DNA of 64,000 nt from an uncultured Candidatus Saccharibacteria bacterium (GTDB lineage: Bacteria > Patescibacteriota > Minisyncoccia > Phycocordibacterales > Phycocordibacteraceae). Positions within the stretch are counted from its first letter, which is position 1; each line of letters opens with the position of its first letter. The position numbers and the translations under genes are program-made. Positions 1 through 64,000 of this stretch are shown here, piece by piece. The stretch lies in assembly GCA_964569655.1 (NCBI GenBank), contig CAZMTN010000002.1:70197-134196 (forward strand). Direction: 5' to 3'. The notes beneath the pieces are model-generated. The model did not search any database and was not told where the DNA came from. It was given only the letters and a program-made list of their open reading frames with translations.

Positions 1-614
1 TCCTCGGCTACGCGAACGGGGATGCGCGGCGCGCGCTCGGCATGATCGACGGCGCCATCGCGCTCTACGGGGAAGTGACGATGGAGACTTTGAATAAGGC
101 GCTCGAGTCGCCGCACCTGCGCTACGACAAGAAGGGCGAGGAGCACTACGACACTATCAGCGCGTTCATAAAATCCATGCGCGCATCGCAGCCGGATGCC
201 GCGCTCTACTATCTCGCCCGCATGGTGGAAGCGGGGGAGGACCCGCTCTTCATCGCGCGCAGGATGGTCGTGTTCGCGTCGGAGGATATCGGCGTCGCGG
301 ACGTAAACGCGCTCCCGCTCGCGAACGCGGTCTTCCGCGCCTGCGAGACCATCGGCTACCCGGAGTGCGCCATCAACCTCGCGCACGGCGTCGCGTATCT
401 CGCGGAGGCGCCGAAGGGCCGCAAGTCATACGACGCATATTTCGAAGCCGTCGATGACGTCACCGGATACGGCAACCTCCCGGTACCCAAGAAGCTCCGC
501 AACGCACCCACCAAGCTCATGAAGAATCTCGGCTATAAGAAGGGGTACGAGATGTACGACAAAGAATCGTACCTGCCGGATACATTGAAAGATAAGAAGT
601 ACTACAAGGACTAG
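1..614 (+). CDS. rarA: Replication-associated recombination protein A (RarA/MgsA), C-terminal part; 5' end lies outside the window
   Basis: The in-frame translation upstream of the first ATG reads LGYANGDARRAL, a RarA hallmark, and continues through FASEDIG...NLAHGVAYLA. The frame is open from base 3. Confidence 0.8.
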   Translation, partial: LGYANGDARRALGMIDGAIALYGEVTMETLNKALESPHLRYDKKGEEHYDTISAFIKSMRASQPDAALYYLARMVEAGEDPLFIARRMVVFASEDIGVADVNALPLANAVFRACETIGYPECAINLAHGVAYLAEAPKGRKSYDAYFEAVDDVTGYGNLPVPKKLRNAPTKLMKNLGYKKGYEMYDKESYLPDTLKDKKYYKD

Positions 615-650
615 CGGATTCCGCGGCCCTCGGGTAAGGTTCAGAGCATC

Positions 651-1217
651 ATGCGTATCGGCATCTCAGGCGCCCGCGGCAGCTTCTCCGAGGAAGCGGC
701 GCGCATCTATGTGCGGGAAGGGAAGATAGAGGATCACGAGCTGGTGTATCTCACGTTCGTGGAGCAGGTGCTCGAGGCGCTCGAGAACGGCGAGATAGAC
801 ACCGGCATCTTCGCCATCGAGAACAGCAACGGCGGCGTCGTGACCGAATACCTGCCGGCCATCGGGAAGCACCGCTTCGGCATAGAGAAGATCTTCGAAA
901 TGAAGGTAGACCATATGCTGCTCGCGAAGAAAGACGCGAAGCGCGAAGACGTGAAGAAGATCGTCTCGCAGAACCAAGCGCTCCGGCAGTGCCGCGCATA
1001 CCTGCGCCGCGTGTGGCCAACGGCTGAAGTCATCGAATACATCGACACCGCGACTGCGGCGAAGGATCTCCACGAAGGGAAGCTCGGAAATGATGCAGCG
1101 GTGATCGCATCGCGCGCGACCGCAGAGCTCTACGATCTCCAAATCATGGAGGAAGGCGTGCAGGATATGAAATTCAACTTCACTACGTTCATCGTCGGGA
1201 AGAAGCTCCCAGATTGA
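651..1217 (+). CDS. Prephenate dehydratase catalytic (PDT) domain protein, 188 aa, with no ACT regulatory domain
   Basis: The N-terminus IGISGARGSFSEEAA matches the PDT signature (GPxGTFSEEA), and a TxF motif (NFTTF) sits near the C-terminus. The length covers only the PDT domain. Confidence 0.55.
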   Translation: MRIGISGARGSFSEEAARIYVREGKIEDHELVYLTFVEQVLEALENGEIDTGIFAIENSNGGVVTEYLPAIGKHRFGIEKIFEMKVDHMLLAKKDAKREDVKKIVSQNQALRQCRAYLRRVWPTAEVIEYIDTATAAKDLHEGKLGNDAAVIASRATAELYDLQIMEEGVQDMKFNFTTFIVGKKLPD

Positions 1218-1269
1218 GAAACTGATTCCGTTCAGGTAGGGTAGGTGAGGACCAGCACAGGAGATACGC

Positions 1270-1785
1270 ATGGGCTTCCGCCTGCACGACCGGCTGACGC
1301 TCGCATCGAGCCAGTTCGAGATACATCACTTCGATACCGTTTCGCTCGAATACACAGACCAGCGCGCAGTCTACCGCGCGTACCGCATGCTCTCGAGGCT
1401 TCCGGAGAATTCGGTGGTCTGCGCGAGCAAGGACCTGATCGTCGGGTTCGCGGCCGGAGCCAACAATCCGTACGCGGCATGCGAGGAGGCATGGGACTCC
1501 GTCTTCGATTCGCTGAGGACCTGGGGCGAATCCGTCCCGTACCGGATGGCTGCGGCGGTGAACTTCTCCGCGCATCGGGGGAACACCCAGGCGCTCGGAG
1601 CAATCGGGGCGCATGTGCTCATCTCCAGCGAGAACCTGGACGGCGTGTGGAGGGACCAGTTCCTCAGAGACTGGCTCGGGAAGCAGCACGAGCCCCAGGC
1701 CCACCCGCGCATCTATATCGAGCGCAAGTGGAATCTCAATCGGGCGAAGGAAAGGAAAGACCAAGAAAAGCGCGGCACTCTGTGA
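1270..1785 (+). CDS. Hypothetical protein (171 aa)
   Basis: Balanced amino-acid composition, and AGGAGA lies 7 nt upstream of the ATG. The competing ORFs 1189..1764(-) and 1245..1826(+) are Arg/Pro-rich and look like off-frame artefacts. Confidence 0.4.
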   Translation: MGFRLHDRLTLASSQFEIHHFDTVSLEYTDQRAVYRAYRMLSRLPENSVVCASKDLIVGFAAGANNPYAACEEAWDSVFDSLRTWGESVPYRMAAAVNFSAHRGNTQALGAIGAHVLISSENLDGVWRDQFLRDWLGKQHEPQAHPRIYIERKWNLNRAKERKDQEKRGTL

Positions 1786-1803
1786 GGGGTGCCGTTTCCT
1801 TAT

Positions 1804-1832
1804 TTGACGTGCCCCTCCGCACCTGATTAGAT
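1804..1832 (+). promoter_or_regulatory. Putative sigma70-type promoter (TTGACG-17 nt-TTAGAT) followed by a strong RBS (AGGAGGAAGTA ATG) for the 1860 gene
   Basis: Hexamers read directly from the sequence; the spacer is 17 nt. Confidence 0.3.
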
Positions 1833-1859
1833 GGCCGCAGCTCTTTACAGGAGGAAGTA

Positions 1860-2303
1860 ATGCAGATGAAGCGAGGGCGGCCGAGACTGCCGAGACCCGA
1901 AAAGCCGACGCCAGCCCCGGCCTTCACGAATAAGGAGCTGGACCTGACGCGCCCGAAGGGCTTCAAGCCGAAGCCGATACACCCAGGCATCGGTCCTATG
2001 TTCTACGAGATCCTGCATCGGAAGCGCGCGGAGCAGGCGAGAGCAAAAGCGGAACTGGACGCTCAGCCGAAGGACGACTCTGGTTCGTTCCGGAAGCGGG
2101 AGATCGTGGTCACGTACTGGGATGAGTATGTGAGGCGCCTCTGTTCGACTGCCGTCCGACCCGACCTCTTCGTGAGGCTGTGGCAGGAAGGGCGGCTCGA
2201 GCATCAGCTCACGGGCAAGTCTCCTCCCGAAACCTACCCGAGTCTGGCAGAAGCCCAGGCAAGCGCCTGGGAAGAACGCACGTCCCGCGGCAACCACTGG
2301 TAG
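1860..2303 (+). CDS. Hypothetical basic protein (147 aa)
   Basis: A strong Shine-Dalgarno (AGGAGG) sits 6 nt upstream, an intrinsic terminator follows, and the composition is balanced. Confidence 0.55.
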   Translation: MQMKRGRPRLPRPEKPTPAPAFTNKELDLTRPKGFKPKPIHPGIGPMFYEILHRKRAEQARAKAELDAQPKDDSGSFRKREIVVTYWDEYVRRLCSTAVRPDLFVRLWQEGRLEHQLTGKSPPETYPSLAEAQASAWEERTSRGNHW

Positions 2304-2315
2304 ATCAAGCAAAAG

Positions 2316-2352
2316 AAAAGCGGCGCCCCTCACGGAGCGCCGCTTTTTCCTT
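2316..2352. terminator. Bidirectional intrinsic terminator between convergent genes
   Basis: GC hairpin AGCGGCGCC-CCTCACGGA-GCGCCGCT followed by TTTTTCC. It lies between the 1860 gene (+) and hup (-). Confidence 0.6.
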
Positions 2353-2360
2353 TGTCTACA

Positions 2361-2633
2361 CTATTTAACCGCGTCTTTGAGCGCCTTTGCCGGGCGGAAC
2401 TTCGGGGTGCGGGTAGCCGCGATGCGGATGGACTCGCCGGTGCGCGGGTTGCGTCCCTGGCGTGCCGGGCGGGCCTTCGCGACGAAGATGCCGAGGCCGG
2501 CTACGGATACCTCCTCTCCCTTCGAGAGAGCGTCGGTAACCGAGGAAATAAAGGTCTCTACGGCACGTTCCGCGTCTGCTTTGGTTGAGCCGAGGACGCC
2601 GTGCACTTTCTCTACGATATCTGCCTTGTTCAT
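2361..2633 (-). CDS. hup: DNA-binding protein HU (90 aa)
   Basis: MNKADIVEKV...GLGIFVAKARPARQGRNPRTGESIRIAATRTPKFRPAKALKDAV is the canonical HU/IHF family. The start is placed at an internal Met of the longer listed ORF. Confidence 0.9.
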   Translation of the reverse strand: MNKADIVEKVHGVLGSTKADAERAVETFISSVTDALSKGEEVSVAGLGIFVAKARPARQGRNPRTGESIRIAATRTPKFRPAKALKDAVK

Positions 2634-2770
2634 AGATAGGTTCGTTAGGGCTAATCTCCCAACCGAGGTGACGGGTGTGGGTATGTAAAAAGTATAGAAA
2701 ACCAGGGTTTTTGCGCAATAGCCCTGGACAAAGGGGAGAGGATAGGGCGAAATCACGATTTCCTGCAATA

Positions 2771-2806
2771 AAAAGAAAAAGCCCGCTGTAAAGCGAGCTT
2801 TTATAA
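2771..2806 (-). terminator. Putative intrinsic terminator (minus strand) downstream of the 2825..2965 small gene
   Basis: On the minus strand, the hairpin AAGCTCGC-TTTACA-GCGGGCTT is followed by TTTTTCTTTTT. Confidence 0.4.
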
Positions 2807-2824
2807 TGAACAGAAAGATCGGAG

Positions 2825-2965
2825 CTAGGTAGCGATGCGGGGCTTGAGCCGCACATCGCGCACCTGCTTCGAGCCTGAGGCGATATCCTTGCGGATCTGG
2901 CTTACCAGATGTTCGCCGAGTGCCAGCAGGTCTTCGATCGAAGCCCTTCGGGTATTAGTACGCAT
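2825..2965 (-). CDS. Small hypothetical protein (46 aa; MRTNTRRASIEDLL...)
   Basis: CAGGAG lies 7 nt upstream of the ATG, after a 9-bp GC hairpin (GGGCGGCGG/CCGCCGCCC at ~2987-3016). Short and unsupported by homology. Confidence 0.25.
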   Translation of the reverse strand: MRTNTRRASIEDLLALGEHLVSQIRKDIASGSKQVRDVRLKPRIAT

Positions 2966-3018
2966 ACCGTTCTCCTGGTGGGAGGGCGGCGGAAGCTTTC
3001 GCTCCCGCCGCCCCACGG

Positions 3019-3501
3019 TTAGTTGAGGACGTCCTGCACCTTGCGGGACTGATCGCCGGCTTTCACGTCGGAAATGACCGCCGTGAGGATGCGCGACGTC
3101 TCCGGACCCGCCGCCTTGACCAGCTGCTGCAGCTTCTGCAGCTTGGCCTCGGTGGTGACGTCGCCCTTCGGCGCCTGCGGCTTCGCAGACGGGGCGGACG
3201 CGGACGTCTTCGCCTTGCTGCGACGCTTGCGACGCGCCTTCTTGCGCTTCGGCGCCGGGGGACGTTCGCGCTTGGTGCCGTCGGGCGACATGGTGACCAC
3301 CCAGCGACGGCCGGTGGTCTGAGCGACGACGCCCAGGCGGGACAGGTTCTGGAGGATGCGCTTCAGCATGCCCATGCTGCCGACTCCGAGCGTCGTCTTG
3401 AGGAACTTGTAGGAAGCGTCCTGGGATTTCAGGACCGCCTCCTTCGCCTTCCGGATCAGCTCTGCATTCAGGCGCTTCTTGCTATTGCGTTTCTTGGCCA
3501 T
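3019..3501 (-). CDS. Putative DNA-binding protein: FtsK-gamma-like winged helix with a lysine/arginine-rich histone-H1-like tail
   Basis: The segment ELIRKAKEAVLKSQDASYKFLKTTLGVGSMGMLKRILQNLSRLGVV follows the FtsK gamma pattern (A...V.....AS...LQR.L.IGY.RA.R.I..ME..GIV). It is followed by PPAPKRKKARRKRRSKAKTSASAPSAKPQAPK. The start is placed at MAKKR. Confidence 0.5.
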   Translation of the reverse strand: MAKKRNSKKRLNAELIRKAKEAVLKSQDASYKFLKTTLGVGSMGMLKRILQNLSRLGVVAQTTGRRWVVTMSPDGTKRERPPAPKRKKARRKRRSKAKTSASAPSAKPQAPKGDVTTEAKLQKLQQLVKAAGPETSRILTAVISDVKAGDQSRKVQDVLN

Positions 3502-3778
3502 GGGCCCTTTTCCTTTGCTTCTGTTGCTTCGGTTGCTTGGATGGCTCGTCTGACGGTTGCCAGAATCGAGTATTGAAGGCACGCCACCCATTTCTGGTCT
3601 GGCGCAGGTCTGAAAGAAACACGCGGTCCTTTTTGGCCGGGTGCGCTTTCTCTTTCCATACGTCTGGCGAGAGAGAGAAGGTGATTGAACCTTCGACCCC
3701 TACGGCAGTCGCGATGGCATAGTCGCCGCGGTGTCCTTTGAGGACCTCGCTGACAACTCCTTTCAGGCTTTGGGTCAC
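3482..3778 (-). CDS. Hypothetical protein (98 aa)
   Basis: A perfect SD (AGGAGG) lies 7 nt upstream of the ATG, and a near-consensus promoter sits further upstream. It overlaps the next gene by 20 nt. Confidence 0.5.
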   Translation of the reverse strand: MTQSLKGVVSEVLKGHRGDYAIATAVGVEGSITFSLSPDVWKEKAHPAKKDRVFLSDLRQTRNGWRAFNTRFWQPSDEPSKQPKQQKQRKRAHGQETQ

Positions 3779-3826
3779 ATAGCTCCTCCTTATGCGTACT
3801 GGGTGAGGATCTTCTGATCCAGGAGC

Positions 3827-3855
3827 AGTATAATATACTTATTCGTATATGTCAA
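3827..3855 (-). promoter_or_regulatory. Near-consensus sigma70 promoter (TTGACA-17 nt-TATACT) on the minus strand
   Basis: The reverse complement of 3827-3855 reads TTGACAtatacgaataagtatatTATACT. It lies immediately after the terminator T-tract of the upstream operon. Confidence 0.55.
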
Positions 3856-3889
3856 TAAAAACAGGCCCTACGCGTTAGCGCAGGGCCTG
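3853..3889 (-). terminator. Intrinsic terminator of the GHKL-ATPase operon
   Basis: On the minus strand, CAGGCCCT-GCGCTAACGCGT-AGGGCCTG is followed by TTTTTATT. Confidence 0.6.
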
Positions 3890-3917
3890 GTCTCTAGATA
3901 ATGTACAGGAGGTGCAA

Positions 3918-5522
3918 CTAGCTCTTACGCGGCCCGAAGCCCTGGGTGAACGCGGGGCTTTCCTTCAAGATCAGCACGGTCGGATCGATCAGCTTCTTCA
4001 GGAACGGGCGCACATACGTACGCTCCGCTTCCGGCATCAGCTCGATCGTGATCGCATGCGTCGCAATGACTTCCTGCAGACGCATAATGTCGCGATCATT
4101 CCGGTCGCACGCAACCCACTTGGGATGCGTGATGTTGAAGAACAGCGTCACGGTCTTCAGGTCGAACCGCCAGAGGTCTTCGCTGTCCATCTCCACGTGG
4201 GAGAAGTTCAGCCCCTGGTTGCCGCTCCGCACCATGGTCCGCTGCCGGCCGTTCTCCGGTGGAGCAGGCGGCACCGGGCGTACTTTCGGAGTAGGCGGCA
4301 CCGGCTCCGGACGCACTTTGGGAGTGGACGGCTCCGGACGCACCTTCGGAGACGCGTCATTGGAGTCATCGTCCGCATCACTGCGGCCGGCGTCACCATG
4401 ACGGAGGATGCCGGCAAGCTCGGGGTCGCCCTCGAAGAGCTTTTTCAAGTTCTCGAGAGAACGGCGGCCCAGATCCTGCAGGCGCTCTGCGGCGTTCGAG
4501 TTCTGAGCGCGTTCGATATGTTCGCGCCCCGTCTTCTCGAACCATGCGGTCAGCTGTACGCACAGGTCGATCAGCCGGTCATCCTCGGCGAAGGTCTTCC
4601 GGTTCGCTTCCAAGGTGATCTTCGAATGGAGGATCTCTCCTTCGAAGGTTCCCGACAGGAAAGCTTCCTTCACTTCCTTCTCCAAGAAATCCAGGCTCTC
4701 GAGCTGCTTCGCGAACTGCTTGAACGGCACGCGGAAGGCGTTATTTTCAACGCCGACCAGCACCTCGCCTTTGCGCTTGTCGGAACGCGGAACGACGAAC
4801 AGACGGATCGTCGTCGTTCCCATGCCGCTTGCGACCTTCTCTTCCGGCATGCGTTTCCCGGCGAAGTCACTCGCCCGGATCTGCACCGCCTCGAGCAAAG
4901 CCCCCGTCGCGTCGATCTCGTCGACCCACACGACCGCCTTCCGCTCGCGCATCGCAACCGCGAAGTTCGAGAGGATTTCCTGGCGCAGCTCGGCCACATC
5001 GAACCGGCCGATCTGACGATCGTCCGTGTACTTGATGATGCGAAGCTCGGACATCCATTGCTGGACGCCGTGCTCCTGGCCTTTCTTGGGAATGAGCACG
5101 TCCCGCACCACCTTCTCGAACGGCACTTCCACGTCGGACATCTTCTTGATGTCCTCGCAGATGAACCGCCACCGCCATACCTGCTTTTCCCCCTTCTCGA
5201 GGGCGCAGGTGGTGAAGGTGAACTCCCGGCACTTGCCGAGCGCCGCGATAAGGCCGATGCCGAACTGGCCCAGCTTGTCGCGGCTCTTGGTGGAGTGGCA
5301 CACGCTCTGCAGCGCGTTCTCGAACTTGGCATGCGTAACGCCCGAGCCGTTGTCGCGGATGAAGATCTCACGCTTCTTGCGGTTAATCTCGATCCCGATG
5401 ACGGTGGCGCCGGCATCAAGCCCGTTCTGGACCGCCTCTTTCACGACCTGCAAAAGACGCGGGTACTGTTGGGCAGCGAGGCCGAGTGCCGCGCCAGCCA
5501 TTAACCTGACTTTCGATCCCAT
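3918..5522 (-). CDS. GHKL (Bergerat-fold) family ATPase, MORC / HATPase_c_3-like, 534 aa, with a proline-rich repeat linker and an uncharacterised C-terminal domain
   Basis: N-box VVKEAVQNGLDAGAT, G1 box IRDNGSGV and G2 box GQFGIGL are all present. PKVRPEP is repeated three times. There is no kinase H-box or receiver domain. Confidence 0.7.
   Translation of the reverse strand: MGSKVRLMAGAALGLAAQQYPRLLQVVKEAVQNGLDAGATVIGIEINRKKREIFIRDNGSGVTHAKFENALQSVCHSTKSRDKLGQFGIGLIAALGKCREFTFTTCALEKGEKQVWRWRFICEDIKKMSDVEVPFEKVVRDVLIPKKGQEHGVQQWMSELRIIKYTDDRQIGRFDVAELRQEILSNFAVAMRERKAVVWVDEIDATGALLEAVQIRASDFAGKRMPEEKVASGMGTTTIRLFVVPRSDKRKGEVLVGVENNAFRVPFKQFAKQLESLDFLEKEVKEAFLSGTFEGEILHSKITLEANRKTFAEDDRLIDLCVQLTAWFEKTGREHIERAQNSNAAERLQDLGRRSLENLKKLFEGDPELAGILRHGDAGRSDADDDSNDASPKVRPEPSTPKVRPEPVPPTPKVRPVPPAPPENGRQRTMVRSGNQGLNFSHVEMDSEDLWRFDLKTVTLFFNITHPKWVACDRNDRDIMRLQEVIATHAITIELMPEAERTYVRPFLKKLIDPTVLILKESPAFTQGFGPRKS
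4255..4350. repeat. Imperfect tandem DNA repeat (~27-nt unit, 3 copies) encoding the PKVRPEP repeats
   Basis: The units ggcaccgggcgtactttcggagtaggc, ggcaccggctccggacgcactttgggagtggac and ggctccggacgcaccttcggagacgcg are visible in the sequence. Confidence 0.6.
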
Positions 5523-5556
5523 GTTGGGTCTCTCCTGCTAATGCTATAGGGGATGA

Positions 5557-6195
5557 TTACAGATTGTTACGCGCTCGTTCGCCGCACAGGCGCGCGAGCG
5601 AGTTCTTCAGGTTGAAGATGCCGTCGCCGCCGGACATTTTGCGGATCTCGTCGCGATCGTCAGCGGTAAACGCATCGGATAGCACGAGCTCCACGAGCGG
5701 AGCGAGGGCACTGATTTGCGCGACGAGTGATTGCTTCACCACGGTCGCGCTCTTCACTACAGGCAGCACATCCGCCTGAAGCTTCATTTCCGGCAAGTTC
5801 GCGGCCAATCGATCGAAGATTTGCATCTTTTCCTCGAGAGGCCGAACCTTGCCATGCAGGACCACGAGGGCCTGATGGTCTTGCGTATAGCCAACAGCGC
5901 TGTTGATTGCGCTGAGGGTCGTACGACCATCCGCGACCGCCCGACGAAGAGTCCGGACGGAAGGATGGATCATCGTCGGCACGTCGGATAACGTATAGCC
6001 GGCACTTTCGAGGAAACATTGCAGCTGGATCAGATTCGTTCCAGTCGGCAATGTGTCCTTCTTGAACCACCGCGACACGGTTGTGTCGAAGCTGTTCGGG
6101 TATTTCTCCCGGAAGGCAGCGACGGCTGCTCCGACAGTTGCCTTGCTTGAGACGAAGTGCCTCACGCAGGCGGCGGTTGTCCCTTTGAAGTTCAT
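5557..6195 (-). CDS. Hypothetical protein (212 aa), second gene of the GHKL operon; possibly helix-turn-helix-containing
   Basis: Co-oriented with the flanking genes, 35 nt upstream of the ATPase and 2 nt downstream of the 86-aa gene. No recognisable motif. Confidence 0.55.
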   Translation of the reverse strand: MNFKGTTAACVRHFVSSKATVGAAVAAFREKYPNSFDTTVSRWFKKDTLPTGTNLIQLQCFLESAGYTLSDVPTMIHPSVRTLRRAVADGRTTLSAINSAVGYTQDHQALVVLHGKVRPLEEKMQIFDRLAANLPEMKLQADVLPVVKSATVVKQSLVAQISALAPLVELVLSDAFTADDRDEIRKMSGGDGIFNLKNSLARLCGERARNNL

Positions 6196-6197
6196 GG

Positions 6198-6458
6198 TCA
6201 GCTCCTTGCTGAAACAGAGATGATTGACAGTTCTTGCGCACGCCAGCCTTTGTCGTGCTTCACGATTTCGGAAAGATAGACGATTTGTCCAGTCTCGATA
6301 GCCTTGTGATCTTCCTTCTTGCGGACAGTGATCGAGGTGTCGACGGTAAGGTCGAACAGCTCAGCATCAGCCTCCGAAAGGGGATAGGTCACGAAGTACC
6401 CAGGTGGGTCGACGATCTTTGCGATTCGAGCACGAAGAAGTCTCTCTTTCGTACTCAT
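6198..6458 (-). CDS. Hypothetical small protein (86 aa), first gene of the GHKL operon
   Basis: AAAGGAG lies 7 nt upstream of the ATG, directly downstream of a perfect consensus promoter. Its GC content is lower than the surroundings. Confidence 0.55.
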   Translation of the reverse strand: MSTKERLLRARIAKIVDPPGYFVTYPLSEADAELFDLTVDTSITVRKKEDHKAIETGQIVYLSEIVKHDKGWRAQELSIISVSARS

Positions 6459-6475
6459 TTCTACTCCTTTCTACT

Positions 6476-6545
6476 ATTGAGCTTTCAAAAGACGCTGCCC
6501 CGACATGGGGCAGACTGTCTATCATTATAATCAATATGTATACAA
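6476..6545 (-). promoter_or_regulatory. Perfect sigma70 consensus promoter (TTGACA-17 nt-TATAAT) with a 5'-leader hairpin plus U-tract
   Basis: The minus strand reads TTGACAtttgtatacatattgatTATAATgatagacagtCTGCCCCATGTCGGGGCAGcgtcttttg, then AAAGGAG and ATG. The hairpin can also terminate rny read-through. Confidence 0.65.
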
Positions 6546-6557
6546 ATGTCAAGTCCT

Positions 6558-8087
6558 CTAGCGAGCGAACTCTACCACGCGGTTCTCGCGGATCATGTTC
6601 ACCTTGATCTCGCCCGGATACTTGAGCTCGTCCTGGATGCGCTCCGCGATCTCGCGGGCCATCTTGTGCATGGCGAGGTCCGAGACCTTGCCCGGATTGA
6701 TGAACACGCGGATCTCGCGGCCCGCCTGGATGGCGTACGCCTTCTCGACGCCCTCGAAGGAGGACGCGATGCGTTCGAGGTCCGAGAGGCGCTCGAGGTA
6801 GCGCTCGACGGTGTCGCGGCGCGCGCCCGGGCGTCCGCCTGAGATAGCGTCCGCGGTCTGCACGATGACCGACTCCGGCGTCTCGTACGGGTATTCCTCG
6901 TGATGGGACTGCATCGCGTGGATGACGCGGACATCGATGCCGAACTTCTCGAGGATGCGGCGGCCGATCTCCACGTGGGTTCCGGATACTTCATGATCCA
7001 CGGCCTTGCCGATGTCATGGAGGAGGGCGCCGGCGCGGGCGACGTCCGCATCCGCGCCGAGCTCGGTCGCGAGCATGCCGGCGATGTGCGCCATCTCCAC
7101 CGAATGCTGGAGCACGTTCTGGCCGTAGCTGGTACGGAAATTGAGGCGGCCGAGGAGCGCGATGAGCTTCGGGTCGAGCCCGACGACCCCCGCCTCGTAG
7201 CAGGCTTCTTCGCCCTTCTGCTTGATGAGGTCGTTCATCTCCTTCTTCGTCTTCTCGATGATCTCCTCGATCTTTGCCGGCTGGATGCGGCCGTCCGCGA
7301 TGAGCTTCTCGAGCGCTACCTTCGCCACATGGCGGCGCAGCGGATCGAAGGAGGAGAGAGTGATCTTGTCCGGGACGTCGTCGATGAGGACGTCGACGCC
7401 CGTCGCGCGCTCGAAGGCCTTGATGTTGCGGCCTTCCTTTCCGATGATCTTTCCTTTGACCTCTTCGGACGGGATGGTAACCGAGAGGGTAGTGACCTCC
7501 GCGTTCACCGCGTTCCCGAGGCGATGGATGACGGCGGTCAGGATATTGCGGGCCTTCTCCTCGAAGCGCTCGCGGCCGGTAGCCTCGAGCTTCTGGATGC
7601 GGGTGAGGATGGCTTCCTCATGCGCCTTCTCGATGTCCTGCATGAGCGCGTCCTTTGCAGCAGCCTCTGAGAGACGGCCTACCTTCGCAAGCTCCGCGCG
7701 GCGTTCCTTCGCGAGCTCCTCGGCTTCCTTCTTCATGCGGCCGGCCTCGTTCTCCCGGGCCTTTACATCATCCCCGCGCTGCACGAGGCTGCGCTCGCGC
7801 TCGTCGAGGAATTCCTCCTTCTTCGCGAGGCGCTCTTCGAGCTTCCCGAGCTTCTCTACGCGCTCTTCGATAGGGGCAAGCTGCTCCGCCTCGATCTCTT
7901 CCGCCTTAGCCTGCGCCTCCTGGAGGAGCTTGTTCGCGCGCTCCTTCGCCTCGAGCATCTTCTGCTTGATCTCGATTTCCAAAGACCCGCGCTGGCCGAG
8001 CGCGATAAGAAGACGGAGCACGTATCCGAGCGCGATGCCGGCAACGCCGGACACCGCAAGCAAGATGAGTACCAGTTTGATTGACAT
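6558..8087 (-). CDS. rny: Ribonuclease Y
   Basis: N-terminal transmembrane segment, coiled coil, KH domain (IGKEGRNIKAFERATGV) and HD domain (LLHDIGKAVDHE...H). The overall architecture is that of RNase Y. Confidence 0.9.
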   Translation of the reverse strand: MSIKLVLILLAVSGVAGIALGYVLRLLIALGQRGSLEIEIKQKMLEAKERANKLLQEAQAKAEEIEAEQLAPIEERVEKLGKLEERLAKKEEFLDERERSLVQRGDDVKARENEAGRMKKEAEELAKERRAELAKVGRLSEAAAKDALMQDIEKAHEEAILTRIQKLEATGRERFEEKARNILTAVIHRLGNAVNAEVTTLSVTIPSEEVKGKIIGKEGRNIKAFERATGVDVLIDDVPDKITLSSFDPLRRHVAKVALEKLIADGRIQPAKIEEIIEKTKKEMNDLIKQKGEEACYEAGVVGLDPKLIALLGRLNFRTSYGQNVLQHSVEMAHIAGMLATELGADADVARAGALLHDIGKAVDHEVSGTHVEIGRRILEKFGIDVRVIHAMQSHHEEYPYETPESVIVQTADAISGGRPGARRDTVERYLERLSDLERIASSFEGVEKAYAIQAGREIRVFINPGKVSDLAMHKMAREIAERIQDELKYPGEIKVNMIRENRVVEFAR

Positions 8088-8233
8088 AGGCGGGTTTAGT
8101 AATAAACCCGCTCTCCCAAGGCACGGAATTTCAGAATATCGAAGTTCGGAAGGGAAGAGCGGAAGGCGGAAAGTCCTGTCGGGCAGCCGTTACTGAATAC
8201 GCTGACTTTATCACTTCTCACCGCTTTTTTCCA

Positions 8234-8262
8234 TTGACACTGATCTGTTTTTTATAGTATAA
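8234..8262 (+). promoter_or_regulatory. Putative promoter (TTGACA ... TATAGT/TATAAA region)
   Basis: A TTGACA hexamer is followed at 15-18 nt by AT-rich -10 candidates. It lies upstream of a small ORF. Confidence 0.3.
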
Positions 8263-8328
8263 ATTCCATAGACGAATTGCTCCCACGACCGCAGGGTGAT
8301 GCGGCCTGTTCCCTTCAGGGAGGAACGG

Positions 8329-8523
8329 ATGCGAACTTCGCTTAAGCTCGTCTACGCACTGCTGATGGCTATCATGCCTCCAATGAAAAAACAAAAGGAC
8401 TTCATTGTGGTGTTGGTGACCATCGCCCTCGTACTTCCGCTCGTAACCATTGCGATCGTCACGACACTTCCGTGCGGAACGTCAGGACAGCAAGCGTGCC
8501 AAGAACAGACCGTCGCCCGCTGA
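8329..8523 (+). CDS. Small hypothetical membrane protein (64 aa)
   Basis: GGGAGG lies 5 nt upstream of the ATG. There is one hydrophobic helix (FIVVLVTIALVLPLVTIAIV), and the gene is followed by a terminator. Confidence 0.3.
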   Translation: MRTSLKLVYALLMAIMPPMKKQKDFIVVLVTIALVLPLVTIAIVTTLPCGTSGQQACQEQTVAR

Positions 8524-8529
8524 AATGCA

Positions 8530-8568
8530 AAAGGCGCCCGAGACAACCCGGGCGCCTTTTTTCTTTTG
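8530..8568. terminator. Bidirectional intrinsic terminator (clpP 3' end)
   Basis: AAAGGCGCCCG-AGACAAC-CGGGCGCCTTTTTTCTTTTG, with a T-tract on both strands. Confidence 0.6.
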
Positions 8569-8573
8569 TCTGC

Positions 8574-9164
8574 TTATTTCGCCTTGAACACCTGATCGAT
8601 GAGGCCGTACTTCTTGGCTTCCTCTGAGGTCATGAAGTAGTCGCGCTCGACATCCTTCTCGATGCGGTCGAGCGGCTGGCCGGTCGCCTTCGAGAGGATC
8701 TTGTTGAGGCGGTCGCGCGTCGCGAGGATGTGCTTCGCGGTGATCTCGATGTCGGTCGCCTGGCCCTGCGCGCCGCCCCAGGGCTGGTGGATCATGACTT
8801 CCGCGTTCGGGAGCGCGTAGCGCTTTCCTTTGGCGCCCGAAGCGAGGATGACCGCCGCCGCAGATGCCGCCATGCCCACGCAGACGGTGGAGACGTCCGG
8901 CTTGATGTGGTTCATCGCGTCGAGGATGGCGAGGCCGGCCGTGACGGAGCCTCCCGGGGAGTTCACGTAGAGGGAGATGTCCTTCTTCGGATCCTCCGCC
9001 TCGAGGAAGAGGAGTTGCGCGATGACGAGGTTCGCGGTGTCATCATCGACGCCGCCGGTGAGGAACACGATGCGCTCCTTGAGGAGGCGGGAGTAGATGT
9101 CGTACGCGCGCTCGCCGAACTGCGACTTCTCGACCACCATCGGGATAAGCATAGAGTTTTTCAT
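8574..9164 (-). CDS. clpP: ATP-dependent Clp protease proteolytic subunit
   Basis: [23 protein letters not shown]...[10 protein letters not shown]...[11 protein letters not shown]...MIHQP carries the ClpP Ser-His-Asp triad context. The start is at MKNSM. Confidence 0.9.
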
Positions 9165-9214
9165 ATATGAATAAGGTAGGGCCATCGTATCCCAAACGGG
9201 GAAGGGGCGCAAAA

Positions 9215-9523
9215 CTACGGCGTCGTGGTGGCAGTCACGCCCGGGACCTCGTTTATGACCGGCGGGACGTTGTTCTTCTCGATGCGCTCGCCCCAGGAAT
9301 AGAAGGCGCCGACGACCACGATCGCGAGGATGATGATGATAGAGATGAGCGCCCCGTACGAAGCGTTCTTCTTACCGAGCTCGTGCTGCGGAGGGAGGGC
9401 GAAGTCGTGCACTTGGGGAAGGGCGGTGGGGGGCGCTACGGGAGGAGCCGGCGGCACGTAGGCCTCGGTTCCGACCGGCACGCTACTGTCTCCTGCTGAG
9501 GGCGTCGAAGATGCGGTATCCAT
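9215..9523 (-). CDS. Hypothetical single-pass membrane protein with a proline-rich N-terminus
   Basis: Transmembrane helix [17 protein letters not shown]. Co-oriented with clpP. Confidence 0.4.
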
Positions 9524-9547
9524 ATATAGGGAGTATATCAAACGAAA

Positions 9548-9576
9548 AGGCCCCGCTCTCGCGGGGCCTTTCCTTA
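9548..9576 (-). terminator. Intrinsic terminator downstream of ppa
   Basis: The hairpin AAAGGCCCCGC-TCTC-GCGGGGCCTTT is followed by T-rich sequence on the minus strand. Confidence 0.5.
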
Positions 9577-9580
9577 GGTA

Positions 9581-10105
9581 TTATTTCTTCTCTTCGTACG
9601 CTTTCCGCGCCTTCTCGAAGGCAGCGATAGCGTCGGCTTTGCCCTTGAAGCCGTGGACGGTCACCTCGTTCTCCTTGCCCTTCAGCGCCTTGTAGGTCTC
9701 GAAGAAATGCTGGATCTCCTTGAGGGTGTGCTGATTGAGGTCCTTCAAGTCCTGGACGTCGTTCCAGCGCTTGTCGTTCACCGGCACGCCGATGACCTTG
9801 TGGTCGCTCTCGCCGGAATCGGTCATCTCCATGATGCCGACCGGACGCACCTCGACGAGGATGCCGGACGGTACCGGGAAGGTAGCGAGGACGATCACGT
9901 CGAGCGCATCGCCGTCATCCCAGAGCGTCTGCGGCACGAAGCCGTATTCGCACGGGTAGGCGGCTGCGGAGAAATTGGCGCGGTCGAGCTTGATGAGGCC
10001 CGTGTCCTTGTCGATCTCGTACTTATTCGAGGATCCCTTCGGGATCTCGACGATCACGTTCATCTCTTCTGCTGAACCTGCGGGTACGTCGTGAAGTAGA
10101 TTCAT
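9581..10105 (-). CDS. ppa: Inorganic pyrophosphatase (family I)
   Basis: EIPKGSSNKYEID, DGDALDVIVL and the ppa fold motifs are present. Confidence 0.9.
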   Translation of the reverse strand: MNLLHDVPAGSAEEMNVIVEIPKGSSNKYEIDKDTGLIKLDRANFSAAAYPCEYGFVPQTLWDDGDALDVIVLATFPVPSGILVEVRPVGIMEMTDSGESDHKVIGVPVNDKRWNDVQDLKDLNQHTLKEIQHFFETYKALKGKENEVTVHGFKGKADAIAAFEKARKAYEEKK

Positions 10106-10120
10106 ATGCCTACTAGAGTA

Positions 10121-11530
10121 CTACGCCTCCTCCTTGATCTCCCCAGCGTCGGTGTCGCGGTTCTCGCGCTCATCCGCGACGGAAGCGTTCTCGGTCTTGG
10201 TGAGCTCCTCTTCCGCAGTCTTCGCGGATGACTCCTCAGCCTCGGTGACGACCTCCTCCGCTTCGGTCGGTGACACGCCTGCCTCTTCTGCCGGATCGGC
10301 AGCGTCGAGAGATGCTTCCGCTGCCTCGATCGCTTCGCTTGCAGCCTCGACGCGCGCGGCGCTCGAAGGCACGTCAGCTTCAGCGACCTCGGTGCCGCCG
10401 ACGGATACGATGTCGATGTTCCAGCCGGTGAGCTTCGCAGCAAGGCGGACGTTCTGTCCGCCGCGGCCGATGGCGAGCGACTGCTGGTCATCCGATACCT
10501 TCACTTCGGCGCGGTGATTCTCCTCGTCGAGGGTGATGTCGAGGACGGTGGCAGGGGAGAGAGCCTCCTTGATGAACGCCGCAGTGTCTTCCGACCACTC
10601 GATGATGTCGATGCGCTCGCCGCCGAGGGCCGCCATGACGGTAGAGACGCGCACGCCGCGCTGACCGACAAGCGAACCTACCGGGTCGACGTGAGAGTCG
10701 ACGGACGCGACCGCGATCTTGGTGCGGCTGCCCGGCTCGCGGGCAACGCCCTTCACTTCAATGGCTCCAGAGGCAAGCTCCGGAACCTCCATCTCGAAGA
10801 GCTGGATCAGGAAGCGCGGGTGGGAGCGGGAAAGGCGGAGGTATACGCCGCGGAATCCTTCATCCACCGCGTAGAGGTACGCGCGGATGCGCTCTCCGGG
10901 ACGGTAGCGCTCTCCGGGGATCTGCTCCTCGTACGGGATGATGCCCGTCGCGCGGCCGAGGTCGATGAACAGCGCGCCGCGCTCCATGCGCTGCACGATG
11001 CCCGATACGATCTCGCCCTTCTTGTGGCCGAATTCCTCGAGGATGGAGAGCTTCTCCGCCTCGCGGATCTTCTGGATCACCACCTGCTTCGCGGTCTGCG
11101 CGGCGATACGGCCGAAATCCTCCTGGGGCTCGAGCGGGAAGACGATCTCCTCGCCGACCTCCGCGGTGCGCTTGATGCGCTTCGCGTCCTCGACGAGCAT
11201 GTGCTTCTCCGCGTCATAGCGGGGAAGCTCGCCCTCGGCAAGCTCTACCTCGTGATGGCGGCCGTGGCCGTGCTCCGGCTCGGGCGCGAACTCCTCTCCT
11301 TCTTCAGGGAAACGGACCATGGTCCCGTCCACGACGGTCTTCACCTGCTCGAAGGACACGGTACCCGTGTTCATGTCGAGCTTCGCCCGCACGATCTGTC
11401 CGCGCTTGCCGTATTCCTTCTTGTACGCGGTGGCCATCGCGTTCTCGATCGCGTCGACCATCACTTCCTTCGTGATGCCGCGCTCCTGGAATTCGCCGAG
11501 CACCGAGTTGATTGTTTTGAGATCCAACAT
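10121..11530 (-). CDS. nusA: Transcription termination/antitermination factor NusA with a long acidic C-terminal tail
   Basis: NusA N-terminal domain, S1 domain and two KH domains (IGRGGQNVRLAAKLTGWNIDI), followed by an E/A-rich tail. Confidence 0.9.
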   Translation of the reverse strand: MLDLKTINSVLGEFQERGITKEVMVDAIENAMATAYKKEYGKRGQIVRAKLDMNTGTVSFEQVKTVVDGTMVRFPEEGEEFAPEPEHGHGRHHEVELAEGELPRYDAEKHMLVEDAKRIKRTAEVGEEIVFPLEPQEDFGRIAAQTAKQVVIQKIREAEKLSILEEFGHKKGEIVSGIVQRMERGALFIDLGRATGIIPYEEQIPGERYRPGERIRAYLYAVDEGFRGVYLRLSRSHPRFLIQLFEMEVPELASGAIEVKGVAREPGSRTKIAVASVDSHVDPVGSLVGQRGVRVSTVMAALGGERIDIIEWSEDTAAFIKEALSPATVLDITLDEENHRAEVKVSDDQQSLAIGRGGQNVRLAAKLTGWNIDIVSVGGTEVAEADVPSSAARVEAASEAIEAAEASLDAADPAEEAGVSPTEAEEVVTEAEESSAKTAEEELTKTENASVADERENRDTDAGEIKEEA

Positions 11531-11748
11531 ACTTCCGTTATTTAGTTGTACGCACGTATTAAATTGGCTTCCTAAAAAGAAATGCCCGCGGCGCGGACAT
11601 TTCAGGTACCAATAGGATACCTCTGTTGGAGGGGAAAGTCAATGTATCCCCAGGGTTTGCGCGGCACCGTGCATGGGATAAGGTGGCCCCGGAGCCGACC
11701 CTATCGGCACTCGCGAAAGCGCCCCTGAACCTTAGAAAGGAATAGCCC

Positions 11749-12486
11749 ATGAAGAACCTCATCATCCCGCGGCCAGGGGATAGCCTCCTGGACCTCAGCA
11801 AACGTTGCGACGCCCTGTATATCTGCCCAAAGGAGGGCGACAGACGCCTTGGTCTACTGGTCCCGTATGCAGGAAAGGACAAGAAGGACCGGAACCTCGT
11901 CGGTGACTTCTACTTCAACTTCCGCAGGATCGAACGGCAGCCGCTGGTGGTCGAAGCGTTCGCCGTGGCTGCCTTCAAGAAGCTCGGCAGTCTGATCGAA
12001 ACCTTCGATACCGTCTGCGGCATACCGAACGGCGGCAGGTCGTTCGGCCAGACGTTCGCGCGCATCGCCGGCAAGCAGTTCGTGTATCCGGAGAAGAAAG
12101 CGATACCCACCGAGCCGGGCAAGAAGCAGGAATACGAATGGGACCTCAGCCAATTCGATTTCGACAAGAACGAGCGTGTGGCGGTAGCGGAAGACGTCTT
12201 CAACAACTTCCAGAACACCGACAGCACGCTGGAGCAGGTCGCAAGGACCGGCGCCAAAGTCACGCTCCTGGTCGGCGCGCTCAACCGCTCGCCGACGTAC
12301 GAGATGACCTACACGCCGAAAAAGGGCCTGCTCGCGGGAACGGCGCTGCCTATCGTCGCTTCCATCCGCGAAGCTTACCCGGAGTACACCCAGGACGATC
12401 CTGCCGTCGCGGCCGATGTCGCGGCCGGCAATATCGAGTGGGAAGTGAAGAAGAACTGGGCGCGCTTGTGCGCCCTCATGCAATAG
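11749..12486 (+). CDS. Type I phosphoribosyltransferase-fold protein; divergent PyrE-like (orotate phosphoribosyltransferase-like)
   Basis: GIPNGGRSFGQTFA...PEKK resembles OPRTase, but the PRPP loop is degenerate (VAVAEDVFNNFQNT). It lies immediately upstream of pyrF. Confidence 0.45.
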   Translation: MKNLIIPRPGDSLLDLSKRCDALYICPKEGDRRLGLLVPYAGKDKKDRNLVGDFYFNFRRIERQPLVVEAFAVAAFKKLGSLIETFDTVCGIPNGGRSFGQTFARIAGKQFVYPEKKAIPTEPGKKQEYEWDLSQFDFDKNERVAVAEDVFNNFQNTDSTLEQVARTGAKVTLLVGALNRSPTYEMTYTPKKGLLAGTALPIVASIREAYPEYTQDDPAVAADVAAGNIEWEVKKNWARLCALMQ

Positions 12487-12501
12487 CAAGGAGAAGGAAG
12501 C

Positions 12502-13239
12502 ATGCGAAAAGCACTCACGCCGGCGAAACGCCTCATCGTTGCCGCCGATTTCAAGCCAGGATTCGGACAGGGGAGGGACTGGGTCCGAGGCCAGGTCCTC
12601 TCTCTTGCCGAGGAGCTTCACGGGACGGGGGTCTACCTCAAAGTGAACTCCGCCTTGCGCGCCTGCGGATACGGTCTCATCCCCGAGATCCATGCGAGGG
12701 ACTTGAAGGTCTTCGCGGACCTGAAGCTCTATGACATCGGCGAGACGCTATCCACGGACGGCGTCCTGCTGAAGGAAGCGAGGCCCGAACTGCTCACCAC
12801 GGTGTGCAGCGCTGGCGTCGTCGCCCTGAAGTACCTCAAGGAGGAACTGCCGAGTACGGAAGTGCTCGGCGTCACGGTCCTCACGAGCCTGAATGACGAG
12901 GACGCCCAAGCGATGTTCACCTGCTCGACCGAGGAGGCCGTGATGCGGCTCGCCGATGTCGCAAAGGATGCCGGCATCGACGGGCTCATCTCGTCCGGAA
13001 GGGAGCTGGCAGTGCTCCGACCGAAGTTCGGCGAGCTGTTCACGTACAACACGCCGGCCATCAGGCCGACGTGGGCCATCGTTCCGGGAGACGACCAGAA
13101 CCCGGAACGCATCATGACGCCCGCGAAGGCGATCAAAGCCGGAGCGGACCGTATCGTCGTAGGTCGGCCGATCACGAAGGCCGCCAACCGCCGAGAAGCC
13201 GTCATGCGTACCATCGAAGAGATCGCTTCGGTCATGTAA
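12502..13239 (+). CDS. pyrF: Orotidine 5'-phosphate decarboxylase
   Basis: LIVAADF, DLKLYDIGET and GADRIVVGRPITKA match the OMP decarboxylase signature residues. Confidence 0.85.
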   Translation: MRKALTPAKRLIVAADFKPGFGQGRDWVRGQVLSLAEELHGTGVYLKVNSALRACGYGLIPEIHARDLKVFADLKLYDIGETLSTDGVLLKEARPELLTTVCSAGVVALKYLKEELPSTEVLGVTVLTSLNDEDAQAMFTCSTEEAVMRLADVAKDAGIDGLISSGRELAVLRPKFGELFTYNTPAIRPTWAIVPGDDQNPERIMTPAKAIKAGADRIVVGRPITKAANRREAVMRTIEEIASVM

Positions 13240-13242
13240 CCG

Positions 13243-13330
13243 AAGCAGCAGCCCCCGCACCTAACCAGTGCGAGGGCTGTTTTTTATACAAAAAAGGCGG
13301 CAAGGATAACTCCTCGCCGCCCGTATGCTT
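13243..13330. terminator. Two back-to-back intrinsic terminators between convergent pyrF and the suhB-like gene
   Basis: CAGCCCCCGCAC...TGCGAGGGCTG + TTTTTT on the plus strand, and GGCGGCAAGG-ATAACT-CCTCGCCGCC + T-tract on the minus strand. Confidence 0.5.
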
Positions 13331-14146
13331 TTATGTGCGCCGGTTGAGGACGCTCAGGAGAGTGCTGTGCACGCCCGGAGCGCCGAACACGTGGCCGAAC
13401 ACGTTCTTCTTGCTGTAGTCGAGAGGCTTGCCTGCGAGGTCGGTGGCGATGCCGCCGGCTTCGCGGACGAGGAGATCCCCGGCGATGGTGTCGTGATGGA
13501 GCCCGCCCGGGAAGATGGACCCGCAGAACTCGCCGGACGCGACGCGAGCGTCGAAGTAGCCGATAGAGCCTAGCTGATAAATCCGGTAGCCCTGGTCCTG
13601 AAGGTACTTGCCGACGCCGCCCGGGCCGAGATACATGTTCTCGACCAGGTTCGGGTTCTTCTCGCGATCCGGCCACGACGAGATGGCGACGGCTTTCCGA
13701 TGCGGCGGCGCTTGCTGCACCGAGAGCTTCTTTCCATCCCGGTATGCGCCCTTGCCCTTAGCGGCGAGGAACGGCTTGCCGCTGCCAGGATCGCTTATCG
13801 CCGCGAGCACCGGCTCGTGCCGGACCTCGAGCGCGAACATGGAAGCGAAGACCGGGACGCGGAGCAGGAACGCTCCGGACCCGTCCATCTCGTCCATTCG
13901 GATCTTCGGTAGGTCGGGGTCGTCGCAGTCCCCGATGCACCCTTCTTCCCCGATGATGGGGATCTCCGGGAAGCGCCCCTGGAAATACGCGACCGCGTAG
14001 TGATGGACGGCCTTGTCCGCACTGGTCACGGGCGATCCGTCCTCTTTCCATTCGGTCACCGCATCTTCTGCTTCGTAATGCGTCCGCGTGATTCTTCCTG
14101 CAGTAATCGCTACTTCTTCGAAATCGTCTATCGTGGGAATCTTCAT
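13331..14146 (-). CDS. Inositol monophosphatase family protein (SuhB/CysQ-like)
   Basis: DEMDGSG (the DPIDGT-type motif) and HHDTIAGDLLVREAGG (the WDxAAG-type motif). The start is placed at MKIPT, which has a GAAGGAAGG RBS. Confidence 0.8.
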   Translation of the reverse strand: MKIPTIDDFEEVAITAGRITRTHYEAEDAVTEWKEDGSPVTSADKAVHHYAVAYFQGRFPEIPIIGEEGCIGDCDDPDLPKIRMDEMDGSGAFLLRVPVFASMFALEVRHEPVLAAISDPGSGKPFLAAKGKGAYRDGKKLSVQQAPPHRKAVAISSWPDREKNPNLVENMYLGPGGVGKYLQDQGYRIYQLGSIGYFDARVASGEFCGSIFPGGLHHDTIAGDLLVREAGGIATDLAGKPLDYSKKNVFGHVFGAPGVHSTLLSVLNRRT

Positions 14147-14294
14147 GCCCTGTCCCGCCTTCCTTCTATATGTGCTTTGAACAACGTACACCCTATAGAG
14201 GTTATACGTTTCCAATCATGAACGCTTGATGAGGGGCTGTTTTCCCCGCGTCTATCCGGGAAGAGCATACGCGCACGCTATACTTAGGTAAAAC

Positions 14295-16046
14295 ATGCAG
14301 GTCTCCGAGTCAGAACTGAAAGAATTCATCCTCGATTCGGGACTGGTGTCCCGGAAGGAGGTCGAGGACGCCGCAGCGAAGGCCGCGGAAGGGAAGCAGT
14401 CAGTAGGCGACGTGCTCGTATCCAACGGCCAGCTCACGGCTGATGCTTTGCGCCGCATCAAGGCATACGTGCTCGGCATCCCGTACGTGAACCTGAAGGA
14501 CCGGAAGATCCCGCTCGACGTGCTCTCCATGATCCCGGAGCCGATCGCGCGCACGCACTCCATCATCGCGTTCAAGAAGACCGAGACCGAGCTCGAGGTC
14601 GCGATGCTCGATACCGAGGACCTGCCCGCGATCGACTCGGTGCGCAAGAAGACCGGCCTCAAGATCCTCCCGCGCCTCACCGATGACGCGTCCGTCAAGG
14701 AGGGGCTCATCCAATACCAGAAGTCGCTGAAAGAGGAGTTCGGCGATCTCATCTCGACCGAAGCCGGGAAGCTGAACCTCGTGAAGGACACAGACGGGGA
14801 AGAGGTGTCCGGCGACGAGCTCAAGAAGATGGCGGAGGACCTGCCGATCGTGCGCATCGTGGACACGCTGCTCCGCCACGCCATCATCCAGAAGGCGTCC
14901 GACATCCACATCGAGACCATGGAGACGGAAGTGGTGGTGCGCTACCGCATCGACGGCGTGCTCCACGACGCCATGACGCTCCCGCGCGCGGCGTCTGCCG
15001 GCATCATCGCCCGCATCAAGGTGCTTTCCTCCTTGAAGCTCGACGAGAAGCGCCTCCCGCAGGACGGGCGCTTCAAGATGGAGACCGAGACCGACAAGGT
15101 CTCCTTCCGCGTGTCGCTCTTGCCGACCTACTACGGCGAGAAGGTGGTCATGCGCCTCCTTCGCGAGAGCGGGGAAGGGTTCACGCTTGACGCCTTGGGC
15201 TTCCACGGCGAATCCCGGGAGCGCATCCACGACGCCACCCGCCAGACCACGGGCCTCATCCTCATCTCCGGCCCTACCGGTTCCGGTAAGACGACGACGC
15301 TCTACACCGTGCTCGATATCCTGAACACGCCGGACGTGAACATCTCCACCATCGAGGACCCGATCGAGTACCAGATGAAGCGCGTGAACCAGACGCAGGT
15401 GAATCCCGCGATCGGCTTCTCGTTCGTGAACGGCCTGCGCGCCCTCGTGCGCCAGGACCCGGACATCATCATGGTGGGAGAGATCCGCGACGGCGAGACA
15501 GCATCGCTCGCGATCAACGCGGCGCTCACCGGCCACTTGGTGCTCTCCACCATCCATACGAATTCCGCCGCCGGCGCCATCCCGCGCCTCATGGACATGG
15601 GCGTGGAGCCGTTCCTCCTCGTCTCGACCCTGAAGGTGATCATCGGCCAGCGCCTCGTGCGCCAGCTGTGCCCGGACAAGGAGGCATACACGCTCACGAA
15701 GGAGATGCGCGACAAGGTGATGGCGAGCGATAAGTTCGACGCCGTCATGAAGGCCTTGGTCGACGAGAAGCTGGTGAAGGCGGGCACCTCGCTCGACGAG
15801 CTCCCGTTCTACCGCCCGAAGCCGAACGCGGAATGCGAGGACGGCTACTCGGGACGCATCGGCATCCACGAGGTGCTGAAAGTCTCTTCCGCCCAGCGCG
15901 ACCTCATCCTCAAGGGCGCCACCATGGACCAGATCGAAGAGCAGGCCCGCAAGGAGAAGATGCTCACCATGCTCGAGGACGGCATCTACAAGGCGGCGAA
16001 GGGGACGACCTCCATCGAGGAGGTGCTGCGCGCCGTCACCGAATAA
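14295..16046 (+). CDS. pilB: Type IV pilus assembly ATPase PilB (GspE family)
   Basis: Walker A GPTGSGKTTT, Asp box, His box, and an N-terminal GspE_N-like domain. Confidence 0.9.
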   Translation: MQVSESELKEFILDSGLVSRKEVEDAAAKAAEGKQSVGDVLVSNGQLTADALRRIKAYVLGIPYVNLKDRKIPLDVLSMIPEPIARTHSIIAFKKTETELEVAMLDTEDLPAIDSVRKKTGLKILPRLTDDASVKEGLIQYQKSLKEEFGDLISTEAGKLNLVKDTDGEEVSGDELKKMAEDLPIVRIVDTLLRHAIIQKASDIHIETMETEVVVRYRIDGVLHDAMTLPRAASAGIIARIKVLSSLKLDEKRLPQDGRFKMETETDKVSFRVSLLPTYYGEKVVMRLLRESGEGFTLDALGFHGESRERIHDATRQTTGLILISGPTGSGKTTTLYTVLDILNTPDVNISTIEDPIEYQMKRVNQTQVNPAIGFSFVNGLRALVRQDPDIIMVGEIRDGETASLAINAALTGHLVLSTIHTNSAAGAIPRLMDMGVEPFLLVSTLKVIIGQRLVRQLCPDKEAYTLTKEMRDKVMASDKFDAVMKALVDEKLVKAGTSLDELPFYRPKPNAECEDGYSGRIGIHEVLKVSSAQRDLILKGATMDQIEEQARKEKMLTMLEDGIYKAAKGTTSIEEVLRAVTE

Positions 16047-16109
16047 CCCGGTTGTCTTTATATATAAGAGGAGTAGGGTGAGGCCAGAAGAACCACTTGG
16101 GAGGTACGT

Positions 16110-16445
16110 ATGAAGACGGAGTTACTGCTGTACCCGATCGTTTCGGCCCTGCTCGTGACCGTGGTGAACCTCGCATCCCTCTTGTTCAGCGGCGAACACG
16201 CGACGCTCGAACGTTTCTTCGGGATGGCGGTGCTCTTCGCGGGCATCGGCATCCTGGCCGCGCATCCAGCGGCATTCCTGTTCGCGCTCGTCACCGGCAT
16301 CGTCTTCGTCCTCGGCGTGATCGGCATGATCGGCGGCGGATGGTTCCCGGAGAGCCTGTACCTGTGCGTTCTCGCGCTCCTTGCAAGCGTCATCCTTTTC
16401 GTCGGCAGCATCAAGCGAGAACGGTACCCCTGGATCACTGCCTAG
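16110..16445 (+). CDS. Hypothetical small polytopic membrane protein (111 aa) between pilB and pilC
   Basis: GGGAGG lies 6 nt upstream of the ATG. There are 3-4 hydrophobic helices. The opposite-strand ORF 16058..16438 looks like an artefact. Confidence 0.5.
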   Translation: MKTELLLYPIVSALLVTVVNLASLLFSGEHATLERFFGMAVLFAGIGILAAHPAAFLFALVTGIVFVLGVIGMIGGGWFPESLYLCVLALLASVILFVGSIKRERYPWITA

Positions 16446-16446
16446 C

Positions 16447-16490
16447 GAAGCGCCCCCGTCTCAACACGAGACCGCGGGGCGCTTTTCTTT
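16447..16490 (+). terminator. Intra-operon terminator-like hairpin (possible attenuator) upstream of pilC
   Basis: AGCGCCCCCG-TCTCAACACGAGAC-CGCGGGGCGC followed by TTTTCTTT. Confidence 0.4.
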
Positions 16491-16509
16491 GCATGCTACA
16501 GTTAAACGC

Positions 16510-17721
16510 ATGAAATTCCGCGTCACGTTCCGCAGCAATGACGGCGCCAAAGCTACGCGCATCGTCTCCGCAGAGTCCCGCTTCGAGATCTACGAGCAGG
16601 CGAAGAAGGAAGGCGCGACGGTAGTGAACGTGCGCGAGAATAACAGCCTTTCGGACAAGCTGAAGTCTCTGAACATAAGCTTCGGCTCGGGCGTGAAGCA
16701 GACGCAGGTCATGCAGCTTGTGAAGAACCTCTCGGCCATGCTCAAGGCCGGCCTCTCCCTCTCCCGCGCCATGTCGGTGGTAGAGCGCCAGTCCCGGGGC
16801 GCGCTCAAGGAGATCTCGCATGACCTCTCCGCGCGCATCACCGCGGGCGCTTCCTTCCACGAAGCCCTCGGCGCGCACCCCGACGTATTCTCCCCGCTCC
16901 TCATCGCCATGGCCCGCTCGGGAGAGGAGTCCGGCACCCTCTCCGAGTCGCTCGCGAACGTGGGGTACCAGATGGAGCGCACGCAGGAGCTCATCCGGAA
17001 GGTGCGCGGCGCCATGATCTACCCGGTCGTGATCCTCGTCGCGATCGTCATCGTCGCGGTGCTCATGCTCATCTACGTGGTGCCCACCCTCACCCAGACC
17101 TTCGACGAGCTCGGCGTGGAGGTCCCGACGGCGACGAAGGTCATCACTGCGATCTCCGACTTCATGGCCGCCAATTCCATACTGGTGCTCATCCTCATGG
17201 GCATATTCTTCCTCGGCGCGTACCTGTTCGCACGGTCGAAGGCCGGGAGCTCGCTCATCCTCGCGGCCGCGCTCAAGCTGCCGGTCATCGGGGAACTCGT
17301 GCGCGAGACGTATGCGGCGCGCGCTGCCCGCACGCTCGCCTCCCTCATGACGAGCGGCGTGCCGCTCGTATCAGGACTCGCCATCGCGGAGCAGGTGGTA
17401 GGCGCGCCGCCGTTCGCGAAGGTGATCGCCGACGCGCGCGAAGGCGTGCGCAAGGGCGAGGCGCTCTCGGCCGCGTTCGCCGCGAATCCGAAGCTCTATC
17501 CCATCCTCATGAGCGACATGCTCGCGGTCGGCGAGGAAACGGGGAACACCGCGCAGATGCTCGAGCAGGTGGCGACCTTCTATGAGACCGACGTGGAGCA
17601 GCGCACCAAGGACCTCTCGACCATCATCGAGCCGGTGCTCATGCTCGTCATCGGCGCCGCGGTGGGCGTGTTCGCCGTCGCCATGATCGCGCCGATCTAC
17701 TCCATCTCCGATGCGATATAA
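16510..17721 (+). CDS. pilC: Type IV pilus inner-membrane platform protein PilC (GspF family)
   Basis: T2SSF-domain repeats (LSAMLKAGLSLSRAM ... GEETGNTAQMLEQVATFYE) and three transmembrane segments. The start is at MKFRVTF, after the hairpin. Confidence 0.85.
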   Translation: MKFRVTFRSNDGAKATRIVSAESRFEIYEQAKKEGATVVNVRENNSLSDKLKSLNISFGSGVKQTQVMQLVKNLSAMLKAGLSLSRAMSVVERQSRGALKEISHDLSARITAGASFHEALGAHPDVFSPLLIAMARSGEESGTLSESLANVGYQMERTQELIRKVRGAMIYPVVILVAIVIVAVLMLIYVVPTLTQTFDELGVEVPTATKVITAISDFMAANSILVLILMGIFFLGAYLFARSKAGSSLILAAALKLPVIGELVRETYAARAARTLASLMTSGVPLVSGLAIAEQVVGAPPFAKVIADAREGVRKGEALSAAFAANPKLYPILMSDMLAVGEETGNTAQMLEQVATFYETDVEQRTKDLSTIIEPVLMLVIGAAVGVFAVAMIAPIYSISDAI

Positions 17722-18100
17722 CGGCAGCAAGCGGGGATTCACGCTCATCGAAGCGGTCATCGCGCTCTTCCTCCTCGGGCTCATCCTCCTCATCTTCCAG
17801 GGGACGCTCCGGAACATGCCGCTCATCAAGTACGCGAAGAACCAGGATATCGCGCTCAAGATCGCGAGCAGCGAGCTCGAATCGCTCCGCGCCGGCGGCT
17901 ACGCGGCGCTCCCGGTGAGCGGCTCGTTCTCTGATCCGCTCATCGCAACGCTCCCGTCGGGCGCCGGAGGCGTCTCGGTGACAACGTATAACGCGGAGAC
18001 CAAGCAGGTGACCGTGACCGTGACCTGGCGCGAAGCGGGGAAGGAGACCGACTCCTCGGTAACGCTCACGACGCTCATGACGGAGATCGGAGGGTTATAG
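17711..18100 (+). CDS. Type IV pilin-like protein (prepilin N-terminal cleavage/methylation domain)
   Basis: KRGFTLIEAVIALFLLGLIL is the class III signal peptide. Confidence 0.75.
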   Translation: MRYNGSKRGFTLIEAVIALFLLGLILLIFQGTLRNMPLIKYAKNQDIALKIASSELESLRAGGYAALPVSGSFSDPLIATLPSGAGGVSVTTYNAETKQVTVTVTWREAGKETDSSVTLTTLMTEIGGL

Positions 18101-18107
18101 TAGAGCT

Positions 18108-18650
18108 ATGCGCGGATTCACCCTCCTCGAGACCCTCATCGTCATAGCGCTCACGGTCGCCATACTCGTCGCGATCACCAATTTCTACAGCGGCTTCAAC
18201 CGCTTCTATGCATACCAGAACCTCTCGGCGAACAATGCCACGCTCACCGGCCGCGCTATCGCGGAGATAGACTCCACCGTGCTCCCGGCGTCGAGCGTGC
18301 TCTCGTCCCGCACGTTCACCATCGGGACCTATGCTTCGGGCGCGTCCGTGCTGGTGCTCGAGCTCCCCTCGACGACGAGCTCAGGCGGCATCATAAGCGG
18401 CACCTATGACTACGCCGTCTTCTACGTGAGCAACGGCACGCTCTACAAGCGCCTCGAGGCCGCCGGGTCGAGCAGCCGGACCACCGCCACCGAGCAGCTC
18501 GTCTCGGGCGTGACCTCGCTCACGTTCTCGTATGACTCCGGGGATTTCGGGAGCGTGACCAGAGTGAACACCGACCTCACGACGCAGAGCACGCACCGCG
18601 GCGGCACCGTGAATTCGCACCTCACGAGCGAAGCGTACCTCCGCAACTGA
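18108..18650 (+). CDS. Type IV pilin-like protein (prepilin N-terminal domain)
   Basis: MRGFTLLETLIVIALTVAIL. Confidence 0.75.
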   Translation: MRGFTLLETLIVIALTVAILVAITNFYSGFNRFYAYQNLSANNATLTGRAIAEIDSTVLPASSVLSSRTFTIGTYASGASVLVLELPSTTSSGGIISGTYDYAVFYVSNGTLYKRLEAAGSSSRTTATEQLVSGVTSLTFSYDSGDFGSVTRVNTDLTTQSTHRGGTVNSHLTSEAYLRN

Positions 18651-18651
18651 T

Positions 18652-20448
18652 ATGGATACCCGACCCAACGGCTACGTGCTGCTGCTCGGGATGATCTTCT
18701 TCGGCGTGTTCCTCAGCATGAGCGCCGGGCTCACGAGCTACATCACGCTCAACGCGCGGGCAGAGCGCTCGGCAGTGGCGTCGAAGCAGGCGCTCGCTTT
18801 GGCCGAGGCCGGCATCGATAAGGCGGCGTACGAGCTCAATCACAACAGCAATTACTCGGGAGAATCGAACACCGCGCTCGGCGCCGGCAGAGTGACCATC
18901 GCCGTCACCACCATCGACGCGAGCACCAAGCGCATCAGCGCGACGGCGTACGTGCCGAACGCAAGCAATCCGATCGCCATGAAGACCGCGCGCGCCAATA
19001 TCTCGATCAGCGCGGAGAATATCTCCTTCAATTACGGCGTCCAGGCAGGCGCGGGCGGATTCTTGATGACCGGCGGGTCGACTATCAACGGCAACGTCTA
19101 CTCGAACGGCGACATCAATGCGACCACCGGCGTGCGCATCACCGGCTCCGCGACCGCGGCGAACCCGCCGGCGGTTGCCGCGGATCAATCCAATAATTCG
19201 CCGACGCCCATCGGCACCTGCACCGGCTCCACCTGCCAGCACTTCGGCAATGCCGCAGCTTCGCAGGACTTCGCCCAGAGCTTCCAGATCTCTTCCGCGA
19301 CCGCCTTCGATAGCGTGCGCTTCTATATAAAGAAGACCGGCTCTCCTTCGAACGCCACCGTGCGCATCGTCGCGGACAACGCCGGCTCCCCGAGCAACAC
19401 CACGCTCCTCTCGGCGACGCTCCCGGCGTCTTCCGTCACGACGAGCTTCGGCTGGGTGAGCGTCGCGCTCCCGTCGACGCCCGTCCTCTCCGACGGCACC
19501 ACGTACTGGCTGGTCATCGACGCGGGGACAAGCACGAATAACTACTATTCCATCGGCACCAATACGGCATACGGCAGCGGCGTGGGGAAGATCGGGCAGT
19601 ACAACGGCACCTGGAACAATACTTCTCCGTCCCGCGACGGCTATTTCCAGATCTATCTCGGCGGCGGGACATCCATGATCGGCGGCAACAATTACACGAC
19701 GGGCGTCTACGTAGGCACGAACGCTTCCGATCTCGCATGGGCCAATCACGTGCAGGGCGCCACCGTCTCGGGTCCGCTCTACTGCAAGACCGGATCGTAC
19801 ACGAACAAGTCCTGCGACACTTCGAGACCGGACCCGTCACCGGCAGCCATGCCGATATCCGACAGCAACATCGACGAGTGGAAGGCAGATGCGGAAGCAG
19901 GGAGCATCCACAACGGCGACTACGCCGTAGGCTGGCAGGGCGCGACCATCGGCCCCATGAAGATCAACGGCAACCTCACGATCGGCGGCGGGGGCATACT
20001 CACCGTATCCGGCACCCTCTGGGTGACCGGGAACATCACGGTCGGCGGCGGGGGCCAGGTGCGCCTCGCGTCAAGCTACGGCACCAACGACGGCGCTATC
20101 ATCACGGACGGCATCGTGACCGTCGGCGGCGGCGCGAACTTCGCCGGGTCCGGACAAGCGGGCAGCTACCCGTTCCTCATCTCGACGAGCGCCTGCCCGA
20201 ACGCGGCCGGCTGCAGCGGCAACGAGGCGATAGACCTCTCGGGCGGCGCCGGGACCGTGGCGCTCGTGGCGCAGGACGGCACCGTCCGCATCAACGGCGG
20301 ATCGAGCCTCAAGGCCGTGACCGGGCGGCAGATCGTCATGGAGGGCGGCGCCACCCTCTACTACGACAGCGGGCTCATCAGCACCAATTTCTCCTCGGGA
20401 CCGGGCGGCTCATGGGAATTCGTCCCGGGCACATACGTCATCGACTAG
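18652..20448 (+). CDS. PilX-like large minor pilin / pilus-associated protein (598 aa) with beta-helix-like Gly/Asn-rich repeats
   Basis: The N-terminus NGYVLLLGMIFFGVFL...AERSAVASKQALALAEAGIDKA follows the PilX_N pattern. The C-terminus carries NGNLTIGGGGILTVSGTLWVTGNITVGGGG repeats. Confidence 0.6.
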   Translation: MDTRPNGYVLLLGMIFFGVFLSMSAGLTSYITLNARAERSAVASKQALALAEAGIDKAAYELNHNSNYSGESNTALGAGRVTIAVTTIDASTKRISATAYVPNASNPIAMKTARANISISAENISFNYGVQAGAGGFLMTGGSTINGNVYSNGDINATTGVRITGSATAANPPAVAADQSNNSPTPIGTCTGSTCQHFGNAAASQDFAQSFQISSATAFDSVRFYIKKTGSPSNATVRIVADNAGSPSNTTLLSATLPASSVTTSFGWVSVALPSTPVLSDGTTYWLVIDAGTSTNNYYSIGTNTAYGSGVGKIGQYNGTWNNTSPSRDGYFQIYLGGGTSMIGGNNYTTGVYVGTNASDLAWANHVQGATVSGPLYCKTGSYTNKSCDTSRPDPSPAAMPISDSNIDEWKADAEAGSIHNGDYAVGWQGATIGPMKINGNLTIGGGGILTVSGTLWVTGNITVGGGGQVRLASSYGTNDGAIITDGIVTVGGGANFAGSGQAGSYPFLISTSACPNAAGCSGNEAIDLSGGAGTVALVAQDGTVRINGGSSLKAVTGRQIVMEGGATLYYDSGLISTNFSSGPGGSWEFVPGTYVID

Positions 20449-20472
20449 CGGGGAACTGGTATCATTAGGGAT

Positions 20473-21216
20473 ATGCTCATTGTCGCCAACTGGAAGGCGT
20501 ACGTCGAAGACGTCGCCAAGGCTAAGAAGCTGTTCTCGCTCTCGAAGCGGCTCTCAAAGAACACGAAGCACAAGCTGGTGCTCTGCCCGGCCGCACCCCA
20601 TCTCGGCATCCTCGCCGCAAACAACACGTCGAAGGTAGCTCTCGGGGCGCAGGACGTGTCGCTCTCGACCGGCGGCGCCGCGACCGGAGAGGTCACGGCG
20701 AAGATGCTCGGGAAGCTCGAGGTCTCGTATGCGCTCGTCGGGCACTCGGAGCGCCGCGCGAAGGGAGAGACGGACGCTGAGGTCTCGGAGAAGATCCAGC
20801 ACCTCCTGGCCCAGGACGTGACGCCCATCCTCTGCATCGGGGAGCGGGAACGGGATGCGGGCGCAGAATACCTCTCTTTCGTACGGGCGCAAATCGCGGC
20901 CGCGCTTACGCCGCTCACGCAGAAGGAGCGCATGGAGCTCGTCATCGCGTACGAGCCCGTCTGGGCGATAGGGAAGAGCGCAGCGGACGCGCTCCCCGAG
21001 CATGAGCTCATGGAGATGGTGCTGTACATACGCAAAGTGCTCGGCGAGTATCTGCCTGGGAAGGCGCCGCTCAAGACCTCGATCCTCTACGGCGGATCCG
21101 CGGAACCCGGCAACGCGCGCAGCCTTGCGGGCGGCACGGGCATCGACGGATTCCTCATCGGGCACGCGTCGGTCGACGCGATGATGTTCGAAGAGCTCGT
21201 CGAAGCCGTCTCATAG
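20473..21216 (+). CDS. tpiA: Triosephosphate isomerase
   Basis: ANWK, GHSERR, AYEPVWAIG and ILYGGS contain the catalytic Lys/His/Glu context. Confidence 0.9.
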   Translation: MLIVANWKAYVEDVAKAKKLFSLSKRLSKNTKHKLVLCPAAPHLGILAANNTSKVALGAQDVSLSTGGAATGEVTAKMLGKLEVSYALVGHSERRAKGETDAEVSEKIQHLLAQDVTPILCIGERERDAGAEYLSFVRAQIAAALTPLTQKERMELVIAYEPVWAIGKSAADALPEHELMEMVLYIRKVLGEYLPGKAPLKTSILYGGSAEPGNARSLAGGTGIDGFLIGHASVDAMMFEELVEAVS

Positions 21217-22350
21217 ATGAGAAGCGTACGGGACATCAAGATACTCGAGGATATCCCGGTGCTGGTCCGCGCCTCGCTCAATGTGGAGATAGCGGACGGG
21301 AAGGTGACCAACGCCTTCCGCATGAAGGAGGCGCTCCCGACCATCGAGTACCTCCGGAGCCGGCGCGCGCGCATCATCCTTATCGGGCACATCACGGGCA
21401 CGGGAACCGAGACCTTGAGGCCGGTCGCGGAAGCGATGAAGCAGTTCATCCCGGATATCTCGTTCTGTCCCGTGCATACGGGGGCCGAAGCGCGCGCAGC
21501 CGTGCGCGGCCTCATGCCGGGGCAGGTGGTGATGCTCGAGAACCTGCGGCGCAGCAAGGGGGAAGGGCAGAACGACAGTGCCTTCGCGCATGCGGTGGCC
21601 GAGCTCGCGGACGTGTTCGTGCAGGACTGCTTCGACGTCCTCCACCGCGAGCACGCGTCGGTGGTGGGCATCCCGCAGATACTCCCGTCCTATGCGGGGC
21701 TCCTCGTCGAGAAGGAAGTCGCAGCGCTCACGAAGGCGCTCTCGCCTAAGGCGCCGTCCCTCGCCATCGTCGGCGGGGCGAAATTCTCCACCAAGGAGCC
21801 AGTGCTCCGGAAGCTCCTCTCTTTATATACGAACGTGTACGTGGGCGGGGCGCTCGGGAACGATTTCGTGAAGGCGCGCGGGTACGACGTAGGGAAATCA
21901 TTGGTATCGAGCGCGGATCCGAAGAAAATCAAGGAGATGGCGGGGAATCCGCGCATCGTCCTCTCAGTGGACGCGCATGTGGCGGCGCCTGGAGCGAAGA
22001 GAGATGAATCGAGAATTGCCGCGATCGATGACGTGCACCCGGATGAAGCCATTCTCGATGACGGCCCCGAGAGCGTGGAGAAGATCGCTGCGCTCCTGAA
22101 GAGCGCGAAGTCCGTGCTCTGGAACGGTCCGCTCGGGAATTACGAGAACGGATTCGTGGACGGCACCGAGGGCGTCGCACGTGCTATCGCCGCATCAGGC
22201 GCCTATGCGACCGTAGGAGGCGGGGACACCGTCGCCGCGATCGAGAAGCTCGGCGTCGCACATAAGTTCGCCTTCATCTCCACCGCCGGAGGCGCCATGC
22301 TCGAGTTCCTCTCGAAGGGAACGCTGCCGGGACTGCGCGCGCTCGGCTAG
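21217..22350 (+). CDS. pgk: Phosphoglycerate kinase
   Basis: VMLENLR, IVGGAKFSTK and VGGGDTVAA are PGK signature segments. The gene is adjacent to tpiA. Confidence 0.9.
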   Translation: MRSVRDIKILEDIPVLVRASLNVEIADGKVTNAFRMKEALPTIEYLRSRRARIILIGHITGTGTETLRPVAEAMKQFIPDISFCPVHTGAEARAAVRGLMPGQVVMLENLRRSKGEGQNDSAFAHAVAELADVFVQDCFDVLHREHASVVGIPQILPSYAGLLVEKEVAALTKALSPKAPSLAIVGGAKFSTKEPVLRKLLSLYTNVYVGGALGNDFVKARGYDVGKSLVSSADPKKIKEMAGNPRIVLSVDAHVAAPGAKRDESRIAAIDDVHPDEAILDDGPESVEKIAALLKSAKSVLWNGPLGNYENGFVDGTEGVARAIAASGAYATVGGGDTVAAIEKLGVAHKFAFISTAGGAMLEFLSKGTLPGLRALG

Positions 22351-22353
22351 CGT

Positions 22354-23142
22354 ATGAACGCTTCGCCCAAAAGGATACTGGTTGCGGGCGCGCTCCTGTG
22401 TGCTGTCCTGCTCGTTTTCGGTTGGCTGAGCGGCATAGAGCCGCGCGAGACGGATCCCGCTCTCATGCGGTTCTCGAACACCCAGGACTGGGACCCGACA
22501 CTGCTCAGGCACCTTCCCGGATCACGTACGCCCGAGAAGCGTGCGGTGACCGATGCGTACGTGAGCGCGATCGAGCTTCCGCCGCCGCCCGCAAATATGT
22601 CCGAGACGACCGCCGCTGAGTTGCAGACGCTTCATGCATACATAGAGCTGCGCGATGAGACGCGCGCAGATATCGAAGCGGAGCATCGTGGATTCGACGG
22701 CTTCCGGTTCGGCACCTATCGCCCATGGGCAGGGGAGGCGACGCAGACACGTACATTGCTTGATCACGCGCTCGGTGAGTATGCGCCGGTGATCTTCGCG
22801 TTCAAGGAACGGTTCGACCGCGTGCGCCCAAGCTATCTCGATCAGACGATCACCACTATGTTCCCTATACCGGGGCATCCAGCCTATCCGAGCGGGCACG
22901 CGGCGCAGGTGTATCTCATCGCCGGAATCCTCGCAGAGCTCGATCCTGAGAACGCGCAGGCATACTTCGCGGATGCCGTGCGTATTGCGCGCAATCGGGA
23001 GATCGCGGGAGTGCATTACCCGAGCGATAGCAGCGCGGGGGCCACGCTCGCCGCGCAATTTCTCCCGCTCTATCTTGAGACCGAGGAAGCGAGGATGCTG
23101 CTAGAGGCAGCGCGCACTGAGTGGGAGCGCCACCGGAATTAG
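22354..23142 (+). CDS. PAP2-superfamily phosphatase (class A acid phosphatase-like), membrane-anchored
   Basis: KERFDRVRPS, PSGH and ARNREIAGVHYPSD give the KxxxxxxRP / PSGH / SRxxxxxHxxxD tripartite motif. There is an N-terminal hydrophobic anchor. Confidence 0.7.
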   Translation: MNASPKRILVAGALLCAVLLVFGWLSGIEPRETDPALMRFSNTQDWDPTLLRHLPGSRTPEKRAVTDAYVSAIELPPPPANMSETTAAELQTLHAYIELRDETRADIEAEHRGFDGFRFGTYRPWAGEATQTRTLLDHALGEYAPVIFAFKERFDRVRPSYLDQTITTMFPIPGHPAYPSGHAAQVYLIAGILAELDPENAQAYFADAVRIARNREIAGVHYPSDSSAGATLAAQFLPLYLETEEARMLLEAARTEWERHRN

Positions 23143-23151
23143 AACGCCGTG

Positions 23152-23961
23152 TTAGTTTTTCGTATTTTCGGCTATTAAGTCCCGTAGTAATTCGTTCACA
23201 TCGATAGCTCTTGAGTTCTCCTGCATGAACTCAAACATCTTGAGAATCATTCTTTGGATTCCAGAGTTCTGAATCTCCAGGATCAGCTCTTCCTTAAGCG
23301 CCATCAGGTACAAGGAGTCCTTGAATACCCAGACTTGGCCGCCATGCTGAAAATATTTCTTATCCAATACGTTTACGCGTGCGGTCCGTCCCTCGAAATC
23401 ACGAGCCCAGTCTACGCCGAGCAGCCTGGTCTGTTCCTCGAACCAGCCTTCCGATGATACCGTCTCGGCGATGATGCGGTTCTTCTTTATGTCACGGTTT
23501 ACCTTGTTGGTCTCAGTCGGGGAGAACATGGCGTTCCACCCGGCTGTCGAGTTTCCTCCTTGGAAACTGTAGAAACGCTCATACTTATGCTCCGCGAACA
23601 GGTTGAGCATAAGCTTCTTGATAGCTTCAGCGCCTCGATGGATAGTCACTATCGAATCTGAGCGACCGTGAATGACTTCGCTGCCTTCGGGAATCTTAAG
23701 GAGTGAGCGCTTGAGATCGTATACAGAGCGGTCGATATCCTGTTCGTCGTTCAGGCGCCAGTGCTTGCGTCCATTGGTAATGTGCGAGGCCGCCAAACCG
23801 CGCTTCCGGAAGTTCTGGAGGGTAGCATAGACGGCCGAGCGGGAGACTCCCGTCTCCCGGGCTATCTTGAGAGGCGTATCTGCGCCATCCCGGAGGGCTA
23901 AAAGCGCCTTCTTCTCCTTGTTTGATAGCCCGAGCACCTGGAGGTCATCGTGTAGGGCCAT
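23152..23961 (-). CDS. TrmB-family transcriptional regulator
   Basis: N-terminal HTH LGLSNKEKKALLALRDGADTPLKIARETGVSRSAVYATLQNFRKRGL is TrmB-type. It sits in an island of visibly lower GC. Confidence 0.65.
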   Translation of the reverse strand: MALHDDLQVLGLSNKEKKALLALRDGADTPLKIARETGVSRSAVYATLQNFRKRGLAASHITNGRKHWRLNDEQDIDRSVYDLKRSLLKIPEGSEVIHGRSDSIVTIHRGAEAIKKLMLNLFAEHKYERFYSFQGGNSTAGWNAMFSPTETNKVNRDIKKNRIIAETVSSEGWFEEQTRLLGVDWARDFEGRTARVNVLDKKYFQHGGQVWVFKDSLYLMALKEELILEIQNSGIQRMILKMFEFMQENSRAIDVNELLRDLIAENTKN

Positions 23962-24173
23962 GAGGCTAGACTAGCAGAAACAGTCCTGTTTGTCCAGTTT
24001 TATAGACATAGTATGTGGATAAAAATACCCTTTATTTACTTTATATTATAGCCCTTGTTAGGTTTATGAAATACTAAAATATACTGTCAATGGTTCTAGG
24101 CGTATAGTTATTGCAGATCAAGCGCACATTGATAGGGCATCCCGCCCATCAAACCAACCTGAGGAGAAGTATC

Positions 24174-24842
24174 ATGGAAAGCATCGAAAAGCGGATTATC
24201 TCGGCTCATGACTGGGTCAGGACTGACGGCCGGGACTTTACGCCTCGCGGGCATAAGCCGGTGGGCGAAAGCTCAACCAGCGTAGATAAGATCTACGTCC
24301 CGTTCCTCAATACCACCTATGTGCTCGTGTTCGAAAGTTCATGGGCAACCATAGGCGGAACGAGGCAAGATGCCGTGCTCTATGCTTATGACCATCGCAG
24401 TGGCAACCGCCGTAAGGTGGATAGCCATACGATCCTCAACGGTCGTGATCCGCTGTCGAGTTTTTACCCGACAAAGATCCGAGCGGTCATAAGCTTTGTG
24501 ACGAAAGACGTACCCGCCTTTGACCACCCGTGTCCAACGGGTGAGGGGGAAATCTTTCGAGGTTGCTCTTTTGAAAGGAAGAGCAACGTACGTGTCCGTA
24601 TCTCCATGTGCAGGGAGCAGGAGGCTTCTTGCGAGATACGGGGCACGTATGCGATAGCCCACTTCAAGTCCGTCCGCCGGGGGTACTACGCGCCAGGATG
24701 GGAAGAAGAGAGCGTCGCCTCACAGCAATGGGAAACTGGTAAAGTCGAGAGCTCTGTTCTCACGAAGAGAAACATCTGTCGATTCTACAAGAAGTACCAT
24801 GCGGAGCTCCCGGCAATCGCGGGTGAGATCGGAGCGGGATGA
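24174..24842 (+). CDS. Hypothetical protein (222 aa)
   Basis: GAGGAG lies 7 nt upstream of the ATG, divergent from the TrmB gene across a very AT-rich intergenic region. A terminator follows. Confidence 0.5.
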   Translation: MESIEKRIISAHDWVRTDGRDFTPRGHKPVGESSTSVDKIYVPFLNTTYVLVFESSWATIGGTRQDAVLYAYDHRSGNRRKVDSHTILNGRDPLSSFYPTKIRAVISFVTKDVPAFDHPCPTGEGEIFRGCSFERKSNVRVRISMCREQEASCEIRGTYAIAHFKSVRRGYYAPGWEEESVASQQWETGKVESSVLTKRNICRFYKKYHAELPAIAGEIGAG

Positions 24843-24911
24843 AAACCCGCTTGGCAACAGAACCAAAAATCAAACTGCCGCGCTGGGCAGGATAAAGATA
24901 GGGCGCAAACT

Positions 24912-24950
24912 GACCGCCGGCATGAAAATGCTGGCGGTTTTCTTATTTCG
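24912..24950 (+). terminator. Intrinsic terminator
   Basis: ACCGCCGGCA-TGAAAA-TGCTGGCGGT followed by TTTTCTTATTT. Confidence 0.5.
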
Positions 24951-25407
24951 ATTCACCGCGGATTTGCTCTGCAAGAGCCGCGAGTACGGCATCGTCCGCG
25001 CGGGCGCCGTCATGCGAGGAGATATAGCCCTCGTACTGGGTGAAGTACTTGTCGCTCTTTGATTCGATCGGGCGCCATTGCTCCATATTCGCCGTGCCGT
25101 GCATCGGGAAGAGTTTCGCGTGCACGTGGTCCACGCCGAAGCCCTCGAACACCATCGCGCACCTGCCGACGTCCGGGAGCGCCTTGTCGAGGAGATTCGC
25201 CACCTGCTTGGTCGCGAGCATGAGGCTCGTGAGGACCTCGTCCGGGAGCGCGAAGGCGTAGCTCGGGTGGTGCTCCTTAGGGATGACTACCGTCACGCCC
25301 TCGGTATTCGGGAATATGGAGAGGAATGCGAGGTGATTATCGTCTTCCCAGACCGTATGAGACGGGCTCTCCTTCGAGACAATTGCGCAGAAAATGCAGT
25401 CTTTCAT
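24943..25407 (-). CDS. HIT (histidine triad) family nucleotide hydrolase/transferase
   Basis: CIFCAIV at the N-terminus and DHVHAKLFP, which is histidine-triad-like. Confidence 0.7.
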   Translation of the reverse strand: MKDCIFCAIVSKESPSHTVWEDDNHLAFLSIFPNTEGVTVVIPKEHHPSYAFALPDEVLTSLMLATKQVANLLDKALPDVGRCAMVFEGFGVDHVHAKLFPMHGTANMEQWRPIESKSDKYFTQYEGYISSHDGARADDAVLAALAEQIRGESK

Positions 25408-25450
25408 AGGGAAAGCATACCGTAATGGCGCATTTTGATACAATCGATAG

Positions 25451-27160
25451 ATGCCTGAGTTCCATGACCCCCTAGATACGGAGATCCGTACCGCGCTCGC
25501 GGAATACGACGATCTCACGGCGGCGCTCCTGGCGCGCCGGGGCATCACCACGCGCGAAGCGGCAGCCGCATTCCTCGATCCTTCCTATGAGGAGCACATC
25601 CACGACCCGCTCCTCCTCAAGAACATGCCCGAGGCGGCAGAACGCCTCGCGAAGGCTATTCGCGAGCAGGAGCACATCGCGGTTTGGAGCGACTACGACT
25701 GCGACGGCATCCCGGGCGGCGTCATCCTGCATGACTTCTTGAAGAAAGCCGGAGCGAATTTCGAGAACTACATCCCGCACCGCCACGAGGAAGGATACGG
25801 CGTGAACGAGATGGGCATCGAGAAGCTGGCCAAAGGAGGCGCGACGCTGGTTATCACGGTGGATTCGGGCATCACGGACATCGAGGCGGTCGCGCACGCG
25901 AGGAAGCTCGGCATGGACGTGATCGTCACCGATCACCACCTTCCAGGGAAAGAGCTGCCGGACGCCATCGTCGTCGATCACAAGCAGGAAGGGGAGACGT
26001 ACCCGTTCCGGGAGCTCTGCGGCGCAGCCATGGCGTGGAAGCTCGTGTGCGCGACGCTCGCCGTAGACCCCACACTCCGCGAGAAGGTGCCCGTCGGCTG
26101 GGAGAAGTGGCTCCTTGATATGGCCGGCCTCGCGACCATCGCCGACATGATGCCGCTCACCGGCGAGAACCGCGTCATCGTGAAGTACGGCCTCATGGTG
26201 CTGCGCAAATCCCCGCGCGTCGGGCTCCAGAAGCTCTGCAAGGTCATGCGGGTAAACCAGCGGTTCATCAAGGAGGACGATGTCGCGTTCATGCTCGCGC
26301 CCCGCGTGAACGCGGCAAGCCGCATGGGAGACCCGCGCGACGCGTTCACGCTCTTCACGACTTCCGACGAAGCAGAGGCGGAAGCCCTCGCGAAGAAGCT
26401 CGAAGCCGCCAACCGCGGACGACGCTCCGCAGCTGCCGCTATCACGCGAGGCGTGCACGAGAAGATCGAAGAGCGCCTCGAGCGAGGACCTCTGTCTTCG
26501 GTCATCGCGGTGGGGGACCCGGACTGGAAGCCCGCGCTTTTGGGCCTTGTCGCGAGCAACATCGCGGAGGAGTACGAGCGCCCGGTGTTCCTCTGGGGGC
26601 GCGAGGCTAACCAGACCGTGAAGGGATCCTGCCGTTCGTACGGGAACGTGCACATGGTGGAGCTCATGACCGCGGCGAAGGAGGCGTTCGTCGAATTCGG
26701 CGGGCACGCCTATTCGGGCGGCTACACGCTGCACGACGATAAGGTCTTCTTCCTCGAGGAGCACCTTTCGAACGCGCTCGCCTCGATGCCTGCACAGGAA
26801 GCGGACGAGATGGCCAAGGCGGACGTGGAGATCAGCTGCGATGAGGCGACCCTCGCGCTACTCGCGAAGCTCTCCCGCCTCGAGCCCTTCGGCATGAATA
26901 ATCCGAAGCCCGTCGTGCTGCTGCGGAGCGTCTTGCTGGACGACGTATCCTGGTTCGGGAAGAGCAGCGAGCATCTGAAGCTTTCCATACATCGCTCCTT
27001 CGATACCATCGAAGCGATCGCGTTCTTCGCGAAGCGCGAGCTCGGGAAGAAGCTCCACCTCCTCGAGAAGGGAAAGGAGGTGCATCTGCTCGTAAACCTC
27101 GAGCGGGACCAGTTCTCTAAGAAGCGCGTGCCGCGCCTGCGCATCCTCTCGATCGCCTAG
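25451..27160 (+). CDS. recJ: Single-stranded-DNA-specific exonuclease RecJ
   Basis: DHH motifs (VWSDYDCDGI, VDSGI, VTDHH) and a DHHA1 domain. Confidence 0.9.
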   Translation: MPEFHDPLDTEIRTALAEYDDLTAALLARRGITTREAAAAFLDPSYEEHIHDPLLLKNMPEAAERLAKAIREQEHIAVWSDYDCDGIPGGVILHDFLKKAGANFENYIPHRHEEGYGVNEMGIEKLAKGGATLVITVDSGITDIEAVAHARKLGMDVIVTDHHLPGKELPDAIVVDHKQEGETYPFRELCGAAMAWKLVCATLAVDPTLREKVPVGWEKWLLDMAGLATIADMMPLTGENRVIVKYGLMVLRKSPRVGLQKLCKVMRVNQRFIKEDDVAFMLAPRVNAASRMGDPRDAFTLFTTSDEAEAEALAKKLEAANRGRRSAAAAITRGVHEKIEERLERGPLSSVIAVGDPDWKPALLGLVASNIAEEYERPVFLWGREANQTVKGSCRSYGNVHMVELMTAAKEAFVEFGGHAYSGGYTLHDDKVFFLEEHLSNALASMPAQEADEMAKADVEISCDEATLALLAKLSRLEPFGMNNPKPVVLLRSVLLDDVSWFGKSSEHLKLSIHRSFDTIEAIAFFAKRELGKKLHLLEKGKEVHLLVNLERDQFSKKRVPRLRILSIA

Positions 27161-27174
27161 GGTATACTCCGCGT

Positions 27175-27591
27175 ATGAAATATCTGATCCAAGGCGACGG
27201 CGGCGCTCGAGGCAACCCGGGTCCCGCCGGCTCAGGCGCCGTGATCTACGACGAGACGGGCCAGGTCGTGGGGGAGGTCTCGAAGTTCCTCGGCCACGCG
27301 ACCAATAACGTCGCGGAATACACCGCGGTCCTCTCCGCGCTCGAGCTCCTCCTCTCCATGATAGGGAATGAAGCGAAATCAACGCACGTCGCGGTCGAGA
27401 TGGACAGCAAGCTCGTCGTCGAGCAGATGTCCGGGAAGTGGAAGATAAAGCACCCGGGACTGAAGCCGCTCGCCGCTCGCACCGGAGAACTCTCGCGCTC
27501 CTTCGCCTCGGTTTCATACAAGCACATCCCCCGCGAGAAGAACGGCGTCGCGGACGCGCTCGCCAACCAGGCGATGGACCGAGGAGCGTAG
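27175..27591 (+). CDS. rnhA: Ribonuclease H (RNase HI-type)
   Basis: DGGARGNPGPAGSGAVI...NNVAEYTAVLSALE...D carries the DEDD catalytic context of the RNase H fold. Confidence 0.8.
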   Translation: MKYLIQGDGGARGNPGPAGSGAVIYDETGQVVGEVSKFLGHATNNVAEYTAVLSALELLLSMIGNEAKSTHVAVEMDSKLVVEQMSGKWKIKHPGLKPLAARTGELSRSFASVSYKHIPREKNGVADALANQAMDRGA

Positions 27592-27594
27592 CCG

Positions 27595-29061
27595 ATGGAC
27601 TATTTTTACGCCGCTGCGTTCGGATTCGCTTCCGGAGTCATGGCGCGGTCGCTCATACTGTTCGGGTGGCCAACAATACTGTTTCCGCTCCTTATCGCCA
27701 TCGTGTGCTTCATCCTCTACCGCCTCGAGCGGCATTCTTTTTATGCGTTCGCTTCGGCGTTCCTCATAGCAGCGAGCATCGGTTCCGCGCGCACGCATCT
27801 GGCGCCGCAGCAATTGCCCGAAGCGTTCGTGCCGTACGTGGACACGGCAGTCTCCTTCGAAGGGAAGATCGTGCGCGACCCCGACATCCGAGACACCAAC
27901 CAGCACGTCGCGGTACGGATCGAAGAGGGAGGAGAAGAGACCATCGTGCTCGCGTATGCGCCCCTGTTTCCCGAGCTCGAATACGGAGAGACGGTCATTG
28001 TGTCGGGAACGTTATTGAGGCCCGAACCCTTCGATACGGACGGAGGCCGCGTCTTCCGCTACGACCGCTTCCTCGCGAAGGACGGCATCTTCGCGGTGGT
28101 CCCGCGGGCGCAGGTGGATTCGATGGCGCCGCCGGAAGGGTTAGGTTCCTGGGTATTCGGAACGTTGTACGCTGCGAAGCACCGGTTCACGGATGGCTTG
28201 CGCGCCGCGCTACCGGAGCCTTCCTCCGCGCTCGCCGAGGGGCTCCTCACGGGAGGGAAGCAAGGGCTCGGGGAAGAACTCATCGACGCGTTCACGATCG
28301 CGGGGCTCATCCAGATTGTGGTCCTGTCCGGGTACAACGTGATGATCGTCGCGGAGGCGATACTGCGGTCCCTCTCATTCCTGCCGAAGCGCTTGGCGCT
28401 TTCTGCGGCGGGCGTGGGCATCATCGCGTTCGTGGTAGCCGCAGGATCGGGTTCCGCTGCCGTACGCGCAGGCGCCATGGCGTGCATCGCGCTCTTCGCG
28501 CGCGCCACCGGCCGCACCTACGACGCCCTGCGCGGACTCCTCCTCGCCTTGGTGCTGCTTGCGCTCTGGAATCCGCTCCTTCTCGCGTACGATCCCGGGT
28601 TCCAGCTCTCCTTCGCGGCGACACTGGGCCTCATCCTTGGTACGCCGATCGTGGAGCCGTGGTTGAAGTTCATAAGAAACGACTTGTTGCGCGACGTGAC
28701 GGCGACCACCATCGCGGCGCAAATTGCGGTATTGCCGCTACTCCTCTATCTGACGGGAAACCTGTCGCTCGTATCCGTACTCGCGAACGTACTCGTGCTC
28801 CCCATGATCCCGCTCGCGATGGCGCTCGGCTTCATTGCCGGGCTCGCCGGGATGGCGTCAGCGATGATGGCGCCTCTCATAGGACTGCCGGCGCACCTCG
28901 TGCTCGCGTATATCGTATTAGTAGGGAAGTACGCGGCGTCCGTACCGCTCGCGCATGTCATCATCCCCGCGTTCCCGTTCGGAGCGGTTATCGTCGCGTA
29001 CGCGCTTATGTGGAGAGCGGCAGCGCTTTCTGGAAGCGGGCTTCGCACACGCTCCAGTTGA
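27595..29061 (+). CDS. comEC: ComEC/Rec2 DNA-internalisation channel protein (membrane competence domain only)
   Basis: DUF4131-like N-terminus plus a Competence domain (LLTGGKQGLGEELIDAFTIAGLIQIVVLSGYNVMIV), with multiple transmembrane segments. No metallo-beta-lactamase domain is present in this ORF. Confidence 0.8.
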   Translation: MDYFYAAAFGFASGVMARSLILFGWPTILFPLLIAIVCFILYRLERHSFYAFASAFLIAASIGSARTHLAPQQLPEAFVPYVDTAVSFEGKIVRDPDIRDTNQHVAVRIEEGGEETIVLAYAPLFPELEYGETVIVSGTLLRPEPFDTDGGRVFRYDRFLAKDGIFAVVPRAQVDSMAPPEGLGSWVFGTLYAAKHRFTDGLRAALPEPSSALAEGLLTGGKQGLGEELIDAFTIAGLIQIVVLSGYNVMIVAEAILRSLSFLPKRLALSAAGVGIIAFVVAAGSGSAAVRAGAMACIALFARATGRTYDALRGLLLALVLLALWNPLLLAYDPGFQLSFAATLGLILGTPIVEPWLKFIRNDLLRDVTATTIAAQIAVLPLLLYLTGNLSLVSVLANVLVLPMIPLAMALGFIAGLAGMASAMMAPLIGLPAHLVLAYIVLVGKYAASVPLAHVIIPAFPFGAVIVAYALMWRAAALSGSGLRTRSS

Positions 29062-29614
29062 GGTTCTCGAAGAACGCATCGATGTAAGCTTTCTTCTCAG
29101 CCGGCAGGTAGTCGACCATGTAGGCGTGCTCCCACAGGTCGAGGGCGAGGATGACCGGGAGCGTCGCGAGCTGGCCGAGTTCATGATCCCCGACGAACGT
29201 GGTGTGGATCTGCTCGCCGATCGGATCGAAGTAGACGACGACCCAGCCGATGCCGCGGGTTCCTGCGACTTCCTTCACGTGCGCGACAAGCCCTGCGCGA
29301 TCGCCGTACTTCTCATTGGATGCTTTCGAGAGGGCGCTCCCTTCGTCACGATCCTTAAAGCCGCCCTCGAACTGCTCGAAGTAGTACTCATGCATGCGCA
29401 TGCCGTCGAACTCGAAGCCGAGGCGGCGGCGCGTCTCCGCTATGGCGTAGGCATTGCCTTCCGCGTCCTTCTCGCGCATCTCTGCGATCTTCTCGACGAT
29501 AAGATTCACGTGCTTCACGTAGCCCTGGTAGAGCCCGAGGTGGGCGTCCACCTGTTCCTTCGAGAGCCCCTTCAGTTCCGGCAGATTGAATGTCCGCGCT
29601 TCGTATTTTTTCAT
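29006..29614 (-). CDS. sodA: Fe/Mn superoxide dismutase
   Basis: LPELKG...H, and a C-terminal DLWEHAYMVDY metal-ligand motif. Confidence 0.9.
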   Translation of the reverse strand: MKKYEARTFNLPELKGLSKEQVDAHLGLYQGYVKHVNLIVEKIAEMREKDAEGNAYAIAETRRRLGFEFDGMRMHEYYFEQFEGGFKDRDEGSALSKASNEKYGDRAGLVAHVKEVAGTRGIGWVVVYFDPIGEQIHTTFVGDHELGQLATLPVILALDLWEHAYMVDYLPAEKKAYIDAFFENLNWSVCEARFQKALPLST

Positions 29615-29676
29615 GCCCGAAGTGTACCACTCCTGTTTCGTACTTTCCCGTGAAGACGGGAGGCTAGAATGGAGGC

Positions 29677-30522
29677 ATGTACCGGTACCTGCCGCACGCG
29701 GTCTTCTGCCTCCTCCTGCTCCTCAACCTATACGTATATGCCGTACCTGCTAAACCCGAAGGGGAGCTGCGGGTCTCGGTCCTCGATATCGGGCAGGGAG
29801 ACGCCATCCTCGTCGAAGGGCCCACCGGCACGCAGATGCTCGTGGACGGCGGGCTCGGCCACGCGGTGCTCCGAGAGCTCGCGGCGGTCATGGGACCCGT
29901 GGACCGTTCCATAGATGTCGTCGTGGAATCGCATCCTGATGCCGACCACATCGGCGGATTGCCGGCCGTCTTCGATCGCTACCAGGTCTCGTACTTCCTT
30001 GAGCCGGGCGTCCATGCGGAAACGCCAGCATACGCGGCGCTCGAAGCGGCCGTGGATCATGAGCCCGGCGTGCACTGGCTCGCGGCCAGGCGCGGGATGC
30101 GCATCGATCTTGGCGGCGGAGCGCATGCGGACATACTCTTCCCTGACCGCGACCCGAGCGGCTTGGAGACGAACGACGGCTCCATCGCGATGCGCATCGA
30201 GTACGGAGAAACCTCGTTCATGCTGACCGGAGACATGCCGACGGATATAGAAGAGTGGCTAGTAGCGCTCGACGGCGAGAATCTCGAGAGCGATGTACTC
30301 AAAGCAGGGCACCATGGATCAAAGACGTCGACCGGAGCAGCATGGCTCGCGGCGGTCTCGCCGAGCGTGGTCGCGATATCCGCAGGGGAGGGGAACTCGT
30401 ACGGGCATCCGCATCCGGAGGTGGTGGAACGGATTGAAGGTAAGGGAATTGAAGTCTTGTCGACCATCGAAGAAGGGACTATCACCTTCGTGAGCGATGG
30501 GAAGAGAGTGCACCTGGAATAA
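29677..30522 (+). CDS. Metallo-beta-lactamase fold hydrolase with a signal peptide (ComEC C-terminal Lactamase_B-like)
   Basis: LDIGQGDAILVE...VDGG and HPDADHIGG (HxHxDH). There is an N-terminal signal peptide. Confidence 0.75.
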   Translation: MYRYLPHAVFCLLLLLNLYVYAVPAKPEGELRVSVLDIGQGDAILVEGPTGTQMLVDGGLGHAVLRELAAVMGPVDRSIDVVVESHPDADHIGGLPAVFDRYQVSYFLEPGVHAETPAYAALEAAVDHEPGVHWLAARRGMRIDLGGGAHADILFPDRDPSGLETNDGSIAMRIEYGETSFMLTGDMPTDIEEWLVALDGENLESDVLKAGHHGSKTSTGAAWLAAVSPSVVAISAGEGNSYGHPHPEVVERIEGKGIEVLSTIEEGTITFVSDGKRVHLE

Positions 30523-30523
30523 A

Positions 30524-30550
30524 GAAAAGGCCCCAGCGATGGGGCCTTTA
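30524..30550. terminator. Bidirectional intrinsic terminator
   Basis: AAGGCCCCAGCGATGGGGCCTT hairpin with flanking A/T runs. Confidence 0.5.
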
Positions 30551-31225
30551 AGTTGCTTTCTCCACCGCACGAGGGTTCATAAGCCTGAATTCCTCGATGA
30601 GGTCCTCGAACTCGAGGAAGAGTATACGATTATTCTCTGCTATGTCGCGATAGTGCCTGAAGTACGTCCGGAGCACGGCTGACGCCCGCTCTTCGCGCAT
30701 ATCGTCGAGCTCGAGGAGTTTGGCGTACATGTAAGACAGGCGTGCATGCACGACGTCCCAGAACTGACTGTGCTTGAAGCGTTCGTGGAACTCATCCTCC
30801 TGCAGGTCGCTGAGTGGCCAGAGACTGAGCATGTCGAGGGCGTTCTCGATATTCTCGCCGTATTCCTGGATGACCATGTCTTGATCCCAGGTATCGTAGC
30901 CGCGCCTATGTGCTACATCGCGGTTGCGCTGGCCGATCGTAAAAGCGACCGACTCCGCTTTGCGCATGCCGACGCCTCGGTTCATGAACTTCGGGTCCAC
31001 CACGCCGCGACGGATCGCGAGGATGGCGGACCGTCGGACGCGCTCGATGAGTCCGGGGCGTACGGACAGCAGCCGTTCGGTGCTGTCATGCATCCGCTCG
31101 ATGAGCTGATAATCGGGCGAATGCTCGCCGTATATTCGCGCCATCTCCTTGAGGAAGAGGTGGCGCGTCGATGCTATGTCGAGAAACCCTAGGGTGGTTC
31201 TCAGCATGAGTGCCTCCTTCTCCAT
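30548..31225 (-). CDS. Hypothetical protein (~225 aa)
   Basis: Long ORF with balanced composition between two terminators; no motif recognised. Confidence 0.45.
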   Translation of the reverse strand: MEKEALMLRTTLGFLDIASTRHLFLKEMARIYGEHSPDYQLIERMHDSTERLLSVRPGLIERVRRSAILAIRRGVVDPKFMNRGVGMRKAESVAFTIGQRNRDVAHRRGYDTWDQDMVIQEYGENIENALDMLSLWPLSDLQEDEFHERFKHSQFWDVVHARLSYMYAKLLELDDMREERASAVLRTYFRHYRDIAENNRILFLEFEDLIEEFRLMNPRAVEKAT

Positions 31226-31261
31226 GGGAACAGTCCCGCCGTGATATTGCATCACGAGAGG

Positions 31262-31298
31262 GCATATGTCAAAAAACCGCCCTTTCGGGCGGTTTCTC
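31262..31298 (-). terminator. Intrinsic terminator downstream of rpmB
   Basis: The minus strand reads AAACCGCCCGAAAGGGCGGTTTTTTTGA. Confidence 0.55.
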
Positions 31299-31300
31299 GA

Positions 31301-31543
31301 TTAGATGACTCCAGCTTTCTTCAGGGTGGCGAAGGCGCCGTTCTTCTTGATGGAGCGGAGGCCCTTCACGGATACGTCCACGATGACCGTCTTATTGATC
31401 TCCGGGACGAAGATGCGGCGCTTCTGGAGGTTGGCCTTGCGGCGGACCTTCCCGGTAGGGTTGAACTGGGTAGCGCGGGTACGGTTAGAGTACCGCCCGC
31501 CGATCTGGGTCGTCTTTCCGGTCACGATGCATTCCCTTGCCAT
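31301..31543 (-). CDS. rpmB: 50S ribosomal protein L28
   Basis: MARECIVTGKTTQIGG...KRRIFVPEINKT...VSVKGLRSIKKNG follows the L28 family pattern. Confidence 0.85.
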   Translation of the reverse strand: MARECIVTGKTTQIGGRYSNRTRATQFNPTGKVRRKANLQKRRIFVPEINKTVIVDVSVKGLRSIKKNGAFATLKKAGVI

Positions 31544-31576
31544 AGTTCCGCTATCCTAGCATGATAGGCAGTATCG

Positions 31577-32215
31577 ATGCAATCAGACCCTCTTTTCATC
31601 GCATTCCAGCTCGCTATCCTCGTCTTTTCCATCGTCATCCACGAGGTGGCCCACGGCTTCGCCGCGAATGCGCTGGGAGACCCTACCGCCAAGCTCCAGG
31701 GTCGCTTGACCCTCAATCCGGTGAAGCATATCGACCCCGTGGGCTCGATACTCATCCCGGCGTTCCTCGTGCTCTCGAGCGCCGGCATCCTCTTCGGCTG
31801 GGCAAAGCCGGTGCCGTACAACCCGTACAACCTCCGGAACCAGCGCTGGGGCGAGGCCATCGTGGCTTCTGCCGGCGGTCTCACCAACATCTTCCTCGCG
31901 GTCGTATTCGGTCTTATCGCCCGCTTCGGGGTAGGGGAGCTGCCGGATCCGTTCGTCGCTATCGCCGCCATGACCGCGTTCGTGAATCTCTTCCTCGGCC
32001 TCTTCAACCTAATCCCGATCCCGCCCCTCGACGGATACACCGTGCTGCGCGGCCTCCTCCCGTACTCCATCGGCCAGAAGCTCTATGACTTCGAGAATCG
32101 CATGCGCGGGCTCGGCATTGCGGGACTCGTTCTCATTCTTTTCGTATTCTCGTTCGTGTTCGCTGCGCCGTTCTCCTACTTCGTGCAGTATCTGTTCGCG
32201 CTGCTGGTGGGATAG
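31577..32215 (+). CDS. Site-2 protease family (peptidase M50) membrane metalloprotease
   Basis: HEVAHG (HExxH) lies in the first transmembrane helix. There are multiple transmembrane segments and an LDG motif (PPLDGY). Confidence 0.8.
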   Translation: MQSDPLFIAFQLAILVFSIVIHEVAHGFAANALGDPTAKLQGRLTLNPVKHIDPVGSILIPAFLVLSSAGILFGWAKPVPYNPYNLRNQRWGEAIVASAGGLTNIFLAVVFGLIARFGVGELPDPFVAIAAMTAFVNLFLGLFNLIPIPPLDGYTVLRGLLPYSIGQKLYDFENRMRGLGIAGLVLILFVFSFVFAAPFSYFVQYLFALLVG

Positions 32216-32226
32216 GGTTCGAATCC
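32215..32226 (+). other. tRNA T-loop-like motif GGGTTCGAATCC at the left edge of the low-GC island
   Basis: Canonical T-arm/loop sequence, but with no acceptor, D or anticodon arms around it. It overlaps the stop of the M50 gene. Confidence 0.3.
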
Positions 32227-32256
32227 AAGTACGCCAGCTCGATATATACTCTTCTC

Positions 32257-32880
32257 ATGAGCATGGTTAATCTGTCCAGGCCACTAGAGGCATTTGGATT
32301 TGTTGAACGCGAATCAAAGAACGGGAAGCAGTTGTCCTTTAAATGTGGCCGAGATTTTCTCTATTACGCTCTCAATTTTTACTTTCCTGAGAAATTCAAC
32401 GCGACGGCCATCAGCCCTAGCGAAATTGATCGCAGGAAGCTCTTTGGAATAGTAGTTCCTAAATATCTTGCGTGGACCCAGCTGCAATTTCTGCGCATGC
32501 CGTACCTTCTTAAAAAGAATGGGTTAGCGCTTTCTATCAATAATAGGAAGATATCCTCATATCTGCGCTTTGTTTTTTGGAATCTGTTTTCTCGTATTTC
32601 ATACGAAGACGCTATGCAACAGATAGAACAGTGCGTTCGAGAGAACAAGGCATGCGCCATTGATGTGCCCGTTAGTAAGAAACTGCTCAACCTGCTTGAT
32701 CACGTCATGTTTGTATATGGGTACGATGATGAATATCTATACGTATTCGACACTCTCACCGTGCCCTACGTGCGCTATGAACGTCTACGCCATGATGTTC
32801 ACTATTACCGCCTCTCAAAGAAAATAATTGAGGGAAACTGGTCTATTTTCGGAAGAGTCTGGAAGGTCAGTAGGACTTAA
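32257..32880 (+). CDS. Hypothetical protein (207 aa) in the low-GC island; possibly a papain-like (C39/BtrH-like) cysteine peptidase
   Basis: Candidate Cys (FKCGRDFLYYALN) and His (LLDHVMFVYGYDDEYLYVFD) in an arrangement reminiscent of C39-like peptidases. Weak. Confidence 0.4.
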   Translation: MSMVNLSRPLEAFGFVERESKNGKQLSFKCGRDFLYYALNFYFPEKFNATAISPSEIDRRKLFGIVVPKYLAWTQLQFLRMPYLLKKNGLALSINNRKISSYLRFVFWNLFSRISYEDAMQQIEQCVRENKACAIDVPVSKKLLNLLDHVMFVYGYDDEYLYVFDTLTVPYVRYERLRHDVHYYRLSKKIIEGNWSIFGRVWKVSRT

Positions 32881-32884
32881 TAGC

Positions 32885-32912
32885 GGTTCCCACGTCGTAC
32901 CACAGCCCCAGC
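32885..32912 (+). repeat. Island repeat copy 1 (GGTTCCCACGTCGTACCACAGCCCCAGC)
   Basis: Read in the sequence directly after the stop of the 32257 gene, preceded by ACTTAATAGCGG. Confidence 0.6.
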
Positions 32913-32960
32913 TAACAAAAAGCTCCCACCCCAACTAAGAGGTGAGAGCTTGCAAGTGTG

Positions 32961-33503
32961 CTATCCGCTTTTTATCATGTTGCCGATTCGTCCGATAAAG
33001 CCCTGCTTCTTACCGCGGCTTTGAGAGACTTTCAAATCGGTTCGTGGGACGCGGTATTCGTATTTTTGATGCAGCATGGCGATTTCCACGTCGGGGTAAA
33101 CACGAACCCACGTTCTTCGCTGAATCTTCCGCTCTCTTTCGAAGCAGGTTTTCCCGTCTTCCACAGACCCCATTGGAAGAAAGTCGGATTCGGTCAGGAC
33201 GAGGTTGTGCGTGATTGTTTCCTTGCCAAGGTCTTCATCGAAATACAACTTTCCTAACTCCATGGTGGTGTCCCAATCATAGAATTTATCAACAGATGTT
33301 GGCGGGAGAGCCGGCATGAGCGCCAACATGAATTCTTGAAGTTTGGGGGCCGCATAGATGCCGGTGTTTGGCGCGACGATGAAATCAACGGTGTGCGTCC
33401 AGTAGCCGTGGGGCTCCGGGAAATACGTCCGCTCATCAACGGCAACGATTTGAATATTTGTATTGACTTGTAATGAACTGCGCACGATAGCGAGTTTGGA
33501 CAT
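32961..33503 (-). CDS. Hypothetical protein (180 aa), low-GC island
   Basis: Clear ORF in an AT-rich context; no motif. Confidence 0.45.
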   Translation of the reverse strand: MSKLAIVRSSLQVNTNIQIVAVDERTYFPEPHGYWTHTVDFIVAPNTGIYAAPKLQEFMLALMPALPPTSVDKFYDWDTTMELGKLYFDEDLGKETITHNLVLTESDFLPMGSVEDGKTCFERERKIQRRTWVRVYPDVEIAMLHQKYEYRVPRTDLKVSQSRGKKQGFIGRIGNMIKSG

Positions 33504-33574
33504 TTCCTATGTCTCCTCTGGTTTCAGCTGAAAAAACTATAGCACGTGCAGTCAGATTTTCAATGCTTCAGAAG

Positions 33575-33603
33575 GAGTCCCGTGTCGTACCGCAGCCCCA
33601 GCA
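33575..33603 (+). repeat. Island repeat copy 2 (GAGTCCCGTGTCGTACCGCAGCCCCAGC)
   Basis: About 23 of 28 positions are identical to copy 1. It is intergenic. Confidence 0.55.
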
Positions 33604-33757
33604 CTCATGCTCGGCGGTCATCGGAAACGACACATTAAGTAAACAAAAGGTATGTGAAAGCGTTGGAATAGCGTCTAAACGGGTCAATTCGGGCTTTATA
33701 GTTTATGCCGTGAAATCGCTTCAAGTCTCAGAGAGATTTTTCCGCTATACTAGATAG

Positions 33758-34066
33758 ATGCTTAAAAGGTACGTAGAGTATTTCAGGAATAACCCGAACC
33801 ACTACTGGTTCAAGCGAAAGATTTGGGGATGGGGTTGGACGCCAGTTACGTGGCAGGGGTGGCTGACTACTTTCATGTACATCGCGTTCGTTCTGCTGCT
33901 CGCACTTAACCGTGAAGAACCAATTCCCGGAAATCCCGACTCAGGAAGCAACTTCTTGATGCTTGGACTGCCAATCATTCTCCTGACCGCTGCTTTCATT
34001 TTTATCGCTTACAAGAAGGGAGAGAAGCCAAAGTGGCAGTGGGGATTGCCTGACAAGAAAGACTAG
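33758..34066 (+). CDS. Hypothetical small membrane protein (102 aa, Trp-rich N-terminus, 2 transmembrane segments)
   Basis: Hydrophobic helices FMYIAFVLLLAL and LGLPIILLTAAFIFIAY. Confidence 0.45.
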   Translation: MLKRYVEYFRNNPNHYWFKRKIWGWGWTPVTWQGWLTTFMYIAFVLLLALNREEPIPGNPDSGSNFLMLGLPIILLTAAFIFIAYKKGEKPKWQWGLPDKKD

Positions 34067-34230
34067 AAGAATGGCTCTGGACTCGAGCCAAGGTAAGGCC
34101 TCTCGATTCTCATTGAGTATCTAGTTGCCAGCTGCTGTCATGGAGCAGCACTTTTCTGCGCCAGCCCACGTCCTGAGCGTATTCAGATTAGGCAGCTCGT
34201 CATTTTCCGGGCCTTTGATAAGGTACTGCC

Positions 34231-34845
34231 ATGAACAGCCGACAGGCAGCGAACGTCTATAACTCAGCAGCGCCTGAATATCAGGGAAGGGTAAGGAAGC
34301 TTAAGCAGATCAAGAAAGATACGACCAAGATGCTTCTCGATCTCCTTAAGCCAGGCGATCACGTACTTGATGTCGGTTGCGCCGTAGGCTACGACACTTT
34401 AATGCTGAGCAAGAAATGCAAGACATACGGTATCGAAGTCTCACCAGAGATGGTAAGAAGAGCACGGCAAAGAAACCAGGAGGCTACTATTCTTGCGGGA
34501 GATTTTCTACAATACCCGTTCAAGCAGCAATTTAACGGCATCTTCGCAAATGCGTTCATCCATCTGTTCCCATCAGGCACTGATAAATTGGTTTTAAGGA
34601 AAATGCATCGAATCCTGAAATCTGGAGGCGCTGCGTATATCTCTACGACACGTGCCAATAGGTCCAAGGAGGGATGGTATCGGAAGAAGGATTATCTTAG
34701 CGAGGAGAAGAGATTTCGAAAATATTGGACTAAGCGCGGACTCGCTCAAGCTCTGAAGGAAACTGGCTTCAGCACGGTGCAATACTCTGAAGTCACTGAC
34801 CCTTTTAATAAGCGGTTCATGATTTACCTTGTTCGTAAGAATTAA
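34231..34845 (+). CDS. Class I SAM-dependent methyltransferase
   Basis: Motif I VLDVGCAVGYDT, motif post-I YGIEVS, and LKSGG. Confidence 0.7.
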   Translation: MNSRQAANVYNSAAPEYQGRVRKLKQIKKDTTKMLLDLLKPGDHVLDVGCAVGYDTLMLSKKCKTYGIEVSPEMVRRARQRNQEATILAGDFLQYPFKQQFNGIFANAFIHLFPSGTDKLVLRKMHRILKSGGAAYISTTRANRSKEGWYRKKDYLSEEKRFRKYWTKRGLAQALKETGFSTVQYSEVTDPFNKRFMIYLVRKN

Positions 34846-34855
34846 TGGCGAATTG

Positions 34856-34913
34856 GGTTCCCACGTCATACCACAGCCCATAACTTAATAGCGGCTCCTG
34901 TCGTATCGCTTCC
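34856..34913 (+). repeat. Island repeat copy 3 (GGTTCCCACGTCATACCACAGCCCATAAC) followed by a partial fourth copy (ACTTAATAGCGGCTCCTGTCGTATCGC)
   Basis: 25 of 28 positions are identical to copy 1. The trailing ACTTAATAGCGG also matches the sequence that precedes copy 1. Confidence 0.6.
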
Positions 34914-34970
34914 GTTTCATACACACGGAACCAGCCGCTACGAAGACACGTGGGGTAGAATGAGAGGGAA

Positions 34971-36398
34971 TTGCACATGGAAGACCAGGTACCAGCAACT
35001 AATCCGCCGCAGCCCACTCCGAATCCCGCGGATCCGCCTCCTGCGCCTCCGCCGCAGACATCCGGAGACGCGCCTCCGCAGCGCGTGTTCCGCACCTACG
35101 CCTCCGACATGGCCGCGCTCGGGCAGAAACCCGCGATGCCGACGCCGAAAACGCCAGTGCCTGCTCCAGCTCCCGTGAGCGGGCCCGCATACAATCCGAG
35201 CGAAGCGCCGCGCATCGTGCTGCCCCCGAAGCCCGCGCCGTCCTCCGGATTCCTGTCCGGCGTGTTCGGCAGGAAGGATGCAGACCTGAAGGTGACCGTC
35301 CTCCCTTCATCCGCTCCTTCCGCGTGGGCGTCCGCCCCTGCATACGCGCCACCTTCGCCGAAGCCCGAGGCCGAGGACCGCGATTCGATCCTCGCGCGGC
35401 TGAAGGCGCGCGCGCCAGAACCGCTCCCGCCCCTGCCGCCCGTGTTCCCGGCGCCGAAGGTCGAAGCAGCCCCGCCGCCGCCTCCGGCCGCCGCGCCGCA
35501 AGCGGACGAGCGCCTGCGCACCTATAGCGGAGACTTCTCGACGCGCGTGGATACGCAGCAGGCTTCCGCGTTCTCGGTGCTTGCGGCGCAGTCTGACGCG
35601 CAGCCGACCCCGGCGGCAACGCTGCCGCCGAAGAAGACGGACCACACCCTCATATTCATCATCGCCGGCACGGTCCTCATCGCCGGCGGCTCGCTCGCGC
35701 TTTATTACGCCTACTCCTTCCTCAAGAGCGAAGCGCCGGTAGAGATATTCACAACGGAACCACCGTCCCTCCTCTCAGGCGAAGAGACGTTCGCGCTCTC
35801 GGGATCGGGTCCCGCGCTCATCGATGCGCTCGCGGCAGAAGTCTCAGAGCCGCTCACCATCGGCAACGTGCGCGTCGCATTCCTCGAGGTCTCAAGCACG
35901 ACACCGACAGGCGTGGTCACGGAGAAGCAGCCGGGCGGAGCGCTCATCCGCGCGATGGAGCTCCATGCCCCGGACATCCTCCTGCGCAATATCACCGACA
36001 ACAGCACAGTGGGCATCATCCGAGCAGGGGAGGACACCCGAGTGTTCTTCGTGCTCGGGACGAACTCGTACGAGCGTACCTTCGCAGGCATGCTCTCCTG
36101 GGAAGCCACCATAGAGGAAGACCTCGCCGCTTTCTACCCGGCGCATCCGGAGCCGCTGCCGGTCATCGTCGCGACGACCACCGCAAGCAGCACCGCGTCT
36201 GCCACCACCACGCCCCCGGCGCCGGCGTTCGTCCCCGGCTTCGTAGATGCGGTCGTGGGAAGCCATGACGTCCGCCTCCTCCAGGACGCGCACGGCAGGA
36301 CAGTCCTCATCTACGGCTATCGGGACCAGCGCACCCTCATCATCGCCCGGGACGAGACCGCGTTCTCGGTGCTGCTCGCCCGCGTCGGGGCACAGTAG
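34971..36398 (+). CDS. Hypothetical single-pass membrane protein with a long proline-rich N-terminal region and an extracytoplasmic C-terminal domain
   Basis: PAPPPQ... stretches; transmembrane helix LIFIIAGTVLIAGGSLALYYAYSF. Confidence 0.55.
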   Translation: MHMEDQVPATNPPQPTPNPADPPPAPPPQTSGDAPPQRVFRTYASDMAALGQKPAMPTPKTPVPAPAPVSGPAYNPSEAPRIVLPPKPAPSSGFLSGVFGRKDADLKVTVLPSSAPSAWASAPAYAPPSPKPEAEDRDSILARLKARAPEPLPPLPPVFPAPKVEAAPPPPPAAAPQADERLRTYSGDFSTRVDTQQASAFSVLAAQSDAQPTPAATLPPKKTDHTLIFIIAGTVLIAGGSLALYYAYSFLKSEAPVEIFTTEPPSLLSGEETFALSGSGPALIDALAAEVSEPLTIGNVRVAFLEVSSTTPTGVVTEKQPGGALIRAMELHAPDILLRNITDNSTVGIIRAGEDTRVFFVLGTNSYERTFAGMLSWEATIEEDLAAFYPAHPEPLPVIVATTTASSTASATTTPPAPAFVPGFVDAVVGSHDVRLLQDAHGRTVLIYGYRDQRTLIIARDETAFSVLLARVGAQ

Positions 36399-36430
36399 CG
36401 CGCAGGCAGGCAGGTGCTACGATAAGGCCC

Positions 36431-36781
36431 ATGAATACTGACGAACAAAAGGCACGGCTTACCGAGGAGAAGGCCCGGCTCGAGGGCGAGCTTTCGAGCA
36501 TCGGGCGCAGGAACCCATCGAACCCGAACGATTGGGAAGCGGTCCCGCAGGAGACCGGGCACGAGACTGACCCGAACGACGTCGCGGACAAGATCGAGGG
36601 GTACGAGGAGAACACCGCCATCCTCAAGGACCTGGAGATCCGCTACAACGACGTGAAGGCGGCGCTCGAGCGCATCGAGGCCGGCACGTACGGCACCTGT
36701 GCCGTGAGCGGGGAAGCGATCGAGGAGGACCGCCTCGCCGCGGACCCGGCAGCGAAGACTTGCAAGACTCACATGAACTAA
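36431..36781 (+). CDS. DksA/TraR-family protein (coiled coil plus a C-terminal zinc-finger-like region, only 2 Cys)
   Basis: N-terminal coiled coil, an acidic tip (DPND) and a C-terminal EAGTYGTC...KTCKTH. Confidence 0.6.
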   Translation: MNTDEQKARLTEEKARLEGELSSIGRRNPSNPNDWEAVPQETGHETDPNDVADKIEGYEENTAILKDLEIRYNDVKAALERIEAGTYGTCAVSGEAIEEDRLAADPAAKTCKTHMN

Positions 36782-36783
36782 GT

Positions 36784-37473
36784 ATGGAAACCCTTTCGAT
36801 AAAAGAGACGCTCAGGTTCGGCTGGAAGACCTTCAAGTCCCGTCCGTGGTTCTTCGCCGGTACCACGCTCGCCATCATCGTTGCGTACGAGGTGGTGCGG
36901 GCCGTCATCAACCTGGTGGGAGGCGCTGTCACCGAGTCCAATCCGGTCATCGGCTTCATCGTCATCGTCGCGGCCTCGGTAGCCTTCTACTCCCTCTACA
37001 GCATGTGCGTCATGTGGTTCAACCTCGTCGCCCATGACCACCCGCAGACGGTGAGCTTCAAGGACCTCTGGCACCCGCAGCCGTTCGTGAGCTACCTCGT
37101 CGTCTACCTTCTCGTCACCGCAGCGGTGCTCGGCGGGCTCATCCTGCTCATCATCCCGGGCATCATAGCCTCGATCATGTTCCTCTTCTCGCAGTACATC
37201 ATCCTCGAGAAGGACCTGAAGCCGGTGGACGCCATGAAGGAGAGCATGCGCATCACCAAGGGCCGCCGCTGGAAGCTCCTCGGCCTCCTCGTTGTGTACA
37301 CGCTCCTCAATATCGCAGGCGCCATTGCGCTTCTGGTCGGCCTCCTCGTCACCATCCCGGTCACCATGCTCGGCCTCGCGCATGCGTACCGTACGCTGAG
37401 CGACACCGCAGAGAAGGCAGAGCCGACCCCGGCTCCCGCGCTCCCGCCGGTATCGAGCACGGTGCTCTCATAA
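36784..37473 (+). CDS. Hypothetical polytopic membrane protein (DUF975/YciC-like architecture)
   Basis: Four or more transmembrane helices; start at METLSIK, right after the upstream stop. Confidence 0.5.
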   Translation: METLSIKETLRFGWKTFKSRPWFFAGTTLAIIVAYEVVRAVINLVGGAVTESNPVIGFIVIVAASVAFYSLYSMCVMWFNLVAHDHPQTVSFKDLWHPQPFVSYLVVYLLVTAAVLGGLILLIIPGIIASIMFLFSQYIILEKDLKPVDAMKESMRITKGRRWKLLGLLVVYTLLNIAGAIALLVGLLVTIPVTMLGLAHAYRTLSDTAEKAEPTPAPALPPVSSTVLS

Positions 37474-37515
37474 GGCAGGACAAAAGGAAAAGCAGCGGAA
37501 GAACATTCCGCTGCT
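37474..37515. terminator. Bidirectional intrinsic terminator
   Basis: AAAGCAGCGGAA-GAACA-TTCCGCTGCTTTTTT. Confidence 0.6.
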
Positions 37516-37538
37516 TTTTTCGTATTCAAGAATTGGTA

Positions 37539-37832
37539 TCAGGCAGTCTTCAGCGTCTTGGCGTCGGTCACGTTGGTGCCGACGAGCTTCATCAGGATCT
37601 CCTGAAGCCGCGCCAGATGGCCTTCGATGACTTCGGCGAGCCTAGTTGCCAAAGCCTTCAGGGCACGACGCTTCTGGACAATGGCTTCCAGAATGCTTTT
37701 GCGTTCGCCCGGGGCGATACGACCGGCGCCCATCAGGAACTGGTGCGCCAGCTGCCGCTCCTTCTTGTCCTTGCCCGTGAACTGCGAGATTTGCGTGGCG
37801 ATGTCAGCACTCTTCTGACCCTTCGACGACAT
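37539..37832 (-). CDS. Hypothetical small protein (97 aa)
   Basis: AGGGAGG lies 8 nt upstream of the ATG (MSSKGQKS). Confidence 0.45.
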   Translation of the reverse strand: MSSKGQKSADIATQISQFTGKDKKERQLAHQFLMGAGRIAPGERKSILEAIVQKRRALKALATRLAEVIEGHLARLQEILMKLVGTNVTDAKTLKTA

Positions 37833-37887
37833 GCGTATTTCCTCCCTTGAATCGAATGTGAAAAATAACAAAGCGCTGTGTTCTACA

Positions 37888-37915
37888 GCGCTCTCGAAGA
37901 TAGCACGCCCCAGGG
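37888..37915 (-). terminator. Intrinsic terminator downstream of the LysM-M23 gene
   Basis: Perfect 8-bp palindrome AGCGCTGT-GTTCTA-ACAGCGCT followed by TTGTTATTTTT on the minus strand. Confidence 0.55.
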
Positions 37916-37925
37916 AAGGGTCAAT

Positions 37926-39017
37926 CTAGTGAGGTGCGCAAGCCTTGCCGACCGCGCAAGCTGCGAACGGGTTCTTCGCGCCACGTACCTCGAAGTGGAG
38001 GTGGAAGCCCGTCGCCTCGCCGGTCTTGCCGACGTAGCCGATGAGTTCGCCCTTGCTGACGGAAGCGCCCATGGAGGCGGTGACGCCGCTCATGTGGGAG
38101 TAGAGGGTCTGGGTGCCGTTGTCGTGGGTGATGACCACGTAGTTGCCGTAGCCGCCGTTCCAGCCGCCCGTACGGGATACGATCACCTTGCCGCTTGCTG
38201 ACGCGTAGATCGGCGTGCCGGACTTCGCGCCGATGTCGATGCCGTTCCAGCCATGGACGCCCTGGGTGATGAGGCCGCCTGGGACCGGATTCGCGAAGTA
38301 GCCGTCGAGCTCGATACCCGAGCCGCCTTTGTACGGGTTCTTCTTCACGCTCGCGAGGCCGCCACCCTGCTTCGAAGAGGAGCTCGGCGCTGCCTTCACT
38401 TCGCCGCCCGGGATGATGAGCGTGGAACCGGCCGCAAGCGTCGCAGTCACGTCGGCGCCGTTGAAGGAGGCGATCTCTTCCGCATCCGCGCCGTACTTCT
38501 TCGCGAGGCTCGCGAAGGTCTCGCCCTTCTGGACCTTATGCTGGATGCCCGAGACCGGGAGGATGAGGAGCGTGTCTCCGGGATGGATGTCCTTCGAGGA
38601 CTTGAGATCGTTCGCCCAGAGGATGGTGTTCGAGGAGACCCCGAACATGCTGGCGATATCGGAAAGGGTATCGCCTGAGCGGACGGTATAGAGGGAGATC
38701 TTGCCGCTTCCGGACGGATGCTCGTCCGGCGGCGTGCCCTCGGGACCGGCTTCCGAGATAAGGGCCGAGCCCTCGCTCATGGCGATGCCGCGGCTTCCCT
38801 TATGCGGGTTCGGGTCGATATTGGTGGCTGCCTGAGCGAGGCGGAGGTTCGCATCCGGGATGACGACCGTGCCCTGAGCGGCTGCGGGGGTGGTCAAGCA
38901 TGAAAACACGCAGAAGGCGCGGAGTTCCTGAGGTATGGCGAAAACGGCAGTGCCGAGGACAAGCGCGGTCGCGAATGAGGCACCCCAAACCAAGTATGCA
39001 TTCCGATGATGGCTCAC
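37926..39017 (-). CDS. LysM-domain M23 peptidoglycan endopeptidase
   Basis: Two LysM repeats (YTVRSGDTLSDIA..., HKVQKGETFASLAKKYG) and an M23 HxH motif (GFHLHFEVR). N-terminal transmembrane/signal segment. Confidence 0.8.
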   Translation of the reverse strand: MSHHRNAYLVWGASFATALVLGTAVFAIPQELRAFCVFSCLTTPAAAQGTVVIPDANLRLAQAATNIDPNPHKGSRGIAMSEGSALISEAGPEGTPPDEHPSGSGKISLYTVRSGDTLSDIASMFGVSSNTILWANDLKSSKDIHPGDTLLILPVSGIQHKVQKGETFASLAKKYGADAEEIASFNGADVTATLAAGSTLIIPGGEVKAAPSSSSKQGGGLASVKKNPYKGGSGIELDGYFANPVPGGLITQGVHGWNGIDIGAKSGTPIYASASGKVIVSRTGGWNGGYGNYVVITHDNGTQTLYSHMSGVTASMGASVSKGELIGYVGKTGEATGFHLHFEVRGAKNPFAACAVGKACAPH

Positions 39018-39211
39018 AGTGGCGCTATCGGAAGGATGTATGTCGGATTCGATGGAAAAGGTAGGTACTTCAGTCGTTCTTCATAGTACAAAATGGCTCT
39101 ACTAAGCCATTCTTTCGTGCTTCCGTATCAGTCGATTCATCCAGTATACATGCCCCGGAAGGGGGGTCAATTAGGGGTCTAGGGGCGTGGGGAGAACATG
39201 AAATCGGCTTC

Positions 39212-41179
39212 ATGAACCCTGATTTCGGGTATTTCGCGGCCGCGCGGTATAGTTCATCTACGATGCAGTACCTCGATGGACTCAATGACCGCCAGAAGGA
39301 GGCGGTCCTCACCACCCGCGGCCCGGTTTCGGTACTCGCGGGGGCCGGATCCGGCAAGACCCGGGTGCTCACCACCCGCATCTACCACCTCATCCGGGAA
39401 GGGGTGCCGGGGAACAAGATCCTGGCCGTTACGTTCACCAACAAGGCAGCCCGCGAGATGCGGGAGCGCGTGAATGGCCTCCTCGGCGAGGGATTCGGGA
39501 GCGGTCCGTTCGTCGCGACCTTCCACGGACTGGGGAGAGAGATCCTCCAGGAGTACGGCCGCGCCATCGGCATCCCGCGCTTCTTCAGCATCTACGACCG
39601 TGACGATTCCGAGCGCGCCGTGAAGGAAGCACTGAAGAAGCTCGGCATCGATCCGAAGGAAGTGCCGCCGCGCGCCATCCTCTCGCGCATCTCGAAGGCG
39701 AAAGGGGACGGGGTCACGCTCGACGAGTTCCTCTCGAAGTTCTCGAGCGAGAGCTTCCGGTCCCGCGTCGCGGGCGACGTGTGGAAGATGTACGACGAGA
39801 CGCTCAAGAAGGAGAAGGCGGTCGACTTCGACGACCTCATGGTGCTGCCGGTGCGCCTGCTCCGCGACCACGCGGACGTGCGCGAGCTCGTGCAGGCACG
39901 CTGGGAATACATGCATGTGGACGAGTATCAGGACACCAACGTGCTCCAGAGCGAGCTCGCGTCCTTGCTGTGCGCCAAGCACCAGAACCTGCTCGTCGTC
40001 GGCGATATCGACCAGACCATCTACACCTGGCGCGGCGCGGTCATCGACAACCTCCTCTCGTTCGAGACCGCGTACCCGTCCGCGAAGACCATCGTGCTCG
40101 AGCACAACTACCGCTCGACGCAGACCATCGTCGCCGCGGCGAACCAGATCATCGAGAAGAACCGCAAGCGCAAGGAGAAGCGCTCCGTGACCGACAACGC
40201 GGACGGCGAGCCGATTACCATCCACGTGGAAGACAACGCGGAGCGCGAAGCCGCGTGGATCGCGCGCAGGATACGGCAGCTCATCCGCGAAGGGCATCCG
40301 GCAGAAGAGATCGCGGTGCTGTTCCGCACCAACTTCCAGTCCCGCGGGCTCGAGGAGGCATTGCTCCATGCCGGCGTCCCGTACAAACTGCTCGGCACCC
40401 GCTTCTTCGATCGCAAGGAGGTGAAGGACGTGCTCGCCTGGATCCGCCTCGTGCTCGAGCCATCCCGCGAATCAGACCGCATGCGCGCGGTGCAGACGCC
40501 GCCGCGCGGCATCGGGAAGGTGCTGCTCGGGAAGATGCTCGCGGGGAAGTACGAAGACATGAAGCCCGCGGAGCGCGCGAAGGCGGACGCGTTCGAGGAG
40601 ATCATCCAGAACCTCGCGCAGTCCATCGAGAGCTACGTGCCCTCCACGTTCGTGCGCGCCGTCATCGAGAAGAGCGGCCTTGCCGACCTGTTCCGGAAGG
40701 GCGGGGAAGACGACCAGGAGCGCCTCGAGAACATCAAGGAGCTGGCCACGCTCGCGTCCCGCTACGACCACTTGAGCGGACGCGAGGGCGTCTCCGCCTT
40801 CCTCGCGGACGCGGCGCTCGCGAGCGACCAGGACGAGCTCGACCGCAAGGACGAGAAGCGGGGCGTCACCCTCATGACCGTGCACGCGGCCAAGGGGCTC
40901 GAGTTCGATGCCGTGTTCATCACGGGCCTCGAGGAAGGGCTCTTCCCGCACGAAGGCATGAACGACGAGGACCGGGACGAGGAAGAGGAGCGCCGCCTCT
41001 TCTACGTCGCCGTGACGCGCGCGCGGAAGCGCCTGTTCCTCACGCTCGCGCGCGTGCGCCGCATCTACGGCACGGACTACATGTCCGAGGCGTCCTCGTT
41101 CCTGCGCGACATCGACCCGGCGCTCACCCAGATCTCCGAGAACGACGACGGGCTGCCGGTAATCGACCTCCTCTCATGA
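39212..41179 (+). CDS. pcrA: ATP-dependent DNA helicase PcrA/UvrD (superfamily 1)
   Basis: Motif I AGAGSGKTRVL, and motifs Ia, II (DEYQDTN) and VI (TVHAAKGLEFD). Confidence 0.9.
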   Translation: MNPDFGYFAAARYSSSTMQYLDGLNDRQKEAVLTTRGPVSVLAGAGSGKTRVLTTRIYHLIREGVPGNKILAVTFTNKAAREMRERVNGLLGEGFGSGPFVATFHGLGREILQEYGRAIGIPRFFSIYDRDDSERAVKEALKKLGIDPKEVPPRAILSRISKAKGDGVTLDEFLSKFSSESFRSRVAGDVWKMYDETLKKEKAVDFDDLMVLPVRLLRDHADVRELVQARWEYMHVDEYQDTNVLQSELASLLCAKHQNLLVVGDIDQTIYTWRGAVIDNLLSFETAYPSAKTIVLEHNYRSTQTIVAAANQIIEKNRKRKEKRSVTDNADGEPITIHVEDNAEREAAWIARRIRQLIREGHPAEEIAVLFRTNFQSRGLEEALLHAGVPYKLLGTRFFDRKEVKDVLAWIRLVLEPSRESDRMRAVQTPPRGIGKVLLGKMLAGKYEDMKPAERAKADAFEEIIQNLAQSIESYVPSTFVRAVIEKSGLADLFRKGGEDDQERLENIKELATLASRYDHLSGREGVSAFLADAALASDQDELDRKDEKRGVTLMTVHAAKGLEFDAVFITGLEEGLFPHEGMNDEDRDEEEERRLFYVAVTRARKRLFLTLARVRRIYGTDYMSEASSFLRDIDPALTQISENDDGLPVIDLLS

Positions 41180-41949
41180 GAGCCAAGAAATCGCTCGGGC
41201 AGAATTTCCTCATGCACGCGAAGACCGCGGAGCGCATCGCGGATGGTGCGCTAGTGACGAAAGAGGATGTGGTGCTCGAGATCGGTCCGGGCACCGGCAT
41301 GCTCACGAAGCCCCTCCTTACCCGCGCGAAGAAAGTAATCGCCGTGGAAGCGGATAGGGAACTAGCGGAGCAGCTTAAGGAAACATTCGCGAGCGAGATC
41401 TCTGAGGGCTCGTTCGAGCTCATCGAGTCAGATATCCGCGCATTCGACCCGGCCTCCATCGGGGTCCCGTACAAGCTCGTCGCGAACATCCCGTACTACA
41501 TCACGGGCGAGATCATCCGCACCTTCCTCACCACTGCTCGCAAGCCGTCCTCTATGACGCTCCTCGTGCAGAAGGAAGTCGCGGAGCGCATCTCCCGAGC
41601 GGAGAAGGGAAGCCTGCTCTCCATCGCGGTTAAGACGTACGGCACGCCGAAGTACCTCTTCACCGTGCCCCGCGGCGCCTTCGTGCCGGCCCCGAACGTC
41701 GATTCCGCGGTCATTTCCATAACCGATATCCATGCGCCATTCGAGACAAGTACTGAAGAAGAGCGATTTTTCGAGCTGCTGCGCGCCGGATTCGCGCACA
41801 AGCGCAAGTTCCTCGCGAATAACCTGTCTGAAACGGCCGAGAAAGGCGCGATCGAGGCCGCATTCGCCGCCGAGAACGTGTCGCCGAAGGCTCGAGCGGA
41901 AGATCTCGACCTCGAAACCTGGAAAAAGCTCGCAAAACGGCTCGGATAG
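41176..41949 (+). CDS. rsmA: 16S rRNA (adenine1518/1519-N6)-dimethyltransferase RsmA/KsgA
   Basis: SLGQNFL signature and SAM motif LEIGPGTG. The ATGA overlap with the pcrA stop suggests translational coupling. Confidence 0.85.
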   Translation: MRAKKSLGQNFLMHAKTAERIADGALVTKEDVVLEIGPGTGMLTKPLLTRAKKVIAVEADRELAEQLKETFASEISEGSFELIESDIRAFDPASIGVPYKLVANIPYYITGEIIRTFLTTARKPSSMTLLVQKEVAERISRAEKGSLLSIAVKTYGTPKYLFTVPRGAFVPAPNVDSAVISITDIHAPFETSTEEERFFELLRAGFAHKRKFLANNLSETAEKGAIEAAFAAENVSPKARAEDLDLETWKKLAKRLG

Positions 41950-42028
41950 GCTTCATGTAATGCACACACGGGGCGTACGAGCCTCCGTTTGGTGATACTA
42001 TTCATAGGTATCCTTCACATTCTCTACC

Positions 42029-43027
42029 GTGGCCTTACTCGATTCACGTAATCTCGTCATCTCAGGCTCGATCGTCATCGCGATGATCCTGGTTTTGGGC
42101 GCCTACATCGCTTCGGGACGCCATGTGCCGGTGCTCACCGTGAGCGCGGAATCCACCGAAGAAATCCTTAAGGAATACGCAGCGAAGGACTCCGACAAGG
42201 ACGGCCTCCCGGACTGGCAGGAAGCGCTCTACGGCACCGATCCCGAGAATCCGAATTCGGTCCGTGCGGATATCACAGACAGCCAGGCGGTTGCCCAAGG
42301 TCTCGCCACCCCTCGCTACGCGGGGCAGAGCATCCCGATCACCGCAGGAGGGGAGCCGATTTCGGTACCAGGCATCGTGGCGGCTCCTGATTCGCTCACC
42401 GAGCAGTTCTCGCGTCTTTTCTTCGAGAACTACCTCAGCACCCGCGGCAGCGAGGTGCCGTCCGCACAGGCGAGCCAGCAGTTCGTCACGAGCGCCGTGA
42501 GCGAGCTCGTCGCATCGCGCTCGCAGGTGAACGCGTACTCCGCGGAGGACATCAAGGTCAGCGGTTCGGGCGCAGGCGCGCTCCGCGCGTACGCGGCCGT
42601 TGCCGAGTCCACTATCCTGAGCCGCAATCCGGGACACGATGCCGGTACCGTAGCGTACTTCCAGGACGCGGTGCAGAAGGACGACAAAGAGGCACTCAAG
42701 AAAGTAGGGGAGATTGGCAGGGCAGTGGAGAGCGCGGCCAAAGCACTTACCCTGATCAACGTGCCGAGCGAAGCTGCTGCCGCTCACCTCACGTTCGTGA
42801 ACGCGATGGCCGGGCTCGCGAAGAGCACGCTCGACCTCGCCGCGTTCGACACCGATCCGCTGCGCGCCATGGTCGGCCTCGGGCTTTACGAGCAGAGCGT
42901 CCAGGAATACGGCGCGGCATACAAGGCCGTGTACCAGGTATTCGCGAGCGCGGGCGTGACGCTCAGTGCCGGGGAGCCGGGCTATGAGTTTTATACGTTC
43001 GCCCAATCAGCCGCTAACCTCTATTAG
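42029..43027 (+). CDS. Hypothetical membrane-anchored protein (N-terminal transmembrane segment), first gene of the T4SS-like cluster
   Basis: Transmembrane helix IVIAMILVLGAYIA. No motif. Confidence 0.5.
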   Translation: MALLDSRNLVISGSIVIAMILVLGAYIASGRHVPVLTVSAESTEEILKEYAAKDSDKDGLPDWQEALYGTDPENPNSVRADITDSQAVAQGLATPRYAGQSIPITAGGEPISVPGIVAAPDSLTEQFSRLFFENYLSTRGSEVPSAQASQQFVTSAVSELVASRSQVNAYSAEDIKVSGSGAGALRAYAAVAESTILSRNPGHDAGTVAYFQDAVQKDDKEALKKVGEIGRAVESAAKALTLINVPSEAAAAHLTFVNAMAGLAKSTLDLAAFDTDPLRAMVGLGLYEQSVQEYGAAYKAVYQVFASAGVTLSAGEPGYEFYTFAQSAANLY

Positions 43028-43029
43028 CC

Positions 43030-44499
43030 ATGAACCGCACCATCTCATTCGCGTTCGGCCTCCTGCTCATCCTCCCGATAGCGGTAACTTCCGTTCCGCG
43101 CCCGGCGCACGCCTTCATGGACGGCGGCGGATCCCTCATGCTCGTCGCGAAGGAGTACGGCCTCGACTCGGTCGCGTGGATCGTCGCGAAGCAGGCGGTG
43201 AGCGCCATGACGAGGAGCACGGTCAACTGGATCAATTCCGGATTCAACGGCTCTCCGGCGTTCATCACCAACCTCGACGAATTCCTTATGCACGTCGGCG
43301 ACGTAGCAGCGATGGCGTACATCGACGAGCTCCAGAACAATCCGTCTCTCAAATCACCCTTCCAGAACAAGATCGCTCAGACGGCGTACACGGGCTATCT
43401 CCTCGCGACGTCCGAGGACGCCTATGTGCGTCTCAATGGCTACGACCTCAACCAGGTAACCTACTACGACGAGGAATTCCTCAGAGGGAATTTCGGTCGC
43501 GGCGGATGGGACGCATGGTTCGCAGCCGCGATGCGTCCGCAGAATAATCCGTATGGCGCGCAGATGCTCGCCATGAACGGCCTCGAGGTGGCGGTGAGCG
43601 GATCGAGGAACAACCGTTTGATCGAGCTTAACTGGGGCGGGGGATTCATGTCGTGGTGCGATAACGTAGGCGCGGGCGAGACGTACGAGGACGCGGAAGG
43701 CGGAGCCATGATCGACAACAACGGCAATTTCGTCGGCACGCCGGGCTCTCCGGAGCTCGATGCGGAGGCGCAGGTGGCGGCAGGAAATTTCGTAAACACC
43801 AGCCAGCCGAATCCGGCGGAGACCTGCACGGACCAGCACGGCAACAAGGGGCAGATCAAGACGCCGGGTTCGGTGATCCGCGACCAGATCAACCATACCC
43901 TCGGCCTTTCGGGAGACCAGCTCGTCTCCGCGGACGAGCTCAATGAGATCGTCTCGGCGCTCATGTCGCAGCTCACGCAGCAGGTGATGGGCGCAGGCGG
44001 CCTCTCGGGAGTGTCGCGTTCCTCGAGCGGCGGACGATCGTATCTCGACAGGGCGGCGTCTGATCCTGCTGGAGCGCAGGCAGCAGCGGGCACCCTGGAT
44101 ACCGCCATCATCTCGTACCGGACGCAGCTCCAGGGATATGAGAGGGATTGGGAGACGCTCAATACGCAGATCGAGGCCGCATCATGCTCTAACGATCCGG
44201 TTGTGACCGGCGCGAGAGCGGATTACGCCCGCGCCCAGGCACAGATCTCGACTGCCTTCACCAGGCTCGACGAGGTTCAGAACCTCATGAGCTCCGTGAA
44301 TTCAGGGGCAGGGGGCGGGGGCGAAGCGATCGGCGTGATTGAGAGCGCAAGCAGCAAATTCCAGAGCATCATCTCGTCCCCGCCGACCGCAGCGGAGATG
44401 GCGAGGATCAACGCAGAGGCCGTTGATAATTCCAGCAGCGAGAACGGCCAGGAAACGCTCTACGTGAAGCTCGAGGAAGAGGCGCGAAGATGCAGGTAA
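43030..44499 (+). CDS. Hypothetical secreted protein (signal peptide, 489 aa)
   Basis: Signal peptide with an AHA cleavage site. Translationally tight with its neighbours. Confidence 0.5.
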   Translation: MNRTISFAFGLLLILPIAVTSVPRPAHAFMDGGGSLMLVAKEYGLDSVAWIVAKQAVSAMTRSTVNWINSGFNGSPAFITNLDEFLMHVGDVAAMAYIDELQNNPSLKSPFQNKIAQTAYTGYLLATSEDAYVRLNGYDLNQVTYYDEEFLRGNFGRGGWDAWFAAAMRPQNNPYGAQMLAMNGLEVAVSGSRNNRLIELNWGGGFMSWCDNVGAGETYEDAEGGAMIDNNGNFVGTPGSPELDAEAQVAAGNFVNTSQPNPAETCTDQHGNKGQIKTPGSVIRDQINHTLGLSGDQLVSADELNEIVSALMSQLTQQVMGAGGLSGVSRSSSGGRSYLDRAASDPAGAQAAAGTLDTAIISYRTQLQGYERDWETLNTQIEAASCSNDPVVTGARADYARAQAQISTAFTRLDEVQNLMSSVNSGAGGGGEAIGVIESASSKFQSIISSPPTAAEMARINAEAVDNSSSENGQETLYVKLEEEARRCR

Positions 44500-44505
44500 T
44501 ACGCT

Positions 44506-46737
44506 ATGGGAATCTGGAACACACTACAAACTTTCACTAAGAAGATGATGTCGGACGCCAAAGCGCGCCCGCTGTCGTTCCTTATCTTCGTAGCGGTGTT
44601 CCTTCTTTCCCCAGCAATCGCATTCGCTCAGGTAAAAACTGGCGATGCCGCGGCGTCAAACCCTTTCTCGGTCTTGGGCGACTGGACCGTAGGTGCCGCG
44701 TTCGCCGGCATCAGCTACTCCATCCTCACATTCTCGAACTTCATCCTTTACATGGCGGGGTCTCTTTTCAATTGGGTAGTGGAGTACACCGTCTTCGGGT
44801 TTGCGAACATCATCGGCGGGACCGTGGGACTCATCGCGGCATGGAGCGTACTCAGGGATATCGCTAATATCGCGCTCCTTTTCGGATTCATCTTCATCGG
44901 CGTAGCGACCATATTGGACATCCACGGATACGAGGCGAAGAAGACGCTCCCGAGACTTATCATCTTCGCCGTGCTCCTGAACTTCAGCCTCCTCGCATCG
45001 CAGATGGTCATAGATACGTCGAACATCTTTAGCGCGGCCATCTATCAGCAGGCAGGCGGGCAGGAGTGCAACGCTATAGATAAGAAAGCGTGCGCGAATA
45101 ACGGCATCTCGGGGAAGATAGCGCAGATGTCGGGGATTACTACGCTGTTCGATTTCAGCCAGAAGAGCGCTGAAACCGACGCTTCTTTCACGCGGTGGGG
45201 CATTACCTATCTCATGATGTCCGTGTTCGTAACCATCACGGCCGTGGTGCTCCTTGCAGGAGCCATCATGCTCATCATCCGAGCGGTGGTCCTGATCTTC
45301 CTCATGGTCTTGTCTCCGATAGGCTTCGCGGGCCTCGCTATCCCGCCCCTCGAGCAGCATGCGCGCACCTGGTGGAGCAAGCTCATATCCCAATCCTTCT
45401 TCGCGCCGGTTTTCCTGCTGCTGATCCTGGTAAGCATCAAGATAGCAGAGGGGATCCAGACGTCGCTCAAGGCACCGACGCTCGTGCATGCGCTCACAAG
45501 CGGGGACGTGAACACGGTCCAGGCCGTCGTCCTGTTCGCGATCTTCATCGGGTTCATGATCATGTCCTTGGTCGCGGCGCAGCGCATCGGCGCTATCGGC
45601 GCTGGATTCGCCGCGAACGCTTCGTCGGCACTCGTATACGGTTCGATGGCGTACGGCGCCAATACCGTGGTCGGCGGCGGCTCATACCTCGCTCGCAAGA
45701 CCATAGAGAGAAAGAGCAAGGGCGGGAAAGTAGCGCGCGCGGTGGTGAACTATGGATTCCGTCCGCTCGAGAACGCGAATCTCGACATGCGCAGGATGCC
45801 GGGCATGGCGGCTGCGCTCGGCGTGGGCGGAATCACGACCGGCGCGAAACCGGTAGAGCATGGCACGTTTAAGGACGTCAAGCATATATATGATGGCTTC
45901 AGGAACATGGAGACCAATAAGAGGCTGAACGCGCAGTATGACGACGAAAGGGATGCGCTTAGGCTCGAGAAGGAGGCGCATGGCCCGGGAGCGCTTTCTG
46001 CGGCCAGCCTCAAATACCTGAGCGGCCTGAGTGCGAAGGAGCTCGAAGCGCTCCACGGCATCCAGGAGGGCCTCGAGAAGCTCGCATACAACCTCTCACC
46101 TGAGCAATTCGAGGCGCTCATGAAGAGCGAGAAGCTCAGCGACATGCAGAAGGGCAAGCTGAAGGAAGGCCGCTTCGCGAAGCTCACTGGCCACGCGCAG
46201 GACGCTGCGAACGCTGCGAATCCGACAGCGAAGGCGACTGAGGTCGCGAAGGTGAAAGCTGAGCTTAAGAAGCTGAACAAGAGCGACCTCGAGAATCTCC
46301 CTGCGGCCCTCCTTGAGAAGCAAGGGGCGGGCGAGATCGTGCTCGCAGAGCTCTCCGAGAAGCAGCGCGAGGACCTCGCGGGGAGCAAGAAGCGAACTGG
46401 CGGGGAGCGGGATAACGTGCGCACCAGCAGCCCGATCGGGCTATTGGAAGAGAAGTTCAATAACGCTCCTACTCTGTCAGCTGGGGCTCGAGCGGTACGA
46501 AGTGAGATCGGCAACCTGACGCCTGCCCAGGTGGGCCAGCTGGATTCGAAGATCCTGATCCAGCCGGAAGTTTCTGAGGCGCTGACGCAACCGATCCTTA
46601 CGGAACTCCAGGAGAAGAAGAAGCTGAAGGTCAAAGAGATGAAGGCTATCGGCGACAATATTCGCAAGAGTTCCGCTGTCGCGCCGAAGCTTAAGGAGTT
46701 CGTAACTACCGGCCCAGGCGCAGCTATGTGGTCATAA
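44506..46737 (+). CDS. TrbL/VirB6-like polytopic membrane protein with a long charged coiled-coil C-terminal extension (743 aa)
   Basis: Signal-like N-terminus, 6 or more transmembrane helices in the first ~400 aa, and a K/E-rich C-terminus. It sits next to VirB4-like and VirB3-like genes. Confidence 0.55.
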   Translation: MGIWNTLQTFTKKMMSDAKARPLSFLIFVAVFLLSPAIAFAQVKTGDAAASNPFSVLGDWTVGAAFAGISYSILTFSNFILYMAGSLFNWVVEYTVFGFANIIGGTVGLIAAWSVLRDIANIALLFGFIFIGVATILDIHGYEAKKTLPRLIIFAVLLNFSLLASQMVIDTSNIFSAAIYQQAGGQECNAIDKKACANNGISGKIAQMSGITTLFDFSQKSAETDASFTRWGITYLMMSVFVTITAVVLLAGAIMLIIRAVVLIFLMVLSPIGFAGLAIPPLEQHARTWWSKLISQSFFAPVFLLLILVSIKIAEGIQTSLKAPTLVHALTSGDVNTVQAVVLFAIFIGFMIMSLVAAQRIGAIGAGFAANASSALVYGSMAYGANTVVGGGSYLARKTIERKSKGGKVARAVVNYGFRPLENANLDMRRMPGMAAALGVGGITTGAKPVEHGTFKDVKHIYDGFRNMETNKRLNAQYDDERDALRLEKEAHGPGALSAASLKYLSGLSAKELEALHGIQEGLEKLAYNLSPEQFEALMKSEKLSDMQKGKLKEGRFAKLTGHAQDAANAANPTAKATEVAKVKAELKKLNKSDLENLPAALLEKQGAGEIVLAELSEKQREDLAGSKKRTGGERDNVRTSSPIGLLEEKFNNAPTLSAGARAVRSEIGNLTPAQVGQLDSKILIQPEVSEALTQPILTELQEKKKLKVKEMKAIGDNIRKSSAVAPKLKEFVTTGPGAAMWS

Positions 46738-46740
46738 GGT

Positions 46741-47346
46741 ATGAATAACGAGATTCCTACAGAGCGCGTCCTAGAGGCATACGGAGCCGCACCGAGCTTC
46801 GTTCGCGAAGCGTTCAATGCCGAGAAGACCACCACATTCCTCGTATATCTCCGCGAGAAGTACGGGTTCCATATTGATACCGCAGGCATGCTAGGGAAGC
46901 AGGTGGGCTACCTCTTGCTCGGCCTCGTAAACCCTTCCGATTTCTACCGCGCCATCGTCGCGGCCGGCATGAGCGAGGATATCGCTAAGAAGGTGACTGA
47001 GGAGATCAACCAGAACATCTTCATGCCGCTCAATCAGGGGCTGCGCGCAAGCAACATGGAGGTAGTCCGCACTCCGCCTCCGCCTCCGCCGGCTGTTGCC
47101 CGGCCTATGCCAGCTTCCGAGCCTCCGATGGTGGTGCGTACGTTGCCTCCCCTCCAGGCGGCTCCGCCTATACCGGTGAAAGCTCCTCAGCCTGCTTCCG
47201 TACCGCCTCCGCCTCCAACGCCGCGTCCCGTTCCTCCAGTACCCGCGAATCTTCCCGGGGTGGCACCGGAGCCTAAGACGGCCATTCCGGCTCCTCGTCC
47301 GGCAAGCAAGTACGGCGCAGATCCATACCGAGAGAGCTTTGATTAG
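46741..47346 (+). CDS. Hypothetical protein with a proline-rich C-terminal half
   Basis: PPPPPPAVARP...PPPPTPRPVPPVP. Confidence 0.45.
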   Translation: MNNEIPTERVLEAYGAAPSFVREAFNAEKTTTFLVYLREKYGFHIDTAGMLGKQVGYLLLGLVNPSDFYRAIVAAGMSEDIAKKVTEEINQNIFMPLNQGLRASNMEVVRTPPPPPPAVARPMPASEPPMVVRTLPPLQAAPPIPVKAPQPASVPPPPPTPRPVPPVPANLPGVAPEPKTAIPAPRPASKYGADPYRESFD

Positions 47347-47386
47347 CCTTGTCTTGCGCGAGGGCCTTGGTACCATTCATATATAT

Positions 47387-47761
47387 ATGAGCGAATCGCC
47401 CCCGAGCAGAGAGAGCGTCTCACGGCCAGAAAGAGGAGTAGAGGGCACGCCATACACGGCACCTGTAGACGTGGCTTCGGACTCCGATAGCTCAGAACTC
47501 AGCCAAGTGCGCGCGAATCTCGAGAAGCATAAGGAGCAGCCAGCTTCGGCGAGCGGCAGTCACGGTCATGGCCACGAGAGTCCCGTGACGAAGGTCGGCA
47601 TGGTCGGATACGGCATCGTCGCCACCATGTTCTATCTCTTCTGGCAGGAGCTCAAGAAGACCAAGGGCCTGTTCGAAGGAGGCGGCGGGGGAGGCCACGG
47701 CGGAGGCGGGCACGCGAAGAAAGAAGACCACGGACACGGCGGAGGCGGGCACGGGCACTAG
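47387..47761 (+). CDS. Hypothetical small membrane protein with a His/Gly-rich C-terminal tail
   Basis: Transmembrane helix VGMVGYGIVATMFYLFW; tail GGGGGGHGGGGHAKKEDHGHGGGGHGH. Confidence 0.4.
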   Translation: MSESPPSRESVSRPERGVEGTPYTAPVDVASDSDSSELSQVRANLEKHKEQPASASGSHGHGHESPVTKVGMVGYGIVATMFYLFWQELKKTKGLFEGGGGGGHGGGGHAKKEDHGHGGGGHGH

Positions 47762-47804
47762 TTATTACCTTTTTCAATACGCACTCCTGCTATACTTATA
47801 GCTA

Positions 47805-48215
47805 ATGGAGTATCAGGTTCCTCAATTCATCGAGGTAGAGGACAAGATCTTTGGCCCATTCACGCTGAAGCAATTCATTTATATCGCCGGCGGCGCGGGC
47901 GTCACCGCCATCGCGTTCATCTACCTCCCGATGATCTTCGCGCTCCTCGTAGCGCTTCCGGTCGCGGGACTCGCCGGCGCGCTTGCGTTCTACCGGATGA
48001 ACAACAAGCCGTTCATCAACGTCATGGAGGCGTGGTTCACCTACTTCACCGGCGGGAAGCTCTATATCTGGAAGAAGGGGGACAAGGTGGCGGAAGCGAC
48101 GCCGACGGTCCAGCCCCAGGTAGAGGAGGCGCGGGCGAAGCTGAAGCTCACGCCGAACAAGCTGCATGACATCGCGTGGTCGCTCGACGTGAAGAATAGC
48201 GAGCCACAACCGTAA
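47805..48215 (+). CDS. PrgI/VirB3-like small membrane protein of type IV secretion systems
   Basis: The N-terminus QFIEVEDKIFGPFTLKQFIYIAGGAG, followed by two transmembrane helices, matches the PrgI-family pattern. It lies directly upstream of the VirB4-like genes. Confidence 0.5.
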   Translation: MEYQVPQFIEVEDKIFGPFTLKQFIYIAGGAGVTAIAFIYLPMIFALLVALPVAGLAGALAFYRMNNKPFINVMEAWFTYFTGGKLYIWKKGDKVAEATPTVQPQVEEARAKLKLTPNKLHDIAWSLDVKNSEPQP

Positions 48216-48216
48216 T

Positions 48217-48846
48217 ATGGCTACTGCAAGCGCAACCCAGTCATTCGTGCCGGTAAAGGAAGTACGCAACGGCGTCATCATCCTCAAGAACGGGGAATAC
48301 CGGGGCATCCTCATGTGCTCCTCGCTCAACTTCGCGCTCAAGTCGGAGACGGAGCAGCGCGCCATCATCGGCGGCTTCCAGAATTTCCTCAATACCCTCG
48401 ACTTCTCCGTGCAGATCAACGTGCATTCTCGCAAGATGGATCTGCGCCCGTACCTCGAACTCCTTTCCGCGCGCACGGACGCGCAACAGAGCGAGCTCAT
48501 GAAGATCCAGGTACGGGAATACATGCAGTTCGTCCGCAGCTTCTCGGACAACGCGAACATCATGACCAAGATGTTCTACATCGTCGTGCCGTACACGCCG
48601 GCGGTAGCGTCCCAGGTGAAAAGCGCGCTCCCGTTCTTCCAGAAGGAGACTTCGGCGACGCAAGGAACCACGAGCTCCTTCGACGAATACCGCGTCCAGC
48701 TCGAGCAGCGAATGTCTTTGGTCGCGAGCGGGCTCTCTTCTACGGGGCTCCGCGCGGTGATGCTCGGCACCGAGGAGGTGATCGAGCTCCTGTACCGCTC
48801 GTTCAACATCGGCGAGCTCGAGAGCCCGATCAGGCTCACCCAATAA
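48217..48846 (+). CDS. Hypothetical 209-aa protein in frame with the downstream VirB4-like ATPase; possible detached VirB4 N-terminal domain
   Basis: A single TAA at 48844-48846 separates it from the ATG at 48850 in the same reading frame. Confidence 0.5.
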   Translation: MATASATQSFVPVKEVRNGVIILKNGEYRGILMCSSLNFALKSETEQRAIIGGFQNFLNTLDFSVQINVHSRKMDLRPYLELLSARTDAQQSELMKIQVREYMQFVRSFSDNANIMTKMFYIVVPYTPAVASQVKSALPFFQKETSATQGTTSSFDEYRVQLEQRMSLVASGLSSTGLRAVMLGTEEVIELLYRSFNIGELESPIRLTQ

Positions 48847-48849
48847 CCT

Positions 48850-50664
48850 ATGTCCTTGCTTGATTTCATAAACCGAAAAAAGAAAGAGGAAGTACAGGTC
48901 ACTCCTGTGCTCCCCAAGGACATCTACGCGCAAGGTACCCTCGACCTCGCGGACACGATTGCGCCGGCGGCGCTCAAGGTTGGCGCTCGCGAGATCGAGC
49001 TCGGCCAGAAGTTCGCTCGCTCGTTCTATACGATTTCATACCCCCGCTTCCTCGCGGACAGCTGGTTCACACCGATCATCAATCTCGACAAGGTGCTCGA
49101 CATCAGCATCTTCATCCACCCGATTGAGACCGGCATGGTGCTCCGCCAGTTCCAGAAGAAGGTGGCCGAGGTACAGAGCCAGATCTCGGAGAGGGAACAG
49201 AAGGGCTTGGTCCGCGACCCGGTCCTCGATACGGCATACCAGGACCTCGAGGGGCTCCGGGACAACCTCCAGCAGGCGCAGGAGAAGCTCTTCGAAGTAG
49301 GCCTCTACCTCACGCTCTACGCGGACTCCAAGGAGGAGCTCGACAAGACGGAAGGGGAGGTGCGCGGCATCCTCGACGCCAAGCTCGTGTACACCAAGCC
49401 GGCCGTCTTCCAGCAGGAGCAGGGCTTCCGCTCCACGCTCCCGCTCGAGCTCGACGAGCTCGCGGTGCGCTCGAAGCTGAATTCCTCTCCGCTCTCGTCC
49501 ATGTTCCCGTTCGTCTCCTTCGACCTTACGAGCGACCGAGGCATCCTCTTCGGCATCAACCGCCATAACTCATCTCTCATCCTCTTCGACCGGTTCTCGC
49601 TCGAGAACTACAACTCGGTGGTCTTCGCGAAGTCCGGTTCCGGAAAGTCCTACGCGATGAAGCTCGAGATCCTACGCTCCCTCATGTTCGATACGGACGT
49701 GATCGTCATCGACCCGGAACGCGAATACGAATACCTCGCCGAAGCGACGGGCGGGCGCATGTTCAATATCTCGCTCTCGAGCGAGCACCATATCAACCCG
49801 TTCGACCTGCCTGCGGTCCGCGAGGACGAGGAGCCGGCCGATATCCTGCGCAGCAACATCATCAACCTCGTCGGGCTCTTCCGTATCATGCTCGGCGGCC
49901 TCACGCCCGAAGAGGATGCCATCGTCGACCGCGCCATCACGGAGACCTATGCCCTCAAGGACATCACGGGGGAGAGGGACTTCACCGGCGTCCAGCCGCC
50001 GCTCCTCTCGGACTTCGAGGCGGTACTCGCCGGCATGGAGGGAAGCCAGTCCCTGGTCCAGCGCCTTTCTAAATACACCCGCGGCACCTGGTCCGGCTTC
50101 ATGAACCAGCCGACCAATATCGACATCAACAAGCAGTTCATCGTCTTCTCCGTCCGCGATATGGAGGATGAATTGAAGCCGGTGGCGATGTACATCATCT
50201 CCCACTTCATCTGGAACGCGGTGCGCCGCGAACTGAAGAAGCGCCTCCTCGTGATCGATGAGGCATGGTGGATGATGAAGTCTGAGGACACGGCGTCTTT
50301 CCTGTACTCCCTCGCGAAGCGCGGACGCAAGTACTATCTTGGCGTTGCGACCGTCACCCAGGACGTGGAGGACTTCCTCGCATCCCCGTACGGCAGGCCG
50401 ATCCTCACGAACTCCTCCATCCAGATGCTCCTCAAGCAATCCCCGACGACCATCGACGTCCTCCAGAAAACGTTCAACCTCACGGAAGAGGAGAAATACC
50501 TTCTCCTCGAATCAGGAGTAGGGGAGGGCCTCTTCTTTGCTGGCCTCAAGCACGTCGCCATCAAGGTCGTCGCTTCCTACACGGAGGATCAGATCATCAC
50601 GTCGGATCCGTCCCAGCTCCTCCAGATCAAGCGCGAGAAGAGCCGGCTGGATGGCGCCGCCTAA
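48850..50664 (+). CDS. VirB4/TrbE/CagE-family type IV secretion ATPase (C-terminal ATPase portion, 604 aa)
   Basis: Walker A AKSGSGKSY, Walker B LLVIDEAWWM, and C-terminal motifs TQDVEDF. Confidence 0.85.
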   Translation: MSLLDFINRKKKEEVQVTPVLPKDIYAQGTLDLADTIAPAALKVGAREIELGQKFARSFYTISYPRFLADSWFTPIINLDKVLDISIFIHPIETGMVLRQFQKKVAEVQSQISEREQKGLVRDPVLDTAYQDLEGLRDNLQQAQEKLFEVGLYLTLYADSKEELDKTEGEVRGILDAKLVYTKPAVFQQEQGFRSTLPLELDELAVRSKLNSSPLSSMFPFVSFDLTSDRGILFGINRHNSSLILFDRFSLENYNSVVFAKSGSGKSYAMKLEILRSLMFDTDVIVIDPEREYEYLAEATGGRMFNISLSSEHHINPFDLPAVREDEEPADILRSNIINLVGLFRIMLGGLTPEEDAIVDRAITETYALKDITGERDFTGVQPPLLSDFEAVLAGMEGSQSLVQRLSKYTRGTWSGFMNQPTNIDINKQFIVFSVRDMEDELKPVAMYIISHFIWNAVRRELKKRLLVIDEAWWMMKSEDTASFLYSLAKRGRKYYLGVATVTQDVEDFLASPYGRPILTNSSIQMLLKQSPTTIDVLQKTFNLTEEEKYLLLESGVGEGLFFAGLKHVAIKVVASYTEDQIITSDPSQLLQIKREKSRLDGAA

Positions 50665-50670
50665 TCCTCT

Positions 50671-51132
50671 ATGGAACAGCAGGCAAAGGACAACGGCGCT
50701 TCGCAAGAGAAAAAGAAGCGCATCGGAAACGTTACTGCCGTCCTGATGATCTTCACGGCGGTCTTGTTCGACCTCGCGCAGGGGCTATTGTTCTTCCTGA
50801 ATCCTATCCCCGTCCTCGGGTTCATGCTCGACCTGGTAGCATCTTATTTCATCACGTTCGTCTCCGGAGCCGTATTCCTCCTCTGGTTCATGCTGTGTCG
50901 CGTGAACTACTTCGATTCCCGGTCCGCGAAGAAGTTCTTCATCGTGCTCATTGCCGGTATCGTCGAGCTCACGCCCTTCATAGACACGCTGCCCGGCATA
51001 AGCCTGGGCGTCATCGCCCTCGTCGTCCAGGTGCGTCTCGAGGACCGGAGCTCGAAGAAGGCCGTGCAGAAGCTGGCAGGACGCAAGCTCCGTCCGATGC
51101 GCGGCATTAATCCGCAGGCCCACCGTCCGTAG
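50671..51132 (+). CDS. Hypothetical small membrane protein (3-4 transmembrane segments)
   Basis: Hydrophobic helices; sits in the T4SS-like cluster. Confidence 0.45.
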   Translation: MEQQAKDNGASQEKKKRIGNVTAVLMIFTAVLFDLAQGLLFFLNPIPVLGFMLDLVASYFITFVSGAVFLLWFMLCRVNYFDSRSAKKFFIVLIAGIVELTPFIDTLPGISLGVIALVVQVRLEDRSSKKAVQKLAGRKLRPMRGINPQAHRP

Positions 51133-51159
51133 CAGGGAACAGGGCGGTATACTACAGTC

Positions 51160-52146
51160 ATGCGAAAAGCCCTGGCCTTCCTCATCATCCTTGGAGCCAC
51201 CGCCATCCTTCCCTCCTTTGCCCACGCGCAGAACCTGGGAGCTGAGCCGCTCACCATCTCGGTCAGCCCTGAATTCCCTGAGCCGTATCAGACGGTGACG
51301 GTGACGCCACGCAGTACTCTCCTGAACCTCGCGGCGAGCGCGGTAACGGTCTCCGTCAACGGGAAGGTAGTTAGCACCGGCTCTGGAGGAGCATCGACTT
51401 CGTTCCAGATGGGAGGTCCCGGCCAGACGGCTGTCGTGACGGTATCTGCGACCGGTCCGGACGGTTCTTACCAGGCATCCGTGACGCTCCGCCCTTCGAA
51501 TATATCCCTTATCGTGGAGCCGATGTCCGTGACGCACCCCCTTTATGAGGGAGGTAGCCTCCTCGCTGCCGAGGGACGCGTCCGCCTCATTGCGCTCGCC
51601 GATATGCGTTCTAGCGCCGGAACGCCAATAGCAGCCGCAAATCTCGTATATAACTGGCAGCTCGGCAACCAGCAGCTTGCCGCGCAATCCGGTATCGGCA
51701 GGTCGGTACTCACCGCCACCGGACCCCTCCTGTACCGCGATGCGACCGTCACAGTGACTGTTTCCACGCCGGACGGCAGCGCTTCAGGGCAATCGAGGAC
51801 GGTTCTCGAGCCGGTAGAGCAGCAGGTCCTCGTATACCGCAACAATCCGCTCCTCGGGCCGGACTTCAGCAAGACAATCACCGGCGAGACGAGCCTTTCG
51901 GAAGGGGAGGACTCTTTCCGCGCGGTCCCGTATTTCTTCCCGACCATGCCAAACTTCTCCTGGAGCGTAAATGGCGCGCCGAGCGGATCCGAGCAAGTGA
52001 TCACTGTCCGCTCTAACGGGGACGGCGCGGGCAGCGCCCTCTTGTCTGTGGAGGCTTCACAGCCAGGCACCTATCTGGCCGCGAGCAATTCGTTCACGGT
52101 CAGGTTCGGTGAGGACACCGGCTTATTCGATTTCTTTGGCTTATGA
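51160..52146 (+). CDS. Hypothetical secreted protein (signal peptide; Ig-like/beta-rich)
   Basis: Signal peptide ending AHAQ, then a Ser/Thr/Val-rich beta-like sequence. Confidence 0.5.
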   Translation: MRKALAFLIILGATAILPSFAHAQNLGAEPLTISVSPEFPEPYQTVTVTPRSTLLNLAASAVTVSVNGKVVSTGSGGASTSFQMGGPGQTAVVTVSATGPDGSYQASVTLRPSNISLIVEPMSVTHPLYEGGSLLAAEGRVRLIALADMRSSAGTPIAAANLVYNWQLGNQQLAAQSGIGRSVLTATGPLLYRDATVTVTVSTPDGSASGQSRTVLEPVEQQVLVYRNNPLLGPDFSKTITGETSLSEGEDSFRAVPYFFPTMPNFSWSVNGAPSGSEQVITVRSNGDGAGSALLSVEASQPGTYLAASNSFTVRFGEDTGLFDFFGL

Positions 52147-53174
52147 TGAAAGGCATGATTCCGCACGTCGCCGCCCTTACCGTGCTCTTGTTGCCGAGCG
52201 TCGCATTCGGGCAGGAGAACCTCGTCACGCTGACCAATATCCCCGGCCTCACCCAGGATATGGGCGGCGCTTCGAAGCTTCCCGAGTTCCTCAACGGCCT
52301 CTACAACTTCTGTATCGGCATCGCGGTGGTGCTCGCCGTGATCCAGCTCATCCGCGCCGGCATCGAGTACATGACGGCAGGGGGGAGCATCGGCAGCACC
52401 GAACACGCGAAGCACCTCATCACCACCTCAATCCTCGGCCTGGTGCTCGTCCTCTCTCCTTATATAGTTTTCAGCATCGTGAACCCGAGGATCCTGGACC
52501 TCGAGATCAGCGCCGACAAGCTCGAGACGACGCTGCCGACCGGGACACCGGGTGCAGCCGGGAACAATGGCGCAGAAACTACTACCGAGACGAAGGACGG
52601 CTGTAAAATTTCCACAAACGACACGACGCAGGCCAAGACGGTGACGTGCACGGGAAAGACTCCGCAGGAAGCAACGTCAAAGGCGGCGAACACCGTGAGA
52701 GGGGCGTGCGGAGCGGGAGCCCATGTCCAGGTAGGTGAAGAAGGCGATGCAAAGGGCACGAATCCGTCCAAGGATGCCGTCGGCGCGAACGGCCAGACGG
52801 TCAAAGGCACCAATACTCAGTTCGAAGCGACGGGATACTGCAGCCCGAAGAAAGGCGTGTCGCTGGTCTATTTCGGGGTGAGCACCCGCCCTTCGGTCAC
52901 GGAGGGGATAGCGATCGGGGGAGACGATCAGTACTATGCCGCTATTATCTACGGGGCAGAAGAGAATGAGAAGTGGGCCTCCGCATGCGGCAAAAAACTG
53001 CGCACTGACAGGGGAATGATATTCGATGTCAACCAGCCGAAGAACATGATCCAAGGCGGATTCCAGTGCCCGATGCAAGATGAGAAGTTCAAGCAGATGG
53101 TCCAAGGCCAGATACAGGGCAAGGGGACGGTCGGCGTCTGGTGCGCGAACGTACAGACGTACTGCGCCCAGTAA
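52143..53174 (+). CDS. VirB2/TrbC-pilin-like N-terminal domain fused to a Cys-containing extracellular domain
   Basis: A signal peptide is followed by two hydrophobic helices (LYNFCIGIAVVLAVIQLI, LITTSILGLVLVLSPYIVFSIV), the typical T4SS pilin topology. The C-terminus has 8 Cys. ATGA overlap with the upstream gene. Confidence 0.45.
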   Translation: MMKGMIPHVAALTVLLLPSVAFGQENLVTLTNIPGLTQDMGGASKLPEFLNGLYNFCIGIAVVLAVIQLIRAGIEYMTAGGSIGSTEHAKHLITTSILGLVLVLSPYIVFSIVNPRILDLEISADKLETTLPTGTPGAAGNNGAETTTETKDGCKISTNDTTQAKTVTCTGKTPQEATSKAANTVRGACGAGAHVQVGEEGDAKGTNPSKDAVGANGQTVKGTNTQFEATGYCSPKKGVSLVYFGVSTRPSVTEGIAIGGDDQYYAAIIYGAEENEKWASACGKKLRTDRGMIFDVNQPKNMIQGGFQCPMQDEKFKQMVQGQIQGKGTVGVWCANVQTYCAQ

Positions 53175-53177
53175 CGT

Positions 53178-54425
53178 ATGCAGAAAGCCCTTACCATCGC
53201 CGCAATCGTCATCGTGATGCTCGGCCTCGCGGTCGGCATCTACTTCCTGTTCTTCAGCACGGACTCGGGTCTTGTCACCGAGGACGGGCTCCCGGGAAAC
53301 AACCCCTTCGGCGGAGCGGGCGGGGAAGTGACCCCTGACGTGCTCCCGGACACGGTCACCGATACCCCTGAAGACAGCGCGGAGCAGATCGCGCCGCGCC
53401 TCGTGAAGATCGCCGCGAAGCCGGTAGCCAGGGGAGCGGTCGCGATCATCGCCACCACGACGCAGACGGTCTCCCTCGCGACCACCACAGCCACGTCTAC
53501 GCCCGAGTACCTCACCACGGTCGAGGTGCGCTACATAGACCGCGCCACGGGCAACATGTACAGCTACGCGGCTCTGGACGGCGAGACCACCCGCCTCACC
53601 AACCGCACCATCCCGGGCATCCAGGAAGCCTCATGGCTCCCGAATGGCTCCCTCGCGTATGCGCGCTACATCTCCGCGGATACGGGCAGCGAGCACATAG
53701 AGACTTACGCGCTCCCGGCGGACGGCAGCGACGGCCGCTTCCTTGCGCGCGACCTCGGCACCATCATCCCGCGCACGGACGGCAGCGTCTTCACCTTCAC
53801 CCCGAGCTCGAGCGGCTCGGTAGGCACGGTCGAGGACCCGGACGGCTCCGGCGCCGCCACGCTCTTCTCCTCCGCACTCTCTTCTATCGTACTCAAAGGC
53901 GACACGAACTTTTCCGCGCACACGAAGCCCTCTATCGAGCTCCCGGGCTACGCGTTCGTCGTAAACGGAGAGACCGGAGCATTCACCAAAGTCGTGGGGC
54001 CTATGGCAGGGCTCTCCGCTCTCATCGATCCCGCAGGGAAGCAGGTCCTCTACAGCGGCTTCACCAATGGCGCGCTGCGCCTCGCGCTCGTGAACGCGTC
54101 CACGCGCGAAGTCATCGCGCTCCCGGTGCAGACGCTCGCGGAGAAATGCGTGTGGACCCGGGACAGCCTCTCCGCGTACTGCGCGGTGCCGGTCTCGTTC
54201 CCGATCGCGAACCTTCCCGATGCCTGGTACCAGGGCACGGTGTCCTTCACGGACCGCATCTGGCGCATCGACCTTACCGCCCGCGTCGCGACGCTGGTCG
54301 CGGACCTGCCGGACCTCATCGAGGACGAGCAGATAGACGCGGTGGCGCTCACCCTCGACCCGAACGAAGGCACCCTCGTCTTCCAGAACAAGCGGGACGG
54401 CTCCCTCTGGGCCTACTCCCTTTAG
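53178..54425 (+). CDS. Hypothetical membrane-anchored protein with a beta-propeller-like (TolB/WD40-like) ectodomain
   Basis: N-terminal transmembrane segment, then repetitive beta-strand-like blocks. Confidence 0.45.
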   Translation: MQKALTIAAIVIVMLGLAVGIYFLFFSTDSGLVTEDGLPGNNPFGGAGGEVTPDVLPDTVTDTPEDSAEQIAPRLVKIAAKPVARGAVAIIATTTQTVSLATTTATSTPEYLTTVEVRYIDRATGNMYSYAALDGETTRLTNRTIPGIQEASWLPNGSLAYARYISADTGSEHIETYALPADGSDGRFLARDLGTIIPRTDGSVFTFTPSSSGSVGTVEDPDGSGAATLFSSALSSIVLKGDTNFSAHTKPSIELPGYAFVVNGETGAFTKVVGPMAGLSALIDPAGKQVLYSGFTNGALRLALVNASTREVIALPVQTLAEKCVWTRDSLSAYCAVPVSFPIANLPDAWYQGTVSFTDRIWRIDLTARVATLVADLPDLIEDEQIDAVALTLDPNEGTLVFQNKRDGSLWAYSL

Positions 54426-54429
54426 ATAA

Positions 54430-55161
54430 TTAGGCAGCCGCAGCCTTAGGGATGAGCGGCGTTCGTCGTACGAAAAGCTCCTGCACGATGGTGACGATGT
54501 TGGTGGTGATGAAATAGAGCCCGACCGCTCCGGAGAGCTGGTACGCGACGATCGCGATGATGAACGGGATCACGTAGCGCGCCTGCATGGCCATCGCGCG
54601 GCCGAAGTCCTCGGACATGGTGCTCTTCTCGGACTTTGCGGGCGTCGGCATGGAGAAGTATGCCGCCAGGTACTGCGTACCGCCGGCCAGCACCGCGAGC
54701 ACGATGCTCTTCCCGGTGATCGGGAAGATGCCGAGGAAGTCGGTGGAGATCACCGCCGGGATGGAGACGAAGGAGTAGAGGATATCCATGTTCACGCTCG
54801 GGAGCGCCTCGCCCATGAACACCCAGTAGAGGGCGAAGAGGACAGGCAGCTGGATGAGGAGCGTGAGGAAGCTCGCGAACGGGTTGATCTGGTACTTCTT
54901 GTAGAGAGCGAACATCTCCTTCGCCTGCTTCTCCTTATTATCCTTATGCTTCTCGCGGATCTCGCGCAGCTCCGGCTCCACTACCTTCATTGCGCGCTGG
55001 GTGCGCACCGCTGACAGAGAGAGCGGCAGGATGATGACCTTCACGGCCACCGTGACCGCGATGACGGCCAATCCCACGTCTCCGCCCGGCACCACCCCCA
55101 CGAAGAAGATGAGGAGGTTGTAGATCGGGTTGTAGAGGTACGTGTAGAAGAGGGAGACCAT
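54430..55161 (-). CDS. yidC: Membrane protein insertase YidC (short form)
   Basis: AVIAVTVAVKVIILPLS and QINPFASFLTLLIQLPVLFALY are characteristic segments, with 5 transmembrane helices. It lies in the rpmH-rnpA-yidC syntenic block. Confidence 0.85.
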   Translation of the reverse strand: MVSLFYTYLYNPIYNLLIFFVGVVPGGDVGLAVIAVTVAVKVIILPLSLSAVRTQRAMKVVEPELREIREKHKDNKEKQAKEMFALYKKYQINPFASFLTLLIQLPVLFALYWVFMGEALPSVNMDILYSFVSIPAVISTDFLGIFPITGKSIVLAVLAGGTQYLAAYFSMPTPAKSEKSTMSEDFGRAMAMQARYVIPFIIAIVAYQLSGAVGLYFITTNIVTIVQELFVRRTPLIPKAAAA

Positions 55162-55184
55162 GCGTGATTCCTATTGTATGCGCT

Positions 55185-55490
55185 TTAGCCGAGCGCGTGA
55201 AGGAGCTTCTCCAGTTCCTGCCTGAGGACAGGGAAGGGGAGCTTCGGGCTTCCGGCCTTAGCAAAGACTACGAGCGCAATATGGGGGTAGTCGTGGCGCG
55301 CGAGCACGCTCATGATGCGACGCTTCAGAAGATGCCGGTCCACGGCCCTGGCCGCCACCTTCTTGGACACCACCACGGCCATACCGGTCCCGGTAGACCA
55401 GGAAAGGCTCAGATGGGGACTCTGAGCCTTGCGCGCCCTCTGGAGAGCGCTGAAACCTGCCCTAGACAGCCTGCGCCGCCTGGGAAGCAT
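55185..55490 (-). CDS. rnpA: Ribonuclease P protein component
   Basis: LPRRRRLSRAGFSALQRARK and VVVSKKVAARAVDRHLLKRRI are basic RnpA motifs. It sits downstream of rpmH. Confidence 0.75.
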   Translation of the reverse strand: MLPRRRRLSRAGFSALQRARKAQSPHLSLSWSTGTGMAVVVSKKVAARAVDRHLLKRRIMSVLARHDYPHIALVVFAKAGSPKLPFPVLRQELEKLLHALG

Positions 55491-55494
55491 AGGA

Positions 55495-55638
55495 TTAGAC
55501 GACCGAGAGCTTGGCTCGGCCCTTGCGGCGGCGCTTAGCAATGATCTTCTTGCCGGAAGCGGTCTTCGTGCGGGCACGGAAGCCGTGGGTGCGGGCGCGC
55601 TTTCGCTTCTTCGGCTGGTAGGTTCGCTTCGTGGACAT
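55495..55638 (-). CDS. rpmH: 50S ribosomal protein L34
   Basis: [46 protein letters not shown]. Confidence 0.9.
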
Positions 55639-55735
55639 AGTCGGTTCGTTTAGGTGTTTTCCACAGGATACTAACAGTTTCTGCACGGAAGCACAACGCT
55701 TCCCATGCCTGGCCAGGCACGTATAATGACTCGGC

Positions 55736-57082
55736 ATGAACCGGTCCGACCCTCGTGAGCTCTGGGAACACACGCTGACGCAGGTCGAACTCTCCGTATC
55801 CCCAGCCAACTTCAACACCTGGTTCAAGGACAGCTCCATCGTGAAGATAGAGGACGGCATCGTCTACATCGGCGTGCCGAGCCAGTTCTTCCGGGACTGG
55901 TACCTGAAGAAATTCCATACGCTCCTCCTCAAGATCATCCGCCAGGTCTCCTTCGAGTACCGCAACATCGAGTACCTCATCGTGAAGGACGACCGCCGGA
56001 AGCCCCGAGAAGCCAAGCAGACCCGCGAGGACAACCGCCTCCCGCTCGACGAGTTCTATATAAATAAGAGCGATAACCTCAACCCGCGCTACACCTTCGA
56101 CACCTTCGTCGTGGGCGCCTTCAACGAGATGGCGTTCGCCGCGGCCCAAGCCATCATCCAGCGCCCTGGCATCTCCTACAACCCGCTCTTCATCTACGGG
56201 GACACCGGGAGAGGGAAGACCCACCTCACCCAGGCCATCGGGAACCAGTTCAAGAAGCAGTACCCGAACCGGAAGGTCTACTACCTGACCTCCGAGCGCT
56301 TCGTCGCCGACTGCATCGACGCCATCTCTTCAGGCGGCGCGAGCCGCTTCAAGGAGAAGTACCGCCAGTACGACCTCCTCATCATGGACGACGTCCAGTT
56401 CCTCTCGAAGAAGGAGCGCTCCGAGGAAGAGCTCTTCCACCTCTTCAATCATTTCCACGACAACAACAAGCCGATCATCTTCTCCTCGGATCGTCCGCCT
56501 GCAGCCATCCCGGACATCGCGGACAGGCTCCGGAGCCGCCTCTCGAGCGGCATGACGGTAGATATCTCGGAGCCGGATTCCGAGTCCCGCATGGCTATCG
56601 TGAGGAAGAAGGTGGCCGCCCACGGCATCACACTCTCTCCCGAGGTGATCGAATACGTCGCCACGTCGGTCTCGGGCTCCATCCGGGACCTCGAGGGCGT
56701 CATCAACTCCATCGTCTGCCACGCGCAGGTACGAGGGACCCCGCCGGACCTCGCGGAGATCCGCCAGTCGCTCCGTTCCTTCTCTCGCCCTACGAAGACC
56801 GTCTCCATCAAGAACGTAGTCTCGAAGATCGCGGAGTTCTACGGCATCGATGAGGAATCCATCTACGAGAAGACCCGCCGCAAGGAGGTGGTGCGCCCGC
56901 GCCAGGTGATCATGTACATCCTCCGCGAAGACTTCAGCGTCTCGTACCCGACCATCGGCTCTAAGCTCGGGGGAAGGGACCACACCACCGTCATCCACTC
57001 ATGCGAGAAGATAAAGCGCGAGATCACGGGAGACACCGTACTCGCGAAGGAGGTCTCAGATGTCCGCAGCCTGCTCACCTAG
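55736..57082 (+). CDS. dnaA: Chromosomal replication initiator protein DnaA
   Basis: N-terminal domain, AAA+ Walker [11 protein letters not shown], Walker B IMDDVQFL, and a C-terminal DnaA-box-binding domain. Confidence 0.95.
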
Positions 57083-57328
57083 CCTGTGGAAACCGTATGG
57101 ATAACGCTGTAAAACTGGGTGCGCGGAGCTGGGGAGAAACCAACGTTTTCCACAGCACCCGCGAAACCCTCGGATTCTTATCCTTCCTTGTTGGTGCGCT
57201 CTCCACAGGTTTTCAAAAAGTAGGTGCCGAAAGCAGGGCGTATGTAAGCGATGCGGGGGACTTTTCCTCATATACACAGAGCTCATCATGCGTACATGCA
57301 TTTTTATTAAATAGAATAAGAGAATCCT
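57083..57328. other. Putative replication origin (oriC): cluster of DnaA-box-like 9-mers plus an AT-rich unwinding element
   Basis: TGTGGAAAC (~57086), TATGGATAA (~57096), TTTTCCACA (~57146), TTATCCTTC (~57178), CTCTCCACA (~57199) and an AT-rich stretch at ~57296-57325. One extra box (TTTTCCACA, ~55657) lies upstream of dnaA. Confidence 0.55.
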
Positions 57329-58429
57329 ATGGTCATCACTGTTGAGAAGAATATCTTCAGGGAAGCTGTGCATACCGCATCCCGATTCGCTGAGCGGAAG
57401 TCAGCGACTCTTCCGGCATTGTCTGGCATCGCCATCATCGCGGGAGACGACGGCATCAAGCTCCGCGCCACCAATCTCGAGACCGGCATCGACCTCAAGG
57501 TGGACGGCTCTATCCGGAGCCAGGGCGTGGTCGTAGTCTCCGCCGCACTCCTGCGCGACATCACAAGCTCCTTCTCCGGATCCGGCTCCATTACGCTCGA
57601 GCACGCGGGGGATACGGCGGTCATAACCTCAGGCATGGGAAAGAGCACCTTGAAGACGCTCCCTTCCGAGGATTTCCCCGTCATCCCGCTCCCGCAGTCT
57701 TCCGAGACTACGCTCTCCATCGCGGGGAATCTCCTCTCCGCGCTTCTCAATAGTGTCGTCGCCTGCGCATCAACATCCTCCGTACGCCCAGAGCTCGCGA
57801 GCGTGCTCCTCGCAGGTGAGAGCGGGACCTTGAAGGCAGTCGCCTCGGACTCCTTCCGTCTCGCGGAGAAGAAGGTGACGCTCGAGAAGGCGGGGAAGCC
57901 GTTCTCTATCCTCATCCCGGCAAAGAACGCGGCAGATATCCTCCAGACGATTCCGGAGAGCGAACTCACCCTCACCATGGACGAGCACCAGTGCGCATTC
58001 TCCTGGAGCGGCGGCGTGGTCACGACCCGCCTTGTAGCCGCAAGCTATCCGGACTACACCCAGATCATCCCGAAGACCTTCGCTGCGGAGGGTACCGTGC
58101 TCAAGAAGGATTTCGAATCGGTACTGAAGCGTACCGCGGTATTCTCTGACACCTTCCAGAAGGTCCGCATCGCTTTCGACGTGAAAGCGAAGCAGATCGT
58201 CTTCGCCTCCCGCAACGCGGACGTCGGCGAGACCTCAGAAACCATCCCCGGAGCGCTGTCAGGGGAGTCTCTGGAGCTTTCCTTCAATCACCGGTACCTC
58301 GCCGCGCCACTGCCCCTAATTTCGGCAGAGAACGTCACCATCTCGCTCTCCGGCATAGGGAGGCCGCTCGTCATGCGCGGCACGGGGGACGCGTCCTTCC
58401 TCTACCTCGTGATGCCGATGAACCAATAG
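57329..58429 (+). CDS. dnaN: DNA polymerase III beta sliding clamp
   Basis: Three-domain clamp pattern with a conserved C-terminal MPM motif (LVMPMN). Confidence 0.9.
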   Translation: MVITVEKNIFREAVHTASRFAERKSATLPALSGIAIIAGDDGIKLRATNLETGIDLKVDGSIRSQGVVVVSAALLRDITSSFSGSGSITLEHAGDTAVITSGMGKSTLKTLPSEDFPVIPLPQSSETTLSIAGNLLSALLNSVVACASTSSVRPELASVLLAGESGTLKAVASDSFRLAEKKVTLEKAGKPFSILIPAKNAADILQTIPESELTLTMDEHQCAFSWSGGVVTTRLVAASYPDYTQIIPKTFAAEGTVLKKDFESVLKRTAVFSDTFQKVRIAFDVKAKQIVFASRNADVGETSETIPGALSGESLELSFNHRYLAAPLPLISAENVTISLSGIGRPLVMRGTGDASFLYLVMPMNQ

Positions 58430-58433
58430 TCCT

Positions 58434-58685
58434 ATGCGCGCTATCGGCGACCTCCTCAAGGACCATAAGATACCCGGGACGGAACTCTCCGAACTGCGGC
58501 GCACGGCAGCGGGAGCGGCGAGCGTATTTTTAAAGCATAAGATCACCGCGAAGCAGGTTTCGTACAAGAACAGCACGCTCTTCTTCGCCATCCCCTCGAT
58601 ACTGAAAATGGAGCTCATGCTCCGGCAAGCGGATCTCATCCGCGTGCTCAAGGATGCGGGCTTCGCGGTAGGGAAAATAAAATAG
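58434..58685 (+). CDS. DUF721 / DciA-like small protein downstream of dnaN
   Basis: LFFAIPSILKMELMLRQADLIRVLKDAGFAV matches the C-terminal pattern of DUF721 proteins, which are typically found next to dnaN. Confidence 0.45.
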   Translation: MRAIGDLLKDHKIPGTELSELRRTAAGAASVFLKHKITAKQVSYKNSTLFFAIPSILKMELMLRQADLIRVLKDAGFAVGKIK

Positions 58686-58687
58686 GG

Positions 58688-60793
58688 CTACTGGCCGCCG
58701 TTGATGGCTGCCCACGCCTGCACGGCGTACTCCCAGCGCACGTATTGCGGGTCATTCGCCGGATTGCGAGGCTGTCCCGCGAGCGGATTCTCCTTGCTTA
58801 CCCAGTGGAGGATATCGTGGATGCCGTCCCGGCCTGAGTAGTTGCCGAAGAGCGCCGGCGGCGCGTCCTCGGACATCGTGCGGCCCTCGCCGAAGTACTC
58901 CTGCGGGTACTTAGGGAGTATCTGCTCCATGACCGAATGCCACATCGGCGCGACGATATATCCTGCGGTCTCTTTGACCATCGGGGTAGCATCGTTATTG
59001 CCGGCCCAGACACCGAGCGCGATAGACGGCGTGTATCCGACCGTCCAAGTGTCCTTGTAGTCGTTCGTGGTACCGGTCTTCGCGGCGACGTCGTATGCGG
59101 CGAACGTCAGCGGGTTGTTGGGCGCGTAGCTCGGGATGCGCGCGCTGTTATCCGAAAGCATGTTCGAGAGGTCGTTCGCGACGCCGGCGTCGAGCACCTG
59201 GCTCTGGCGGGAAGTGAACTCCTCGAGCACATTGCCGCTCGAGTCGGTGACCGAGAGGATCCCTACCGGCGGATTGTATACGCCCTGGTTCGCGAAGGTC
59301 GCGTAGCCGGCGACGAGATCGAGGAGGCGCACCTCAGCCGCACCGAGCGCGAGCGTGAGGCCGTAGTGGCTCGGCGTGTCGAGTGTGGTCATGCCGGCGG
59401 CGGTCGCGAGATTGATCACGTTCTGGATGCCCGCGAGGTAGAGCACCTTCACCGCGGGGACGTTGATGGACTGCGCGAGCGCCGTCGTGAAGGTCATCGG
59501 GCCGCGGAACTTATCATCGTAGTTGCTCGGGGCGTAGCAAGGAGACACCTTGTTGTAGTTGTCCGCCGGAGAGCAGGACGTAGAGAACTGGGTAGGGAGG
59601 TCGAAGATGACCGTCTGCGGGGTGAAGCCCTTGGCGAGCGCCGCCGCGTACACGAACGGCTTGAAGGCTGAGCCCGGCTGGCGGAGTGCGAGCGACGCAT
59701 TGTAGTTGCCGTCGATGGTTGGGTCGAAGTAATCCTTCGAGCCGACCATGGAGAGGATCTGGCCGGTCTTCGGGTCGAGCGCGATAAGCGCCGCGTTCGT
59801 GGCGTTGAATTTGGAAAGGTTGGCGGCGGCGTACTCGGCGACGGTGGTCTCCGCGATGTGCTGGATATCGGTGTCGAGCGTGGTGACCACCTTGAAGCCG
59901 CGGCCGACGACGCCCGTGCCGTACTTCTCCTCCAGGTACTGCTCGATGAAGAAGACGAAGTGCGGCGCGATGATGCTCGACGAGCGCTGCGGGCTGAACT
60001 TCACCTCCTCGGCCTTCGCGGATGCGTGCTCGCTCTCGGTGATGTATCCGAGCTCCAGCATGCGGTTAAGTACGACATTCTTTCGGTTATCGAGCGCGGC
60101 CCGGTTGTTGCCGTACGGAGAGAAATAGGTCGGCGCCTGGGGGAGAGCGGCCAGGTACGCCGCTTCCGCGGTGGTGACCTCCTTCGCGGACTTGCCGAAG
60201 AACGCGACGCTCGCCGTCTCGACGCCGTAGTACGGGCCGCCGTACGGCGTTTCGTTGAGGTAGAACTCGAGGATCTCGTCCTTCGAGTAGCGATGCTCGA
60301 GCTTGATGGCGAGGATCATCTCGTGCACCTTGCGCACCGGCGTCTTCTTGCCGGTGAGGATGGTGTTCTTCAGTACCTGCTGGGTGATGGTGGAGCCGCC
60401 CTGGGTGTAGCCGTCCGACAGCTGGAGCACGATGAGGATGTCTTTGAGGATGGATCGGATGATGCCGCGGATGCTGATGCCGCCGTGGGTGTAGAAGCTC
60501 GCGTCCTCGATGGCGATGGTGGCATTCCTGATCTGGGGCGAGATCTCGGAGAGCGGCACTGAGTCGCGCTTCGAATCGCGGTCGAGGTCGTAGAGCACGG
60601 TCTTACCCGTGCGGTCGTAGATCTTCGTGGATTCGCTGATCTTCCGGTTCTCGAAGGCGGAGAGGTCCGGGGTCGGCGTCACGGCGATCCAGAGGAAAAC
60701 CACGCCCGCGAACACGAAGATGACGCCCGCAAGCAGGAAGGCGAGCCGGAGCAGCGGGTGCGGGTTGTGGATAGGGTGGTGCCTGCGCGACAT
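58688..60793 (-). CDS. Class A penicillin-binding protein (bifunctional glycosyltransferase/transpeptidase, PBP1A-type)
   Basis: GT51 motifs (EDASFYTHGGISIRG, GGSTITQQ) and a transpeptidase SxxK/SxN/KTG context (KTGTTND). The ATG start is 21 nt inside the listed TTG start. Confidence 0.85.
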   Translation of the reverse strand: MSRRHHPIHNPHPLLRLAFLLAGVIFVFAGVVFLWIAVTPTPDLSAFENRKISESTKIYDRTGKTVLYDLDRDSKRDSVPLSEISPQIRNATIAIEDASFYTHGGISIRGIIRSILKDILIVLQLSDGYTQGGSTITQQVLKNTILTGKKTPVRKVHEMILAIKLEHRYSKDEILEFYLNETPYGGPYYGVETASVAFFGKSAKEVTTAEAAYLAALPQAPTYFSPYGNNRAALDNRKNVVLNRMLELGYITESEHASAKAEEVKFSPQRSSSIIAPHFVFFIEQYLEEKYGTGVVGRGFKVVTTLDTDIQHIAETTVAEYAAANLSKFNATNAALIALDPKTGQILSMVGSKDYFDPTIDGNYNASLALRQPGSAFKPFVYAAALAKGFTPQTVIFDLPTQFSTSCSPADNYNKVSPCYAPSNYDDKFRGPMTFTTALAQSINVPAVKVLYLAGIQNVINLATAAGMTTLDTPSHYGLTLALGAAEVRLLDLVAGYATFANQGVYNPPVGILSVTDSSGNVLEEFTSRQSQVLDAGVANDLSNMLSDNSARIPSYAPNNPLTFAAYDVAAKTGTTNDYKDTWTVGYTPSIALGVWAGNNDATPMVKETAGYIVAPMWHSVMEQILPKYPQEYFGEGRTMSEDAPPALFGNYSGRDGIHDILHWVSKENPLAGQPRNPANDPQYVRWEYAVQAWAAINGGQ

Positions 60794-61019
60794 ATGGAGA
60801 GAATCGTAACACAAAAGCCCCTTTCGGGGCCTTCGGGCTACATCGTCTCCTCGGTTTCCTCCTCGTCCGCCGCGGTCTCGTCTAGGTCGTCGATGCCGAT
60901 TTCGACTTCTTCATCCATGTCATTTATAAAAAGGGTTTCGTCGATAAGCATAGCGGAAATATAGTTAGCGCTCCTGCGGAGCAGTCCCTAGTTTCTCCAA
61001 AACATTCGGACTTGGCAAG

Positions 61020-61505
61020 CTACCCCGCCTTTTTGTGTGGATAGCGGTGGGGCAGGGCGCAGATCGCGAGCGCGATAGCGTCGAATTCGTCGTCGAGGCG
61101 CTTCTTCTCGGGCAGGGCCACGAGCTTCGGAACCATGGACTCGACGGCCTTCTTATCTGCCGCGCCGTATCCGGTGACCGCCATCTTCACCTCCTGCGGA
61201 GAGAACTCGAGGACCGGGAGCCGTGCATTGCCGGCTGCAGCGAGGACCGCGCCGCGCGCCTCCGCCACGCCGAGCGCCGAGGTAACGCTCTTCGCGAAGA
61301 ACAGTTTCTCTATGGCGAGCACGTCCGGCTGGTAAGCTTGGATGGCTTCCCAGGTCGCGCGCGAGACTACGGCGAGGCGGGAAGCCGCGTCTCCTTTCGG
61401 CGGAATGACGCAATCGCTCCAGACGTGGGTCGGGCGGGAGGGGTCTCCCTCGAGCACCGCGATGCCCAGGCGGTCGAACCCGGGGTCAATCGCGAGTACT
61501 CTCAT
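61020..61505 (-). CDS. ruvC: Crossover junction endodeoxyribonuclease RuvC
   Basis: MRVLAIDPGFDRLGIAVLE contains the catalytic Asp context. It lies downstream of yebC, a conserved pairing. Confidence 0.85.
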   Translation of the reverse strand: MRVLAIDPGFDRLGIAVLEGDPSRPTHVWSDCVIPPKGDAASRLAVVSRATWEAIQAYQPDVLAIEKLFFAKSVTSALGVAEARGAVLAAAGNARLPVLEFSPQEVKMAVTGYGAADKKAVESMVPKLVALPEKKRLDDEFDAIALAICALPHRYPHKKAG

Positions 61506-62043
61506 AGCCGCGCGCGTTGGTGTAGACGGCCTGCACGTCGTCGTGCTCATCGAAGAGCGAGAGCAGGGCGCCGAGCTTCTCTTCCTCTTCTCCGGATACT
61601 TCCGTGAGCGGCTCCTTCGGCACGAAGCCGCCTTCCGGGAGGCGGGTGAACGCCCAGGCGGCGCTCCCCGGGGACGCGAGCTCGATCTCGTTCTTCGTCA
61701 TGATGAGCTTTATCTCTTGCGTCGTGCGGTTCCTGCTGTCGCTGAGCGCCTCGATAATGATGGCGACGCCGCTCGGGCCGTAGCATTCGTAGAGCACCTC
61801 CTCGAGGTCTCCTGCGTCCTTAGACACGCCCTTCGCGATCGCGCGCTCGATGTTGTCCTTCGGCATGTTCGCCGCCTTCGCGCGGTCGATGACGGCCTTG
61901 AGGCTCGGCGCGCTCACCGAGCCGCCGTTCTTCTTCGATTCGAGGGTGAGGAGGCGCGCGAAGCGGGAGAAGACGCGGCTACGCGCTGCGTCCGTGACGC
62001 CCTTCGCTCGCTTTATCTGCGCCCATTTAGAGTGTCCTGCCAT
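61486..62043 (-). CDS. yebC: YebC/PmpR-family transcriptional regulator
   Basis: MAGHSKWAQIKRAKG...AKAANMPKDNIERAIAKG. Confidence 0.85.
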   Translation of the reverse strand: MAGHSKWAQIKRAKGVTDAARSRVFSRFARLLTLESKKNGGSVSAPSLKAVIDRAKAANMPKDNIERAIAKGVSKDAGDLEEVLYECYGPSGVAIIIEALSDSRNRTTQEIKLIMTKNEIELASPGSAAWAFTRLPEGGFVPKEPLTEVSGEEEEKLGALLSLFDEHDDVQAVYTNARGYESTRD

Positions 62044-62105
62044 GCAGGTATGGTACCAAATCTGGGAAGGCGAATCCAAGGACCGCTATACTGTAGACTT
62101 TCACT

Positions 62106-62603
62106 ATGAATCCTGAATCAGGAAGGGGGATAGAGAATAAGCCGGAGGAAGTTTCCTTGCGCCAAGCGAAAAGCGAAGATTTGGATTTCTTGTATACAGC
62201 CTCAATCGAAGGCATGCGTCCCGTGCACGAAAGACTTAACCCTGGGGAAGTACAGGATGAGGACGCGGCTCGTGCAAAATACGAGTCCGGCTTTGATCCG
62301 GAAAAGATACAAGTCATCCAATTCAACGGGCAGGACGCTGGCCGGCTAAGGGTAGTGCGGTCCCCAGAATCCATATACGTTGGCGGCATCCAATTGCTCC
62401 CAGAATTTCAAGGAAAAGGCATAGGGACGAAGATATTCACTGATTTGAAACAGGAGTCCGATATCTCCGGCGTACCAATCGTCTTGGAGGTGCATGATGT
62501 AAACGAGGAGGCGCGGAGATTCTACGCTAGCCTAGGATTTGCCGAAGGCGACAAGATACCGAATAAAACGATTCTTACGTATAACCCTAAGAGTTCCAGC
62601 TAG
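62106..62603 (+). CDS. GNAT-family N-acetyltransferase
   Basis: Motif A QGKGIGTKI. GC content is lower than the surroundings. Confidence 0.7.
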   Translation: MNPESGRGIENKPEEVSLRQAKSEDLDFLYTASIEGMRPVHERLNPGEVQDEDAARAKYESGFDPEKIQVIQFNGQDAGRLRVVRSPESIYVGGIQLLPEFQGKGIGTKIFTDLKQESDISGVPIVLEVHDVNEEARRFYASLGFAEGDKIPNKTILTYNPKSSS

Positions 62604-62616
62604 CCCTCAAAGAAGA

Positions 62617-62650
62617 AAGGCCTCCATGAGGCCTTCGGGAAACTCCCTGG
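62617..62650 (-). terminator. Intrinsic terminator downstream of the cold-shock-like gene
   Basis: On the minus strand, AAGGCCTCATGGAGGCCTT is followed by TCTTCTTTG. Confidence 0.45.
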
Positions 62651-62661
62651 CTCTTCTCCGC

Positions 62662-62862
62662 TTACGAACGCTTGATCTGCGTCGCGTACGAGCCGTTCTT
62701 GTTGTTCACGATGTCGAAGGAGACGCGGTCGCCTTTCTTGAGGGCGGTGAAGGAGACGCCGATAAGGTCATCGGAATGGAAGAAGAGGTTCTCCTTCACG
62801 TCCGCGCGCTTGATGAATCCGGAGAGGCGCTCATTGATCTCGATAACGGTACCTGTTTTCAT
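62662..62862 (-). CDS. Cold-shock-domain-like small protein (degenerate CSD)
   Basis: MKTGTV...SGFIKRAD...FFHSDDL...GDRVSFDIV follows the CspA beta-barrel pattern but the RNP motifs are degenerate. Confidence 0.55.
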   Translation of the reverse strand: MKTGTVIEINERLSGFIKRADVKENLFFHSDDLIGVSFTALKKGDRVSFDIVNNKNGSYATQIKRS

Positions 62863-62977
62863 GGTGGGTTAGCTAGCCGAGTAAGCGCCGCATTGACTTC
62901 ATGAGTATATCACATTTTCAGGGGCTCCGCCAGGGCACCTTCCGCCCCAATCGAGGGCAGGGTAAGATAAGAGTCTT

Positions 62978-63757
62978 ATGGACTTCACCAATCAACGCAC
63001 TCGCATTATTATCGCCGCCGCGGGAGTAGTAGTGCTCGCGCTTATCGCCGTAGCCGCATGGCTCTATCAGAGCCGAGGCTATATCTTCATGCAGCCGGAG
63101 CAGCAGGTAGCGATCGGGGAGCCGGTAGACATCGTGCTCGATTTCTATACTCCATGGCTCGCCGCCGTGCAGTCGACTACCACTGACCCCTTCAAGGAAG
63201 GCCTTGCGAAGTCCCCGATCCTGAGCTTCGAGCTCAGCAAGAAAATCAGGAGCGTGAAGTTCGATCCCGCAACGAGGACGGATGCCGTGCTCTGCCAGGC
63301 AAGCGTCCCGACGCAGATCACTGCGCGCCCCGTATTCCAGGACGAAGAAAACGCGCAGGTGCTTGTCGTCTCAAGGGACAAGAACGTCACCGAACAGGCC
63401 GTCATCACGCTGACCCGCTACAACGACGGATGGTACCTGAGCGATATCCAGTGCTCCCCGGGAGAGTTCGCTCCGGAGCGCGAGTTCAGCTTCGATATGG
63501 AGGGCTTCCTCCTGAAGAGCGTCCAGGCCCCGCTTAAGACCGGCACCTGGCACCTCGTATTCGAGCAGAACGGTCAGCCGGGCCACGTGGTGCCACTCTT
63601 CTTCAACGCGGAGAGCATCTGCCAGGATTTCGACGGCAGCACCGCTGCGTGCGATAGCTCCACGTTCATCGAGCCGTCCAAGGCGCGCGTGCAGGGAGAG
63701 ATGTCTGAGACCGGCGTCACGGTGAAGCGTCTCCAGCACATCGAATGGGAGCCGTAA
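62978..63757 (+). CDS. Hypothetical membrane-anchored protein (259 aa)
   Basis: Transmembrane helix IIIAAAGVVVLALIAVAAWLY; terminator downstream. Confidence 0.5.
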   Translation: MDFTNQRTRIIIAAAGVVVLALIAVAAWLYQSRGYIFMQPEQQVAIGEPVDIVLDFYTPWLAAVQSTTTDPFKEGLAKSPILSFELSKKIRSVKFDPATRTDAVLCQASVPTQITARPVFQDEENAQVLVVSRDKNVTEQAVITLTRYNDGWYLSDIQCSPGEFAPEREFSFDMEGFLLKSVQAPLKTGTWHLVFEQNGQPGHVVPLFFNAESICQDFDGSTAACDSSTFIEPSKARVQGEMSETGVTVKRLQHIEWEP

Positions 63758-63765
63758 TCGGACCC

Positions 63766-63800
63766 GTTTGAATGAAAAAGAGGCGGCCTTTTGAGGGGCC
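63766..63800. terminator. Bidirectional intrinsic terminator
   Basis: AAAAAGAGGCGGCC-TTTTGAG-GGGCCGCCTTTTCATTTT. Confidence 0.5.
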
Positions 63801-64000
63801 GCCTTTTCATTTTCCTGTCTCTGCTCTGATACGCGCGTAAAGTGCGATCGCTTCCTGGTCATCCTCAAGCATCATTCGCGCGTCCTTGAGGTTGGTGCTT
63901 AGCGCCGCATGCTTGTATCCGAAGAACAGCGCCGCATCCTTGTCCTTCATGTGGAGCTCGGAAATGAACAGGTGCATAAGCAGGCTGCGGATATCCCTGA
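63797..64000 (-). CDS. Hypothetical protein, 3' end only; the start lies beyond the window
   Basis: Open frame on the minus strand ending ...ALYARIRAETGK-stop; balanced composition. Confidence 0.3.

Follow-up and report, generated by a model that had tools for sequence, protein, structure and literature searches.

A probable native sigma70-type promoter and 5' leader of a mobile GHKL-ATPase cassette inserted between rny and hup in a Patescibacterium

Promoters with consensus sigma70/sigmaA hexamers are represented by strong phage, rRNA and synthetic promoters, and in Escherichia coli promoter escape can become the limiting step for those with a perfect consensus. That a 5'-terminal stem-loop can stabilise mRNA is established, a result ascribed to Emory, Bouvet & Belasco (1992) and to Bouvet & Belasco (1992). 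Both of these papers are cited in PMC3997798. Cold-shock proteins have been linked to antitermination (PMC1636342), and the preferred sequence of Bacillus subtilis CspB is 5'-GTCTTTG/T-3' (PMC1904285). Among regulators of immune operons, the abstract of PMC13373217 presents CapK/CapS as a SpoIIAB-like small kinase with a STAS-domain DNA-binding repressor. Literature searches on promoters or transcription start sites of Patescibacteria found nothing relevant.

The stretch of DNA analysed here (64,000 nucleotides, hereafter the window) belonged to a high-GC Paceibacteria-like Patescibacterium. A promoter named P1 was located on its minus strand directly after rny. P1 is probably the native promoter, of sigma70 type, of a mobile cassette inserted between rny and hup, and the RNA that follows it would be the 5' leader of that cassette, with a 5'-protective hairpin and a sequence-specific leader motif.

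The rny gene (RNase Y, 6558-8087 (-)) was identified by TIGR03319 RNase_Y (570 bits) and by the Pfam domains RNase_Y_N, KH_1 and HD. Its stop codon TAG (6560-6558) was followed by AGGAC, so that 5 nt separated the stop codon from the -35 hexamer of P1. Among 80 rny loci collected from GTDB genomes, every one (80/80) came from Patescibacteria (Paceibacteria or Kaiserbacteria-like), with RNase Y identities of 71-84%, and clpP-rny-hup was the common gene order. Comparison of these relatives points to clpP-rny-hup as the ancestral arrangement, with the inserts that separate rny from hup varying and the gap ranging from about 100 nt up to several kb.

In the window, the rny-hup interval held about 3.8 kb of accessory DNA (6557 to about 2757) in two modules. 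The first comprised P1, p86, p212, a GHKL ATPase gene and a strong terminator (3889-3862), and the second comprised promoter P2, p98, p160, a 46-aa ORF and, at 2802-2777, a terminator. The insertion would have included the cassette and this second small module. The accessory status of this DNA follows from the window hup gene, which kept the conserved upstream region of the clade. By comparison with about 60 relatives, this region (2691-2753 (-)) consisted of a GATTTCGCCCTATCC box and the hup promoter TTGCGC-16-TATACT (2718-2691), and being intact it marked the far edge of the insertion. The last terminator of the inserted segment (2777-2802 (-), d=+28 on the d'Aubenton-Carafa scale) is possibly the displaced ancestral rny terminator.

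The region upstream of hup (HU) was itself strongly conserved throughout the clade, at 2691-2753 (-) of the window and, downstream of rny, at about 60 of the loci L003-L082. It was composed of a (G/A)ATTTCGCGCTATCCAC box, then CTATTGCGTAAAATGGCGCATTTCCTATACTTT (TTGCGT-16-TATACT), a conserved structured leader and the hup ATG.

The first cassette gene, p86 (6198-6458 (-)), encoded a small beta-barrel protein with a predicted OB fold, closest to cold-shock domains (CSD); structure prediction, run on database homologs, modelled a five-stranded CSD-type barrel. No Pfam match, and so no membership of Pfam CSD with RNP1 and RNP2, was obtained in 12 members of the family, and p86 gave no match to PDB sequences at E<=10. 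Together with p98, p86 formed one family of about 100 small proteins without a Pfam match from Patescibacteria genomes and metagenomes. The second gene, p212 (5557-6195 (-)), had an N-terminal Cro/C2-type HTH, which was found by profile search against PDB (3op9, E=5.5e-4; P22 C2 repressor, E=2.5e-3), and several family members matched HTH_3, HTH_23 and HTH_31. Antitermination of the lambda-Q kind was considered for p212 and rejected, its profile reaching only E=0.7 against a Q protein. The third gene (3918-5522 (-)) encoded a 534-aa GHKL ATPase (HATPase_c_3, Pfam PF13589, E=1e-16), and a strong intrinsic terminator of 12 pairs (3862-3889 (-), d=+47) ended the P1 operon. The CapK/CapS type of regulator, as presented in the abstract of PMC13373217, was also rejected, for the cassette had a HATPase_c_3 protein of 534 aa and a Cro/C2-type HTH instead. 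In PADLOC only weak ATPase-domain matches were obtained (TmtA 6.8e-9, MzaB 1e-4), with none for p86 or p212. The cassette is a candidate for a defence or conflict system not described so far. A phage or plasmid origin was not supported, as IMG/VR and INPHARED contained no relatives and PLSDB gave distant ATPase-domain matches only.

Apart from the window, the exact cassette proteins were present on a single assembly, which came from the same organism. Six further contig sets and 33 metagenome loci contained homologs of the GHKL protein, full-length at 28 of the metagenome loci, and more than 40 loci had a full-length homolog with a p212-like gene upstream. The p212-like gene was almost always directly upstream of the GHKL gene, and a p86-like gene came first in 15 lineages. 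Neighbouring genes varied from locus to locus (e.g. purH, infB-rbfA, prs and NUDIX, msrB), and the rny-hup slot was shared only by locus L011. Judged by these comparisons, the cassette appears to be mobile and to carry its own promoter. The set p86 (OB)-p212 (HTH)-GHKL ATPase was recurrent in Patescibacteria, occurring as a mobile gene set in the window (3918-6458 (-)) and at L011, L083-L119 and L125-L130. As a set it lacked a counterpart in PADLOC, in Pfam for p86 and p212, and among phages and plasmids.

The hexamers of P1 were read directly on the minus strand, TTGACA at 6552-6547 and TATAAT at 6529-6524, as the first-pass annotation had described. They were separated by an AT-rich spacer of 17 nt (6530-6546) containing the palindrome TGTATACA (6537-6544). 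By standard sigma70 geometry, 6-8 nt after the -10 hexamer, transcription would start at A6518, C6517 or A6516. Downstream of TATAAT the leader contained, in this order, GATAGACAGT, the hairpin CTGCCCC-ATGTC-GGGGCAG, CGTCTTTTG, GAAAGCTCAATAGTAG, the Shine-Dalgarno sequence (SD) AAAGGAG (6464-6470 (-)) and the p86 start codon ATG (6458-6456 (-)), with 66 nt from the -10 hexamer to the ATG and P1 about 60 nt upstream of the SD-ATG. The hairpin some 10 nt after TATAAT, followed by GTCTTTTG, AAAGGAG and ATG, had likewise been described before and was found in the sequence. The range of 6476-6545 originally quoted for these features clipped the -35 hexamer and omitted the SD and the ATG; the features themselves stood, and the substance of the description was unaffected.

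P1 was the sole 12/12 consensus match on both strands of the 64 kb, and no such match arose in 200 first-order Markov simulations, in keeping with the rarity that had been claimed for it. At a threshold of at least 11/12 the window had 3 matches against 0.1 expected, and at least 10/12 was reached by 7 against 2.5 expected. In 869 kb of related genomes two 12/12 matches were found, both with a 16-nt spacer, and 14 matches of at least 11/12. A perfect match is therefore rare, yet near-consensus promoters belong to the repertoire of the clade, given these 14 matches.

For 31 lineages of the cassette, 15 with p86 first and 16 with p212 first, the promoter and the leader were inspected. All but L105 (30/31) had a -35 of the TTGAC(A/T/C/G) type and, after a spacer of 16-18 nt, a hexamer resembling a -10, in most cases TAnnnN; TTGATA in L118 and TAGACA in L096 were the exceptions at -35. 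These promoters were often placed right after the terminator of the preceding gene and mostly matched 9-11 of 12 positions, P1 of the window being the best match. It would be highly improbable that the P1 hexamers are a coincidental, non-functional match and that the operon owes its expression to rny read-through. The site does lie just 5 nt past a gene end, which is in favour of such a chance match, but none of the 200 simulations produced one, and, except in L105, the -35/-10 pair recurred at the same place before the first gene of homologous cassettes in unrelated contexts. With hexamers close to TTGACA/TATAAT, a spacer within 16-18 nt, a leader-sized distance to the downstream gene and an equivalent site kept in homologous operons, P1 is very probably a genuine sigma70-type promoter of the downstream GHKL operon, which agrees with its original assignment.

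The hexamers of P1 were identical to those of consensus sigma70/sigmaA promoters and the spacing was optimal. P1 differed from such promoters in the absence of an UP element, its upstream DNA being GC-rich rny coding sequence, and of an extended -10 TG, and in its host, a Patescibacterium. The very high, conditionally gated expression proposed earlier goes too far, since hexamer identity alone is insufficient for it, and the Cro/C2-like HTH protein encoded in the cassette could, to judge from its sequence, repress P1. The palindrome TGTATACA was present twice in the window. An operator in the spacer was considered and found unsupported, because neither TGTATACA of P1 nor ATATAC-N6-GTATAT of P2 was conserved in homologous promoters.

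Further promoters were seen in the window. P2 (3827-3855 (-)), a near-consensus promoter TTGACA-17-TATACT, would drive p98 (3482-3778 (-)), which is a paralog of p86, p160 (3019-3501 (-)) and the 46-aa ORF (2825-2965 (-)). It came directly after the GHKL terminator, its spacer carried the inverted repeat ATATAC-N6-GTATAT (3850-3833), and its leader started with GCUCCU, complementary to its own SD AGGAGC. Genes like p160 also followed the GHKL gene in L083, L084 and L106. P3 (TTGACA-18-TATAAA, 8234-8263 (+)) was located between clpP and rny on the opposite strand, where it would drive a predicted small membrane protein of 64 aa (ORF 8329-8523) ending in a strong terminator (8529-8560). The P3 unit was another small accessory insert, most relatives having only about 150-200 nt at this place; its leader contained GUUCCCUUCAGGGAGGAAC, which can mask the SD. 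In addition, an AT-rich intergenic region at 24000-24100 (-) had TTGACA-16-CATAAA and a separate GGGCTATAAT and was promoter-like.

The leader hairpin (6490-6520 (-)) had a GC-rich core stem of 7 bp, CTGCCCC/GGGGCAG (6513-6495), with the 5-nt loop ATGTC, placed 10 nt after the -10 hexamer and 45 nt after the rny stop. An extended stem AGAC.G.CTGCCCC / GGGGCAG.C.GTCT (6520-6490) was possible, and the window stem started 3-10 nt after the -10 hexamer. The P1 leader folded at -20.4 kcal/mol (z = -2.7 against shuffles), and the 5' hairpin at -17.7 kcal/mol (p=0.007 against shuffles). Among the p86-type leaders, 14/15 had a 5'-proximal hairpin starting 0-13 nt after the -10 hexamer, which would put it at or close to the beginning of the transcript; L129 had none. 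The stems varied by lineage: CUGCCCC/GGGGCAG, CUUUGCCA/UGGCAGGG, CGCCA/UGGCG, GGAAC/GUUCC and CUUAGAGAA/UUCUGUAAG. MAFFT yielded no common register for this first hairpin, so that covariation could not be used and stability was tested sequence by sequence. In four of the 15 leaders the hairpin was more stable than shuffles (window p=.007, L093.008, L011.033, L125.046), and the combined Fisher p=.0017 is optimistic, because these lineages cannot be counted as independent. In most of the remaining leaders, L118, L083 and L100 among them, stability was not above that of shuffles.

Transcription most likely starts at 6516-6518, and the mRNA would then begin with the 7-bp GC hairpin, in its core or extended form; the first-pass annotation had likewise put the hairpin at the extreme 5' end. 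Its most plausible role there would be to protect the mRNA, as a stem-loop at the 5' terminus, from 5'-end-dependent decay. The cassette leader resembled the 5' stabilisers of E. coli ompA and papA and of B. subtilis ermC and aprE in having a stable hairpin, predicted at 0-5 nt from the 5' end of the transcript, in conserving the position of the hairpin but not its sequence, and in a host that encodes RNase Y. Unlike those stabilisers, the P1 hairpin adjoined a conserved sequence motif; moreover, the hairpin was missing from L129 and not above chance in most other leaders, and its distance from the 5' end depends on a start site placed by geometry.

The ATG of the hairpin loop (6506-6504) opened a 10-codon ORF, MSGQRLLKAQ*, ending at 6476-6474, 3 nt before the SD (window 6474-6506 (-)), and short ORFs also began in the equivalent loop of L011 and L095, none with an SD and with no conservation of the peptide. 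A leader peptide was rejected on these grounds: the loop ATG lacked an SD, the peptides were unrelated, and the frequency of ATG in leaders was not above chance.

It had been proposed that the hairpin sits where rny transcripts from upstream should terminate. A simple consensus scan did list the P1 hairpin as terminator-like, and it was the only such structure between the rny stop and the cassette. The d'Aubenton-Carafa discriminant, positive for intrinsic terminators, was d = -6.4 for P1 (best register a 29-nt hairpin, -16.1 kcal/mol, nT 3.13), so the hairpin did not qualify as an intrinsic terminator. All seven comparison terminators of the window scored above zero: the range was +9.5 to +52, and six fell within +28 to +52. 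The high-scoring ones had stems of 7-12 bp and uninterrupted U-runs. Leader hairpins of homologous cassettes were at d -18 to -70, and the rny terminators of relatives at -6 to +15. The window hairpin is therefore a borderline terminator, and those of the family are not terminators.

Should the hairpin be primarily the intrinsic terminator of rny, the promoter would merely lie between the rny stop and that terminator. Besides the scan result and the lack of any other terminator-like structure there, this is favoured by the tail UUUUGAAAG that the extended stem would provide, by a d of -6.4 close to that of the presumed rny terminator of relative L080 (-6.1), and by a stability far above that of homologous leader hairpins. 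Against it, the hairpin was not conserved downstream of rny in relatives, whose rny terminators were unrelated or absent, and about 19/80 of them had no terminator between rny and the hup promoter; a terminator here is therefore not required by the clade. The arrangement at other cassettes weighs more directly on the question. In L011 rny had its own canonical strong terminator, followed by a minus-strand gene and only then by the cassette, which began with TTGACC-17-TACAGA, the hairpin CTTTGCCA-ATGG-TGGCAGGG, GTTCTTTG, AAAGAGGAA and the ATG of the p86 homolog. In L083 the gene upstream of the cassette was divergent, and the layout was the same with yet another stem. Both loci thus kept the order of hairpin, pyrimidine motif and GAAAG-SD with different stem sequences, and since no upstream gene can use the hairpin at either, it belongs to the cassette leader. 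Together with the terminator at 2777-2802, which could be the displaced ancestral one, this makes it unlikely that the hairpin primarily serves rny; it travels with the cassette (L011, L083) rather than with rny.

A secondary role is nevertheless likely. Because the cassette begins 5 nt past the rny stop, the hairpin is the only element able to curb read-through from rny, and in the window it would be a terminator for rny that is at best leaky. The window hairpin was far more stable and terminator-like than any homologous leader hairpin, and this greater stability could reflect a real terminator role acquired here. The base of the extended stem brings the U-run next to the stem. Since a start at 6516-6518 would drop part of that base, RNAs from P1 should terminate even less than read-through RNAs from rny.

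The sequence TTGAC(A/G) was also seen 3-8 nt past the rny stop in 8 relatives (L018, L021, L022, L024, L031, L045, L050 and L080), at the same place as the -35 hexamer of the window. There the rny terminator hairpin came about 7-10 nt later, and its loop, exactly 17 nt downstream, read CCTAAT, TCTAGT or TCCAAT, none of which has A at position 2. Candidate readings of this observation are shared ancestry, a binding site and a weak promoter that overlaps the terminator.

The same discriminant bears on the suggestion that the hairpin is a promoter-proximal attenuator, in which P1 would be strong, most transcripts would stop after about 30 nt, and a factor would relieve the block on demand. A consensus promoter, a GC hairpin and a U-rich tail do occur here together, and the first product has a cold-shock-domain-like predicted fold, cold-shock proteins having been implicated in antitermination (PMC1636342). 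As in Rho-independent terminators and attenuators, the leader had a GC-rich stem, a 5-nt loop and a U-rich stretch downstream. It departed from them in an interrupted U-run and a d of -6.4 under the terminator threshold, and it had no antiterminator structure, leader peptide or riboswitch aptamer; the homologs lost all terminator character (-18 to -70) yet kept the motif. In most homologs the motif either was apart from the hairpin or overlapped the 3' arm, and neither placement is compatible with a terminator tail. Folding analyses of the leader revealed no alternative, mutually exclusive folds, and Rfam gave no match at the gathering threshold in the 64 kb and only noise (E>=5) in 6380-6620. 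With a start at 6516-6518, moreover, the stem base next to the U-run would be largely missing from P1 transcripts. An attenuator is accordingly improbable in the light of these scores, and the hairpin is better read as a 5'-terminal stem-loop.

What had been called a U-tract proved to be a conserved motif, with a roughly constant spacing to the start codon, and not a terminator tail. In the window it read GTCTTTTG (6486-6493 (-)), within CGTCTTTTG, which spans 6494-6486 directly after the hairpin core; the family consensus, from 11 aligned leaders, was GUYYYUUG. The pattern GT[CT][CT][CT]TTG was present in 11/15 p86-first leaders, where it lay 16-27 nt before the ATG, and in 0/16 of the cassettes without p86, where p212 comes first (Fisher p = 1.6e-5). 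Its background rate was 1.9e-4 per nt, which amounts to about 0.012 per leader. The motif was defined after the data had been seen, so its p-values are optimistic; the effect is large despite this post hoc definition. In the MAFFT alignment of the 11 leaders, the G, T, TT and G of the motif and the start codon were the only invariant columns. In a leader context the motif occurred once in the 64-kb window, and in 869 kb of relatives it was found at three genuine 5' UTRs, one of which was the L011 cassette. In the proposed arrangement, GUCUUUUG would be the window copy of a conserved single-stranded GUYYYUUG leader motif that belongs to the p86 gene and is recognised as sequence by a protein or the ribosome, instead of being the U-tail of a terminator.

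The motif, as GTTCCTTG/GTTCTTTG, was also observed just upstream of the SD in two unrelated small genes of relatives, L060 6070-6342 (-) (90 aa) and L066 920-1336 (-) (138 aa). Both were behind strong promoters, with TATAAT in L060 and TTGACA-16-TATTAT in L066, which hints at a use of the motif beyond the cassette. At L125 (3501-3836), the database call of the p86 homolog (111 aa) started inside the promoter of the homolog itself, TTGACT-16-TATGGT. Translation probably begins instead at the ATG near 3557, which has the GGAAC/GUUCC hairpin, the motif and an SD in front of it.

The motif could also be read as an anti-SD element that pairs with AAAGGAG/AGAGGAA, hairpin 1 competing with this pairing in a two-state translational switch. 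Minimum free energy folds of L011, L095 and L083 did pair the motif with the SD in a stem, which in L011 had 8 bp and a GAAA loop, motif:SD was the only consensus helix returned by RNAalifold, and in leaders of the L092 type the motif overlapped the 3' arm of hairpin 1, but the quantitative comparisons did not bear the pairing out. Accessibility of the SD was not below that of shuffled leaders, and the window SD was more open (0.85 vs 0.43). Covariation did not exceed what composition gives, 83.6% of cells pairing vs 82.8% in shuffles (239/500), slid registers paired almost as well, and the invariant flanking Gs are left unexplained by SD pairing. An anti-SD repression hairpin thus found no support in the accessibility shuffles or in pair counting on the aligned leaders, and a switch of this kind is quite unlikely; recognition of GUYYYUUG as sequence is the preferred reading.

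A candidate for such recognition is p86 itself. As in cold-shock genes with autoregulated 5' UTRs, the first gene is predicted to encode a CSD-like OB fold and its leader carries a motif preferred by CspB, the window copy GTCTTTTG being an exact match to the heptamer preference of that protein. By analogy, this match suggests that p86 may bind its own leader, but it stays a lead, since p86 does not belong to the CSD proteins at the level of sequence. That p86, from a previously undescribed OB-fold family, binds GUYYYUUG by the 5' hairpin and thereby sets cassette expression, through autoregulation of translation or stability or through melting of the hairpin, is put forward tentatively and has a rather low likelihood. 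If true, a strong promoter would be combined with a protein-based post-transcriptional governor in an uncharacterised GHKL system of Patescibacteria.

As a kind, the feature is ordinary, a native promoter and leader of a horizontally acquired operon, and its detail is modestly new, namely a cassette-specific leader motif tied to the gene of an uncharacterised OB-fold protein. It offers a clean and comparatively validated example of promoter architecture in Patescibacteria, and a warning against a common misreading, for what looks like a hairpin with its U-tract behind a gene can belong to the leader of the operon that follows, one acquired horizontally. The motif GUYYYUUG, together with a CSD-like first gene, provides a testable handle on the control of an uncharacterised GHKL-ATPase system. 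In these tiny genomes, as the site shows, mobile accessory cassettes come with near-consensus promoters, 5' hairpins and terminators of their own.

Follow-up and report, generated by a model that had tools for sequence, protein, structure and literature searches.

Organisation of the locus

The window (the whole 64-kb stretch of DNA that was analysed) contains, between pgk and a PAP2 gene on one side and HIT and recJ on the other, two divergently oriented genes: one on the minus strand for a 269-aa regulator, here named REG, and one on the plus strand for a 222-aa protein, here named UNK. The flanking genes named in an earlier sequence-only reading of this DNA stand, PAP2 and HIT being found with Pfam and pgk and recJ, together with tpi, being identified by homology to annotated neighbours in the related locus L008. 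The features of the locus are as follows.

23152..23961, minus strand: REG, 269-aa TrmB-family regulator of TrmBL2-like architecture (Pfam, AF2, Foldseek)
23968..23996, minus strand: REG promoter, -35 TGGACA (23991-23996), 17-nt spacer, TGC-extended -10 TAGTCT (23968-23973) (cross-locus conservation)
23991..24008, no strand: dyad TGTC-N10-GACA over the REG -35 (sole occurrence in 64 kb)
24080..24108, plus strand: divergent promoter, -35 TATACT (24080-24085), 17-nt spacer, -10 TATAGT (24103-24108) (cross-locus conservation)
24114..24173, plus strand: conserved 5' leader of the transcript from the divergent promoter, predicted to begin close to GCAG at about 24114-24116 (cross-locus alignment)
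24119-24133, plus strand: CATTGA box of the leader, with CATTGAT at 24127-24133
24135-24147, plus strand: GC hairpin of the leader, GGGC-ATCCC-GCCC
24161-24166, plus strand: Shine-Dalgarno GAGGAG of the leader
24174..24842, plus strand: UNK, 222-aa orphan protein (ORF)
24833..24890, plus strand: conserved 3' non-coding element accompanying UNK (alignment of UNK 3' flanks)
24912..24949, plus strand: intrinsic terminator for UNK transcription, with a T-run after a 12-bp stem at 24912-24939 (terminator scan)

The pair had been described as bounded by terminators, which holds on the right side (24912-24939) but not on the left, where REG and PAP2 converge 9 bp apart and the terminator scan found no terminator between them.

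The regulator

REG scores 32.9 bits against Pfam TrmB (PF01978, gathering score 25.6) over residues 7-57, and HTH_29 is also matched above its gathering score. The protein consists of a winged helix (residues 7-74), a long helix (73-88) and a PLD-like C-terminal domain; in the AF2 model (pLDDT 88) the helices H14-24, H30-37 and H41-53 are followed by a beta wing at 57-70. The best Foldseek matches were the TrmBL2 structures 5bpi/5bpd (E 3e-11, ~270 columns aligned), TrmB 3qph was matched as well (E 1e-7), and the C-terminal domain alone matched PLD3 and BJ-TSA-9. The Pfam match and the full-length fold of the TrmB family, in which a wHTH is followed by a coiled coil or long helix and a PLD-like effector core, confirm the family assignment made before. 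No TrmB_C-type Pfam domain was matched in REG, which ends at residue 269, and direct reading of the PLD-like domain found no HxK(x)4D nuclease motif. PADLOC matched REG only at the HTH level, the winged helix weakly resembling the HTH domains of CasR/Csa3. Besides REG, the 64-kb window holds no TrmB-like gene.

TrmBL2 of Thermococcus and Pyrococcus (PDB 5BPD, 5BPI, 5BOX, 5BQT) is the best full-length structural match to REG and also a weak sequence-profile match. The two proteins are alike in length (~264 aa versus 269 aa for REG), in the succession of winged helix, long helix and PLD-like C-domain, and in having no separate sugar-binding subdomain. Their identity is, however, only 13-15%, and the global TM-score of 0.37-0.40 is low, so the domain arrangement of REG differs from that of TrmBL2. 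According to its PDB entry TrmBL2 is an abundant archaeal chromatin protein, whereas REG is a protein of bacteria (CPR) whose mRNA is predicted to lack a leader; the gene's dedicated, conserved and locus-specific promoter elements suggest that REG is a local, specific regulator rather than a DNA-coating protein. TrmB, the sugar-responsive regulator of Pyrococcus furiosus / Thermococcus litoralis (PDB 3QPH), shares the N-terminal TrmB-type winged helix with REG but is longer, at 335 residues, and carries at its C-terminus an additional sugar-binding subdomain, for which REG has no region. No sugar transport or metabolism genes were found adjoining REG.

The control region

The spacer between the two genes, in which multiple TATA-like elements had been seen, instead contains bacterial -10/-35 and A-tract promoter elements, and on the strength of cross-locus comparison it is a predicted bidirectional promoter of conserved bacterial type. 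Both promoters were recognised solely through this conservation, and a generic sigma-70 scan of the spacer found no promoter. On the REG side the layout ATGTCnAAAAnACTTGACAGAA-N10-TTTTGCTAcACT-N6/7-ATG recurs in ~20 REG loci. Only 6 nt separate the -10 TAGTCT from the ATG, which implies a leaderless mRNA. The left half of the dyad over the -35, ATGTC, is kept in nearly all REG loci, and we infer that the dyad at 23991-24008 is a candidate REG operator.

The divergent sigma-70-type promoter lies 94 bp beyond the REG promoter on the opposite strand. Its -35 TATACT is part of a conserved element, T(T/A)TACTGTCAATG (24080-24092), in which TACTGTCAATG spans 24082-24092, and the -35 and spacer together carry the family-specific element TTTACTGTCAATG. 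Of the 23 upstream regions listed, 18 have the distal element at one and the same distance, -128, from the REG ATG, and the 17 nt between its -35 and a TAcAcT box are constant across loci; neither the distal element nor the leader box, which might have marked a regulon, has a second copy in the 64-kb window.

Two leave-one-out nhmmer models built without the window each found one site in the 64 kb, both inside the spacer: the REG promoter model its sole match at 24011-23965 (E 4.9e-5), and the divergent promoter/leader model its unique match at 24082-24139 (E 2.7e-7). In 452 kb, the model of the control region found exactly one site per REG gene and nothing else.

The leader was aligned across 17 loci and recognised in five more listed, making 22. 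Pairing in its hairpin is 100%, with compensatory changes at 4/4 pairs, in hairpins that were picked by eye before counting and are therefore subject to selection bias; pairs were counted on length-equalised stems, MAFFT not aligning short hairpins structurally. RNAalifold returned no structure on the raw MAFFT leader alignment, and the leader of the window is no more stable than its shuffles (z=-0.67). The window has no Rfam match at the gathering score, nor has 23900-24260 at E<=10.

The proposed operators overlap -35-like hexamers (TTGACA), and their conservation could therefore stem from promoter function alone.

The partner protein and its 3' element

UNK is predicted to be all-beta (8 long strands) with a C-terminal helix, and no signal peptide is evident from its sequence. 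Residues D38, P43, T48, S55, G61 and G62 of UNK are invariant. It had been called a protein of no known family, and indeed none of Pfam, NCBIfam, PADLOC and PHROG gave a match, nor was a known fold matched. Two seemingly strong profile matches, P0055 and P0059, which are eukaryotic Sushi-repeat and GPCR proteins, were judged spurious. The protein is rare and patchily distributed, with ~16 clusters among 1.8 billion representatives, and viral contigs and JGI metagenome contigs yielded no relatives.

Wherever the upstream DNA could be read, in nine distinct contexts, UNK adjoins a TrmB-like regulator. This is of the related REG2 type in L001, L003, L004, L006, L039, L040 and L041; a regulator of the REG type is found in the window and, as an independent case, in L051, where REG is 58% and UNK 34% identical to its counterpart in the window.

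The 3' element begins with a hairpin spanning the stop codon of UNK (24833-24838 / 24846-24851), continues with TTGGCAACAGAA at 24851-24862 and ends in a second hairpin at 24875-24890. It aligns with the UNK 3' flanks in L001, L003, L040, L041 and L042, the copy in the window being shortened. At the UNK flanks in other loci Rfam gave no match, tRNAs being the only matches elsewhere.

The regulator family and the genes behind its leader

The search returned 42 REG homologues, all from Patescibacteria wherever the source gives an organism name, and 25 REG loci were found among GTDB species genomes. The family occurs in Kaiser-, Taylor-, Nomura- and Azambacteria and other Paceibacteria, and the genomes that bear it carry several TrmB-like paralogues; by hhalign (97%), REG and REG2 are families homologous over their full length. 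TrmB-type regulators had been described as mostly archaeal or sugar-responsive, but an archaeal or sugar-related origin is not supported by a family so widespread in Paceibacteria: REG is a native-type regulator gene of this group (Patescibacteria/CPR), and neither the low-GC dip nor the "TrmB" label is evidence here of inter-domain transfer.

In the closest available relative (L008/L014), the one syntenic relative on which the comparison of gene order rests, REG is found at the corresponding position, T2SSF..tpi-pgk-[x]-REG-[y]-HIT-recJ, with identities of 67% for REG, 64% for RecJ and 52% for PGK and TIM. The genes around REG differ from those in the window. Absence of the segment from close relatives had been suggested as a check; in this one relative UNK is absent and REG present. 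Conserved synteny of both genes in all relatives had been named as the finding that would speak against an acquired cassette; since REG is kept in its slot, half of this was found. The absence of UNK from L008/L014 and its varied neighbourhoods elsewhere support the view that it is an accessory gene.

Behind the REG-linked leader a peptide gene and a radical SAM gene are found in 8 loci, and other REG-linked cargo comprises an Ocnus-like gene, a SWIM-like gene with MazEF, and an IS element; various orphans lie behind REG2. In both families inter-locus homology runs out past the leader hairpin but ahead of the following start codon. As far as these alignments go, the regulator and its putative bidirectional control region are conserved, and the gene behind the leader changes between genomes. 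That relatives keep the regulator and promoter and place different genes behind them is the main interest of the locus.

Nucleotide composition

In 400-nt windows the GC content is 0.60-0.67 in the flanks and drops to 0.46-0.55 over 23000-24800, in agreement with the sharp drop noted before. It is 0.513 in 23152-24842 versus 0.618 in the rest of the window, placing this stretch in the lowest 3% among stretches of equal size. The 212-bp spacer (23962-24173) is extremely AT-rich as described, with a GC of 0.377 that is reached by only 0.08% of 212-nt windows, and no other 212 nt of the 64 kb are richer in AT. Codon usage is not uniform either: GC3 is 0.66 in REG and 0.64 in UNK versus a weighted mean of 0.81 (sd 0.10, 36 ORFs), a drop of about -1.5 to -1.7 sd that is real, not extreme. 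REG is likewise low in GC1 (0.55) and GC2 (0.35). Among other low-GC islands in the window, that at 32257-34845 is bigger and lower in GC than the REG-UNK stretch, and that at 62106-62603 is similar to it.

Across 20 loci the GC3 of REG follows that of the host (r=0.84) with a mild general deficit, and the value in the window lies within this trend. In other hosts REG averages 0.04 below its neighbours, with -0.15 in two of them, as here.

Proposed function and origin

We give slightly better than even weight to the reading that the locus represents a type of regulator-target module frequent in Paceibacteria, in which REG would regulate both promoters and UNK would be an exchangeable accessory target. 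A sigma-70-type promoter whose -35 lies within the TGTC-N10-GACA dyad would yield the leaderless REG mRNA, and the divergent sigma-70-type promoter would express, through the conserved leader with its CATTGA box, GC hairpin and Shine-Dalgarno sequence, UNK as a putative accessory cytoplasmic protein. REG would bind TTGACAG/CATTGAC-type conserved sites bracketing both core promoters and repress its own gene and UNK, and ligand binding to the C-terminal domain would release it. The low GC would represent less-ameliorated accessory DNA in a variable pgk-recJ hotspot, not the import of a cassette from a foreign domain.

Some local repressors of the MarR/IclR type are divergently transcribed and autoregulated. 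Like these, REG stands back-to-back with its presumed target and has conserved sites over both core promoters, and its winged helix resembles those of MarR/ZitR/AdcR. It differs in its effector domain, which is PLD-like as against the MarR dimer fold, and in its locus, where the target gene varies between genomes and the control region is constant.

The horizontally acquired regulatory cassette proposed earlier survives in part. The composition is atypical and the partner an accessory orphan, but REG lies in the same pgk...recJ slot in the relative, its GC3 tracks that of its hosts, and marks of insertion were not seen: no integrase, transposase or other mobility gene occurs in 20000-28500, the 64 kb have no tRNA, and flanking direct or inverted repeats gave only short, chance-level matches. 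A narrower reading is that of a recent joint arrival of REG, spacer and UNK from a bacterium of lower GC, with another Paceibacterium as the most plausible donor and possibly with replacement of a REG allele already present there; we regard it as unlikely without being far-fetched. The lowered GC3 shared by both genes and the REG-UNK pair that exists independently as a unit in L051 leave room for such a joint acquisition or replacement, as do the strongly AT-rich spacer, the further low-GC islands, and the known relatives of both genes, all in hosts of 33-56% GC. It is opposed by a REG that is conserved like the housekeeping flanks at its position in the nearest relative, by the equal GC3 deficit in two other hosts, and by edges free of integrase, tRNA, IS element and direct repeat; nothing points to a source outside Patescibacteria.

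Integrons place variable genes behind a fixed promoter and have an integrase and attI/attC sites. A fixed promoter with variable genes is also seen at the REG loci, but the resemblance is organisational only, these having just one cargo unit and neither an integrase nor attI/attC. It is improbable, in our estimate, that the TrmB-like regulators of Paceibacteria form, with promoter and leader, fixed expression sites at which accessory genes are repeatedly exchanged, and we give the same low standing to the corresponding account of this locus, in which recombination at the leader hairpin, or immediately beyond it, repeatedly swaps the genes and UNK brings along a conserved 3' element of its own, in a loose parallel to an integron cassette site. 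The exchange point may be marked by the leader hairpin or by the UNK 3' element. Such exchange would fit the point at which inter-locus homology ends, the presence of UNK behind two regulator subfamilies and its conserved, structured 3' flank; yet no recombinase is linked to the loci, no repeated boundary sequence was found, the 3' element is known from UNK flanks alone among the cargo genes, and the loci compared come from distant species, in which ordinary rearrangement could look alike. If true, it would be an undescribed way for ultra-small symbiotic bacteria to put variable genes under one sensor.

That the dip is a matter of composition alone, produced by an AT-rich promoter beside two Lys/Asn/Ile-rich proteins of no special history, is very doubtful: conserved promoter elements do account for the AT-richness of the spacer, and GC1 and GC2 of REG are low too, but GC3, on which the amino-acid sequence imposes no constraint, is lowered in both genes, and UNK is patchily distributed. 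A two-gene toxin-antitoxin or anti-phage defence module is hardly credible, for although the equivalent variable region of L008 has MazEF and a YafQ-like gene and the winged helix of REG has its faint CasR/Csa3 likeness, UNK has no PADLOC or PHROG match, REG matches through its HTH only and lacks the nuclease motif, and elsewhere it is paired with biosynthetic-type genes (radical SAM).

Relevance to Patescibacteria

Patescibacteria have very few transcription factors, and to our knowledge almost nothing is known of their gene regulation; in the literature searched, no paper joined TrmB with Patescibacteria or the Candidate Phyla Radiation. As a regulator-target module, the locus offers a concrete, testable set of regulator, operator and target, with a lineage-specific target. 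Because the same control region drives peptide and radical-SAM operons in relatives, the REG family may control how modified peptides are made, or other accessory functions that bear on a symbiotic lifestyle.

Composition and gene content

From about 23000 to 24800 the GC content is only 0.46-0.55, compared with 0.60-0.67 outside (400-nt windows). This stretch holds a gene for a 269-aa TrmB-family regulator (REG), a spacer (23962-24173) and a divergent gene for a 222-aa orphan protein (UNK). Together they have a GC content of 0.513 versus 0.618 for the remaining window, which ranks in the lowest 3% among equal-sized windows; the spacer alone is at 0.377, a value so low in just 0.08% of 212-nt windows. 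Third-position GC (GC3) is 0.66 in REG and 0.64 in UNK, whereas 36 other ORFs average 0.81 (sd 0.10). The sharp GC dip described in the sequence-only reading was thus confirmed by both the scan and GC3, and the flanking genes had been named correctly: PAP2 and HIT were confirmed with Pfam, and tpi, pgk and recJ were identified via homology to annotated genes. The stretch had also been called bounded by terminators, which holds on the right, where a strong one lies 3' of UNK, but not on the left, where REG and PAP2 converge with a 9-bp gap and no terminator was found. No tRNA and no Rfam match were found in the 64-kb window.

Features of the REG-UNK stretch
23152-23961, minus strand: REG
23968-23973, minus strand: predicted -10 of REG
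23991-23996, minus strand: predicted -35 of REG
23991-24008: TGTC-N10-GACA dyad, candidate REG site
24080-24085, plus strand: predicted -35 of the divergent promoter
24084-24092: CTGTCAATG, candidate REG site, inverted pair with CATTGATAG
24103-24108, plus strand: predicted -10 of the divergent promoter
24127-24135: CATTGATAG, candidate REG site
24174-24842, plus strand: UNK
24833-24890: UNK 3' element, shortened copy
24912-24939: strong terminator

The regulator and its family

Pfam recognizes only the N-terminal winged helix of REG, with TrmB and HTH_29 exceeding gathering scores. An AlphaFold model with 33 homologues as input was confident (pLDDT 88); its best PDB matches were full-length TrmBL2 (E 3e-11) and TrmB (E 1e-7), and its C-terminal domain also matched PLD-fold proteins. 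These matches of the model place REG among the short, TrmBL2-like members of the TrmB family, as a complete protein that lacks the sugar-binding subdomain. The family-defining features that were tested are present, and REG has the same type of domain layout as TrmBL2, whereas the sugar-sensor feature of TrmB proper is absent.

The REG family has 42 members (E<=1e-3) among 5.8 billion proteins searched, and all those with a named source organism belong to Patescibacteria. In GTDB species genomes the family occupies 25 loci, under the labels Kaiser-, Taylor-, Nomura- and Azambacteria and Paceibacterota; several TrmB-like paralogues are often present per genome. A second subfamily of 243-248 aa (REG2) is homologous to REG over its full length (hhalign 97%, 17% identity). 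The regulator had been introduced as of a mostly archaeal or sugar-responsive type; TrmB-family membership stands, but given this spread and paralogy in Patescibacteria the label is uninformative on archaeal origin here. No paper in the literature searched names TrmB alongside Patescibacteria or the Candidate Phyla Radiation.

The orphan partner

The start of UNK is backed by homologue alignment and a Shine-Dalgarno sequence (GAGGAG) 7 nt upstream. UNK gave no match in Pfam, NCBIfam, PADLOC, PHROGs or PDB sequences, in agreement with its first description as a protein of no known family. Nine close homologues share 45-56% identity; when 1.84 billion cluster representatives were searched with a profile, only seven real distant clusters were added. 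Conservation is strong in the N-terminal 110 residues and the C-terminal motif WTTGEVESSVLTKRNISRFY, with a variable middle; UNK is a new orphan family. It is followed directly by a conserved non-coding element to which no Rfam family matches; this element includes a hairpin across the stop codon of UNK, further hairpins inside the element, and the sequences TTGGCAACAGAA, GCAAAACTATCA and CTCTATTGAG.

Other copies of the UNK 3' element
L001: 6610-6760
L003: 6694-6850
L040: 1631-1790
L041: 1281-1460
L042: 760-900

At every locus with upstream DNA available the divergent neighbour of UNK is a TrmB-like gene, of the REG2 type in L001, L003, L004, L006/L007, L039, L040 and L041, and of the REG type in the window and L051. 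In L051 a 269-aa REG is divergently paired with a distant homologue of UNK, the two being 58% and 34% identical to their window counterparts; this independent pair (113-2699) is immediately followed by another TrmB-like gene (256 aa). UNK loci sit in several neighbourhoods (by CCA-adding enzyme, NusA, PAP2/HIT and others), and UNK thus is, from these comparisons, accessory and evolutionarily mobile, yet steadily tied to a TrmB-like regulator class.

The divergent control region

Its sequence features mark the spacer as a bidirectional promoter, and a conserved one. About 20 REG genes have a common upstream layout, ATGTCnAAAAnACTTGACAGAA, 10 nt, TTTTGCTAcACT, 6-7 nt, ATG, read as A-tract, -35, 17-nt spacer, TGn-extended -10 and a start codon at the expected transcription start; since the start codon lies where transcription should begin, the REG mRNA is predicted to be leaderless. 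The right half of the dyad, which occurs once in 64 kb, is the REG -35. At a constant -128 from the REG ATG lies TTGACAGTAAAA, whose opposite strand, TTTTACTGTCAATGcc, supplies a -35 (TTTACT) exactly 17 nt from a TAcAcT -10. The divergent transcript starts near a conserved CAG and continues with a leader of CATTGA box, GC hairpin (4-6 bp stem, loop 3-6 nt) and Shine-Dalgarno.

In 452 kb of fetched DNA an nhmmer model of the control region found one site per REG gene and none elsewhere. Models from which the window had been left out matched it only at 24082-24139 (E 2.7e-7) and 24011-23965 (E 4.9e-5). Across 11 distinct stems the hairpin pairs at 100% with compensatory changes at 4/4 pairs, a score reached by 0/500 shuffles, the hairpins having been selected by inspection before the pair count and one loop base deleted from five rows for equal length. 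RNAalifold found no structure in the raw leader alignment, and the stability of the window leader is not unusual. At REG2 loci the leaderless promoter, divergent promoter, box and hairpin are all of this kind too. The window leader is similar to those of REG loci as far as the hairpin and, from the Shine-Dalgarno on, to UNK loci. L049 has an unusually long leader of structured appearance ahead of the first ORF, about 500 nt upstream of a REG2-type gene on the divergent strand, with no Rfam match at gathering score.

REG would bind TTGACAG/CATTGAC-type sites. The candidate sites bracket both core promoters, and REG would thereby repress its own gene and UNK, repression being lifted by ligand binding to the PLD-like domain. 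The parts of such a scheme, namely REG architecture, two promoters, predicted leaderless start, conserved elements with fixed spacing, leader hairpin and constant UNK/TrmB-like association, come directly from sequence and comparison; the arrangement is a familiar one, that of a local regulator which is divergent and probably autoregulated.

Cargo genes

Less ordinary is a sharply conserved control region whose cargo genes vary by genome. UNK is the cargo in the window and L051 only, among the REG loci examined, and REG2 loci from JGI metagenomes carry still other small orphans.

Genes behind the REG leader at other loci
L017, L019, L020, L022, L024, L026: 23-44-aa ORF (motif ..AN[TAS]GSAGKGRK..), then radical-SAM enzyme
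L010: radical-SAM enzyme directly, similar short ORF after it
L032: radical-SAM enzyme directly, no short peptide ORF seen beside it
L015: Ocnus-like protein
L014, L025: orphans
L023: IS element

The peptide/radical-SAM loci are candidate modified-peptide operons of Paceibacteria. The L023 element (4944-5828) is an IS-type transposase (rve integrase core and HTH_23) inserted directly adjoining the REG promoter region.

Origin of the stretch

The nearest REG homologue (67% identity) lies in L008/L014, in the order T2SSF...tpi-pgk-(86 aa, YafQ-like)-REG-(77 aa, SWIM-like 250 aa, MazEF, NUDIX)-HIT-recJ and oriented as in the window. The flanks are 52% (PGK and TIM) and 64% (RecJ) identical. Within the pgk-recJ interval REG is the sole shared gene: PAP2 and UNK are absent, and HIT is just 31% identical. 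No other REG locus shares flanking genes with the window.

A horizontally acquired regulatory cassette had been proposed, with synteny of both genes in relatives as a check. Low GC and GC3 and the lack of UNK in L008/L014 agree with it; the regulator half does not, REG keeping its pgk...recJ site there. Replacement of the whole unit from a related lower-GC bacterium, which would account for the depressed GC3 common to both genes, the 33-56% GC of all genomes with known relatives and the unit's presence in L051, is rather unlikely, as it is opposed by this kept position, by the absence of mobility marks at the stretch and by a REG GC3 that tracks host GC3 (20 loci; slope 0.83, r=0.84). REG GC3 is on average 0.04 lower than the flanks over these loci, with a deficit of -0.15 in L024 and L030, equal to that of the window. 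We read REG and its control region as resident in the source lineage, the pgk-recJ interval as a variable hotspot and UNK as accessory, less ameliorated DNA, as PAP2 and HIT probably are too.

Other features of the window

Further low-GC islands lie at 32257-34845 and 62106-62603. The former is larger and lower in GC (0.43-0.50; GC3 0.43-0.62) than the REG-UNK stretch and is a better candidate for acquired DNA; its genes encode a 204-aa class-I SAM methyltransferase and two orphans of 207 and 180 aa, along with small membrane-like ORFs. The latter is a GNAT acetyltransferase gene (GC 0.50). Upstream of tpi-pgk, a type IV pilus/T2SS-like set (14295-20448) comprises a 583-aa T2SSE-like and a 446-aa T2SSF-like protein, pseudopilin-like ORFs and a 598-aa Gly/Thr-rich protein; synteny with L014 covers 16381-20448, from the T2SSF-like gene onward. 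The longest HIT ORF (24943-25551, 202 aa) extends 100 nt over the start of recJ, which lies on the opposite strand, and because the HIT domain begins near residue 48-60 the real start is probably an internal Met near 25410. Window HIT is 31% identical to the same-position HIT of L014 versus 45% to that of L030.

Follow-up and report, generated by a model that had tools for sequence, protein, structure and literature searches.

The genomes of Candidate Phyla Radiation bacteria (Patescibacteria) are tiny, and few mobile elements can be recognised in them. The stretch of Patescibacteria DNA analyzed here, 64 kb long and referred to as the window, contains an island (32216-34914) with a GC content of 44-51%, compared to about 62% for the contig, in which copies of a 28-nt repeat are interspersed with small genes. 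This raises the question of what the repeat is and how the genes came to lie between its copies.

The AT-rich island and its genes

In 500-nt windows, GC content was 0.44-0.51 from 32001 to 35000, about 0.60-0.66 over most of the window, and 0.73 immediately 3' of the island. These values agree with the initial annotation, which had placed a low-GC island after the M50 protease gene. It had also described four small genes on alternating strands; the number is right, but the strands are +, -, +, and + (Table 1). The island is flanked by the M50 protease gene and a 475-aa gene, with no intact tRNA gene adjoining; it is about 22 kb from dnaA/dnaN and thus near the origin and away from the terminus.

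The left edge of the island, directly 3' of the M50 stop codon, is a fragment of 23 nt reaching from the T-loop to the discriminator base of tRNA-Gln. The T-arm sequence noticed earlier at this edge (GGTTCGAATCC at 32216) is indeed present and extends into a 23-nt match with the tRNA-Gln 3' end. A pattern with 19 fixed bases, derived from the tRNA-Gln 3' end of L032 (a 16.5-kb sequence from a Ca. Adlerbacteria MAG), matched the window only at this fragment, with 0 matches expected by chance, and 20 of 24 positions are identical between the two. The Islander criteria ask for a displaced, co-oriented 3' fragment of a tRNA gene at an island endpoint, which is what the window has, and for an intact tRNA or tmRNA gene at one end, which is present in L032 and not in the window. 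ARAGORN and Rfam found no tRNA gene in the 64-kb window, the fragment itself not being one, and Rfam found no RNA family there.

Comparison with relatives, which the initial annotation had proposed, showed that the cargo of this locus differs in the close relative L025. Its M50 protein is 92% identical, and a different gene is found between the same flanks; homology stops at TAGGGT, immediately 5' of the tRNA-Gln fragment.

Table 1. Features of the island (window coordinates).
Feature	Position	Strand	Description	Sequence
tRNA-Gln 3'-end fragment	32216..32238	+	T-loop, T-stem 3' strand, acceptor 3' strand, G73, C	GGTTCGAATCCAAGTACGCCAGC
Cassette gene 1 (ORF1)	32257..32880	+	207 aa, papain-fold (C39/staphopain-like) cysteine peptidase homologue, 43% GC	
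Repeat copy 1	32885..32912	+	35.5 bits, E 4e-10	GGTTCCCACGTCGTACCACAGCCCCAGC
Terminator-like hairpin	32920..32951		Between convergent ORF1 and ORF2; 13-bp stem, then T run on - strand	
Cassette gene 2 (ORF2)	32961..33503	-	180 aa, no assigned function	
Repeat copy 2	33575..33602	+	23/28; 24.3 bits, E 1.4e-6	GAGTCCCGTGTCGTACCGCAGCCCCAGC
Cassette gene 3	33758..34066	+	102-aa Trp-rich putative membrane protein (ORF list)	
Cassette gene 4	34231..34845	+	204-aa class I SAM-dependent methyltransferase; Methyltransf_23/25/11, E 1e-15 to 2e-17	
Repeat copy 3	34856..34883	+	23/24 in core, diverged 3' end; 24.8 bits, E 1e-6	GGTTCCCACGTCATACCACAGCCCATAA
Duplicate and decayed partial repeat	34883..34909	+	ORF1 3' end (ACTTAATAGCGG) fused to GGCTCCTGTCGTATCGC	
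Right boundary	34915..34926		L025 homology resumes (alignment), running on into the 475-aa gene	TTTCATACACAC

The first gene of the island has 192 homologues, all in Patescibacteria and in varied genomic contexts, with invariant Cys30 and His149. Its AF2 model (pLDDT 92.9) matched staphopain, the PCAT1 C39 domain, and the C39-like peptidase 3erv in Foldseek with E-values from 7e-5 to 6e-4. DNA homology of this gene with L020 runs from TCGATATATAC up to the stop codon. The second gene has 15 homologues, likewise all in Patescibacteria; its AF2 model (pLDDT 88) has no significant match in the PDB. One of these homologues, P0245 (62% identical), lies in L032 between two copies of the repeat; relative to the repeats, its orientation is the reverse of that of ORF2 in the window. 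Such opposite orientations are not predicted by a strict model in which each gene carries its own site. For the third gene, Pfam gave nothing beyond a sub-threshold DUF2207_C match. The units bear their own promoter-like and terminator-like signals, among them a TTGAAA-16-TATAGT element (10/12) upstream of ORF2 at 33563-33536 on the - strand and the hairpin behind ORF1, which is also seen in DNA folds.

The 28-nt repeat in the window and elsewhere

The repeats that had been reported at 32885, 33575, and 34856 hold up, all on the + strand and with zero copies expected in shuffles. A search with the 21-mer core, allowing up to 3 mismatches, gave these three matches (0.00 expected in shuffles) and no others in the 64 kb, and a sequence model built from 13 copies of the family found the same three only, with E-values from 4e-10 to 1e-6. 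Their similarity had been put at 25-28 of 28 identities; across the full length, copies 2 and 3 show 23/28, and in the 24-nt core the identities are 100, 79, and 96%, respectively. The copies span 2 kb, spaced 690 and 1281 nt apart, and the four genes fall into three intervals, so that one unit holds two genes.

Next to two of the copies lies ACTTAATAGCGG, as previously noticed; this exact 12-mer occurs at 32875, closing ORF1 and leading into copy 1, and again at 34883 (3' of copy 3). The latter belongs to a duplicate family, D11, of 16 nt with 94% identity to 32875-32890, which comprises the end of ORF1 and the start of the repeat. The partial fourth copy described earlier, GGCTCCTGTCGTATCGC (34893-34909), can be kept only as part of this duplicate; the 13-copy model does not detect it when taken alone. 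We interpret the 34883-34909 element as what is left of another unit that has been deleted.

The repeats are intergenic. Often a stop codon precedes them by 0-25 nt or a terminator hairpin lies just before them, and the next start codon follows at widely varying distances (7-156 nt). The conserved part of the family is 28-39 nt long. Its consensus has no dyad symmetry, palindrome, terminal inverted repeats, or target duplication, and it contains no sigma-70-like promoter. The absence of dyad symmetry counts against a core site of a tyrosine or serine recombinase. Folding, which had been suggested as a check for attC-like hairpins, gave no support for them: with the DNA of both strands folded around four copies, z-scores were -0.4 to -2.0 and no structure was shared. 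The repeat and the tRNA-Gln 3' end have GGTTC.AA and CCAT..CC(C)AGC in common, agreeing at about 16 of 23 positions with a 6-nt gap, a likeness that could be coincidence. Because the repeat ends, GGTTC...CC(C)AGC, resemble the block from T-loop to 3' end with about 6 extra bases, comparison of the sequences suggests that the 28-mer may have descended from, or may mimic, the tRNA-Gln attachment block.

A wider search for the 28-mer recovered the family in two further sequences, L010 and L032, bringing the independent sequence sources from which it is known to three only. L010, a metagenome contig of 43% GC, has an exact 26-nt match to copy 1 at 327-352 between two unrelated ORFs, and the edges of homology are sharp around the repeat. 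In L032, a variant (22/28 identical) is present in about 12 copies, including nine full, one split, and one decayed, all on the + strand. They are 300-1753 nt apart and occupy 6.4 kb of the 16.5 kb, with one gene per interval across about 11 intervals. The cargo is unrelated (Barstar, SET, glyoxalase, DUF2975, the ORF2 homologue, and others), and the GC content is 39-50% as compared to 54-62% in the flanks. The array begins about 290 nt downstream of a tRNA-Gln gene (2659-2730). In both arrays decay is greatest in the copies that lie farthest from the tRNA end. The split copy of L032 is interrupted after position 14, the center of the 28-mer, by a 55-nt insertion whose ends resemble complementary halves of the window-type site, as expected of an integration product.

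Structured elements in which the 3' end of the preceding tRNA recurs in inverted form were seen 3' of tRNA genes in L032 (2731-2960) and L020 (5757-5928). They could be part of the machinery of the possible capture system discussed below.

Assemblies of public read sets also bear on the repeat. De Bruijn contigs in Logan break exactly at repeats (L001/L009 and L033). L001 ends and L009 starts on copy 1, the overlap being exactly its 28 nt, from which it follows that the sample contains another identical copy. Neither an excision circle nor an empty site was observed.

The initial annotation saw no integrase in the window, and we reached the same result: Pfam detected no integrase, resolvase, or transposase domain in the 49 window ORFs, and two probe sequences, a XerD probe included, gave no match in the window. 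Recombinases were likewise absent from the genes called in the 16.5 kb of L032, and no recombinase domain was found in the four island ORFs or the cassette ORFs of L032.

Comparison with known systems

That the repeats are chance similarity or a functionless local duplication might be argued from the window, where there are only three clear copies, two with 5 mismatches over 28 nt. However, none are expected in shuffles, and the presence of the family in two independent sequences of other organisms with unrelated flanks effectively refutes this reading, to which we give almost no credence. CRISPR repeats are 28-37 nt long and their spacers about 25-70 nt; a CRISPR array was rejected, as the intervals measure 690 and 1281 nt (window) or 300-1753 nt (L032) and carry genes. 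A REP- or MITE-like repeat, selfish or structural, that had inserted itself between the genes of a horizontally acquired AT-rich island would fit the shortness of the repeat, its absence from most ORF1 and ORF2 homologue loci elsewhere (it was not found in the contexts examined, L020-24, L028-31, and L034-35), and the differing orientation of the ORF2 homologues. We nevertheless consider it unlikely, because the roughly 14 copies of the two arrays all have one orientation, are confined to 2 of 64 kb and 6.4 of 16.5 kb, lack the inverted repeats, palindrome, and target duplication of such elements, are regularly spaced by one gene beside a tRNA or tRNA fragment, and enclose cargo that varies between relatives at a fixed locus. 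A MITE in particular was rejected, since its terminal inverted repeats or palindrome, target-site duplication, and dispersed copies in two orientations were not found and the copies are clustered and co-oriented. The repeat might instead be a cis-acting expression signal common to the island genes, either an operator to which a regulator binds or, at the RNA level, a 3'-end or processing signal whose ends are tRNA-like. Its place near stop codons and terminator hairpins, 7-156 nt before the next start, and its likeness to a tRNA 3' end would suit this role, which is improbable in view of the lack of conserved secondary structure or significant folding, of an Rfam match, and of a promoter, and of the variable start-codon distance; it would also leave the split copy, the contig breaks, the tRNA anchoring, and the cargo turnover unexplained.

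Integron attC sites are imperfect palindromes of about 55-141 nt with R''-L''/L'-R' pairing and RYYYAAC ... GTTRRRY ends; an IntI tyrosine recombinase and attI lie beside the array, but are not required for a CALIN. Like integron arrays and CALINs, the arrays of the window and L032 have ordered single-ORF cassettes each followed by an array-specific repeated site, decayed distal copies, and miscellaneous, mostly unknown cargo, some of it of integron type (glyoxalase, nucleotidyltransferase-like, small membrane proteins). However, a CALIN with unusually short attC sites is very unlikely. Conservation covers 28-39 nt, and the site is half the minimum attC length. It lacks a core-site pair, an imperfect palindrome, and a hairpin on the bottom strand; GTTCCCA/GTTCCAA deviates from GTTRRRY and, in the alignments inspected, has no inverse partner within 150 nt. 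The cassettes appear self-transcribed, judging from their own promoter-like signals, and have terminator-like elements as well; the anchor is a tRNA 3' end and not attI next to intI, and no IntI-like gene or Phage_integrase domain turned up among the 49 window ORFs, with the XerD probe, or among the genes called in L032. A dif site also has 28 nt, with two partly palindromic 11-nt arms and a 6-nt spacer, and chromosomal dif lies opposite the origin. The pdif modules of Acinetobacter and IMEX elements resemble our units as small, integrase-less modules bounded by 28-nt sites, presumably recombined by a chromosomal enzyme in trans. That the repeats are Xer/dif-like sites of this kind is scarcely probable, because inspection of the sequence revealed no 11-6-11 dyad architecture or XerC/XerD-type arms, the repeats are direct and not alternating, and the nearby dnaA/dnaN marks the origin side and not the terminus.

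The closest known kind is the tRNA-gene-linked additive island, not the integron. In additive or tandem islands at tRNA genes, as described by the Islander principle (PMC4383910) and for the additive fGIs of Alteromonas (PMC4898812), the hotspot is likewise tied to a tRNA 3' end, the number and kind of cassettes vary, direct repeats that here may be related to the 3' part of the tRNA lie downstream of inserted cassettes, a T-loop-to-3'-end block marks a boundary, the island is AT-rich, and the cargo differs in close relatives. Those islands hold many genes and each has an integrase, whereas the units here measure 0.3-1.8 kb with one gene (once two), no integrase is near, and no intact tRNA gene adjoins the window island; the repeat is a conserved 28-mer about 70% similar to the tRNA segment, with a 6-nt indel, and not clearly a copy of it. 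Tycheposons and their remnants in Prochlorococcus islands (bioRxiv 10.1101/2020.12.28.424599) are similar in their streamlined host, tRNA-seeded islands with older elements pushed distally, and scattered partial tRNAs and degraded remnants. They differ in being several kb long with tyrosine recombinases and replication modules, while our arrays have no hallmark genes and consist of single accessory genes that come with promoter-like and terminator-like elements of their own.

A possible gene-capture site

The locus is probably a tRNA-linked additive island built of three or four tandem, self-contained, mostly single-gene units joined at an asymmetric recombination site of about 28 nt by a recombinase supplied in trans. 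That an array of the same design lies beside tRNA-Gln in L032 points to a compact hotspot of gene capture that has no integrase close by. The repeats and their family, the layout of the arrays, the tRNA fragment, and the variable cargo are observed; from them we infer recombination, its polarity, and a trans-acting enzyme. The 28-mer would be the site of a site-specific gene-insertion system in Adlerbacteria-like Patescibacteria. Circular or donor DNA with one site would recombine with a resident site; this could be the tRNA-Gln T-loop/3' end or a repeat already in place. Every insertion would add one unit bracketed by direct copies, older, distal copies would decay, and the recombinase, absent from the array, would act from elsewhere. 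The suggestion of the initial annotation that the repeats are recombination sites or attachment remnants between mobile cassettes gains from L010, the L032 array, the L025 cargo, and the split copy, but its attC-like or MITE-like character does not.

It is possible, and we propose it tentatively, that the arrays represent an undescribed integron-like capture system of Adlerbacteria/Paceibacteria-type Patescibacteria, with self-transcribed single-gene cassettes, a tRNA-Gln-derived hotspot, an asymmetric 28-nt site, and a recombinase encoded elsewhere in very small genomes. Because the site is without dyad symmetry, this recombinase could be of an unusual type.

If our interpretation is correct, these bacteria would possess a compact, integrase-less, tRNA-anchored array of single-gene cassettes punctuated by a conserved 28-nt site. 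Its signature would be a searchable marker of gene flux in Patescibacteria and would account for one type of AT-rich islet and assembly break in their MAGs. The 28-mer would provide a defined DNA site with which to seek the responsible recombinase, and, should a new kind of recombinase use it, would attract interest as a recombination target that is short and asymmetric.

The low-GC island and its repeats

The GC content was 0.44-0.51 across 32001-35000 as compared to ~60-66% for the window, and reached 0.73 in the following 500 nt. The 28-mer GGTTCCCACGTCGTACCACAGCCCCAGC (copy 1) and its two further copies are all on the + strand of this island. Identities of the three copies over a 24-nt core were 100, 79, and 96%, respectively. 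Across the entire 28-mer, copies 2 and 3 each retained 23 of 28 positions, which is lower than the 25-28 claimed in the initial annotation. A 21-nt core with <=3 mismatches had three occurrences in the window, all in the island, where 0.00 were expected, and a repeat model built from 13 copies found only the same three copies over 64 kb (E 4e-10 to 1e-6). The associated motif ACTTAATAGCGG was exact at both of its positions. The partial fourth copy that had been reported exists in decayed form after the second ACTTAATAGCGG; a 16-nt block consisting of the end of ORF1 and the start of the repeat is therefore duplicated (family D11, 94% identity), and the partial copy lies in this duplication. 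No tRNA gene or Rfam family was found in the window, and Rfam at gathering and permissive thresholds gave nothing in the island. In a second low-GC patch, ACTTAATAGCCG at 23169 (- strand) lies inside the 3' end of a gene and was taken as chance.

Features of the island and of other segments of the window
Feature	Position	Strand	Remarks
M50 peptidase gene	31577-32215		left flank of island; Pfam E 3e-13
tRNA fragment GGTTCGAATCCAAGTACGCCAGC	32216-32238		left edge of island
ORF1	32257-32880	+	
ACTTAATAGCGG	32875		exact
28-mer copy 1	32885	+	
ORF2	32961-33503	-	
28-mer copy 2	33575	+	
ORF3	33758-34066	+	
ORF4	34231-34845	+	SAM methyltransferase
28-mer copy 3	34856	+	
ACTTAATAGCGG	34883		exact
475-aa proline-rich gene	34971-36398		right flank of island
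Low-GC patch	23150-24900		without 28-mer; also holds a 243-aa unknown
TrmB-like HTH regulator	23152-23961	-	in the preceding patch
Low-GC patch	62106-62904		without 28-mer; GNAT acetyltransferase
Mostly unannotated ORF cluster	42029-54425		possible type IV secretion or conjugation-like system
TraG/VirB4-like P-loop ATPase	48850-50664		in the preceding cluster
Protein with weak T4SS-pilin domain	52143-53174		in the same cluster
yidC-dnaA-dnaN region	54430-58429		yidC on - strand
dnaA	55736-57082		
dnaN	57329-58429		

The ORF1 family is Patescibacteria-wide (192 matches), with invariant Cys30 and His149. Its AF2 model (pLDDT 92.9) resembles staphopain, the PCAT1 C39 domain and a C39-like peptidase (E 7e-5 to 6e-4), thus the earlier label of a C39-like protein holds at the fold level. 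All 15 homologues of ORF2 are from Patescibacteria; its model was confident and the fold search gave no significant structural match. ORF2 has its own signals: TTGAAA-16-TATAGT is promoter-like, and a 13-bp hairpin resembles a terminator. ORF4 encodes a generic class I methyltransferase, and PHROGs and NCBIfam searches of the island ORFs returned generic methyltransferase matches only. No DNA match to the whole island was obtained by BLAST in collections of phages and plasmids. The presence of yidC, dnaA and dnaN places the chromosomal replication origin region inside the window, at ~22 kb from the island.

Copies of the repeat in other genomes

Public collections were scanned with a degenerate 21-mer, whose matches were mostly chance, in high-GC coding DNA. 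The six single matches of TCCCRYGTCRTACCRCAGCCC in the GTDB species representatives, a set that excludes the window's own genome, are in unrelated high-GC genomes and were treated as chance since ~4 were expected by our estimate. A first scan of IMG/VR found nothing, and the five matches of a second were irrelevant, all being in one homologous high-GC phage gene. Among ten matches in JGI metagenomes, only one extends past the pattern. This 1.1-kb contig (L010, 43% GC) carries GGTTCCCACGTCGTACCACAGCCCCA, identical with copy 1 over 26 nt; this copy is between two ORFs, 22 nt past the stop codon of the first and 30 nt ahead of the start of the second, and its flanks are unrelated to the window.

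The other copies found beyond the window came from a Ca. Adlerbacteria MAG contig (L032, GCA_028286685.1), which encodes an ORF2 homologue (62% identical). Its repeat, GGTTCCAACATCGTCCCATACACCCAGC, is a variant that agrees with the window repeat at 22 of 28 positions. Nine full copies, one split in two and one decayed are all on one strand, spaced 300-1753 nt, with one gene in each interval and unrelated functions: a 124-aa unknown, Barstar, a 530-aa PG_binding repeat protein, a nucleotidyltransferase-like protein, small unknowns, a SET-domain protein, the ORF2 homologue, a glyoxalase-fold protein and DUF2975. Many units end with a terminator-like hairpin just ahead of the repeat. Within the locus, the array occupies 3.0-9.8 kb and has 39-50% GC vs. 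54-62% in its flanks, a contrast common to L032 and the window. The repeat was absent from the contexts of ORF1 homologues L020-L024 and from the other contexts of ORF2 homologues (L028-31, L034 and L035).

Other kinds of repeats were seen in these contigs. The 530-aa PG_binding_1 cassette protein of L032 contains six tandem 153-nt coding repeats (4181-5103). L028 encodes a reverse transcriptase and a bAvd accessory gene (154-2177) with a 129-nt repeat pair of 81% identity (1559/2049), a locus that looks like a diversity-generating retroelement, with an ORF2 homologue a few kb away. L034 (1-2298) has three ~98-nt repeats at ~197 nt spacing upstream of an ORF with a weak IS110-family (Transposase_20) match.

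tRNA 3' ends and variation of the locus

The L032 array begins ~290 nt downstream of tRNA-Gln(UUG) (ARAGORN; Rfam 65.5 bits). The T-arm motif noted at the left edge of the island proved to be part of a longer tRNA-derived block: the fragment at this edge, with its next base, matches the last 24 nt of the L032 tRNA-Gln region at 20 of 24 positions, covering the T-loop, the 3' strands of the T-stem and acceptor, and G73. A pattern of 19 fixed bases from the L032 tRNA matched the window only at this fragment, with none expected by chance. Its A72 and G73 are consistent with glutamine identity. Integrases with a T-loop crossover leave behind just such a block, reaching from that loop to the end of the tRNA gene. 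The 28-mer aligns with the tRNA 3' block at 16 of 23 positions given a 6-nt insertion, sharing GGTTC.AA at the 5' end and CCAT..CC(C)AGC at the 3' end; this is suggestive, not proof, that the two are related.

The closest ORF1 homologue (74% identical, on L020) is directly behind 22 nt that perfectly duplicate a tRNA-Met 3' end. DNA homology of the ORF1 unit between L020 and the window starts exactly at TCGATATATAC, which abuts the tRNA-Gln fragment in the window. ORF1 units thus stand behind tRNA 3' ends in two genomes.

A conserved and strongly structured non-coding element directly follows the tRNA genes in L032 (2731-2960, tRNA-Gln) and L020 (5757-5928, tRNA-Met), and is also at the start of L021; it is not in the window. 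It holds an inverted copy of the 3' end of the neighbouring tRNA, split by a 21-nt hairpin whose stem differs at nearly every base between L032 and L020 with pairing still perfect. The 15-mer GATTCGAAAGCCGGA is common to both elements. Fold z-scores were -3.7 to -5.5 for the strand bearing the tRNA-like sequence and -2.0 to -5.3 for its complement. The L020 element, bracketed by the 22-nt tRNA-Met direct repeat, resembles a tiny integrated element.

The closest relative reached, L025, has an M50 protein 92% identical and the same L28-M50 synteny. Its cargo differs: between the same flanks is a different 160-aa gene with a terminator. The left homology ends at TAGGGT, immediately ahead of the tRNA fragment, and the right homology restarts at TTTCATACACAC (34915). 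The L025 gene (region 1154-1711) has a weak 2',5'-RNA-ligase-family match. At the corresponding positions of L025, GGGTATACTGCGCCGGGC (after M50) faintly resembles the tRNA-Gln fragment, and TTCATTCCGCAGCCAGC (after the 160-aa gene) faintly resembles the repeat over its right two-thirds; the repeat model detected neither.

Proposed recombination at the repeat and competing explanations

The split copy of L032 lies in a unit at 8567-8705 that is the same extended unit as at 3419-3500, namely a hairpin, TTCTTCTTTTGCTACAAT, the repeat and AAATTC, and is broken after GGTTCCAACATCGT by 55 nt. This insert starts with TACCACA and ends with CAGGTCG, which resemble the right and left halves of a window-type site; it looks like what integration into the centre of such a site would leave. 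The predicted crossover point is near TCGT, at positions 14-17 of the 28-mer. Independently assembled contigs of public reads end on the repeats. L001 stops and L009 starts on copy 1, with an overlap of exactly 28 nt, and L033 extends between two consecutive repeats of L032. Breaks of the L032 type occur because the repeat units are longer than the assembler's word size. Since the window has no second identical copy, we infer from the break at copy 1 another one, with different flanks, elsewhere in the same sample. In each of the two arrays, decay is most advanced in the copies lying at the greatest distance from the tRNA end.

Several explanations were weighed against recombination. A clustered selfish mini-repeat would account for the copies as small mobile sequences and is improbable in our judgment; the copies are indeed clustered, and they are co-oriented and devoid of inverted repeats, which does not fit the MITE-like origin proposed earlier or a REP element. 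We hold a cis-regulatory or RNA signal to be equally unlikely. The copies lie between genes, and folding of each copy with its flanks on both strands gave no common or significant structure. A promoter was rejected because -35/-10 elements are lacking and the next start codon is 7-156 nt away, and a coding role because the copies follow stop codons in different frames. Repeat spacing does not fit CRISPR. A dif-type site was dismissed as well, the repeat having no dyad symmetry and dnaA/dnaN being 22 kb off at 55.7-58.4 kb.

The best-supported explanation, which we consider moderately probable, is a tRNA-Gln-linked additive island of self-contained single-gene cassettes built by site-specific recombination. 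Against it, the repeat is carried by only three independent sources, the site is asymmetric, the orientation of ORF2 relative to the repeats is opposite in the window and the L032 array, and neither an excision product nor a recombinase was seen. Integrase, resolvase and transposase domains were not found in 49 window ORFs, for the integrase in agreement with the initial annotation, and XerD and resolvase probes had no match in the window.

The nearest known relatives are additive flexible genomic islands, in which inserted cassettes have "tell-tale" tRNA direct repeats on their downstream side (PMC4898812), islands arranged in tandem at tRNA genes (PMC4383910) and tycheposon-seeded islands (bioRxiv 10.1101/2020.12.28.424599). 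The window and L032 arrays differ from all three in unit size, in lacking an integrase within the array or its vicinity, and in a repeat that is no plain copy of the tRNA. They are more like an integron array in functional behaviour, yet the attC-like nature once suggested does not hold: the sites are too short, without a core-site pair or a common hairpin, and the units carry their own signals. In the literature searched, arrays of this kind were not found described for Patescibacteria. In the additive island that we favor, a recombinase acting in trans would insert the cassettes in tandem, and the conserved, asymmetric 28-nt repeat would be its site of site-specific recombination.
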